Below are positions 1 to 64,000 of a stretch of DNA of 64,000 nt, piece after piece (within the stretch, counting starts at the first letter, position 1; each line of letters opens with the position of its first letter). The DNA comes from Oopsacas minuta (Eukaryota; Animalia; Porifera). The DNA is taken from contig JAKMXF010000335.1 of the NCBI GenBank assembly GCA_024704765.1, positions 186,001-250,000 of the forward strand, in the 5' to 3' direction. Made by a program: the position numbers and the translations under genes. The notes under the pieces are model-generated. The model saw nothing but the letters and a program-made list of their open reading frames with translations. It had not been told where the DNA came from and did no database searches.

Positions 1-64
1 TTCCATCCAAAATGTACCTAAATATTTCTGTGAACATTTTCAGATTTGTTTGCTAACAAGAACA

Positions 65-943
65 ATGGATAAGTATTTGAGTGAAACTGGCGACCACTTA
101 TTCTCACGTCTCTCCCACAAGGAAATAGATCTAACTAAACACCCTCTATTCTCAAAAGAAATTCTACAAATGAAAACAGTTCGTAGCATAGAAATCACTG
201 GAACAGACTTTAGCGACAAAAATACTCTTTTGCATGAAATTATTATCAGTACATTGCTTCCTGATAAATTTGAAGATTATATTATTAATGGACAGAATGT
301 TGGTGTAATTTTATTCGATTGTGAGCTAAATTTCCCAATTTTAGCTTTTGCAAAGTTTTTAGAAAGTCGCATAACTTATTTGTTGAGATCAAATTCAGCT
401 TATATCTCAGATTTCGTAGAAGTTTCTCCAATACATGTTTCACGTTTGAAAGAACTATGTTTATCCAGGCTCTGGTTATACAAAATTTCTAGCGTATTAG
501 AGCTACATGCAAATTTATTAGCAACTATTGATTTTATTACCGGAATGCAGGATACAGGATTAATACTAATAGATGGAATATCACAGTATTTATGGATGGA
601 TGTTAATCTCTCGGAACAAGGATATACAGACACACAGCTAGTGAATCGGTTCATATCTATTCTACAAAAGATAGAGTTCTCTACGAATTTAACTATTATG
701 ATTGCTGGGACAGTGGATAATTATGGAAATACAAAGAAACAAGGATCACATATAGAAGGACAAACTTTTAAAAGATTGAATTCTAAAAGTAAAGCGTGGG
801 AACAGTATTTTCGCTGTAGAATTATGTTAGAGAAACAAGGGAGCACTCAGATGGCGTATATTCGAGTTAGTAATAATAATCAGTCGAGTAAGGTTGAATT
901 ACAGTTTGAAATATCAGAAAAAGGCTTTGAAATAATTTCATAA
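65..943 (+). CDS. XRCC2: RAD51 paralogue XRCC2-like, single exon (ATG at 65)
   Basis: ETGDHLFSRL N-terminus, VILFDCELNF, LKELCLSRLWLYKISS and the Walker-B-like LILIDGISQYLWMD match the XRCC2 pattern (ESGTELLARL / VLFIDTDYHF / LLILDSLSAFYW). The Walker A position reads GTDFSDKN. Confidence 0.85.
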   Translation: MDKYLSETGDHLFSRLSHKEIDLTKHPLFSKEILQMKTVRSIEITGTDFSDKNTLLHEIIISTLLPDKFEDYIINGQNVGVILFDCELNFPILAFAKFLESRITYLLRSNSAYISDFVEVSPIHVSRLKELCLSRLWLYKISSVLELHANLLATIDFITGMQDTGLILIDGISQYLWMDVNLSEQGYTDTQLVNRFISILQKIEFSTNLTIMIAGTVDNYGNTKKQGSHIEGQTFKRLNSKSKAWEQYFRCRIMLEKQGSTQMAYIRVSNNNQSSKVELQFEISEKGFEIIS

Positions 944-2063
944 TGTATGTTGTTACTGATAATTATTATTGAAGTTGAATTAACAGTGGGTTCGTAATGG
1001 CTCACCGATATCGGACATTACAAGTTACAACTAAGCCCTTTGCATTTTCTATTTGTAGTCCAAATAACAACGATAATCCGCTCATTTGTAAATTGGGAAA
1101 TCGACCAAGTTTACCCATAAATCTTCAAAAGATTCTTCCAGGAAAACCTGTAATTACCTATCTATTAGTTATATTACTCAATTCCCTAAAGATTATATGA
1201 TATAACTAGAATGGCCAAATGGATACAATATTGCTCTAAAAAATGCTATCCAATTCCAGACTACAAATCAATGGATTCATTATCCATAATCTTAATATTA
1301 ATCTTATAGGCAATATAAATATTATTTCTCCATACAATATCAGAGTTTATATTAGAGCTTTTTAATTGTCGAATATATTTTATGGGTAGTGACCGTGAAA
1401 CATATTTGTATTTATTTAATTCCGTAATATGTTTGTGGGTTAAATAGGAGTAGTATTATGTATTCCATTTACTGCTGCTATTGGACTTCCTAAAGTAGTA
1501 TATGGACTCGACTGGAAGTGGAAGGGTATAAAATGCTAAAAACAAAATTTAGTTCCCATTCATTTTAATGCAATTCATATTACTTATGCACTCGGAGAGT
1601 GCGTAATATTTTTGTTTTTTGAATCGGTACGTCTTACCCGAGTTCCACTGTACGTAGTTTCTATTATCTGTTTTGTACTGCAATTATAAAATGATCTAGT
1701 AATCCTCACCTGAATTATCATAACAGAACTACAATAATATAATATTAATAATCTTAGCTAATTATATAATTACAATATTTCACTGTATTGCACTTTAATA
1801 TGCACTAATTGTGTATCAGTGGTTCACGCATGTTTATTCTTTGTATTATGACTATCCTACAGCTTATAATGATTATAAATTCATAGGAGAGTAAGCCATA
1901 ATTGTCTAATTGTGGTCCAAGCAAGTAAAAGAGAATTGACCAATAATATATCGTATCACCCACGTGTAGAAGGAGTTTACTAAGGAATATATCTGCCTAG
2001 TAATTTGAGTACAGTTTAGGCATAATATTATACAAATACTGTTGAATCAAATTTCAAGTAAAA

Positions 2064-5000
2064 ATGGATGCAAAGTGCTCTATACCAGGAGGCCCGTTGA
2101 GCGAGCTCCCGGACTGTCAATGCTCTTTTTCAGATATCTACGAGACGACAGAGCTAGCGAGTGGTCTTCACCAAATCCCACATTTGAATTATTTATTCCA
2201 ACATGTATCGAGTAACTTCACATACTCAATTGAATACGTACAAGGAGTAGCATTCTGGGGTGTTTGTTTAATCGCAATATATCTGTTTTTAATGATTCAC
2301 TGCATATTCTATTCGCTGTGTATGTGCAGGCTAGTGAGGAGGAGTAGGAATTCCTCATGGGAGAAATGTAGTAAGAAACCGAAAGTTTGTCTTACAATAT
2401 TCGGGGTAGTATCTTTTATTGGCATAACAGTTTGTGCTGTTGGAATTTGGAGTGATATTATTCAGAATAGTACATTGGTTAACTTTGTTGATGTTTTTAA
2501 ATCTACAAATAATCTTATTTCAACGCTCGATGAAGGTAAGATACATTTAACATTTCGCCAGTAAACTTAGTTTAACTGGAAACTTAGCTACTAAAAAATC
2601 CGAAATTTGCTTAGAATTTCCATACTCATCATCCTCTCATAATAATTTCCAGATATTCCATTCGCTAAATCCCAGGATTTTCGACAATTTCCGCGGATTC
2701 CAAATTGTATATCCAACTTCAAGCTATTGTATGGGAAAAGGCACATACATCTGCAAATACTTCCCTGTATTACCTGTATAACACAGGGATTCCTTAGGGG
2801 TTAGAGAGTACGGATTTCAATAATTTTAACATATTAATCAATTTGACTTTTTCGACACATCCGTAATAATCTTCATATAATCTTTAGATATAAAGTCAAT
2901 ACCAGTTAAAGACATAGACAAGCTACTCCAAGAAATATCAACAGAACTAGATTCTCTACCAGGAAATACAACAGACCTAGAACAATACAAACAAGATATA
3001 GCAAACTATTTGATTATTACTGAAAGCATAGAAGCAGATATACATGATGTGACGGATAAATTAGATAATATATCTCTTGGAGAGTTAGACTCTATGATGG
3101 AAGCAGGAGTTAAGTATAGGTTTGTTGTTTGGTGTCTTAGTTTGTATTCAGATTAGCCAGTTAGAGTTTTAAGAAAATATATTGAACGTTTCATTTATCA
3201 GTGTGCTTTTGGGGTGACATCACATATTAGGGACTTTCGCCACGAGACAAGAATTATGCAAAAAACACAATGTCACGCTATATTCTCAGCATCCACAAAT
3301 ACCTTTCATGAGCTCGATTAAAATATAGTGTATGCCTGTTATTAGAACCCTTGGGAGTGACCAGCATTTATTATACAGAAAGATATGAGAACTGTTTCCA
3401 GAGGATGACGCTTATAACCGGCATCCACCGTATTACATAATCCAAATTAGATAAGAAATGGTGTTGATAATAATATAGCTCCTTTTTTAGATTAATTGCA
3501 ACATTGCTACTATTCTCTATCACAGCTATCGTGTTATTCTCCTCCATAGTCTACGCTATCAAGCCTCTAACCAGATACACTGGTCTAGTATTTCTAATAA
3601 TAGTAACATTATTTCTTGGTATTTGGTGGTTATTAGGCTCGTTAGCTCTCAGTGCGGATATCGCTCTTGCTGATTTTTGCATTTATCCAAATCCAGATGC
3701 ATTCATTCAAAGTCAAATAACAATAGACAATCAATACAAGGTAATTATTTAAATTTTATTGGGGATAATCGCTCTCCTGTTCACAACTTTGGAGATCATG
3801 CCTCGAAATTTGGCATGTATACTCGTAGTGACATCTAGTTGTGCATCTGTATATCTTTTTATTTGACTAATACGAACAATTGTCTAATGAGTATATGCAT
3901 CTAGGAAGAAAGCAAGTATCTATTATATTGTCACGGATGTGATAATCCTTTTACAACTATTATTAATTTTGAAGACAAATTCAAACAAATTAATGAAACT
4001 TTGGAAAACTTCACAAACTTTACATTTCAACACAGATCTACAAATCATCAACTATTCGTTAATACAGCTACTCTACACGTAAACATATTGTCAGCTTTCA
4101 TAGACGTACATAAAATCATATACAACGACCTAAGTTGTAATGAGACCAGCGCTCTCTATGCAAATGCTATACAAGATGGCTGTTATAATGGTTTATTACA
4201 TTTTACAATAGAAACTAGCTGTGCTATAGCTTTAGCTGTTGTATTTCTGGTGCTGACTACTTCACAATGTAAGTTGTAAAATTCACTTTAAAATATTAAA
4301 TTATCGATAAATCTCAGACACAAATATTATCCTAATTGATAAACTTTCAAATCTGATAGTCAAAACATTTTGACACCATTCTCAGGAAGTTTGAGGGATA
4401 TCGTATAGATATTTGAGTTTTCCGCCCGAACCTGAAAGGACCTCTGGGGTCGGATCGAGCTTGCGACCTGTAACAGAGAACAATGTGAATCCGAAGGCCC
4501 GAATTAAATAGTATATTATTCTTACTTGAATTTAGGCTTCAATGCTTTCAGACTGATAGCTTACTATTCTAAGAAGAATAATGAAGTTAAAGGTAGATTT
4601 GTAGGTCTACCCGATTTCGCTCCAGTTAACTCTTCTGGCATAGAAATAGACCGTAGCACTGTCGTAGCTCCAACGAGGACGCCAAACTTCCATCACGACC
4701 CGAGCAGGGTGGGATACACTAGATCCCTGAATGTTGCTCCAGCACAAGAATATACACCTACACATCAGCCAGGATATATAGGACCAGTAGGTTTAATCTA
4801 TACGGTCTAACTATATGCAATAGAATATCGGTTCCCATCCTGGTGTACATTGACCTCTCGATGGTCCACGTACGACAGCAGGGGAGGCAACAGCGTCTCA
4901 AAATTTATATTGTAGTGTATGGAAGAGGGTCTACAGAATGTGTTAAAGTTGGCATAAGGGTTATAGTAGGTACTTTCTCGTTTTCGTAGAGGGCATAAAA

Positions 5001-5490
5001 TCCTGGTAAATGTAAATACAATCGTCTTCGCTTGATATGTATTACATATTGGGTTGATAAGTTTATTAGAAGAATAAATAATGAATTTCAAATAATTTTC
5101 GCTGTTATGAAACTGACAGAAATTTAATTTTCATGTTGAAACATAACAAAACAAACAATTGTTGCAAAACTATGGATATTCACATTAGCAGACTATAGTT
5201 TTGCAACAATCAAACTAGTTTATACGTTAATACAATAGTCTGATGTCAATGTGTATCCTAATTTATCAATGGACGAACTTCCTGCATTCACAACCGAATC
5301 AATCCAATATGAGAAATTCTACAGACCAGGAGTAACAACTAACTCAGACTATATCTATGACACTGATGAAGAAACTCGTGCATCCTTAAGAAGCCCAATG
5401 GAAGAGAATCTTTACAAATATTTCCCTAGAATAGCACAGTCTCTATCAGATGCAGATCTTGACCAAAATTCCCCATACTCTCCAAATTAA
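2064..5490 (+). CDS. TTYH: Tweety-family membrane protein/channel, multi-exon (approx. 2064-2536, ~2890-3115, ~3490-3740, ~3905-4268, ~4560-4786, 5239-5490)
   Basis: LHQIPHLNYLF N-terminus, two N-terminal TM helices, WWLLGSLALSADIALADFCIYPNPD (cf. tweety AVGLSDFCSNPD), YYIVHGCDNPF and LSCNETSALYANAIQDGCYNGLL. GT..AG boundaries seen at most junctions; internal exon limits approximate. Confidence 0.88.
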
Positions 5491-5500
5491 TATACACATA

Positions 5501-5630
5501 GGGTGCGTTACAATTCAATGAATAGGGCGCGCTCTTAAAGTCAAGGCGAATCAATTGAATTTTAGGGTGAAGGAAATTGAATATATGAAATAGGATAAAT
5601 TGGTTCTGCTATTGGATTTGTAACGCGCCC
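5501..5630. mobile_element. Short TIR element just after the tweety 5490 stop codon
   Basis: TA|gggtgcgttacaa ... ttgtaacgcgccc|TA (13-bp TIR, one mismatch). Confidence 0.7.
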
Positions 5631-5808
5631 TATTCGATGCTCGACCTTCGCTAATACGTACTCCACGGGACCGTAGATATACATATATGCTAATATTAGT
5701 TATCACAAGGCATTGAACGCAAAAACACTACTGCCTGGAGAAAGTATTGGGATACTTTAGCCAGCAGTATATGAAATCAAGTATGCGAGATTTTTTTCTC
5801 TCTCTTAG

Positions 5809-5895
5809 GCATGTGAAGAATATGAACTCCCTCCCAACTATGCAAACATTATACAATCAGCTGATTACGAAGGGTATAAAGAAATTTCTCTATAA
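5809..5895 (+). CDS. Candidate alternative last coding exon of the tweety gene (ACEEYELPPNYANIIQSADYEGYKEISL*)
   Basis: Strong acceptor tttttttctctctcttag at 5791-5808, then 28 open codons in phase 0, compatible with the phase-0 donor cca|gtaggt near 4786. Contains PPNY (PPxY). Confidence 0.55.
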   Translation, partial: ACEEYELPPNYANIIQSADYEGYKEISL

Positions 5896-6000
5896 TTGTA
5901 TTTAACCATTGGATTATTATTGTTATGTATTTTAATGTATTACTCTTTAACTATGTTTTGTATTAAGCTGAATTATTTAAATGGTCTTTCATTATCATTT

Positions 6001-6140
6001 ACTGTCAACTCCCATTATATCGAAGCTAAAGGAGCCGCGATAATTGCTTCGATAAAATCGATGAAAATTTGTGATACTTTGACGGTTTGGGACCATATTT
6101 GTACAATTTCATACTTTGATATAAGCGGGTATTTCTCTAT
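6001..6140 (+). mobile_element. MITE family A (TA-flanked, TIR cagtcaactcc..ggagttgactg), 3'-truncated copy
   Basis: tgtcaactcccattatatcgaagctaaaggagccgcgataatt ... gacggtttgggaccatatttgtacaatt shared with 12 other copies. Confidence 0.8.
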
Positions 6141-6285
6141 TACATTTACTTATATTCTCTATACAAGGGATTCAATTTCACTCAAAACAAACATACACAA
6201 CGAAGGGGTGTAGAAATGTAGTTCAACAATCTTAATATTACAAATCCAATATTTATCATAAAGTACACAAATTATATCAAACAAA

Positions 6286-8201
6286 TTATCCAGCAACAAC
6301 ATATGATTCTACTCGACACTCATCGTAGCCCCTTAGAATTTTAAAGTATCCTCCTAAACTGCCCCATGATGTACCCCAAGAATTCGCACAGAGCCAGTAA
6401 GGTGTACTATAACTATCTACACCCCAGCCCATGATCTTTACGGCATGTACTCCGATCAGTGCTCCGTATGTGTACTTGTATACTCCTCTACTGTATGCAT
6501 AGAAGTCTTCGTATACCTGAAAATAAAGTATTTTAACTAGAATATTAGCAGAATAATTAATTTACTAATTTATGAATTCAAACGTGACGTAACAAATCAT
6601 ATACACTGAAACCTTCACAAACGGGGCATATGGAAGCGGAATAGCACTTTTCGCCGTCTCTGGCACTCGTTTGTCTTAGGTTACACTGTATTTTAAATCT
6701 CAATGTTGTCCTAAATATTTTAAAAATTGAGTTGACTGTGAAACTGGTAAGAGCTATGAGCTATAAATATGATATGTGTATGGAAATTCATTCAACTTAA
6801 GTCATCTCAAATTTCAAAGCCAAATCTTGGTTCATATCTCTGTGAAAAGGTGACGAATGTTCTCCCTATGGTATACATTGATTCATTCAATGATAAATTG
6901 AAGAAGTTAAGAGGCAAAACGGACGTGAATCATCACTCACATATAAAGCAGTCTCAACTGGACCTTTGGTGTATATTTCATACATTATCTTATTGATACC
7001 ACTGAGTGAGTAAGCACCATATACAGGGTAGTAGAACTCTGGCTTAACATAGCTAGACGAAGGACACTCCTTATTTGAGAGATAGCATTCTCCGGTAGAC
7101 CTAGAACTACCGCTTTTATATGCATAGCAATCCTCTGTTACTGTTCCTGTAGACCTCATGTACTTCCAAGCTTCTGAAATGTATCCACCTTCACAACCTA
7201 CATAGCGTATAGAATAAGATATTCACATACTTGCTGATTAGCTCCCCAAGATTCATGGATTATCCCCGAATTTTAATAGAAATCAAAGGAAGAAATTGAT
7301 TTTTTCCAAATAATTGTTTGAAATTGCTATTTAAGGATGGAAACTTTGAAATACCGAAATTTAGCAAAGAGATTATACAAATAGATTAGTCAGTAATTAA
7401 CTGTCACGTTTTGGGTAGTGTGTATGCTGTGTTAATCTCCCAATAATAATTCTGATTTCTTTCTTTCTAGAATCCTTAAATTCAAGGATTTCAACCCTAA
7501 ACATCACTTGATTTACTCTAATAAACAAATGTTTCAAGCAATTGTGAACATACTAGACAGCAATTAGTCAGATTTGCGTTGCATGTTGCACTGTATAGTT
7601 AGTAATTCAATGAAACATAGTGTGATTAAGTCACCAATTCAAAATGCACTATTTCTATGAAGCTTTGCGTTCTTTGCAATAAACTACACTCCAAATATTT
7701 TAATAAACAGAACTTACCTCTACTAGAACTATCACAAGATACCAGCTGTTGAGGTGATAATATAACCCTTACAGTTTCCGAAGAGTATATACACAGTCTA
7801 TCTGCTAGAGCACTAGTAGCCGCAAATGCCCAACAACTTCCACATTCTCCTTGATTTCTAATTGAACCTCCGCAGCCGGAATACCTCCTACGAATATCGT
7901 AGGAGGTCGGCGCGCCCATCGGCCAAATATCCTCCTCATTACCAAATAAATGGGGGGCAGGAGGCAGTGTTTCGCTCACATTTTCTGGGACTACCCCAGT
8001 AAGGCACCGTGCTTGCTCGAAAGTTAAATCTTCAAATCCTGGGCTAACTGCTGCTACCCAGCTTATATTAATACTGTTCACTATTTGAACGATAGTTTTT
8101 ATATCAATTAATTCAGTGTTTCTGCCAATTATTGTAAAACTCTGTGTTACAACGCACAAACTGCCCAGCATAAATATCGTGCATAAAATTGCCATCTTCA
8201 T
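6286..8201 (-). CDS. Cathepsin B-like papain-family (C1A) cysteine protease, 3 exons (8201-~7720, ~7200-~6945, ~6518-6286)
   Basis: Signal peptide; NQGECGSCWAF (catalytic Cys); LSPQQLVSCD; GCEGGYISEAW; GPVETALYVYEDF; GVHAVKIMGWG (His); WLCANSWG (Asn); ends ECRVESYVVAG*. Confidence 0.92.
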
Positions 8202-9586
8202 TCACCATTAATCTCAACCATTCAGTATATATGCAAGAGTTTTGCTAGGATTCTGAAATCTGTACACTGCAGCAGCGGGCCATATGGTCATTAACGTATT
8301 ACCATTTATCTTAAGAAGCTTGACAGGCAGTTGATTAAGTTGATTCACAAATGCTGACAGAATTGCATGCTTAATTACCCAAATCTGTCATGAGTGAATC
8401 CCAATTCGCTGTCAAGTGAAGGGTTGCTGTGTGCAATTGTAGTACTTATTTATGAAAATTAACAATAATGAATTCGTATAAACAATTGTAATTAGGTTTC
8501 TTTCGTAAATATTTTATTATTTGTGTCGTTATGAGCACAAATATAGACAAAAGTATTTGTTGTTGATATTCATGTCGCGGCAGTTGCCTTCGAGTATTAA
8601 TTGAGTAATTCATTCTAGATTAATTTGACTTGATTAATTGATGGTATGGCATATTATAGGTGATGTATGAGAATTTCCAAACTTATGGGTGTATAAAAAA
8701 TTGAAATTGTTATAAATTGTGAATATACGAAGTATTTAGAAAATTGATATTATCCATTGGCTATGTATCAATTCCTCTTCACCTCTTTTATACCTATATT
8801 TATCCACATATGATGAAAACTGGAACTTGTACGTCTTGCCGTTAGTTTCATATTAAAAATAGTATTACGAATTGGGAGCATATCTAATTGACTGCATTAG
8901 ATGGAATTGAAGAGCATTAACGAAATGTCCGAGTAGAAAGGAAAATATTTCGAATTTTAAAATTGAATCAAAGAAATTGTAATGTTCTAAATTTGAATGG
9001 ATAACGTTAATAATCGTATTTATTACTTTGATTGGTGAGAAGACTGCTGACAGGCTTATGGCAGTTCAAAGAGAGTTTGAAGTATTTCAAGGATCGGATT
9101 TCTTTCGGAGTGGAATAATTTAAATTACCAGAGTGAATAATACAAACTCTATGAACAACAAATACACATGCAATGTGATTATAACTATCGTATTTTATCG
9201 AATCGTTTCAAAATGCCGAAAATGGAAAGAAAAATCGATAAACACCCATTCAAATGTACAATCCACTGTTTCTCAATATTTTTTGGGCCAAATAACTTCC
9301 TTAAACACTTCCCGTGGACGAAGAAACGCCCCCAGCGTGAGAAAACTGGTATAAACCATTAAATACCAAGTTAGAGTATTAAATGATATAAGTAGTTCAA
9401 CAACAGCAGAATCCATAGAAATAACTAATACAAAATATATAGCAATTATTATATCTATAGTATCAGTACGGAGATTAGAAGTGTACAATTCAAAATATTA
9501 CAGAGCTTTAGAGAATAAGTATAGTGCAAAATACAAATAATATACAACTGAGGGCTGAGCTATAGCTATCGGATATTTACATAGTT

Positions 9587-16116
<6,530 letters not shown>

Positions 16117-19100
16117 TTTTCCAGGAAACTAGAGCGCTAATGAATTATGAGAGCAAAATTATGCGTGGAAATTTAGTAAAATGTTTGGAAAATCTATATT
16201 TAGGCTGTGGAGCAATATTTTGTAATAAGTTACAGTGAAAAATTGTGAAAATGAAACTATGAGGAAAATTAATTGAAAATTTTGAATTATATACCACAAA
16301 ATTAGAAAACAATTATCTACTCGTGAGTATATTGCATAACAACATACCAAATGGCTGATTGAATACTAAGCAAGTACAAGTGCATATACAATGTGGTGGA
16401 TAATGATGAATATTTGAGGCTTCATCAAAAACAATATAATAGCATTCTTATTGTGGGATAACGTTGCTAGGTAATAGCTGGTATTTAAAAAATTCAGATT
16501 TGGGAATTATTGTGAAAAAATGGCACGATAAATTGTGAATGAGGTTTGTTTACAATATTTCACTTCTAATGCAAATTACGCGTTTCACATAGTGTGATTG
16601 TCAGGGGAGTTATCTTCCCATATGAAAACAGAATTGATATTAATCCTTGCACTAACTGTTCATCTCAGTTTGGAATTGTTTGAACATATGGAAATGTAAT
16701 AATTGTATATTCTCATTAACCCATGGTTTCTGTCAAAAGTATTTATTGCCAAGATTTAAGGGATATTTGGTTGGTGATCTGTTCAACTGAAATATACAGT
16801 GGTATTGGCCTTCGAGCAAGTTTTTTCAGGGACTTCAATTTGTATTTGAAATATTACCTCTAATAGAAAGTTCGCGTATTAGCAAGGGAATTCATGCAAA
16901 ATCCACAGTATACTTATCGCTGAACATCCGAAGATAATTGAGATAAACAGAAATGAGAAATCTATTTCCAGTTGTTGTTGTTGTTGTTTGTTTAGAAAAG
17001 ATATACAAATCTGAATTTATACTCATAATTTCAAGTTAATCTACACAAACACATCAATGAAGTCATGCTATAACATAACAATACTCATAAATTGCCCTCT
17101 TATAAGTGATTCTTATAAGAATGTCTAACGTTTCGATTCCAAACTAATTACAAATACATAGAAAAACAATTCATGCTCTATATTTCCCAAAACTATAACT
17201 TAATAGCGTTGTTGTCAACACAAATATCAGTCAAAACATACTTATCAATACATGACGATATATTTCGTAAGGAGAGCTTCTTCAACTCACCAAATAGGAA
17301 TGGATAGTTAACAGAGTCAAAGTCAAGGGTTAATTAAGAATAATTAGAAGCAGTCAGAGTGTATAAAATATGACAATAATAATAATAATAGATTTTCCTA
17401 AAATGAATATTTATGGCACTACTTAGCAACCACTTTGTCCACAGCAATGTATGGCTAGAAATTTTGCAACTACCTTAGATTCATAAATTGGTGATGGATG
17501 TACTCGATTTAACTACATGCAATCTCCCATACAATGTATATAAATTCCTCGTTAGTGGAGGTTAAACTGTAGTTGAACTGAATTCCAACACAGCTTTACA
17601 TGAAACTTTTGATAATAAGCTTATATTTTGAATTGAGAACAGAATCTCTTTTCTCTCTATCTATTCTAACAACCTTTACTTATTCAAGTTCATACTAATG
17701 AAGTTTTCGTCAATTCTAAAGCTCTAACGATGATCTAAGTCTGTAAGAAAGAGCCAAATTATAGCCACTTTATCAATAGTCTGATAGATATTAATCATCA
17801 ATGGCCTATATAGGTAAAACATCACCCAAAACACATTTAGGAGTAGCCTTCGGCACATTTCTCAACAAAAACTCCTTTTTTGACAATATATCTCCGTATA
17901 TTTGAAGTAGATCCAATTTGGTGACAATCCTGTAAAAATTTTTTTTGAATTTCCTGGATGCAATAATCGAGTAAATGTACATCCTAGAATCCGCAATATT
18001 CGTTTTTTTATAAGAATAAATTGCAGTCTCAGATTTCTGAAGGCATAGATCATGTTTCTAAATACTTCTTGTACTCATGTTACCGCAGTATTATTGAAAA
18101 TATATAATTATGGAATATATTTGTAAATATAGAACTTTGTAGATAATTATTTCAAATACAGATATAATAATAAAATATTCCCATTTTGAAAATATACACA
18201 GTCAGCCCCAAACTGCCAAATCAATTTCCCAAAGTTCTGCCAATTTCCCACTAAATATTATAAAATAAATTAGAGAGTTCTCTATAAATAGGAAAGGTAT
18301 CGTTGAGTTCCGCTACAAGGAAACAATCGGTGAAATAAGTAATATATGTATATGACGGAGATGAAATTCAATTGAATTACAATCGCAGACATTACTTTCA
18401 TGGCCATGAATAGACTTTGACCCAAATTTAATTCTACAATAAAGCCAATTGTTACGCTAATTATTTAGTAGTTTATCATGAATAGGGCCATCTGCATGTC
18501 ACAGAATTTTCTTATTATGTAAAAACCTGGATCACAGAAATCATCAACTTATGAAATCTGAGACGATGTAATGTGTAAATTGATTCAAATCCATACAAGG
18601 AATTAGAATATCATTTCTTCGCCAAAAATCTTTCAACTGGGGAGATTAAGCCGTATTCATCAAAGTTCCTATTCAATTCTAATATTTTGAATTCCACTTT
18701 AGAAATTGATAGCTGAGGTATCTCGTTTTGACTGATATTAGAATTTTAGCCGAACATGAATAGGTCCAGCTGTCCACATCAAATTAACACAGTGGCGGCA
18801 GCAAACACTTGAGAGCAAATATTCAACTAATTAATTAAACTCTATTATGAATTGTTGGAAATTTTTCGCAGCGACGAAAGTGAACAAAATATGGTTTCAC
18901 TAATTCGTATGACTATATATATGATACAAAAATATGACAGAATATATTAGGTACAGAATTGAAGAAGAGTTGAACTTTTAAGAATATGTTTGTGATGAAT
19001 TTATCACAAGAAAAGGAGTATAGACAGGTAAATCTGTGGTGAAAAATTCAATATTTTGCTAGAAACAGTTATCAATAATCTGGTATTTGGGGATTTTCAT

Positions 19101-20248
19101 TATTGGACTTTCAAAGAATTAATTTGTAACTTTTAAAGCGTTCTAAAAAGTCAAATAATCATAAATTGATCGTTCTGTCTGCAAATTTGTAGCTGGAATT
19201 TTCCCAAATTTAATATCTCTTCTCAATAAATTTCCAAATAGTAAGATTGTATTCCTAATTAATTTCTGTTAATAATCTCCACAATAGCTCTTTCAAAACT
19301 TACTAAAGAATAAAATGGAGCATTTAGCTAAACTTTATAGCTAAAATCTTTTCAAAACAAAACTTGCTTATAGATAGCACAGATTGACCCAATTTTCGTT
19401 GAATTATCAAAATACATTCACAAACATCCAAATTGTTTCAGTATGGTAAAGGATTTAAATCAGTGGATTTGGTTGATCATTTAATGTCCACTATTTGTGT
19501 TGGAAAACGCGGGGAAATTAGTTCTCCTTTCACTATTATTTTGGCTTCTGTAGCACTAGTGTTACTATGATAAGAAAATGCTCTCTATTAGGAAATGTGC
19601 TCCATCTAAGATTAATTATAATGAGAGTTATAATCTTTGCAAAAAGCGCAGAATACGTATCTAGTTTTCAAATTCTAGAATTATCGAAAGTTTGGAAAAT
19701 GGAATATTTTGATCGCAATTTTGCATTGCATTTTGAAATAAACTTGTAGTTACACTGAAAAACTAAAATTAGCAAATTTGGAAATTAGTTTTCAATACCT
19801 GAATGCAATTAATAACAAATATAATTCTGAAGACCTCAAATAGTATAATATTACGATTATAATGAATTTGAGGATATAAAATTTCCCAAAACTGAAAAAC
19901 AATAAAAATAGCAATTACTGTACTTCTTCCTCACCCCCAAACTCATTCATATCTAACCACGGACATTGAAAAGTCAAACGAAGCCATTTCATTGATTTTT
20001 AGTTGTACAAATGAATATATAAAAGAAAGATAATACGTATACAATTCACGGAAAACAAAAGAAACCAATTCATTTTCCATTCAATATATTGTGATAAGTT
20101 ACAACATTATACCACAAATCGAAATAATACATACATCTCTGAACTGATATTTCTACAGCTATATATAAACCTGACTAACCATTGAATTTTACATTCTACG
20201 AATATCTTTTGACTTGAAATTATTTACAACAGAATACTAGTATATATT

Positions 20249-23200
20249 ATGGAACATACTAGAGACGAACAACTAATCTTTTCTCAAGCAAACGGACAAA
20301 ACATGGATCAATCTAACTCTATCGAATTACAGAATAATTTCTCTAATGGAGTCTGCAATGGTAACGCACTACATCTTGATATGGAGACCGAACATTCCGA
20401 TGGCAGTGACCAAAGCTCATCACCATCTCAAAACTCCGAAAGCCCATTCCCTTGTATACCAGACACGCCAGATGTTGATGTCGATAACGACAACACACAT
20501 CAGCTGTCTTCAATGAGCTCTGACTGTATGGATCCATGCTCTAGCCCCTTACAAGAAGGAGAATCACTAAACTTACACGAGACAATACTCGATATGGATA
20601 GAAGTGAGTTCATTACTGATAAATTGATAATATAGTTTTGCTTTGCATATTAGTTAAGAGTTAATTACTGCAAACTAGAGTGAAACGTCTTTTATGGGAA
20701 TTTGGTAAATATAAAATAGCAAATTGATTCTTTCAAGTTCTTATACATACTTTTGGCAATGAATACTAGATTTTCAAGAGAATATAAATTTTCATAGTTC
20801 TCATTACCTCATCTTTGCAGTCACGAAAAATTTTAATTATTCATGGGGGTGATTAGTAAAATTTCCAATATTGGCCGAGAAATAGTATCAAACTGCGGGT
20901 ATAATTTGTGGTTTGTATTCGAAACCATGAAAAAGAAGCAGAAATTATTTTGAAATTTGAAGACAATAGGAACCAACTGAAGTAGTATCAGTTTCTTGAA
21001 TCTAATGGAATGCAACTTGTGTACAAGATTTGTATATGACTGTATATCGAGGTGTAAAAAATTCCAATCGAGTCATACAATATCCAATGGGAAATAACTA
21101 TATGTGTTGTGAAACAACGAATTTTGGGTGACGATAACAAAATTATATACAAAAATATTTAACCAGAGATGACTGAATAATTAGAGATGAAAATGTAAAT
21201 ATTTTTGATGGTAATAAGGTTTCCTTAAATTGTTAATCGTGTCAAAACTCGTGACGGTAAAATAATCAACATCAGTTCGGTTCCAATTGTAGATATTTGA
21301 ACAAAATATTGCACAATTAAACGCGAATAACACTGTTTACAAAGGTGTTGGAAACTATGTATTTTATAAAGTTGGTTGTTAAGATAAAACAATATTTGAA
21401 ATTTCGTTGCGAATATTATGAAAATTCGAACAAGATGAGATGAAGACAAATTCACATTAATATCTCTGACAAAATGTTGTGTAAATATACTTCCATTGCA
21501 TTTAATAACCGCCAAATTATTAACCGATCTTGAACAAATATCGCGGGGAGATTTTTACTACAGTTGTTGATATTCATATCAATATTTTGAGGCAATCTTC
21601 GTGTAATGATAAAAATATATACAATATTGACGATGTTACTCAATTCTTATAAGACAAGTTTCAATACACGTTTGATGAGTGAAATTTGATGCAAAAACGA
21701 TGGTGACATTCTTTTTCGTAACATTTTGTCACCCTTTCAACATCCACAAATTGACAATTGATATTTTCTCGTTTTGTAACTACCGAAATACTCATTTCCA
21801 AAAAGTACAGAAAATGGTTTTGATACACGGTTTGTACCAATCTGACTGGTTTATTGCTTCATGTAACAAGTTAGTGAAAATGTTATCATCAATGTTCAAA
21901 TAAAATTTTAATTGTAAATACATTTGTTCGTAAACCATTGAAATTATATTGAAACAATTGAATAGACCCAACCAAGTGATTGAATAATTATTACGTGAAT
22001 ATAACTGAATTGTGGTCTTGTTTTAAATTATATACTCCATGGGTGAACGCTCTACCACCATCAACACATGGTACCAAGACTGAAGATAATTTCAAACATA
22101 TTTGAAAATTATTAACTATAAACACTGAGAAAAACTATATTACCTTTTGCTATAGGTTTTTCCAATATCTTTGGCCAGGCAGTTTAATTTCCCAACAATT
22201 ATGGATATTACAAAAGAGAGTGGGTATTTGAAAGTGTTTACATATGAAACCAAACTGTAAATATCATACTCCAGCTAAATATTTATGATTTAAAATGTTC
22301 TCTTAATCGAGGCCAGCCTTTTCGCCGGCACTTCGAAGTACTGATTCAGACAAAAATGAGATTTCGAGTTTTCAGGAACTCCGCTTTAGTGGGACAAACT
22401 TGCTGAACCGAATATTTAAGCAGATTTCTGTGAATATATCTGCGAAACATTTTCCATAACCAGATTTCATTTTCAAGCTAAAAGTTCAGAACAGCAGTAC
22501 TACACTACTACCTCTATTTGTTAATTAACAATTGTAACAATTATTCTATGCAAAGTTCGAACCTAAAAAATGAAATTTATTAATTATCTTCCGAATTCTT
22601 AAATTCTTTTACATTCAGACTTTACAGCTGTAGGATTTTTATAATTAACCATAAATTAGTTTCACTTCTAGAACATCTTATTCAAAATTATGTGACCATC
22701 TGCAACGCCAGTTTAAGGGTTTAAATGATAAATAGCTAAAAGCCTTAATAATCGCACTCTATTGAAATGTCAGTGTTGTATGATAATGAGGATTCAGTAG
22801 ATGTAATGTAGTGAGTAAATATCAGTAATCAGACTTGATTGATTCTTGAATTAGAAACATATTTGATTGTCTTCTTATTTGTGATTATACAATATTTGAG
22901 TTTGAACATGCTCCAACGGTCAACTTTCGTTTTATTGAAGCTCAAGGGACCGCGATAATTACTTCGAAATAATAACTGGTATAACTTATGATACTTTGAC
23001 GTTTTGGAACCATATTTGTACAATTTCAAACTTCGATATATGTGAGCATTTCAATGTAACGAGAGTTAGGCTGTATTTTGTGAAAATACCAAACATTAGA
23101 AACTTCAATTAAACAAAATTGGTGAATATTTCATTGATTTTAAGCAATTTTTGGTTAAAATGTAATTAAAGCATGAATACTTCAAACATATAATAATTGT

Positions 23201-26200
23201 GGAATTAATAATTTTCCTACATCCGTTCTTCTGCAAAATTATATTTATGAATATAAACAAAAATTTGGGTGTTTTTATATTAAAAACCGAATTTTGATTC
23301 GTGGGAGCGAAGATTCTAATAATTATTAAATTTACATTAATTATCCCAAAATTAATTGATTTTTGAATAAAATGTGGTGAATTTTGTAATTAAAATTTTA
23401 TTTAAAATAGAGTTTAATGAAAATTCTATTCGGTTAGTGGTGATAGGAATTGACACGCATTACAATCAATTTTGAGTAATTTTTGTAAGGAATTTGATAC
23501 CTCGAAAAACTTCCAAATTCTTGAATAATTGATGTAATAATTTCTAGAAATGTATAATAAGTTTGTTGACCCAATTAATTATATTTTCACACCTCATTCA
23601 AATGAAGGATGTCATTCAAATTGAGGAATAATCAAGCAAACACTTTTATTGAGAATGACAACCATTATCTAGCATTTGTTCTTGAATTACACTGAATATA
23701 TATTACTCCAAATTTGAGGATTACCTTTCTATTCAAATTTTAATCTGTGAAACAACAAATTAACATTTCACTCTATTGCAATTGAGAATGAACGGTTTAC
23801 ATTTCAATGTCTTGTTGACATCTCCATTGTATTTTGATAGTATTATCTCAAATATTAATTAGAAAATCTCTTATTTCATCCGAGTTAATTTTGGAATAAT
23901 ATTTCCAGGCAGTTTGTCAAATTATGCGGTTTGTTCTGATTAAGTTTTGTGGAGTTTCTTATGTAAATTTTGGGAAACTTGTATTGAATAATCGGTAGCA
24001 TTAGCAAAACCTAAGAAATTTTATTCTCGTTAATATTAGCAACTTAATAGGAAGTAATTTTGGCCTCAGATATCTTATTATTTACTTTAAAGATATTTCC
24101 AATTTAGATTCCCCTTTCATCTCTGGATTTTCTGATATAATCAATAAACACAAAACCATATTAAGCATGATACATCTAAATGCATAGAACACGGGTTTAA
24201 TTGGTTTGTATCGAAAAATGTTAAAACTCCAAAAAAGCGGGAATCTGATTTCGAAATTCCTTTGTTTTTGGCTTTCTCATTTCTATAAAATTTATAATTT
24301 TCATGATTTCGAAATAACAATTTACTTTAGTGTATTAAGATGTGTATAAGAGACTTATATTATGAAAAATCACTGGAAGTTAATCGCGAAATAATAAGGA
24401 AGTAAAATGAGGGATTTATGTAAGTGATTTTCATTTGGAAAATAGGGCTAGAGTCGCTTATTATGAACATCAAGATACCAAAATTCTCGTCCATATAAGC
24501 GAACATATTTAACACAAAAGCTAAGGGGGAAACGTCTAGATATCACCTACTCGGTTTCGAGTTTTCAAGCCTTTTCTATAAGTAATCATTGCATATTATT
24601 CGGCTATTGGCTAATGACAGTCACAGTAGTGCTTTTTGGCTACTCTGATTTTTAAATCAGATTGACACTCTCTAAAACTGACATAATTAATCTCTCATAT
24701 TTTGTGTTTCCTGTCCACATGCTTGTGCATATTATGCAAACTTTCCAAATTTAAGAATATTGAATCAGTAATTTTACTAAACCTGCAATTCATGCAAATT
24801 CCTCAAAATTTCTGAGAATTTTATTCCCCACAATTTCAACTTAACCACTTATGAATATTCCTATTATCTTAGTCACAGAAGTTAAATGATAGCAAAATAC
24901 CCTTTCGGTGCCATCTTTGCATGGTCAAGTTAAAAATATTTTCCCAAATTACAAAAGGAACAATGGAAAGAGGATACTCAAGCCATTGAGACTGGTACAA
25001 AAATGCTCTCAGATGGCTTGTTTAATTAATTTACATTTTGGGTTAATACACATGACAATACAAAAATTCTCCAACAGATGCATAAGTAAAACTAAAATTA
25101 TGTGATTAAATAAAATTATTCAAGTTGAGCCCATTCTGTGGAATTTTCGTAGGAATTTAAGGGTATGCCTTTTGGGAATTCAAATTGTAAGTGTGGGTGG
25201 GATGAGAAATGATAGAGAGTTTGGTAATTCACTTTTTGCAGGAGTTATTTCCTATATGAATGTGTAGGAATAATTTTTTAACATATTAATACATTCTTCA
25301 GGAAAAGTATCTTACAGGATAAATAGCATTATTGATTTTAGGAAATTATTATTTTGACTATATAAGGTAAAGAGACGCAAGGTGAATATGACATGAAAAT
25401 GTGTTAACTAAATTGGAATACTAGTCCTTCGGGAGTGTGAAATATGTTGCCCTGAGGCAAACATGAAAATTGGCAGTGAGAGGTCACAAATTTATATTTG
25501 AAGAAATTTTATAGGAAAATTACAAAGGCCAAACTCATACACACCAGAACAACGGAATTTACTCTTAAAATACTTTGATGACTACAAAATGAACTCCACA
25601 CATAGAAAGAACATGCAATTGATTGAACAATGCGCACAAGAGCTTACAATCCCCGTACCTAAAGTCAAGGTAAGAATTACAAAGTTAGTTCATATTCACA
25701 AAAGTGTATTTTAAATGTAATTACACCTCTAGAATTGGATCGGAGCTGAAGCTGTGAGGAGAAAGAAGAAACTCGGTTTATTGCCAAAAGCTAAAATGTA
25801 TCAACCAAGTATGCATGCGCCTCAAATCAACAATGTAAGTCATGTTTAATGTACTTTTGCTATGGAAGACAAATCTCTAATTTGACAGGTCTTTATATGA
25901 TTATATTCCTCTATAGATTGTCTTAACACCTAATAAAACGATGAAACGACAGAGATCAACTCCTATCTCTAAGCCTATCCCTCAGGCTGGTTACCAATTA
26001 GTATACGCTGCATCTGAAAAACAGATTACAGAAGCGAACGGACATGGTAAGTGCAGGGGTGAAAAATTTCGTAAGGAAAGACAACAGCCAAAATTCAAGA
26101 GTCCACAATGAAATCCAAAATTTGCTTTCTTATTTTATTTCCCTGCCATCAAACAATGATTCCAGACAATCTCCTGCTTGTCACGTTCTTGCAACTGTCC

Positions 26201-29099
26201 AGATTTTGAACGTCTGCTATTATTGTAACAATTTATAGATTACAGTAAATTTGCAATGAAGCAATACTCGACAGCTGATATGATAAAACCAATACCAAAT
26301 ACAGTTTTCGCGAAAACAATCCCACATGGCGTGAATCCAGCAATTGGGCAATTCGAGATGGGACTGGAAGAAACGAATGTACTTACGCCTCAAACAGTGA
26401 TAAAACAAACTCAACGTCTCGTGAACTACCAACTTGATGTTGACGACCCACAACAAATGCTGACTGCAATCCAAGAATTGGTGAGTTGTGATCATATGGT
26501 ATTTATATTCCATGAATTATCTTATTCATAGCAATTTCTCTCGGTTTTCAAGTAGGTACTAGTATTACCATAATCGACTGTAAATAATTCTTAGGACAAG
26601 TTTATATATGTGATTAGTAATATATGGAAATTCACGAGAATTTGTGAAAATAGATCGAGACGATATTGCAAGCTTCAAAAATAGTTTTTACAGTGTGAAA
26701 CCAGAAAACTCTAATAATAAATTCAACTATCATACAGTCAGCAGCATCAATTGGAGGCTATATGCTAATTTTTAAATGTAAATTCTAGGAAATTTAATCC
26801 TAATACTATAGAAGACATTAACAGTAACAGAATTCTGAGAATATTGTAATATGATTATCATCTGAATCAAATATGGTTAAAATAGAGTCAATATGATAAT
26901 AATCGCTGGGAATGGTTTTATCCGCGATCTCGTTTTACCAGATGTTGTGAAATGTTAAATTGTAACTTTTTGTGCCATGGTTCGAGCACATGACCTACAT
27001 ACATGGGTATTGATTCTATTAAAATGTGTTCCTGTGTATCACCGCATGCATAGCGAGATATATACAATGGAAATGGTTGTCATTCTTATTATTTATTTGT
27101 AGCCACTTTAAAATTGATCATTTAAATGCTAAAGTGGGTTGAGTAACAATAATTGTTTGATTGAGCGCTACAGAATGGAGATAATTGTAACTAGCATTAT
27201 TTTGGGGGGAATTAGAGGTTGATTTGTGTACTAGAACGAACTTAAACATACAATTTACATCTTATTTCCATTCAAAAGAGGTTTTTGAATAGAAATTGCT
27301 TACTAGACCCGAACATATGTCAATACAATTGGATATATCTCTCAGCATGAATAGAAGCAATTACTTTTCAAAACTGAATTATTCAATTTGTGCTTTCTAA
27401 GCTCCAACAGTTATACATATAAGGATTTATTGCATTTTTTCCTCTTAAATATATCAGTTACCAAGAGCTGAGTCCAATTATAAGCCTTCTGACTATGTTT
27501 TCGTATCGCTAATGTTATTAGGGGAGTAACCGCCATAAACGGAGTGACATGGACGCTGAAAAATGCTACCACGTTTCACCGTTCGTGGAGATTCATTTGT
27601 GCGGGGTGTGATGCAAACTGAAGTATGTAACCTTTGAAAAGTTGTCTCTTTGGATGATGCTAATTTCTGCAATAATAAATTCGATAAATTCACCTATAAA
27701 TTCTAAATTTAGTATCAATATTTGGAACAACAAGGATTTGAGGGCTACGGAGTACTTGTAAACACAAAACAAATACAAACTCATCTTGTATCAACACACA
27801 AAGGACTTTCCTATCATCAGAGTCAAGTTAGAGCTGGAAAACCTTTAGAGAACCCATTCATGGGATATATATTCTCAGAAAATGGTGAGTTTCAGTTCCA
27901 TTTTGAAGTCTGTTCGTAATTGGCACTTAAAACACTAGTAATCATATTTGATTATGTGTCTAATAACCTTAGCCAAATTACTTACTTTAAATCATATTTT
28001 GTGGGCTTACAATGGAAAAATTATTGTAATTTCGACCACTGAAATAAACTGCAGCATAACTTCGAACATTTGTTAGCAGAAACCGCTAAATACTTATGGA
28101 TCTTCAATTGGTCGCCAATAATTAAGACTTTAGACTTTCAAATCCAAAATGTGTAATTAGCATTTAAAACATTTTATCTCCCAGATTTGAGGGTTATTGA
28201 AATTTGATTGAATATACATTCTACTAAACTTTCTCAGAAAAATAGTTGTTAATTATTAGAAATACATCACAAGATCTAATATTGTCATATATTTGTTATT
28301 TTTATTTTTGTTTATTTTTAGAATCTACTGATAAACCTGCAACACCAGTAACCTCTCCAGATAATTCCGTAGAAATGAATCTTAGACGAAAAGTTGAAAT
28401 CGAATTCGCACTCAAATACAGTAAGTAACCTCGACACATATACAGAATGTCCTTATTAAATGTTGGAAATTCTGCATAGAAATAATGAAACTGAATTTAC
28501 ATGCCAAAATGACATATTTTCACAGCTGTTGCCTATTAGCTTTTGTCTATAGCAAAATCATAACTATTTACATACAAAAATGAACTGTATGCCCATCAAA
28601 TAATAAACATGGATTTTGTATAGTACATAGTTCGCATAATAGTAAATTCGCGTATTTCAAGGAAAACTCAAGCAAAATACAATTTGCCAATAGGCGAACT
28701 CCACTGTATACATCTTTGGCCCAATATCTTTGAATTTTTTCTTGCTCGTAAATAACCTTCAAACCATGCTATACGCTATAATTATAAATATTTTTTATAG
28801 AACAATGCACTGGTAAAACCGATATACCATACGATAACCTATCAGAGATGGACATAATGATAGCTGGTATGCCAAGTAACATAGAATTCAATGCACCTCA
28901 TCTTTACAACAAATATCAACTCGAACAACTTGCACAAGCCTTACCACAGATTTTCTTTCTCAGACCACAAGACACCCATGAAGAGACTGTTATAAAAACT
29001 GAACCAGATTCGATCAGTTCCTATAATTACATCCAAACCGTTCCAACTGCGCTGCTCCCAAACGGACACATAATTCAACCGACATTATTAAAGCTTTAG
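20249..29099 (+). CDS. Predicted 517-aa transcription factor: acidic/Ser-rich N-terminus, HDX-like atypical homeodomain, TFII-I-like N-terminal domain, one GTF2I-like repeat. Exons 20249-20603, 25515-25669, 25733-25834, 25917-26046, 26239-26480, 27713-27884, 28322-28420, 28801-29099
   Basis: All seven introns are GT..AG with matching phases; exon lengths sum to 1554 nt (518 codons including TAG). Homeodomain: KLQRPNSYTPEQRNLLLKYFDDYKMNSTHRKNMQLIEQCAQELTIPVPKVK|NWIGAEAVRRKKK. I-repeat-like: LRRKVEIEFALKY|KQCTGKTDIPYDNLSEMDIMIAGMPSNIEFNAPHLYNKYQLEQLAQALPQIFF. The link from exon 1 across the 4.9-kb intron is the least certain part. Confidence 0.8.
22917..23073 (+). mobile_element. MITE family A copy in intron 1 of the homeodomain gene
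   Basis: cggtcaactttcgttttattgaagctcaagggaccgcgataattacttcga ... gacgttttggaaccatatttgtac ... gagagttaggctg|TA. Confidence 0.85.
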
Positions 29100-29477
29100 T
29101 AGAATAATAATAGGTAAAATTTTGAACACACACATCGCGCAATCGAGTATGCATTCCACATGAATCACTTTAACAATAGTGTGTTAGTCATTAAAGCGCA
29201 GATAATGATCTCCTCTCTTCTCTCCTTTTCTCCTATAACTTTTGTAGATAGTTACAGTAGTTATTTTAGACTCTACGTAGCATGCTGCATATTTTAACTT
29301 TATTTCTTACTATGCAACTCTATGCAGACATCTCATGTAATATTGTATACATATTGGTATTGATAATGGATACTAATAAATTTTATATCAACACCTGCTT
29401 ACTTTATTTATATTGGGGAGGAGGTAACTGAGATATCAATTGGGGTATTTGACTGATTATTCGCCATTGCCTTAGAG

Positions 29478-29616
29478 CAGAGGTTCCCAACTTGGGGTCT
29501 ATGGACCATTTTGTGGTTCACAGGTGCAGGTGACGGTAGGGGGTCCACAGGATCAATTGTAGTCATATGGGAGGGGTCTACTTGTTATCCACGAGTGAAA
29601 AAGATTGGGAACTCTG
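29478..29616 (+). mobile_element. MITE family B copy downstream of the homeodomain gene
   Basis: TIRs cagaggttcccaac / attgggaactctg; flanks ccttagag / cattagag (7/8 TSD). Further B copies at about 4829-4970(+), 29918-30035(+), 39509-39607(-), 39930-40014(-), 46563-46630(+), 49349-49374(-), 57149-57275(+), 58295-58385(-), 58945-59095(+). Confidence 0.8.
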
Positions 29617-31389
29617 CATTAGAGAAACATCAAAGATATTTTTAATATAGAATAGAAATACGTATATTACAAACAATGGATATCAGCAAAGAATTTAATT
29701 CAAGGCTTAAGTAGTAAACAGTGTTCCTACAGGATTCTTTAATAACTCTCAAATTTTGTGTGAGTGCCGTCTTTGCCACATACGTATAATGTATTAATCC
29801 CGAAATACAAATTTGTTCATTTTGCTCCGATTTCTGCAATATAATCCCATCGCTGTTATGCAATAATGCGTATACTGTAATTCTTGTTTGGCAAGTAATA
29901 ATTATGTTAAACTAGATTAGCGGTTCCCAACCTTAGATCCATGGCCCCTTTGGTGGTCCACAGAATCTATAGCAGTATATGGGAGGGGGTTCAACAGAAT
30001 GTGTTAAAATTGGTATAGGGGTCCACTGGTGAACTAGACCTACAATATCTGGTTTATAACTTCCTACCAGTTATGGTTTAAACTCTTTTTAAGGCTTTAG
30101 TCGAATCACATTTTTCTACACATTTTCAGCTCGTAAGGAGCAGTTCAAACATTATATAACACTACCAAGGGGAGGAGATGGTAAACAAAATGTGACAGTC
30201 ACGTCAAATATGTATGACACAAAGGAATAAGCATTTTCCGGGATTTTGTGTAACATACCGTTTTAACGGCCACTAAATATCCTGCCTGCTCTCTCACTAA
30301 TTTTGTTTAATTAAAAATCAATGATTTTCCCTATATTAAGCTAAAAACTATAATATTTGGGTAAAGCAATGATGTGAATTGAAAACTGATAAAGCCAGCT
30401 AACTTGAATTTTTTTTGACATCAATGATTATTATAATTAAGTGGAATGGATGATATTACAGGCTTCACTTGGAAATAATTATGCATGACTTTATGAAAAT
30501 GAATAATGCACATGCAATATTAGATGCTATGCGAATAAACGCACTGATTAGTTGTCAAATGGAAAAGAAAATACATTCAATGTTGAAATTAGTATTGTTT
30601 ACCTAGCAAAGTATTCTTACCTTGAGAGTAAGCTAGTGTAGACAACAACACTGTTATCATAAATATTATTAATGTTGTATCAAATTTTGACAGTAATCGT
30701 AATGTGTTTTCTAATTACTGACTTAATAGAGTAAGTCGGCAAACAAAAATGATAACAATACAGCTTTTTAAATATAACTAATCATCGTATTTACAGCTGT
30801 AGATGATCTATATTATTTTTTATATCACATATAATCTACTTCCTATATTGTTTGTGGATTTGTATATTGAAATTCAAATGTTTCCTCACATGTAGTTTTG
30901 GTCAAGAGGACTTAACCCAAACTAGGGGGTGCAAGCCCTCTTCCCCCTGCAGTGGCCTGCACCCACCGGGCCAGAGCCTATGTTCAGGGCAGTGGACCTT
31001 ATTAAATAATGGTATTACAATACATGTTTTCGCCTAAAGTGCAATTATTGTTCAATTCGTTTGTGAAATTGTAAATTAGTAAGATAATAAGCAATATGGA
31101 CACAAAAGGTAAAATTGAGTCCATACTTGACTTGTAAATATAAATCATGTGGTAACCATGGGATACTAAGTAATATACAAACGAATTAATAGTGACATAA
31201 CTATTACAAATTTACTAGAAATTTCCATCAGTTTCGATATACAGGTTAATATTCAAAGAATATAATTTGGCATTTTATTAAAAAGTGAAAATGCTACGCT
31301 ATTGATGAACTTGAAAGTGTAACCAAAATTGATTATAAATAGATAGAAATATGAAAATTCAAATATAAACATCGAGAATAATCAGAGAG

Positions 31390-34300
31390 ATGAGCAAGAT
31401 AATTTTGAAGGAAGGTTTTGTCAAAGTTCTAAGCGGAGAGAAAAATATATTCACCGTTGGGAGTATCAAACTCGGAAAGAAGGTAAGTATTTACAAAATT
31501 GTTAATTAACCGAATACGGCGGGGAAATGTGTGATTTTATGACGTCAAAAGGTGCTAAGTCTCGTTTTTGGTGCGGGAATTGGTTAAAACAAAGTGCTAA
31601 TTTAGTGTTCCCTTTCATTACGAACATAAAACTTCCGCAGCGATCGGTAAATTGAATTTATATTAAAATTTCTTACCTAATATCAGAAAACTTGAAATAT
31701 TTAGTTCGTCCCTTTCAAATTCATATTCTAGGCACACAAATCATTTGTATTTTCGCCTCCCAGATTCAATGTATTTTAACGATATTATTTTAAACGTAAA
31801 ATTGGCAATACCCCTGTATCTCAGATATTTAATTTGAATCTGTCTTATATAAGACGTTACGGCATTAATAGCTACATATATGGTCGTGTTATAGAATTAT
31901 CCACACGAATTGTTCATTTGAAGCAACATTATTCCTAGAAAATGAAATTCAAGGGTAGACAATTTATGAAAGTGGGAAGACTTCTGTTTCAATTAGAGCT
32001 TAGGAGTATTAAGCCCTTCAAATTGCTAAAACTGGATAGACTTAAGCCATTTGCTTTGAAAGGTCATAGCATCCCTAATCTGGGATATATAGCATCCATT
32101 TGATAACTATAAATTGCTTATAACTTAGTTACTTAAATGATAGATTGGAATGTTTATTGATTCTATGTAATAGAATAGTAAATGGAATATTAATTTGAAG
32201 ATAGCTTGTGCATAATCATAGGTTGTTAGAATTGGATAATTATATGATAAATAATGAATTAATACTCTCGGAATATTGAAAGTTCATTGAAAGAGAATAA
32301 TCCGTAATAGTTCCAATTCAAACGAAATTGTAAGTGAAAGTAACAAGAAATGAAAATGAATGTTGCAATTTCTTGTCATTAGAAAATTATTTTAGAAATA
32401 TAAAATTAGCAGAAATGATACATATTTATTACTTAAGGAAATCTACAATGCAATAATTTCTACGAATTTATATCTGTGAGTCATATGGTGCAGTGAACTA
32501 TAACGACAACACGTATGTAGCGACGATCTAAATTCTATTATTCACTATCCACTTTGGACATTCCTTTCGTTGCAATTTAGCCTTCTAGCTGTATATGTAT
32601 ATTTTAAATATGGAAGGAAAATTATAGAGTAAATTCATGAAGGCGAAAAAGCAAATTCAGCCACACTAAATTATTTCAGTGTGTCTGTAATTATAAATAT
32701 GATCTGATAATTCGTAATCATTACATATGTTAGCACATTAGCCTGATATTAGGACAAATGTATTTACAGATCAGCAACATCTCATCAAGTATAGCAAAAT
32801 ATTGGCAAAAGGACATTTTTTCATAACAAACATGCTACAAGCCTAGAATTATATCGAGCTTCACAGATATACGTTTAATGACACATTATAGTTACTACTA
32901 TCATTTTCTGTAAATGTTTGTTTTGATAGAAAATAGACAGTAAATAAGCCAGTACATCAAACCAAAAGTTGTATTTTACGCTGTGATATAAATACTTGGA
33001 AGTTCCCGAATTCGAGTACAGTGGGTCCTCTCTTATTGTCCGCTTCGAACTTCATTGACCCACGGTATTTGCATACTTGCCAACCCCCTAGGATCTTTGG
33101 TTTATCCCGGGATTCTGCAAGAAATCCAGTGAGGAATTTGAGAATCCATGTCCAATAGAACATAAGTTCGTCAAATATATTCATAGAATAGATCGATTAA
33201 ACTCAAAATACGAATAAATAACTTGTAAATACCAGTACGGAGAGTATCGGGCATTGTTCAACCACATGTTAGCTAATCGTTACCAAAATACATGAATAAT
33301 TATGATACCATTATATAGAGAGTGCTGAGTTGTACCCACAGTGAGAGAATATATTAGTTATATCTAACTGCTGATGTAAATATTGCAGGCTGTATGATGT
33401 AATGTACAAATTACATATGGCCAGAGCCATAATTATATTGTTAATGAGGTTTATTTCATTTGCTCTAATTTGGAGTGAATACCAATACTTCATTATTCAT
33501 TCACTATTCACCATGTAATGACATGCAAATACAAATGAGTATAATTATTAACGAAGGTGTTAGGCTATAAGGAATGCTAGTTATTCGGATGGAGAATATA
33601 TGTCAAAATAACCCTAGACTCAAACGTGACCGTACTAGCTCTGCCGGTTTGAAATAATAACATATTTAAATGTAAATATTTGTTTTGCTATAGACAAAAT
33701 GGAATAAACAGTACTTAAAGCTAGCTCAAGATGAAAAAGACAAGAGATTACAAATATGGATATTCGACACACCGAACGGTGAATATAAAGACATTCCCAA
33801 ATCCATTTTCAGCTTAGATTCTAATACACAAGCCACACAGATGGCTGTAACATATAACGAGCAATTTTGTTGCATTATTTCAAGCTCTAAAGAAACGCTA
33901 ACAATTTCCTGTGATTATTATGGTGAACTGCTAGACTGGATCTCATATATTAAAAGGAATGTAAGCGCATTCAGTCGAGGGAGATTGCCAGCGATACCGA
34001 AAGACGAAGATATTAGGAAGGAGTGGACGAGAGGTGTGTCAGACCCAGGAGTAAATAGGGGAATGAAGGAGAATAAGACGGATAGTGTGACTAATTTGAG
34101 GAAGCAGAATTATGAGTGTCCAGTGAGAGTAACATCCACATTTGAGATTGAAAATAATCATATTTATGGAGGTGAGTTGAGCTCAAAAATACACATAATT
34201 ATAGAAAAATATATAGAGTTAACTCTGATAGGAAATTGTTTGTATGGTTCTGCTTCTTGCCAAGTGCATATGCATACTTGCCAACCCCTTATACATTTCT

Positions 34301-36151
34301 CTACATTTCCAAGTTCAACAACCATAAATTGCAATTCCAGGCTATTAATTTGGCCTTTCAAAGTTCAAACGTTACGTAACGCAAATTCCCTAAATTAGTC
34401 ACGCTTTTTGCCCGTTTTCTAATACCAAAAGAATGCGGCTGTCACACTTCGGAAAAGACAATAAATTTGCAAATATAAGCGAGAATCAGAAATAAAATGT
34501 ACTGAAATACACGATACACTTGCAAATATTGAGATATTTATTTATCAAATATATTCTTATAGACAGCAACATATTTTCGGTGGAAATAGAACAAAATGAG
34601 ACTTCAGAAAGACTGAAGCTATCAGGGGGCTATAACTTAATCCTACTAAATGATGGAATACAGCTTACGACACAGGACAGTAAAAGAGTCATATACTTCT
34701 GGCATGTTAAAGTGCTTAGAAGATTTGGATCATCAAATAGCCGATTTTCAATTGAATCTGGAAGGAGTAGTCAAAGTGGCGTCGGTAATTTTGTTTTTTT
34801 CACTCCAAGTTGTAAACTAATCAATGAAAAGGTCACCGATATGACTGAGCGTATAAAACATAATAAGAGTTCAGGTGACGTAGTTAGGATTGAGTCAAGG
34901 ACAACTCCCACAGACATATCTCCACTTACTCAAACACATAGTGCAACTAGGGTTCAGACATCAATTGCAAGCGAAAAATTCGCCCAAAAAGAACGCGAGT
35001 ATCCCAAAGAAAGTATTCGGCCAAATCCAATTTCAAGTGTAGATTCTTTGAACGAGAATGCATTCTATCCAATTAGAGTTAACAATGAAAGAGAAAAGAA
35101 TCTTATAACAACGAAAAAAAGTTTACCTCCGGAATCTGGGAATATCAGCGATTATAGTTTGAATGAAATACAGAAAAAACCGCTTATAAAGATTCGTTCA
35201 TCACAAACAAGTGATGCAGATTCAAACACTATTGAATTGAATACAAAACCAACTACAGTACATATAGACAGGCCAGATTATGTGAATTTTGAATCCTACT
35301 TAAGAGCAACTGCAGATGTTCAAGACCCTTCAATAAGTGATGCCCAAACTCCAATGAACGCCGAAGATTATCGTAAAATGTTGCCAATTGCATTCGAAAG
35401 GATGCGAAGCGAATCTGAACCAACTCCACCCAAAATTTGTCTACCAAGGGAAGATTCCAATAGCATGTATGTAAATTTGCAAAATATCCTACCAGCAAAT
35501 CCTGATGATAAAATACCTATGGCCAGGGAATACCAATCAAATTCTGTTGAGAACTTAAGAATGTCACCAGAAAGGCCTTCTCATATGCAAAAATCCGTTC
35601 ACTCTCTTAGCACACAAAATCTAGCAGGCTTAAGTGGAAATCAGGACTTTGAAATACCGAGTGATACAAATTTACAACCAACAGCCCTGCCAAAGTCGTT
35701 AAGCTTAATGCAAATAACTCACAGACAAGGACAGCCCCAACAACAACAACAATATTATCCGCCACAGCAGCAACAATTCTATCCACAACATCCATGTCTT
35801 CATCCTCCTACTTTTATTCCACAACAATTCCATACCGAACCAAACCAGCAGCAATATCCAAGGGGTGTTGATAGATTTTATCAACAGCCACCACAACAGC
35901 AAATTGATACACACAGACAAGTTATGTATCAGACAAACACAGAATTCCCCTATTTACAACAACTAAGACTACCGTATGCCCCTTCTGTCTGCCCTCCAGA
36001 TTCATTTCAACCTACACGCCAATATCCCAGATCTGCTCCCTCATCAGGAATGATAGATGCAGTACAAAGACCGGCAATACGAGATGTATATCCCTGTAGC
36101 GCTCCAAACACCGGGAGTCATTCTATGCAAAGAGATATCTACAAGCCCTAA
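31390..36151 (+). CDS. DOK: DOK/IRS-family adaptor (PH + IRS-type PTB + long Tyr/Pro/Gln-rich tail); exons 31390-31482, 33694-34171, 34563-36151
   Basis: PH start MSKIILKEGFVKV, TKWNKQYLKL and C-terminal helix GELLDWISYIK. PTB: FSVEIEQNETSERLKLSGGYNLIL...WHVKVLRRFGSSNSRFSIESGRSSQSGVGNFVFFT (cf. DOK WPYTLLRRYG..FSFEAGRRC.SGPG.FTF.T). Splice phases consistent. Confidence 0.85.
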
Positions 36152-37481
36152 TAGATCTGAAATAGAAAAGCCAACTATATTAATAAGCTTATTTAATTAG
36201 GAATTAGTATTGTCTGTAGGTTAAATAATTGGCTATATTCTGCATGCTATGCAAACTGCTTTTTGTTTTGATATTTGGCTCTTATGTTCATTAATAATTA
36301 TATTTGCTCCCAGATTATTCTTATTAATTCAGAATTCGCTTGCTAGAGCTGCGCGGCTTTCGACAGCATTAACCTCGGCACTTCGTGCCTCAAAATGAAC
36401 AAAGTATAAAATAAATGATAAAAACGTGAAAATTGGATTCAGTGATATATTTCTCAACTTTTATCGAACTATGTTTACTTTCTTGATAAACACCATAAAT
36501 GTATAGTATACGAAATTCGAGTCCAGCATTCTACTAACCTTTTCTTCACAACGGAAAAACAATCAGACAACAATTCATGATAAATATTACATATCAATAC
36601 CGTAATTTCCTGTATCGCAATTTTAAAACGAACAATCTAATCATTATCTGAACTGAAAGTTAGTGAAATTCGAAAAATACCAATCCCATTCGTTTTTAAT
36701 ATTCCTTTTCCAAAGCAATTTCTATATGATTTTTCGAAAATCACATCATTAACATATAAATTACAACCATAATATTATCTACACTGAAAGTACCGATAGA
36801 ATTATGGTAGCAATACATGTGAGACACTAAAACAATACTTAAAGATTCAGTTACAATTTTCGAAGACAATTAGTAATATTTTTGGCAAAATCAGGGAAGT
36901 GCTAGTTATTATTCATCTGCAAATTATTGAATATTGTATACGTGATTGTTGCAATAATGTATTTTTAAGAAACAATGAAATCATAAAAATGTAGACGTTT
37001 GTCCTAGCAAAGGAAGTGGAAGGTTTGCTGACAATATTTCGTCACATTTGTGAATGTAACAGTAACAGTAACAACCAAGTACAGTGTAACCTCCACAAAG
37101 GAGATGCAAGGGACGCAGAAATACTACCCCATTTCTACTAAATTCTCCATTTATGGAGGTTCAATTGTTTGGGACAAAGAATCCGCTATTTCTCATACCC
37201 GTTTCCACCTTTTGTGAGTCGGTATTATTGTATAGCTTCACTTTTCGGTCCCGTTGCGAACGTGTTAACCTTCCTAAACTAACCAATTTGATAAGCAAAT
37301 AGAAATATCACATAAATATTATATAATTAGCATTTAACTATATAAATATGACTGAATTGGAACAAAAATAGAAAAATATATATTTTGTGTATTTAGTATA
37401 GCAACTACACACTGTAGCCATTAGGAGCTCTTATAAGCTAAATAATCTGTAAAAAAGGGAAAATACAAAAATAAGTCAAAT

Positions 37482-40400
37482 TTAAAAATCTCTATCCCAA
37501 CCAGAGAGGTCTTCTGGTATTTCATCGCGGTCGATTGGGGCTGGAGCGGGATCGAAATTCGCAGTGTCTGAATCAGATTTAATTATAGGAACATACGGGG
37601 GTTTTACTTTATGCTTTACTAAGCCATCCCAGTCAAATCCCTGAAACCAACGATGCACGCGAATATCTTTCAAACCATGACGTTGATAGCCAAGTCTCTC
37701 AGCTGGATTATCCCTACATAACTTGTGCACTAAATGGTTAGCAGTTCGGGGAACCCTGCGAGGGAACTCAATGCTCTCTATTCCTCTCAAAATCATGTTG
37801 TATGTCTTCATCGCATCATGAGCTATAATAAGATATAAATGGTGATAATGACAGTAATTATAGCTGATGAGCTTTGTAATAAAAATTCTAGCCAAAGTTT
37901 AATTGTTAAACACAAGGTATATTCAGATGTTAGCGGCCTAATGGCGCCAGTTGCCGTTTAGGGTATCTGAAAAGCTGAATGATATCCTGCATTTAAGAAT
38001 ATCTCCTCTAATTTACTTAAAATATACAAGATGCTAAAAACCAAATTTTACACGTTTTCTTATAGTAAAAGCTCTGAATGATATAGTGTAACCTCCACAT
38101 ACGGGTGTTAGAGACGCCAAAAATGCTACCTTATTTCCCCGGTTGTAAAGGTTCATCTATATGTGACTAGGAATTCTATCTATTTATTTTTCACTCCGTT
38201 TCTAGAAGTTCCCGGTTTACACAGGTTTGTGGAGGTTACACTGCAATCTGAATAATACGTGGCATTAAGTACTAACCTTGGAAAGGAGGAGTCCCTGTCA
38301 ACAACTCAAATATTAGAATGCCAAGTGAATAATAATCTGCTGCATAATCATGTCCCCTGTTCAGAATAATCTCGGGAGCGACATACTCCGGAGTACCACA
38401 GAATGTCCAAGTCTTGGTACCACCAAAACCTATATGTTTAGCGAAACCGAAATCTGTTAGTTTTACATACCCATCCTTATCGAATAGCAAATTTTCAGGT
38501 TTCAAGTCTCTGTATATAATTCCACGGTCATGTAAGTACTGCAGAGCTTCTACTACGCAGCCAATAATGAATTTAGTCATTTGCTCAGGGAAGTGACCTC
38601 TATCTCGTAATAAGGTCCATACTTCTCCACCGAGACATACTTCCATTAGCATATATAGGTAACGGGAATCTTTGAAAGTTTTGTAGAGTCTATAAGATAG
38701 TATTTGTTCAGAATACAGTTAGTACGAATGCCAAGTTACAGGAAACATGTTCGTGTAATCCGAAACTAATGTTAACTGGTGTTAATTGTAAAAATCCATT
38801 GAAAGGTTGTTCTTACTAACCAGAAATTATTCACAGTATTTGGCTAACGAGGTTCTACCATATATAATTCTATAGAATGATATGAAAATATTACTATAGA
38901 GAAGTTAGAGGGTATCGTTAACTTCATGCACAATATTTGTACAAATTATCTCTATACAATAAGATTGCAACTATGGAGCAAATCTACAGTGGATAACTTG
39001 AAAATCTAAATGAAGTCGCAAAAGAATACAATGGGACAGTCAAAATATGTAAATTAGCACTATGTAGGCGAAGTTATTCCAGTTGGTGCCGAAAATAGTA
39101 TTTTCCCCCATCAGATTCAACTATAACTTACTGGCATATAAACGGGCTAGAAGATTGCAACATAATAGACTTCTCATTGAAGATATGCTCTTGCTGTCTA
39201 GTCTCTACTATCTGTACTTTACTTAAACATTTCAATGCATAAGTTTTCTTATTTCCTTTGAATTCTACCAACTCTACTCGCCCAAATCCTCCCATTCCCA
39301 GTGTCTGTATAAATACTAGATCAGATAGAGATACACTACGTAGTGGTTCTGGGATATCCTGATCTTGTGATTGAGCACGAGGAGGATAGGTCTTCTCTTT
39401 TATCTCAGAGATATCTCCGATTAGAGTTAAGAAATAGTCTCTGGAGAAATATGGATATAAAGTACATTCAACAGCTAATAATTAATTTAAACTCGAAAAA
39501 TGTAAAATCAGCTGTTCCCAACCTTTTTCACCAGTGGACCCCTCCCATACAAATTTTTGAATCCTGTGGACCTCTTCCTATCGTCCGTGGACCACCAAGG
39601 ACCACCAATTTCCAAGCTTGTCAACTCTATCAAATACACTTATAATGAAAATACCTTTCTAACGTGAGACAGGATACATTAGCTAGAGCTTTCACATTAG
39701 CTGTCCTGACTCTCTCATGAGGTGTTTTACCCATCAGAGCTATCTCACCAAAGAATTCTCCACTGCATAGTGTTCTTATCTCATTACCTTCTTGATCTAC
39801 TACTACTCTACCCTCACTGATTATGAAGAACGTCTCACCTAGAAGTTTAACAATAATTATAATTCGTTTTGTAGAAATTGTTACCTTTTGGAAAACTATG
39901 GATAAATGTACAAATGACAAGGTTAGAGTGTGTGTATTTACCCACGAATGTAGACCCCCTATGCCAATTTTCACATATCCTGTGGACCCATGAAACCCAG
40001 TTTGTGAACCACTGTACTCGAATATCCCACAATCACAAATAATATACACATACCTAATGTCCCTTCTCGTATAATGAATTCTCCTTCCTGATATATTTCA
40101 TCCTCCAATGCATCAGCCAACTTCATAAGATTATTATCATCTACTCCTTTCAGGAAATGAACTGTCTTCAAAAAGCCTAGCTTTGCGTTATGCTTAACCA
40201 TGGATGTTTGCATCATTATTTGTTGGAAAGCTTTTCTCTCTAGGGCCCAAACAGTACACGCGGTTTGTGCAGTGATAGTAGCAGTACGTGGGCATTTGTA
40301 TAGGATAGCCAGCTCACCAAATACCTTTCCTACACCCATGTTACCACGTGACACACCATTTTTCGTCACCTCAACTTCTCCACCGGATATGACATATAAA

Positions 40401-41384
40401 TGTGTGCCGACAGCTCCTTCTTTACATATTATATCGCCATTCTTGAATGTACGTGACGTCATGCATTCTACAATTTGTTCTATTTGTTCCTGAAAGAGAA
40501 AGATTTATTAAATAGTATAAGTTCTAAGATCTAAGCGCTATCTCCACTAATCTCTGAGAAATAGGTGATGAAATGTTCTACTCCATGATAATACATTGGA
40601 AATTGGAATAGTACTAACTTTATGTAGATGTTGTAGGAAATCATTGTTCTTAATAGCCCCTGTTATAAGTTTCTTATTATTGAAGTCTTTATGCTCTGTT
40701 TTGAGTTTAGTAGGAGATGCTATAGTAGTAGGTTCTGCTGATACTCCTTCTCTCTTGATTCTCTTATCATCTGGCTAATAAGTGAAGGAAATATTTAAAG
40801 AAATTCGTGTTCGGACCAAGAGCTGGCATAAAATCGACAAAGTCAGGATAGAAAGGATCATGTCTTAAGAACTGCACTTTCCTTTATGTTCGACCAACTG
40901 CAGTTTGCCGGATCAAGAACAAGTCTATATACTTTTGACTTTGGGCATGAACATGAATATGGCATAGACTTTTAGTTTAGGCATGAAGATGGTATCAACT
41001 TTGCTTTGGGCACATAATATGGCAACACCGAGTCCAACTGTCTTTCTCTCAGAGCGTGAAAATTTGGGTTTTTTATAGCTGTCGAATAATAAAATAAAAT
41101 AGCCTGCAAAACAAACTCACAATAAGATGACTAATTTCAATTGGCAACATTGTAATATTGGAATCTGGGGGAAATTTTAATTTCCCTTCGTTTGCTTTGA
41201 GAATGGTCGAAAGGACATCTCTATACTTATCAAGATCTGCATTCAACTTAGAAATACGTTCATCTTTCTTGACTAATTGGTTCGTTTTTGAAGCTAGTTC
41301 ATCCTTCAAGTTGTTCACTTCTTTCTTCAACTCTTGTAACTGTTCAGCTTTTAGGATCAATTGTCCTCTAAGATCAACTTCCAT
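37482..41384 (-). CDS. PRKG: cGMP-dependent protein kinase (leucine zipper, two cNMP-binding domains, AGC kinase), about 7 exons
   Basis: N-terminal coiled coil; autoinhibitory KREGVSAEP; [18 protein letters not shown]; [21 protein letters not shown]; [13 protein letters not shown]; [11 protein letters not shown]; [22 protein letters not shown]; ends DLSGWDRDF*. Confidence 0.96.
38084..38243 (+). mobile_element. MITE family E (cagtgtaacctcc ... ggaggttacactg), PRKG intron
   Basis: Clear TIRs and shared aaatgctacc core. Related copies at about 6604-6688, 27525-27605, 37082-37167, 45268-45320, 53480-53593. Confidence 0.78.
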
Positions 41385-41434
41385 CTAATTATTCTAAATT
41401 TCTGCTGTAAAAAATTTTTAAATTTTAATGTGTA

Positions 41435-41570
41435 CAGTGGTTTTCGTAACTAAATAGTAATAAGCAAGTTTTTTCAGGGACTTAAGGGTCCTTTTCGTAA
41501 TGGAAATAATTCCTCTAATAGCAAGGGAGATTCGTGCAAATTACTACTTGTTAATTGATGAACTCCACTG
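41435..41570 (+). mobile_element. MITE family C (TA|cagtgg ... aactccactg|TA; ctaatagcaagttcgcgtattag core), about 50 bp upstream of the PRKG start codon
   Basis: TA on both sides. Related copies at about 16797-16933(+), 28628-28706(+), 42579-42655(-), 57877-58004(+), 60640-60937(-). Confidence 0.78.
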
Positions 41571-41881
41571 TATATAATTTCGAAAGTAGTTTGGATTGTT
41601 TATTAGCAATCGTGAATGCTGTCTACGTCCAAATGGGCAAAAATCAACACAATAATTGAGAGTTGAATGACGAAAGTATGACTAACCTCTGCATAAATCA
41701 TGAACTAGAATGTTTATATAACGTTTCCATAGAAACACTGTCACGCAATTCACAATAATCAAGCCATATGATATCTACGTATATATGATTTCGTCCGGCG
41801 GGAATTCAAACTTATCATCAAGGTAGAGCAAATGCTTTTTTCGAAATAGTGATGGCTAAAATACTACATGTACTTGCAGTT

Positions 41882-42037
41882 TAGTCAACTCCGGTTATAT
41901 CGAAGCTCAAGGGACCGCGATATTTACTTCGATATGAGCGGATTTTGAATCTGTTTGATATAACTACACATATATTATTTTGACGGTTTGGGGCCGTATT
42001 GTACAATTCAGTTGTTCGATGTAACGGGAGTTGATTG
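41882..42037 (+). mobile_element. MITE family A copy between PRKG and RPL13A
   Basis: tagtcaactccggttatatcgaagctcaagggaccgcgata ... gtaacgggagttgattg. Confidence 0.88.
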
Positions 42038-42876
42038 TTTTCCCATTTATAGATTGCTTTACGGTGATTTGCTTTGTTATAGCAAACAATTGGATAGATA
42101 CGTAGCTATTGGTTATTGGTGTGGTGGAATATTCAATGAGACAATTGCGAGGGTCATTTTATGCTATAATTTCGAAATCGAAAAGGCTTATTTATAATTA
42201 ATATTTTCAGAAAATTGCTTATTTATGTAATTAATTAGATTTATAATCCTGACATAGAATCAGGTGTGTTCCGTAAGATATTTTGTAATTTTTGAAGTAG
42301 ATAATTTTTGTCGAAAGTAATCTAATTTCAATAAGAATGATTACAAAATTAGTGTGAATTATGCAATTAGGGATACTGGATATATTCAGGCGTTGGTACC
42401 TCCCAAAATGGGAGTGTCAAGATTACTTTTATTTCTGATAACAATAATATTTTTGGAGTCAACATGCTGCTAGATACTTTTCTAATTTTATCATACTTCT
42501 CAACTCTATTGGCATTCCTGGATTTCCCCGGGGTCGTGCACTACCCCAATTGAATTACTTACCCATTTTCAATACCTATAGTGGAGTTCGCCTATTAGCG
42601 GATAATATTTTGCGTGAATCTTCCTTGCAAATACGCGAATTTGCTACTATTTACAAAAATACAATCTATGTCCATGAGAACAGTATATTATAGGCAGAAT
42701 ATAGGAATATTTTTATGTGCAAGTTACAACCCGAGATTTTAGACGTCTTTCGTGAGACTCATCCTGAAATTGAATGGTCTGTCTCTGGATTCAAAACATT
42801 ATATCCAAGGAAATATGTTTATATTTGTGAAATTCATAAATATAATTTCTGATTCCTACGTTTTAGCTAACAAAAG

Positions 42877-44104
42877 ATGAGTTTTGAGAAACAAGTATTG
42901 ATAGATGCTAAGGGCCATCTATTGGGTAGATTAGCATCTGTCATAGCTAAGTCAATACTATCTGGACAGAGGATCGTAGTAGTAAGGTGAGGAGTAGGTT
43001 TATGTGTATAGTATACATCGGAAAGGGATGAACTGGGTCGGAGGCATGGGCATAGTCCCGGGGGGCGGTAAAACTCCAATAGGCTTTCTTCCAATTTATT
43101 TGACTATTGTATATTCCTCTAGATGTGAGGACATCAATCAATCGGGTTCATTCTACCGCAACAAACTGAAGTATCTGTCTTATCTTCGTAAGAGAATGAA
43201 TACTAATCCGTCACGAGGTCCTTACCACTTCAGAGCTCCTTCTCGTATCCTTTATAAGACTGTTAGAGGGATGGTACCACATAAGACTAAGCGAGGTATG
43301 ATAGCTCTCAATAGACTGAGAGTATTTGAAGGTGTTCCTCCTCCGTATGATAAACAGAAGAAGATGGTAGTACCTAGTGCTCTCAGGATAACAAGACTCA
43401 AACCTTTTAGGTTTCAATAAATTTTGATAAGACTCTAGTATCGCTTAGTTTTGGTAGGAAGGATTGTACGAGGATACAATTTTTCATGAAAATAGCACTC
43501 TGACCTACGATTTTGAGCATATAGTATAGACTTTTAGTTTTCGAGATATCGCAATGCAAAGTGGTTTATCCACAAGCATTTGGACATAATTTCAAAATAT
43601 CTTTTACTATTTTCTCCATGCTCACTTTGAAATTGGTACTGTTGAAACCAAACCAACCGTTCTCATCTCATACAGCCATGGTATGAATTCCCAAGAATTA
43701 TGTTAAAATTCACGGTTTCGACTATTCCTAGTTATATATTCTGTCTACCCTTCAAGGCTGTTAAAATTAGCTAATATTCGAGGTAATACTGTATACAGTG
43801 GAACCTCGTTAATACGAATTCCGGATAAGATAAGATAAACATATTTTAAAGTTCGTTGGTGTTCGTATTAACGAGTTTACACTGTATATCTAGGAAATAC
43901 GCTGTACTAGGAAGGCTCTCTCATGAAGTAGGATGGAGATACAAAGATGTAGTTAGCAAACTAGAAGAGAAGAGAATCAGTAAAGGTAAGAAGTTCCACA
44001 ACAGAAAACTCAAAGAGAAGAGAATAATAAGAAAGGCAGAAGAGAAGGCTAAGGATCAGCTGACTGAAATAAACCAGGGGCTTAGTAAGCTGGGTTATGC
44101 CTAG
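42877..44104 (+). CDS. RPL13A: 60S ribosomal protein uL13 (L13a), 3 exons (42877-~42986, ~43123-~43410, ~43893-44104)
   Basis: [80 protein letters not shown]. Confidence 0.98.
43796..43884. mobile_element. MITE family F in RPL13A intron 2
   Basis: TA|cagtggaacctcgttaatacgaa ... ttcgtattaacgagtttacactg|TA. Related copy at 46107-46246 (cagtagaaccgcgtagtacgaa ... taacgaggttctagtg|TA). Confidence 0.8.
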
Positions 44105-44284
44105 TTACCATTAAGGGTATAAGGAATGTTAGTTTATTTGCTAGTAGGTATATTGTAGAATTATTAGTGTCAATTGTTAATTATATAATAGATGGCCAAA
44201 TTAATAATTTCATTAATTGGGAAGTTGCTTATTTCCTGAAAATAGGACCACTGTATGACAAACTTGTATGATATAATATTAGCA

Positions 44285-47200
44285 ATGGATCTCAGTCGCA
44301 TAACAGAGCTAGGTCTAGGTATAGGCCTAGAGGGAGGAGTGGGAGCACTGCCAGTAGCTAGTGAAGAGAACAAACAGCTACGCGCTGAGGTGCTAGAACA
44401 GTCTAGAGAGCTGAGTACTCTACGTAGAGACACACGGACACAGAAAGATCGCGGTAGATTGTTACAGGAGCATTTAGCTCTGATACGACAGGAATTACAG
44501 CATACACAGGGACTGTTAACTGCTAGAGAAAGGGTAATTACTATATCCGTACAGTCAAGTCCCGTTATATTGAAGCTCAAGGGACCTCGATAATTAGTTC
44601 GATATTAGTGTGAAAATTATGCCACTTTGACGGTTTGGGGCCATATTTGTACAATTTTAAACTGTTCGATCGAATTTCATAATTGTACAAATAAAATCAA
44701 AGTCAAAATATTCCATCGCTTATTTCGAAGTAATTATAATCATCGCGGTTCCATGAGCTTCGACATAACAGGAGTTGACTGTACTCGATATGACCTCATT
44801 CCTAATGCATTTAGGTCAAAGAAGGAGAGCAGCACATGCGATTACTAGCAGAGCGGGAGATAAGTAGGCTATCAGGTGATCATAAGAGAATAGAGGGAGA
44901 ATACAGTTCTATAAATGAACGGTTAGCACAGCTTGAATCAGCTGTCTATAAAGACAAATCTAAACTGCAGCAGATATCTGAAGAAATTAATTGGGATCAA
45001 CAAACACGGAATGAATGGCTTAAGAAACAGAGCAAAGAAGAGGATGACGTAATCACTATTGAGAAGTATTCTAGACAGGATGAGGCTAGGATTAAAACTC
45101 TATCTCTTGAGATGGAGAAATTGGAAGGAGAGTGCAGGGCGAGTAGGAAACAGCTGGAGGATGAAGTCACTGATACAATTAGTAAGTATAATAAGCCCAT
45201 TAATTGGGCTATTTTTGTGGTAACGGATAATATATATTTTTCGGGTAATCGGTTCAACTACCATTATCTAGGAATTCTATCTATTTATTTTTCACTCTGT
45301 TACCAGAAGTTCCCCGTTTCCTCTAGGTAACCAGATAGCACTTGACAAAGTAGCTGAAGAATACAGAGATACTCATAAGGAAAGAGAAGAGCTGTTGAAA
45401 CAATGGGAAGCTATTCTAGACCAGATGAAGAGAAGAGATGGATCTATAGAACTGACAGCTAAGGAACTAGAGAGCGTTAAAACTACTATATCTGAGCAAG
45501 AGAATGCGTTAGATCAGAAGAAACAGTTTTTATTGAATGAAGAAGGTTAGAAATTATATCTACCGATGTAGGACACTGTTAATATTGTTTTAGTTCCACC
45601 GCCCGCATCAAGTTTACCTGCTACATGAATATTCTCACTCATTTTATGAGTGACATTCAGCTACACAATATATTTACTAACTAACGGGTGAATAGTAGTG
45701 ATTTTATCTTCACAGATCTCCTTTAACACGCTTAATTAACATATTTAGAAGTAGAATCATTGAAATATTTCCATGAATTGGACACTTATGATAACGTCAT
45801 AAAATAATGAAATGCCGCCCACTCACATGCATAGATGGACATCATGTAGAGCTGAAACAGGTTTCTCATTAACAGGACTTTATTTACATTTCTATACAAC
45901 TCAGGTAATAACGAAGAACTTGAGAAGAAACATAACATAACAGAGAGATTGGTAGCTAAACAGAGACTGGAGTATAATGAAGCTGAATCTTCTCGTCTAC
46001 AATTTCGAGATGAGTTAGAAACGCTAAAATATACAGTAGATAGAACAGCAGCTGATCTTGAGACACTACGCGGTTAGTTAATAGTTCGTTAGATCTACTT
46101 GACTTACAGTAGAACCGCGTAGTACGAATTTCCGAATAATACGAACAATAGTTATTCAATTTGTATCACTCTAGTTAATCTGTACTCCGGTTAAGAAGTA
46201 CACATTTCGAAGGTCCGTCCGTGTATATATTAACGAGGTTCTAGTGTATTTGGTATAAACATAAGTTCGTAACCATTATAGGAGAATGTAACCATCTGAA
46301 CAGAAACGGTAAGGAACAGACACAAAAACTAACAGAAATGCAAGGTACAGTCGTAGCCCTGAGAGAGCAATTATCTAAATCTACATATTCTACACTAAGC
46401 AGTGAAGAGAGAGCTCAGAAGCTTGAATCTATACTCAAGCAGGAGGAGAATGAGATTATGGAGTCTAATAGGAAATCAGATTTATTGAGAGATAAGGAAT
46501 TTAAGATTATACAGCAAGTACAGGTTAGTTAAGCCATTAAGCCAGGTTTGACGTATTTTACAAGCAGTTCTCACCCTGCGGACTCCTTAATGGTCCACGG
46601 ACTACAGTAATGTGTCTACAGAATGTGTTGCCGAATTCTCGTGACGAAATTTCTTAGAGAGCATTTTGTCTGTATGTTATATACCTTGTGTTAGGAAGTG
46701 AAAGAGAAGGAAGCTACAATGCTAGGAGAGGAACAAGGATACAGAGCTGCGCATAGGAATTTAACTTCTAATCTACAAAAGTTGGATAAACAATCTTTGC
46801 AACAACAAGAGTTGATTTATACACAAGATTACCAGGTAACTGATTCATAAAACATTATATCTAAGCTCAAGAGATCGTGATAATTACTTCATGTAATGGA
46901 TGAAATGTGTTACTTTGACGATTTGGAACCATATTTGTACAATTGAAGACTTCTATGAGCGCTATTTTGATATATCTGTTTTCGATATAACCGGAATTGA
47001 TTGTACGTATATACACTCTTTACCGTTAGAGCTATTTCGGTCTTTACTCATCATTTGTTCCATTATTTTATCACAACAACAATATAGATAGTACAGTTAG
47101 AGAAACGATTAGGAAGACTTGAAGGAGAGACAAGTGCTGAAGAGAAGAAAGCTCTTCAAGATAAGATAACAGAGTTAAATGAAAGGAAAGACTATGAAGA

Positions 47201-49145
47201 TAAACAAGAATTACTCCTTACTAACCAGCTTAAACGTCTAGAAGATGAGCTGAGGAGGGTAGGGAGAGAGGACAGTAAGAACAGGGAAGAAGAAGCTGAT
47301 CTCCAGGGGAAGATAGATGAGGTAACATTATACCTAGACAGTACACAGAGACTGATTAAGAAAGTTACAAGAGAAAAGTTAGTCGTTATACTATCTTAAA
47401 ATTTCTGGATTTTCTGTTTATTTTCGTTTACTTTGTTTCTTTTCATGATATTTATATACTTCATAATATTTCATAGACAAGAATCGATGGTAGATAGAAA
47501 CTTGCTTAAGCTTCAAGTACGTAAGTTAAGAGATTCTCTATTCACGCGAGCAGATGAAGTCTACTCTCTGGAAAAGAGAAAGTTAGAGCTGATTACTGCT
47601 ATGACAGAGAGATCTAAGGAAATTGATTTGTTTAAGGAAATGATAGAAGCACAGATACGAAGTAGTGCCAACGATAAACAAAAAGTAAGAGAAATTGGGC
47701 AAACTCTCTCGATGGGTTTGCCCCTTAAAATCAGTGTTTCGCGCAAAATTTGCTGATGAATTACTCCCAAGCCATTTCAACGATTTCCCCAGGATAATCC
47801 AGCGATGCCTGAAGGTTTGGTATAATCTATTTTGAATTAATATTAGGTAAACTTTGAACTACACCAGAGACTAGCACAGATAGACAAACTACAAAAACGC
47901 TATGAAATAGTCTCTTTGTCACTAGCACCCCCCGAGGGAGAGGAAGTACACTCACAAGCTTATTACGTCATCAAGGCTGCACAGGAACGAGAAGAGTTAC
48001 AACGAGAAGGTGATGAGCTTGATGCTAAAATAAGAAAAGCTGAGAGGGAAATACGAGCACTTGAAAATACACTTGGATTGATTTTTGATAGAAATGAATC
48101 ATTCAGGCAAGGTTTTACAAATATCGGAAATATCGAGAAATAGCGGAAATATCGAGAAATAGCGGAAATATCGGAAAATATCGGAAATATCGAGAAATAT
48201 CGAGAAATATCGAGAAATATCGGAAATATCGGAAATATCGGAAATATCGGGTAATTTTCTGATATTTTTCAAAAATATCGCAGTAATATTTTTGAGAATT
48301 TTCGATATTTTTCATTATTGTTTCCAACCCAATATATCGATGTCATTCTTTGGTACAGGAAAAGTCTACTTCGCGCAGACAATAAGAGCGAATTATCAAA
48401 TGAAAGATCTATCCTTGAGAAACAGTTAAATTCAACTTTAGACAAATCTCGCTTTAAAGAAAGACAGAAGAGGGAACTTCTTGGTGACCTCGGGCATATG
48501 GAGAATAGATTACGTGATATGTTATCTGATGAACACTCCGTCGCTAATGTAATCGAGAAAAAACGTATTTCAGTTGAACAGACAAATAAATCTATTACAG
48601 AGCAAAAAGAAAAAGTTGACAGATCTCTCAAACAGTTAACTAAGGCCTATCGTGAGCTTAAAGGGAAATGCGACGCGAATAAAGTCAGTAATATTGAGAA
48701 AGACATTGCATTACGAGATCTACGTGATTTGAACGTTGCATCTGTGCAAGAAATGGTACAAGTCAGTGAGAAAGATTTATCAATGTTGGATAGTTTACAT
48801 ACTATCTTCTCACAAGTTGGTTTGCCGACTGTACAGTCTACTCTGACAAGCAGACCTGGTTCACAAGTATCACTCGGTTCTTCACGTCATACGTCACGTG
48901 TTCCATCATGTGTACCATCAGCTGTTTCATCAGCTGTTACTATGGGTGAGAAAGAAACTGGTCAGGTTGTAGCTACTAAAACAGTTGAGATAGGACTTGA
49001 TTTACCATCCGAGCCAGGGTCTAGGAAAAGCAGTGCAGACAGTTACAAACGTTCCGCTCAAAGTTCCAGGGTTCCGTCTGTAGCTTCTAGTCGCGCATCT
49101 TCCAGTCGTAAATCCCAGACAAAGATCGAGATTATTCTATCTTAG
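44285..49145 (+). CDS. CCDC39: Coiled-coil domain-containing protein 39 (axonemal 96-nm ruler), multi-exon
   Basis: [120 protein letters not shown] all match CCDC39 motifs. Confidence 0.93.
44552..44781. mobile_element. MITE family A fold-back derivative (two left arms in inverted orientation) in CCDC39 intron 1
   Basis: TA|cagtcaagtcccgttatattgaagctcaagggacctcgata ... atttgtacaatt ... aattgtacaaat ... tcatcgcggttccatgagcttcgacataacaggagttgactg|TA. Confidence 0.85.
45569..45861 (-). repeat. ~290-bp repeat (family H), copy 1, in a CCDC39 intron; inverted relative to copy 2
   Basis: Reverse complement matches 51817-52118 almost base for base (e.g. ttatgacgttatcataagtgtccaattcatggaaatatttcaatgattctacttctaaatatg...). 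Confidence 0.92.
46855..47003 (+). mobile_element. MITE family A copy (left TIR lost) in a CCDC39 intron
   Basis: ttatatctaagctcaagagatcgtgataattacttc ... gacgatttggaaccatatttgtac ... ccggaattgattg|TA. Confidence 0.8.
48119..48250 (+). repeat. 9/10-bp minisatellite (aaatatcgg / aaatatcgag / aaatagcgg) in a CCDC39 intron
   Basis: About 14 directly abutting units visible. Confidence 0.95.
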
Positions 49146-49896
49146 CACATAACTATCACACAACCCGATCACTATGATAAGTAAATTCCATAAATGAACA
49201 CACTAGTATTGTATCTCTATTTAATCTCTCAATAATTCATTACACAGTGTATTTCATTGTTTATTGTGAAGATAGGGGTCGTACAAACATTACGCTTCCA
49301 GGATGGAAAAGTGGGTCTGATTTCTAGAAATTGCGTTTTCACAAATTCTGTGGACCCCAGGTTAGGAATCGCTGTCATGCCGTAGAGATTAAAACTTGTG
49401 GATTTGACCTCTGAAATTTTGAACTTATCTTGGGGTTATAAGCATCTTTCAAAATCTGCAATGACACACACCATATGCTCTATTGTATGGAATGATTACT
49501 GCCATACGTACGTAGTTAATTGTGCTCTTAACCTCATGCACGTATACACACAGATTCATATAATATTATATTCTTTATACTCAGATATATATTCTAACCA
49601 AATCTTAACAGAAATCTATTATTTCTATAGAATACTGCACGTTGTACGTTTAAATAGGATTCTCAATGGGGTGATAGTCAATTAATACTTACGTAATGTT
49701 TTTATTAGTCTTGTAATATGGCATTTGGTATATGGCTTGAGTTGTGAGTTATGAAATATATGTACGCAGCTTTATAACGTTTATCACGCATAAAAACTGA
49801 AGTACAATCATTCAAATGACTCATCACGAGTATAATTGAATATCTAATATAAATAATACGCAAAAATTATCATTTTTCAACCAATAATTCTGCAAA

Positions 49897-51201
49897 ATGG
49901 CCAAATTTAGCCAAAAACCAATTAGAGTATTCGTTACATGCTCAATCGCACTTTTAACATTTGGATTATCACTTTTCATCGATTCCTATACTTCCCCCAT
50001 AGAAGATGAAATATTATCAGATGGCATTCTCTCTGAAAATATGTACCCTGTATTTGCATCAATGCTTAGTCTAGGAGGGTTAATTGGTGCAGTATTTGCC
50101 GGTCCTATCACGGAATGTTTTGGCATAAAATCCGCGATAATATTCGTGTCTCCGTTAGCGGCAATCGGTGGATTTGGGTGTATCGTTGCTAGTAGCCCAA
50201 TAGTGCTTGTATTCGGGCGAATGTTAATTGGTATGCAAATAGGGGTCGTGAATTCAACTGTACCCATTTACATCTCTGAAATTTCTTCTTCGAAACGGAA
50301 ATTGTATGGATCTGTTCTAGGGCTTGGTCTAAGGATGGGAACATTTATAGCTTATACTATCGGTCTCTGGCTGGGTTTCCGTTGGATTGTTGTATTCTAT
50401 CTATCTTGTCTGTTCGTGTTAACTTTCCTGCTAAGCTACCAGCCAGATAGCCCGCACTGGCTTCATTCAAAAGGCTACACACAGAGTGCAATTAGAGCTA
50501 CAGCATATTTACATGAATGCTATGAGGATCTTGATTGTAAATTTCCTGAAAAGGAAACACACAAATCTATGGCGAGTTTCATGCGTGGATTTTTTGCATT
50601 ACCCGTAATTAGACCTTTGATAATATGCTGTTCTATACAAATATTTAAAGAGTCATCCGCCCAGCAATTGTTACTATTATACGCGGCACATACACTTGAA
50701 GCAGGTGTCAGTATTAATCCACAATTCGCAGCAATTTTTAACATACTTTCACAGGTTTTTGGCAGTATAATATTCCTATGGGTAATACAGAAAATCCATT
50801 GGAAGAAGTTGGTTATTTTAACTACGATTTTTCAAGCAATTTGCAATGCATTACTGGCGGTGACTTTGTATTTGTCAATTGACGAGCTACGGTGCACACA
50901 TTCGGTATATACGTCATGTTTCTGTGGTGTACTAATGTATGCACCACTTATTATTACGAGCGTAATGTCATTTGCTTATGGGATCGGTTGGGGATCTATT
51001 GTATGGTGGTTGTACGGAGAAATCCTTGATAAACGATATGCACGTGTTTGTGCGGGAATCGCGACTTTTTGCACGTATCTAGCTTCGTTTCTTAATCAGT
51101 TATTTGCTCCTATTTTGGTTAATTACGCTGGATCTGCTGTTGTGTTCTTTGGATATTCATGTTGTTGTGTTTTAGCTTTAGTTTTTCAGTATTTTTATTA
51201 G
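49897..51201 (+). CDS. MFS sugar porter (SLC2/GLUT6-8/Tret1-like), single exon, 434 aa
   Basis: About 12 hydrophobic segments; FASMLSLGGLIGAVFAG, GRMLIGMQIG, VPIYISEISS, PDSPHWL (PESPRWL-like), AYGIGWGSIVWWLYGEI. Confidence 0.88.
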   Translation: MAKFSQKPIRVFVTCSIALLTFGLSLFIDSYTSPIEDEILSDGILSENMYPVFASMLSLGGLIGAVFAGPITECFGIKSAIIFVSPLAAIGGFGCIVASSPIVLVFGRMLIGMQIGVVNSTVPIYISEISSSKRKLYGSVLGLGLRMGTFIAYTIGLWLGFRWIVVFYLSCLFVLTFLLSYQPDSPHWLHSKGYTQSAIRATAYLHECYEDLDCKFPEKETHKSMASFMRGFFALPVIRPLIICCSIQIFKESSAQQLLLLYAAHTLEAGVSINPQFAAIFNILSQVFGSIIFLWVIQKIHWKKLVILTTIFQAICNALLAVTLYLSIDELRCTHSVYTSCFCGVLMYAPLIITSVMSFAYGIGWGSIVWWLYGEILDKRYARVCAGIATFCTYLASFLNQLFAPILVNYAGSAVVFFGYSCCCVLALVFQYFY

Positions 51202-51816
51202 TTAAACTTTGTTATAAATTTGTTATTCTTTGCTAGATATTTATTGATAGTTTATTAAATGAATATTCGAAGTTCCCTTCTTAATTGCGATATGAATAGC
51301 AAATGCAATAGCTACGGTTAAAAGGACAGTTTGCAGGAAGTAAACTGTCCTCAACACGTAGAGATTAATTACTGCCAACACTCCCGGGATTTACAAGAAA
51401 TCCAGGGAAGTTTTGCGAATTTATATGCTTTTTCCCAATTAATTCCATAAATGGCCATTTTTGGATGTAAAACTTAGTATTTTTTGGAAATCCCGGAAAG
51501 GTGTAGTTGATGGGAAATACAATATTTAGCTGATATTCAATATATTCATATCCTCGACTTAAGTTCATTGTACAATTTTCTGCACCAGAAACACCAAATA
51601 TTTTAATAAATATAATATTTACACATACACAGACAAGCAACACTCTAATTGCTAAAACGTAATCTCATAGTGATAGCTCTTATCCATGTGGCATATTCTA
51701 TGAAACCACTAACTAAATCCAATTGATTATATAATAGGCTAATAGTGGCCTCTACTGCCAGATTTATCGTAGTTTTTTATCCAAATTTCCGTTTGTTGAG
51801 AATATATAATTATGTC

Positions 51817-52118
51817 CCTGTTTCAGCTCTACATGATATCCATCTAAGCATGTGAGTGGGCGGCATTTATATCTTATATTTTATGACGTTATCATAAGTG
51901 TCCAATTCATGGAAATATTTCAATGATTCTACTTCTAAATATGTTAATTAAGCGTGTTAAAGGAGATCTGTGAAGATAAAATCACTACTATTCACCCGTT
52001 AGTTAGTAAATATATTGTGTAGCTGAATGTCACTCATAAAATGTTTACAATATTCATGTAGCAGGTAACTTGATGCGGGCGGTGGAGCTGAAACTAGTTC
52101 CCAACTAACAGTGGCCTA
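51817..52118 (+). repeat. ~300-bp repeat (family H), copy 2, just upstream of NDUFS6
   Basis: Inverted near-identical partner of 45569-45861; internal short inverted ends gtttcagctctac / gtggagctgaaac. Confidence 0.92.
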
Positions 52119-52166
52119 ATACGTTATTTTTTAATGTTTATTATTGGTGGCTATATTTCTGTTAGT

Positions 52167-52547
52167 ATGTTTAGATTATTGGTGTCTAAACCGTATTTTG
52201 GAGTTGCGAACAGACATTCCATTGTTACAGCCAGGAAACTAAGCAAATCATTCCCTGAAGACACACAAACTCACACTGGTCAGAGATGGGATCGTAAAGA
52301 TACCAGACTGACTAGATTTATCGATAAAGGAAAAGAAATAAACACTCGTTTCGCCATAAACCTTCTCTCTGAGGAGCCAGTTGCGATTATCAATGATACC
52401 CACGTATATTGTGGTGGGGAACTTGGCGCATTAGGTCATCCAAAGGTTTACATAAATCTTGATAAACCACACATACAATCGTGTGGATATTGTGGTAAGA
52501 CTTTTGTAGCCAAACAATTCAAAGAATTGGCTACTTCTAAATCTTGA
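52167..52547 (+). CDS. NDUFS6: Complex I subunit NDUFS6 (13 kDa-A, Zn finger), single exon
   Basis: Mitochondrial presequence-like N-terminus; THTGQRWDRKDTRLTRF..KEINTRFAINL; CGGELGALGHPKVYINLDK..SCGYCG. Confidence 0.95.
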   Translation: MFRLLVSKPYFGVANRHSIVTARKLSKSFPEDTQTHTGQRWDRKDTRLTRFIDKGKEINTRFAINLLSEEPVAIINDTHVYCGGELGALGHPKVYINLDKPHIQSCGYCGKTFVAKQFKELATSKS

Positions 52548-53643
52548 TTTCATGCTGTGACGTAATAATATGTGAGTTAACCAAATACATACAACCTATA
52601 CATGTTACTTATGTCGATTATACAGAATTGTCTCGCGTTATTACGATTTAATGTATTCTGGTTTTGAAAGATACCAATTTTAATGTAGGCTGCACTTACC
52701 GACCCATTTTTGCATGTATACAAGAGGTTTGTCGGTCTATTTGTTCCAGTTCAAAGTTCACTTGGTCCACAGTCAAAATTCGATGGCCCCATCGATTTGA
52801 TAGTGATTAGTTTACACATTTTTACATATCACACTTACCCGAAATTATACCTACATAATCCAATCTCTATGCTACATAAATTCATACAAATTCTTGTCTA
52901 TTCATTTTATAGGTTTACTAGTTTGATAAGAATTTCGTTATCTATATTATTGCGATTATCCTATCTTAGTAGTGATAATAAATCTGTAATTTGTCTACTG
53001 CCCACTAGCTTATGGTATGTTCAACGTTGTTGCTTCAATGTGCATTTATTCGTCTTTCAATCATTCTCTTGTAGATATGAAATAGAGGAATAGTTATACA
53101 CTCATTTTACTGGTTTGAGATAGACACAATTTTGGTATATATAAATGTGTATAGGGAGATACTTTTCAGAAGCTTTCTGAAAATTATAGTGTACAGTGCA
53201 GTGCGATCCGACAAAGCTAAAATTGTTTCTATACAAGTCGAAATAAGTAAAACGAGGGGAAATGATATTCTTTAGAAACGAATTTACCGCTATTACTGGA
53301 CATTATGCATTTATGGGAGTCATTATATCAAGGTTACTAGGTTGCTATACATGGCTTATCGTAGTATATATGGAACATATATGGAGCAATAGCAGCATTT
53401 CTCCCAAACAGGCAATTTACCTAATTCCTAACAGAGCATATAATTCAGTAGTAGGAAATATTTCAATTTCAAACCATTACAGTGTAACCGCCATAACCCC
53501 GGGGTACCAGGGAAGCCGAAATGCTACCCTGTTTCCCTGTTTATGGAGATTCATTTATATGGGACTAGGAATCACTCTAATTACTTCTCACTGCATATCC
53601 ACACATTAAATGTCAATAAATTTTGTAAAAGTAGTTATTTCTG

Positions 53644-56079
53644 ATGGCAACTGTCTCTCCAGACGAATCTCCAACCCAAATTATTGGAGAAAATGGTGAA
53701 GTGGCACGTGATGAGACTGTTACGAAACAGGAACCAACCGAAAATAAATTAAATTCCAATGAATCCAATGGGTCTCCAACTCAAACACCTGTTGAAACTG
53801 AACCAGTTCCAAAACCCAAGTTGACTGCAGAAGAATACCTCGAAAAACACAAAATTAACATTCTTTTCGAAGAATTAATCTTTCGTACTCTAGATGGTAC
53901 ACCTGAAAATCCATTGAAATTCCTTCTCACCAATTTGGAAGCTATGGACAAGGACAATTGGGTACCAGGATATTCACAGGAAGAGAAAGCGAATGCTGTT
54001 TCGAAAATATTTAAGAGCCATGAAGCTGACAAATCGGCAGGCCCTAAATCCATCGGGGGAGCGACACGTCCAGGTCCTGCTGGGAGAGGTTCCCCTGCAA
54101 AGACTAGTGCGACTACAACGAGGCCTGTTGGAGGGAGAGCTCCTACAGTCCGACCATCCCCGGCTAGCAAAACAGTGTCTTCACCCCCGAAAGTGGGGAT
54201 ATCCACTGGCCGTGTTACCAATCCTAGGACAGGTGTAAAAACAACTGCCACTCCAGTTGTAAAAACAACTGCTACGCCAGTCGTAAAAACAACTGCTACG
54301 CCAGTCGCAAAAACAACTGCTACGCCAGTCGTAAAAACAACTACTACGCCAGTTAAAACAGCCACAAATACAACCAATCGAAATACTAATTCAAATCCAG
54401 TAAAAACTGCCCCCGCGAAGACCGGTATAACCGGTGGAGCTGTGAAGACCGGTTCATCTACGTCACTAGCAAGTTCCACATCTAAAACTTCAATCACGAA
54501 AACTTCTTCTCCAGGATCTGCCTCAAAAGTAACTAACCCGAGAACTGCCACCGGACCGAAAACATCTGTCGGCGCTAAAACCGGCACAACAGGTGTGAGA
54601 ACCGCCACGGTCGGTACCGGTACTAAAACCGGTACTAATACTTCTGTTACAAAGACCGGGGGCGCTGCCAAAACAACTGCTACACCTAGGACTACTGTAA
54701 GACTTACTGCAACAACTGGTAGAACTCCCGCGGGGAAAACCAGCGCCGCAACGAAGACGCCAACCGGTACAGCAGGCAGGACACTCGGCACTGGCACAAG
54801 AGCTGGAGCCGGTAGAAATACTACCAAGACAGCAGCTGCTACTCCAACTAAAGGAAAGCAAGATACAGCTACTAAAACGGAAGAAATCGGGAAATATGCC
54901 GAACCGGATCCTGAACCGAAACCTCCGACACCGGTTGAGGAACCTAAAGTACCAACACCTGAGGAGCCGAAACAACCAATAGATGACGGTATGTGTTCTA
55001 AGATAAAGGGGGGTGATGAACCGGAACCGGAAGCATTAGATCATGAGGATCAGCTGGCCTTAGATGACGCGGTTCATTTATCTGATGATGAGAATATACA
55101 TGTGGCAGAAAAGACACCATCTGACAATGAATCCGACAAATTCCCGCTCAAAGATCTGCCACAAGTCACAGAACAAATTGACAGTTCAGCTGATAAATAT
55201 ATGACGTCAGAAAATTACGCAGATGACCTACAAGCCATTGAGAATGAAGCGGAACAGCTGAATCAAGGTGATACTTTAGAGGAATTTATTGATGAAGGAA
55301 TTGAAGTTAAAGATGATTACACTTCTGGATCTGATCCTAGTTTCCGGTTACGAATAGCTGATGAGATCGATAATCCAGTGAATAGTATACCTACTATGCC
55401 TCAGTCAATGGGGAGTCAATTGGGAGATTATACAGCAGTACAGACAGGTGAAAATACTCAAATTACCCCTGAGCCTCTTGTAGATGTTGAAGAAAATGTT
55501 GTTGAGGATGAATCGAAGAAAGAGAAAGCTCAAGAACCACCCCAAGATATCCAACCTTTAGTAAGTGAAGAAGTTATTATTACTGAATCTAAGAAAGATT
55601 CACCGCTTGAAAAACCGAAAGACTTTCAACCGTTAGTCCCGACTGATGATCTAATAGGTCAGACAGTAACTGATCCGATACAAGAGCAAACAACTGGACA
55701 CAAATTCTCTGGGGATTTGGGTATTAATATGAATGAGAAATCTACTAGTTTACATGAACCTGCGAAAGATGAGGAAATAAGTACTACAGTCGATCTGTTA
55801 GGAATCAATCCAGGCCCTGCCCAGGAGGCTACCACGGAGCCGGATACGAAACAGGTTAGCTCTCCCTCACCAATCATAGATCTCGGTGACTTAATCACGG
55901 TAAAAACAGCTGAACAACAACCTAATCCTATTATTAACGATGTACAACCTCCTACTCCTGAAGAACAGATAGCCCAACCACTCCAAACCAAAAGTGATGC
56001 TCCACCGGCCCCCTCCCCAGATCAAGGAGACCCCCTCACCCAGATCGAGCCCCCGGCTAACACCGAGGACGCTAACTAA
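53644..56079 (+). CDS. 811-aa single-exon protein: RIIa/Dpy-30-like dimerisation-docking domain, then Thr/Lys/Pro/Gly-rich and acidic low-complexity regions
   Basis: 2.4-kb ORF in AT-rich DNA; AEEYLEKHKINILFEELIFRTLDGTPENPLKFLLTNL fits the YL..H.I..LFE.L......PE.P..FL pattern of RIIa-type D/D domains. Confidence 0.75.
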   Translation: MATVSPDESPTQIIGENGEVARDETVTKQEPTENKLNSNESNGSPTQTPVETEPVPKPKLTAEEYLEKHKINILFEELIFRTLDGTPENPLKFLLTNLEAMDKDNWVPGYSQEEKANAVSKIFKSHEADKSAGPKSIGGATRPGPAGRGSPAKTSATTTRPVGGRAPTVRPSPASKTVSSPPKVGISTGRVTNPRTGVKTTATPVVKTTATPVVKTTATPVAKTTATPVVKTTTTPVKTATNTTNRNTNSNPVKTAPAKTGITGGAVKTGSSTSLASSTSKTSITKTSSPGSASKVTNPRTATGPKTSVGAKTGTTGVRTATVGTGTKTGTNTSVTKTGGAAKTTATPRTTVRLTATTGRTPAGKTSAATKTPTGTAGRTLGTGTRAGAGRNTTKTAAATPTKGKQDTATKTEEIGKYAEPDPEPKPPTPVEEPKVPTPEEPKQPIDDGMCSKIKGGDEPEPEALDHEDQLALDDAVHLSDDENIHVAEKTPSDNESDKFPLKDLPQVTEQIDSSADKYMTSENYADDLQAIENEAEQLNQGDTLEEFIDEGIEVKDDYTSGSDPSFRLRIADEIDNPVNSIPTMPQSMGSQLGDYTAVQTGENTQITPEPLVDVEENVVEDESKKEKAQEPPQDIQPLVSEEVIITESKKDSPLEKPKDFQPLVPTDDLIGQTVTDPIQEQTTGHKFSGDLGINMNEKSTSLHEPAKDEEISTTVDLLGINPGPAQEATTEPDTKQVSSPSPIIDLGDLITVKTAEQQPNPIINDVQPPTPEEQIAQPLQTKSDAPPAPSPDQGDPLTQIEPPANTEDAN
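54235..54354 (+). repeat. Coding 24-bp tandem repeat x5 (VKTTATPV-like) in the 811-aa ORF
   Basis: gtaaaaacaactgc[c/t]ac[t/g]ccagt[t/c] units. Confidence 0.93.
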
Positions 56080-59000
56080 TCAACTACACAGCCTCCCTTC
56101 GGCTTGTTATTCTATGAATTGATTAGTTTGTTAATTGTATTGAATTCCCTACCATTAGTTTGTATGTAGATAGACAGATCCTGTCTATTCTACTTTATAG
56201 TTTAGATCTGCTCTGTATATTATTAGACTTACTAAGTGTTGTATTTATAGTGAGATTGTAGTATTATCTTAAAAAATAAATAAATGGATCAATTTCTTTC
56301 ATTTCATTTCTTTGGATACGGTCAGGGTGAAATATTTTTCGACCTGTGCCCTGGGGTATATTGGGGGGAACGGGGGAGCACCGTTCCCTTACTTTAAATT
56401 CGAGAGAGAACGCGAACGAGCTTTATGCAAATACTTGGCATTATTAAACTATACTTTTCAGTTTAGAAATTAGAGTTCAACATTATAGTCAACATATTAT
56501 CCAATTTTTGCATAAGTATCGTTCACATGGGGAAATGCTTATATTCCTTCGATTTTCAGCTAAAAAGTACTAGATGAAGTAAATATTGAGTGTACGTATG
56601 TGAGAAGGAGGTATCAGTGTATATATACATAATACATACATATTTTGGTTAATTAAATGTGAGGAAATGGAATTTTCCATACACCATTACATATGTTAAT
56701 TACCATCAAACACAAGCACACACAGGTGGGCGACAAAACCATTGTTACAATGGTAAATTGCTTTGTAGTGCTTACGCGGATTTGTCTGTGAATAATTAAT
56801 GCATCGCTTAATACATTCATTTATCATACGATCCGTGTGGATTACATATCAATGTGTATTAATGCATTTACAATTCAATACAATTCAGGTTGGAAATTGG
56901 ATCTGCTTGTAAATGCGACCACATAATACTTAGGTCTATCTGTACTATGTACTCATTCTATCTGTTTAAAACACTGTTGTAGCAGTAGAGATGAGGAATT
57001 GAGAGAATTGATACTTTTTGGATAATTAGCGGTGAGTTTTGTAATTCAAATCTTTTTTATTTGCAAATACCAAAATTCTGTCCAATTGAGTATGTGTATA
57101 AATATTGCTATTTCAATTCAAAGAAATCTAATAGAAGCACTAAACATCGGTCTCTGACCCCTTGGCGGTTCAGGGATGACAGCAGGGGGTACACAGGATC
57201 TCAAATTTGTAATTCAGTCAATGGGATGAGGATCACATATTGTGTTAAATTGGTATAGGGTTTCATGGGTAAAAAAGTGCTGCACTTGAATATCAACAAT
57301 TTGGTATTTTAACAATAAATATACAAGTAAAAGAACGTCAAAATTCGTCATTATGAGAAGTGAACTTAGCTATTATAATTAAGAATTCGGAATCCTGTCT
57401 CCCTTGGCTACAGTTTAACTGCCTTCAAGGTCATCGAATTTATTACGTCCAACACCTTATTTGTCATTTGAATGGTTAATTCTTAAATATCATTATATCG
57501 CTTCTTACAAACTCATCAGTAGTACTCTAAAGGTTAGAGGCCTTAGATCAGCCAATATTTATACGTTTTGAGAATGACCATAAATCCTTGAAGCCATTTT
57601 TCCCCTTTTTCCTCGGCTGCCATAATATAGTAACTGCATAGGCTCTATATCTGTAAGGAATTGAGAAATTAGAATCTTGGTAATGAACTTTATCTAGGTT
57701 CATAATTGATTGTTATGTATCGGTTTAGTGCGAGCTATAAAGTTAATTCGTTTAGTTCTTATTGTTATTTTAATTGTTTGTTTATTGTTAGTATTTCTGT
57801 AGATTTCTTTCTTAAATAACTTCATTCAAATACAGTGAGTTTATATACGTTATATTTACTGTCGATGTATTCTTTACAGTGATGTTCGCCTATTAGCAAG
57901 ATTTTCAGGGGAAGAGTCAATTTTGTGTTGGAAAAAGTTCCTCTAATAGCAAGTACGCGTATTAGAAAGGGAAAATACTACTCGCTAATAGGTGAACTTC
58001 CCTGGATTTTAGAAGTCAATACAATGGAATAATTGTTTGCGAGTAGTATAATGGAAAGATCTTTTCGTAATCAAGTTCAATTTCCTGGCTCAAATATTTC
58101 CCAAACTGACCTAGCGTTTAGCTGGGAGATAGACATGATGATCTGTCCTATTCTATTCGTAACGTATATAATGAAAGTTCGATCTAATAGCTAATCTTTC
58201 TTAATATTATCACCATAACATGTGTCAACATAATCATTAATGCCCTCAACATCATGTGATTATTGTGTAATCATATCGCTATAGTATTTGATAAGCTGCT
58301 CACAACCATTTCACTCATGTATCCCTATACCAATTTTAACACATTCTGTTGACCCCATCCATAGACTGCAATACTATTTTGGGATCTTGGAATTACGCCA
58401 ATAGTATAATCAACGGCCAAAAACATATTTTATCGCTCATTTCGGAATGCTTGTTTGATACTAAGAACAATAGAGAGAGTATTTACATACAATTACACGT
58501 CTATACTGTATCCAAACTGGCCTCTAATAATCGCCATGTGGTCTATGAATTAATAACGAAGCGGTTAATACGCATTAGAATACATTTATCTGATAACTTT
58601 TGCACCTATTAAAAACACTGTAGGCTTTCTAACACAAATGTATGGGTATTATGAATATACATTATCAGGCCATTGTAATTACTTACATGTGAAGAAACGC
58701 AGCGATATAAATATGAGATTATTTGAGGAGTATTTTAACTGGAATGGCGACTTATCAAAAGAGATGGTGTAGAATATTCTGGAAAAAACCTAGTTTTCGT
58801 CGGAAGAAAATAGAACCATTCTACACAACTGGATATATTATACCGGAAACTTACAGAAAAGCTGGTTAGAATTATTGACAATTCGAATCACGATAAATTC
58901 CCTAAACATATGATGCCACTTAAAACACCCTTAAACATCTAGAGCAGCGTGGGGTTTATTGACCCATTGGTGGTCCACCGACGACAGCAGGGGTTCACAG

Positions 59001-59713
59001 GATCTCGAAATTTGTATTGCAGTCTATGGGAGGTGTCCACAGAATATGTGAAAATTTATAATTTGGATCCTATTGTGAAAAGGTTAGGAACCGCGAATCA
59101 AGAGTGCAGCTAAACCGAAAATATACATGTTAACCTATTCTGCGAATCCTCTGAGAAATGGTAAATATATGAATTCTAATGTCGTTTTAGAATATTGCGA
59201 ATATGGATCACATTCACCTTTATTTTCAAGTTCTTTCTTCATTATCTATTCAGACTACAGTTGCCGTTATTGTCACTAATTGAGAGACAAGCGAATTAAC
59301 TGCTTTTAAGCTGTTTTAAGGTCGAATTAACTTAACGCGAGATATACTCGAATTCTTATAATTCTATTATGAATCCGAAATATAGATATCATAAAATGAA
59401 TGGGCTATGGGCTTATTCGAATTTATCTCTTCAAACTTGTTTGTATTTACCTGAATTTTTGGTATGGATGTGTCAGTGTTTGGTGGGTAATCAGGCTAAT
59501 AATAGTATTCATGGATTCACAATTACTTTAAGCAACATCCTTCTTGTTCGCCGAGCATGGCGATTACTCAAAGGGGTAAATATTCGAGGTTTTACGATAT
59601 ATTTCGCAATTGGAAAGAACTTCCCATCTGAGCTTCAACAAAAATATTGATCTTTAAGTTTGTAGTGAGCCTTGTTTCTGACTTTGCCACGGTTAAGTGG
59701 AATCTACTGTATG

Positions 59714-59795
59714 CAGTGGCGGTCCCAGGGGGAGGCGCCAACGGGGCAATTGCCCCGCCTTGCCTCGGCTATGCAATATCCTGGGACCGCCCCTG
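59714..59795. mobile_element. 82-bp hAT-type MITE with a perfect 8-bp target-site duplication
   Basis: actgtatg|cagtggcggtcccagg ... cctgggaccgcccctg|actgtatg; 16-bp TIR with one mismatch. Confidence 0.9.
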
Positions 59796-60024
59796 ACTGT
59801 ATGTATATTTACGGTAAATATAGTCATTACAAATTTAAGGAATTTTAATATTATCTTCTTGGTTAATAACTGTTTCGTTAACTATCTTACGTAATTAAAG
59901 CGAGGCATATAGGTTCATGTACTTTCGTATGATTAAAATTTTGCTAATATTTTGATAATTTATGATAATAGTAGAGTATTATGTGTATTTTAAGCAAGAT
60001 ATTCAGAGTTCTAAAATATAGATT

Positions 60025-60061
60025 TGTTTGTTTGTTTGTTTGTTTGTTTGTTTGTTTGTTT
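60025..60061 (+). repeat. (GTTT)n microsatellite about 30 bp upstream of the RSK start codon
   Basis: Directly visible; an (AAAC)n tract also lies at about 13348-13390. Confidence 0.95.
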
Positions 60062-60089
60062 ACACAATTTGTGTTGTTTAGAACCAACC

Positions 60090-64000
<3,911 letters not shown>

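Follow-up and report, generated by a model that had tools for sequence, protein, structure and literature searches.

An expressed eight-exon gene of the sponge Oopsacas minuta encodes an atypical, HDX-leaning homeodomain together with a TFII-I-type repeat

The window analysed here, a stretch of 64,000 nucleotides from the glass sponge Oopsacas minuta (assembly GCA_024704765.1, contig JAKMXF010000335.1, positions 186,001 to 250,000), carries on its forward strand, at positions 20249-29099, eight exons which upon splicing in silico yield a coding sequence of 1554 nt (517 amino acids) with no internal stop. All introns are bounded by GT..AG and the exon end phases are 1, 0, 0, 1, 0, 1 and 1; the gene model put forward in the original prediction was thereby reproduced from the raw sequence. 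The spliced product is letter-for-letter identical to the GenBank protein LOD99_8396 of O. minuta, encoded at exactly the same coordinates, which places the model far beyond chance. It is true that the homeodomain exons, of 155 and 102 nt, escape notice in a list of open reading frames, being too short or interrupted. The gene itself, however, is not hidden as had been claimed, since GenBank already annotates these very coordinates and UniRef names the product “Homeobox domain-containing protein”, with a precomputed Pfam GTF2I match. The features of the locus, in window coordinates, are listed below.

20249..20603, + strand: exon 1, start codon and acidic, Ser-rich N-terminal region (aa 1-118), predicted to be disordered (ORF with GT donor; collinear in Vazella; pLDDT <50)
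25515..25669, + strand: exon 2, first two helices of the homeodomain and beginning of the third (AG/GT ends; 96% amino acid identity in a third glass sponge)
25733..25834, + strand: exon 3, remainder of the third homeodomain helix (NWIGAEAVRRKKK), then a basic tail (loose ends 25669->25733; joint 25834->25917, depth 3204)
25917..26046, + strand: exon 4, basic linker (KRQR...) (joints 25834->25917 and 26046->26239, GT..AG, depth about 3150-3200)
26239..26480, + strand: exon 5, poorly conserved linker followed by the first helix of the middle module (joint 26046->26239; loose end 26480->27713; 89% amino acid identity in the third glass sponge)
27713..27884, + strand: exon 6, core of the middle module (GFEGY...GKPLENPF), aa 329-385 (96% amino acid identity in the third glass sponge)
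28322..28420, + strand: exon 7, linker, then helix 1 of the GTF2I repeat (loose end 27884->28322; Pfam GTF2I spans aa 406-471)
28801..29099, + strand: exon 8, remaining half of the GTF2I repeat, followed by the C-terminal tail and TAG at 29097-29099 (taken singly, the exon matches Pfam GTF2I at E 0.008 and, in PDB, TFII-I repeats best)
25517..25780, + strand: atypical homeodomain, aa 120-186, spanning intron 2 (AF2 model, profile against PDB, Foldseek)
28366..28973, + strand: GTF2I-like (I-) repeat, aa 401-476, spanning intron 7 (Pfam, family profile against PDB, AF2/Foldseek)

Four sequencing runs were used, three of which behave as DNA and one, from the same sample, as RNA. In the RNA-like run exons 2-8 are covered 100-300 times more deeply than the introns (1500-12000 versus 17-38), exon 2 reaching 4450-8180 as compared with about 17-22 in the intron, while the depth of exon 8 (12210) stays high up to position 29199, indicating that the transcript runs on into a 3' UTR. 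Contig joints or loose ends from this run cover the exon pairs 1-2, 2-3, 3-4, 4-5, 5-6 and 6-7, and the joints between exons 3 and 4 and between exons 4 and 5 are equal in depth (3204 and 3146). The junction 20603->25515, which had been singled out for verification, is supported by a contig whose loose end at 25515 is the unique sequence of window positions 20578-20603, showing exon 1 joined to exon 2. The joint of exons 7 and 8, absent among the RNA-like contig rows listed, is based on the depth profile and on a Trinity transcript from the glass sponge Vazella, the 512-aa product of which is 81% identical to the Oopsacas protein and collinear with it over all seven junctions. In the third glass-sponge genome nucleotide similarity is seen in the exons but not outside them. 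The RNA-like run also contains, at a depth of 9, a minor alternative joint, 25379/81->25513/15.

Apart from this minor joint, only the length of the first intron (4.9 kb) would suggest that two adjacent genes have been wrongly merged by reader and annotators alike, and the chance of such an error is practically negligible: the equal-depth joints on both sides of exon 4, the loose ends tying every other pair but exons 7 and 8, and the Vazella transcript encoding the whole protein contradict any division of the homeodomain exons and the exons at 26239-29099 between different transcripts. LOD99_8396 is a real, single, spliced and well-expressed eight-exon gene.

The homeodomain, of which the Oopsacas protein has one, comprises about 66 amino acids and was modelled by AF2 with a pLDDT of about 90. 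The model shows the three-helix homeodomain fold with its helix-turn-helix (helices at aa 129-140, 149-162 and 166-183), albeit in an atypical form, and ranks 11-50 of the Foldseek search against PDB were all occupied by homeodomains. The Pfam Homeodomain profile (PF00046) nevertheless stays below threshold, the Vazella segment giving 12.6 bits against a cutoff of 22.9 (E 0.12) and none of the 16 family members matching at E <= 0.1. Comparison of the family profile of this region with PDB gave E-values from 2e-4 to 6e-3, the best match being 2da4 (2.2e-4), followed by Exd/PBX (about 1e-3) and engrailed (2e-3). Entry 2DA4 (DKFZp686K21156), which we take to be HDX, outscores Exd only narrowly (23.9 versus 21.4 bits), and the Atlas structure cluster nearest to the homeodomain is that of the “highly divergent homeobox” (TM 0.74). 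The HDX-likeness noticed by eye in the original prediction thus holds as a leaning towards HDX in the profile and structure comparisons, with small margins.

Helix 3 of the family reads NWIG[A/S]E.V[K/R]R, with Trp48 kept. In all family members, the position of Asn51 is occupied by Ala or Ser and that of Arg53 by Ala, Val or Ser, and the loss of both residues makes canonical homeodomain recognition of DNA doubtful. Their replacement throughout the family, together with the sub-threshold Pfam scores, may be an indication that the fold is degenerate and no longer reads DNA, mediating protein interactions instead, as HOPX-type domains do, while DNA would be contacted via the I-repeat (and, in demosponges, an HMG box). 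We regard this as possible, but the less probable reading, as helix 3 with its basic tail hardly varies from one sponge class to another (K, N, W, I, G, E, V, R, K), the pLDDT of the predicted fold is about 90, and such strong constraint on the recognition helix fits contact with nucleic acid at least equally well.

By profile and predicted structure, exons 7-8 encode a genuine GTF2I repeat. The Pfam GTF2I profile (PF02946) is matched by the Oopsacas protein over positions 1-71 of 75 with 27.1 bits, just above the cutoff of 27, and by the Vazella orthologue with 32.2 bits; altogether 15 of the 16 family members match it (best E 2.5e-9). The family profile found ten repeat structures of the TFII-I family in PDB (best E 6.6e-8). 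In the AF2 model the repeat (aa 400-475) has a pLDDT of 80-89, and Foldseek ranks 1-10 in PDB are all NMR structures of GTF2I domains (E 1.7e-5 to 7e-3, probability 1.00). The repeat is single in the Oopsacas protein and in every sponge orthologue. When single exons were compared with Pfam, PDB and Atlas, a signal came from exon 8 only, the homeodomain exon alone giving nothing meaningful. Phage-capsid matches of exon 5 were rejected as noise.

The case of the middle module, i.e. of exons 5-6, is weaker. It has many invariant columns across sponge classes, and when it was compared alone, by hhalign, with the N-termini of TFII-I, a helical (leucine-zipper) region just before repeat 1, it reached a probability of 13.7% and a score of 21.6 (P about 0.002-0.003), equalled by one of 300 column shuffles. 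Together with the repeat it aligns collinearly to the vertebrate TFII-I N-terminus plus R1 over 118 columns (probability 97.7%, E 2.3e-12), a score dominated by the repeat. No PDB match was found for this module, and since its pLDDT is 36-64 in both structure models, its fold matches are not trusted. The resemblance of the aligned sequences to the TFII-I N-terminus is, on its own, only suggestive. Hence, of the proposal that exons 5-8 are TFII-I-like, the part concerning exons 7-8 stands and that concerning exons 5-6 is weakly supported; the presence of a homeodomain and a TFII-I-type module in one gene was borne out.

Members of the same family were identified in the demosponges Amphimedon, Halichondria, Dysidea and Ephydatia. 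In these orthologues (Amphimedon LOC109581518, Halichondria LOC135349615, Dysidea, and Ephydatia Em0429g5a with paralogues) the homeodomain, the middle module and a single I-repeat follow one another as they do in Oopsacas, with 51-60%, 52-56% and 40-43% identity to the Oopsacas protein in the three parts, respectively. The long acidic N-terminus seen in glass sponges is missing from them, and between homeodomain and middle module they possess an added HMG-box-like segment without a detectable counterpart in Oopsacas. Pfam HMG_box is found in 7 of the 16 family members, always below threshold (best demosponge E 0.0015-0.002), and the UniRef name of the Amphimedon protein is “HMG box domain-containing”. 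A degenerate HMG box in Oopsacas was considered and rejected, as Pfam gave nothing and the linker aligned to the demosponge HMG segment with an hhalign probability of 1%; exon 4 contains the sole remnant of the site where the demosponge orthologues hold the box. In a scan of metagenome loci, three reached 51-58% identity over their best segment.

When the Vazella protein, a demosponge protein and the family alignment were used as queries in word-based homologue searches, only sponge proteins were returned. However, such searches reach only proteins of 0.55-1.75 times the query length that share 5-mers with it, and this blindness means that the result does not show absence elsewhere. Structure searches extended further. 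The second nearest structure to the homeodomain belongs to a mostly cnidarian Atlas cluster, “Homeobox domain-containing protein” (166 members, representative of 283 aa), the homeodomain model of which superposes on Oopsacas aa 122-195 with a TM of 0.74. GTF2I is listed for 52% and Homeodomain for 18% of its members, percentages which come from the cluster summary and apply to the cluster as a whole. In addition, the AFDB cluster matches A0A7D9IWC5, A0A8B6F065, A0A8B6D4P9 and R7V8A0 align over the entire stretch from homeodomain through I-repeat (E 1e-9 to 4e-6) and outscore most vertebrate GTF2I-family matches in the same table. The search for the domain combination in invertebrates was therefore positive for sponges, while its occurrence in cnidarians is apparent only, from the cluster summary. 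The notion of a special fusion peculiar to the Oopsacas genome has to be abandoned, given the conservation of the architecture in glass sponges and demosponges and a cnidarian-rich cluster listing both domains; its presence in many invertebrates also lowers the novelty, as the original prediction itself had conceded.

Domain shuffling that took place independently in sponges, and separately elsewhere, would make the pairing uninformative as to the origin of vertebrate HDX and TFII-I, and the HDX-likeness a matter of convergence or noise. Such an origin would agree with the marginal preference for HDX, with the absence of HDX from the first 30 matches of the whole model to Swiss-Prot structures, and with word-based and single-exon searches giving full-length relatives in sponges only, but it seems unlikely in view of the Atlas cluster in which both Pfam families occur and of the four AFDB matches covering homeodomain through I-repeat. 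Even more improbable is the derivation of the gene from a transposon, domesticated or active. I-repeats are joined elsewhere to transposase-type or chromo domains, several AFDB cluster matches are named as chromo-domain or YqaJ-recombinase proteins, and the Atlas matches include the transposase-derived GTF2IRD2/FAM200/ZBED5 clusters; yet Pfam shows no transposase, integrase or chromo domain in the sponge proteins, exon order is kept in three glass sponges with conservation of the exons only, and a single spliced mRNA is made from the gene at a high level. Rather than resulting from a local fusion, the architecture is probably an ancient one among animals.

With its HDX-leaning homeodomain, a middle module weakly resembling the TFII-I N-terminus and one I-repeat, all conserved across sponges, LOD99_8396 is very likely a nuclear transcription-factor-like protein. 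It may bind DNA through the I-repeat, the homeodomain or both (in demosponges also through the HMG box). The middle module would sit where the N-terminal (dimerisation) region of TFII-I sits relative to repeat 1, and by analogy with TFII-I it might mediate self-association.

The TFII-I family, which comprises genes of Williams-Beuren syndrome, is regarded as a vertebrate family, as is HDX. The sponge relatives and the apparent cnidarian ones suggest that the two may share a much older root. It is tempting, albeit rather speculative, to regard an ancient family with an HDX-type homeodomain, a TFII-I-type N-terminal module and one I-repeat, left intact in sponges and cnidarians, as their common source. 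In HDX the homeodomain would have been retained and duplicated; in TFII-I and GTF2IRD1/2 the N-terminal module would have been retained, with the I-repeat becoming multiplied. The sponge gene thus offers a concrete hypothesis for the origin of both families, although the margins for deep homology are weak. Moreover, with its lone I-repeat, the TFII-I-like module ahead of it and the HDX-leaning homeodomain, all shared by sponge classes that parted very early, the protein provides a minimal form in which the role of the repeat may be studied. The proteins are already present in databases with automatic domain labels, but the family otherwise appears to be uncharacterised, as had been supposed: in the papers searched, GTF2I was not mentioned together with Amphimedon and no description of the architecture was found, and the Oopsacas genome paper with its supplements mentions neither HDX nor GTF2I.

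As far as HDX is concerned, the comparison covers the homeodomain only. 2DA4, taken here as HDX, and the sponge homeodomain are alike in the long loop that separates helices 1 and 2, with its GMTS motif, and in the W-I-G motif of helix 3; however, 2DA4 keeps Asn51 (WIGNRRRK), which the sponge homeodomain does not. HDX is listed among the multi-homeobox genes (PMC6118893), whereas the sponge protein has one homeodomain, and HDX has been entered as an orphan family, lacking orthologues in invertebrates and tentatively assigned to a class (PMC2211742). As HDX is missing from the top Swiss-Prot matches of the whole model, an I-repeat is not evident in it. The sponge protein differs from the TFII-I family (GTF2I, GTF2IRD1, GTF2IRD2) in its N-terminal homeodomain, the six TFII-I proteins examined matching only Pfam GTF2I and, below threshold, FAZ1_cons, as well as in its length, about half that of TFII-I, in its occurrence in sponges, and in having one I-repeat in place of the 4-7 of the vertebrate TFII-I matches. 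Nevertheless, both possess a GTF2I-type repeat of the same predicted helix/strand fold, and just ahead of that repeat the sponge protein would have, like TFII-I ahead of its first, a helical module, the two being collinear in the alignment.

In agreement with the original prediction, eight exons with GT..AG ends and matching phases, rebuilt from the three forward frames, join into an ORF of 517 aa: the CDS reconstructed from the raw sequence comprises 1554 nt, and GT..AG ends and compatible phases were found at every intron. The gene had also been described as hidden; however, it is publicly annotated as LOD99_8396 at contig positions 206249-215099, which correspond exactly to window 20249-29099. 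The spliced product of the rebuilt model is identical in every letter to P0067, i.e. 'hypothetical protein LOD99_8396 [Oopsacas minuta]', a database entry recovered by a search seeded with an orthologue, which carries the UniRef name 'Homeobox domain-containing protein' and a precomputed Pfam label (PF02946). The gene escapes only a prokaryote-style ORF track. The assembly of this glass sponge (Hexactinellida), GCA_024704765.1, has been published (PMC10280926), and neither that paper nor its supplements mention HDX or GTF2I. The locus and its surroundings in the window are as follows:

10249-16116, minus strand, annotated Argonaute/Piwi-family protein of 965 aa with ArgoN, PAZ and Piwi domains, upstream flank of LOD99_8396
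20249-20603, 25515-25669, 25733-25834, 25917-26046, 26239-26480, 27713-27884, 28322-28420 and 28801-29099, plus strand, exons 1 to 8 of LOD99_8396, from forward frames and splice sites
31390-36151, plus strand, annotated IRS-domain protein of 719 aa, downstream flank of LOD99_8396
53644-56079, plus strand, NCBI-annotated intronless ORF of 811 aa, without a Pfam match

Genes annotated farther away encode a cGMP-dependent protein kinase, RPL13A, CCDC39, a sugar transporter, a zf-CHCC protein and a kinase. The product of the 811-aa ORF is rich in Thr, Pro and Ala with tandem repeats of the 'TTATPVVK' type, and this repeat ORF accounts for the local peak of GC content and AT skew at 54-56 kb.

The locus is covered by four sequencing runs of one sample, three of which cover the whole stretch at an even, DNA-like depth. 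In the fourth, RNA-like run (X4), exons 2-8 reach a depth of 1500-12000 as compared to 17-38 in the introns. Two GT..AG joints lie within X4 contigs (25834 to 25917 at a depth of 3204, and 26046 to 26239 at a depth of 3146). The joint most in need of a check, 20603 to 25515, was examined as well: the letters of the loose contig end before 25515 match window 20578-20603 uniquely, and therefore the 4.9-kb first intron is confirmed. The loose ends after 25669 and 26480 likewise continue uniquely from 25733 and 27713 onwards, respectively. The end after 27884 holds 8 letters that occur at four places in the window, including 28322 onwards, and is consistent with the joining of exons 6 and 7; the joint of exons 7 and 8 is not among the X4 joints listed. 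A further GT..AG joint in X4, 25379/81 to 25513/15 (window 25353-25515), has a depth of 9 versus about 3000 at the main joints and may reflect an alternative 5' exon, rarely used and situated immediately before exon 2. Intron 1 also shows 8-nt and 17-nt deletions and single-base changes (positions 23821, 24338, 24857 and 25497), along with a few SNPs, between the contigs of the runs and the assembly, which are likely allelic variation or differences in assembly polishing.

The Trinity transcript protein P0047 of the glass sponge Vazella pourtalesii, 512 aa in length, shares 81% identity with LOD99_8396 and is collinear with it over all seven junctions; P0003 and P0046 are its shorter isoforms. 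In a third glass-sponge genome, one contig (L003) retains exons 2-8 in the same order with 52-96% amino acid identity, and BLASTN alignment to that genome is confined to the exons. LOD99_8396 is a real gene, which is expressed and under constraint.

Resemblance to TFII-I had been proposed for exons 5-8. It holds for exons 7-8, whereas exons 5-6 give a weak signal when taken alone. Exon 8 by itself matches the Pfam GTF2I model weakly (E 0.008), and TFII-I repeat structures rank first when it is compared with the PDB. The profile and structure checks of the repeat were both run: the whole protein scores 27.1 bits against a PF02946 threshold of 27, its Vazella orthologue 32.2 bits, and 15 of 16 members of the sponge family match the model (best E 2.5e-9). 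The family profile recovers ten repeat structures of TFII-I, GTF2IRD1 and GTF2IRD2 from the PDB (E 6.6e-8 to 0.013). The AlphaFold2 model has a pLDDT of 80-89 over aa 400-475; in Foldseek searches the best ten PDB matches are all GTF2I domains, and the best ten Swiss-Prot structures belong to GTF2IRD1, GTF2I and GTF2IRD2. LOD99_8396 carries one genuine I-repeat, which is divided by intron 7.

The middle module (aa 313-385; the end of exon 5 and exon 6) is the most conserved part of the protein between sponge classes, with 52-56% identity and many invariant columns, and no match to it was detected in Pfam or PDB. Aligned by hhalign with five vertebrate N-termini of the TFII-I family, it reached a probability of 13.7% and a score of 21.6, which was attained by one of 300 column-shuffled controls; the reversed control scored 9.8. 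When the middle module and the I-repeat were compared jointly with the vertebrate N-terminus and repeat 1, they aligned collinearly in one stretch of 118 columns (probability 97.7%, E 2.3e-12), which extends from the I-repeat N-terminally into the second half of the middle module. Structure models are poor over this region and uninformative on its fold. Judging by the sequence alignments, homology of the middle module to the TFII-I N-terminus is somewhat favoured.

The presence of a homeodomain was supported in terms of fold, although the Pfam homeodomain model did not reach its threshold (E 0.12) and key residues are replaced. The AF2 model shows three helices with a pLDDT of about 90, and Foldseek PDB ranks 11 to 50 are homeodomains without exception. 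The domain is about 66 residues long, with a long loop between helices 1 and 2 and an intron falling within helix 3 (between VK and NW). Trp48 is present in the family, while the Asn51 position is occupied by Ala/Ser and that of Arg53 by Ala/Val/Ser in all members; this is an atypical homeodomain. The ranking of matches leans towards its predicted resemblance to HDX, with small margins. A profile of the region built from 11 sponge proteins matched 2da4 best among solved homeodomains (E 2.2e-4), followed by Exd/PBX (about 1e-3) and engrailed (2e-3). A designed repeat protein that scored above 2da4 was dismissed as an artefact of summed short matches. The 2da4 record is entitled 'hypothetical protein DKFZp686K21156', and we take its printed sequence to be the second HDX homeodomain; a literature look-up for 2da4/DKFZp686K21156 as HDX returned no confirming paper. 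The sponge domain and 2da4 have in common a GMTS loop motif and a W-I-G motif in helix 3, and of the homeodomains matched by fold, 2da4 is the most similar in sequence (29% identity). In an Atlas structure search with aa 116-195 the first cluster was 'highly divergent homeobox' (TM 0.74). Since the margin of 2da4 over TALE homeodomains is small, the link to HDX is plausible rather than established.

A HMMER scan of 1.84 billion representatives with exon 8 gave 43 matches. Besides relatives from glass sponges and multi-repeat TFII-I proteins of vertebrates, they comprise numerous single-exon ORFs in which the I-repeat half is very conserved, and a single odd protein from a bacterium. Those of the single-exon ORFs that were traced come from sponge metagenome assemblies or from entries without a known host. 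The bacterial protein (P0005; GIV43691.1, Bacteroidia MAG, 1937 aa) matches exon 8 in 19 short stretches and scores 135 bits against Pfam GTF2I, although none of its stretches passes individually, and it also matches He_PIG and DUF6859; the similarity to exon 8 probably reflects a short repeated motif and not true I-repeats.

The wider search for the homeodomain/I-repeat combination found it in demosponges. Full-length orthologues in Halichondria, Dysidea, Amphimedon and Ephydatia, several paralogues in the last of these included, were reached through P0030, a transcript protein of 383 aa. They share the homeodomain, the middle module and one I-repeat with the Oopsacas protein, but possess an HMG-box-like segment which the latter lacks. 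In the freshwater sponge Ephydatia muelleri, P0071, P0073, P0076 and P0082 represent at least four paralogues or alleles, and two of these contain segments resembling frameshifted or mis-spliced models. Ranked second in structural proximity to the homeodomain is an Atlas cluster of 166 proteins, mostly from cnidarians, whose summary lists both Pfam families (GTF2I 52%, Homeodomain 18%). The AFDB cluster representatives A0A7D9IWC5, A0A8B6F065, A0A8B6D4P9 and R7V8A0 aligned from the homeodomain through the I-repeat (E 1e-9 to 4e-6), whereas for most vertebrate GTF2I-family fragments in the same table the alignment does not begin before about residue 250-340. These are indirect signs that the architecture may extend beyond sponges.

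Several AFDB matches (A0A812BZB5, A0A8B6F065, A0A8B6D4P9, A0A8B6BJ70, A0A2G8LIF4, A0A8B6HEI6) are named 'Chromo domain-containing' or 'YqaJ viral recombinase domain-containing', and halves of them align to the span from homeodomain to I-repeat, which hints at ties of I-repeat proteins with mobile-element domains outside vertebrates. Only the I-repeat part was matched by the fungal hypothetical proteins A0A286U957, A0A2I1HJT1 and A0A015K1F7 and by Basidiomycota clusters (about 80 aligned residues, TM by query 0.37-0.39); judging by these models, the I-repeat fold may not be restricted to animals.

LOD99_8396 would act as a nuclear DNA-binding regulator. Basic stretches follow helix 3 and occur in exon 4, and in TFII-I proteins the I-repeat is known to bind DNA and protein. 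Across sponges the homeodomain's recognition helix hardly varies, yet the canonical Asn that contacts bases is absent from it, so the helix could target DNA or protein. The middle module may drive self-association, as the N-terminus of TFII-I does.

Public databases already contain the gene model along with its domain labels; no description of the homeodomain/I-repeat architecture was found in the literature searched, nor any paper combining GTF2I and Amphimedon. HDX has been listed as an orphan that lacks orthologues in invertebrates (PMC2211742). LOD99_8396 is an apparently uncharacterised protein, probably old in animals, of the TFII-I type, with a single repeat and an HDX-leaning homeodomain.
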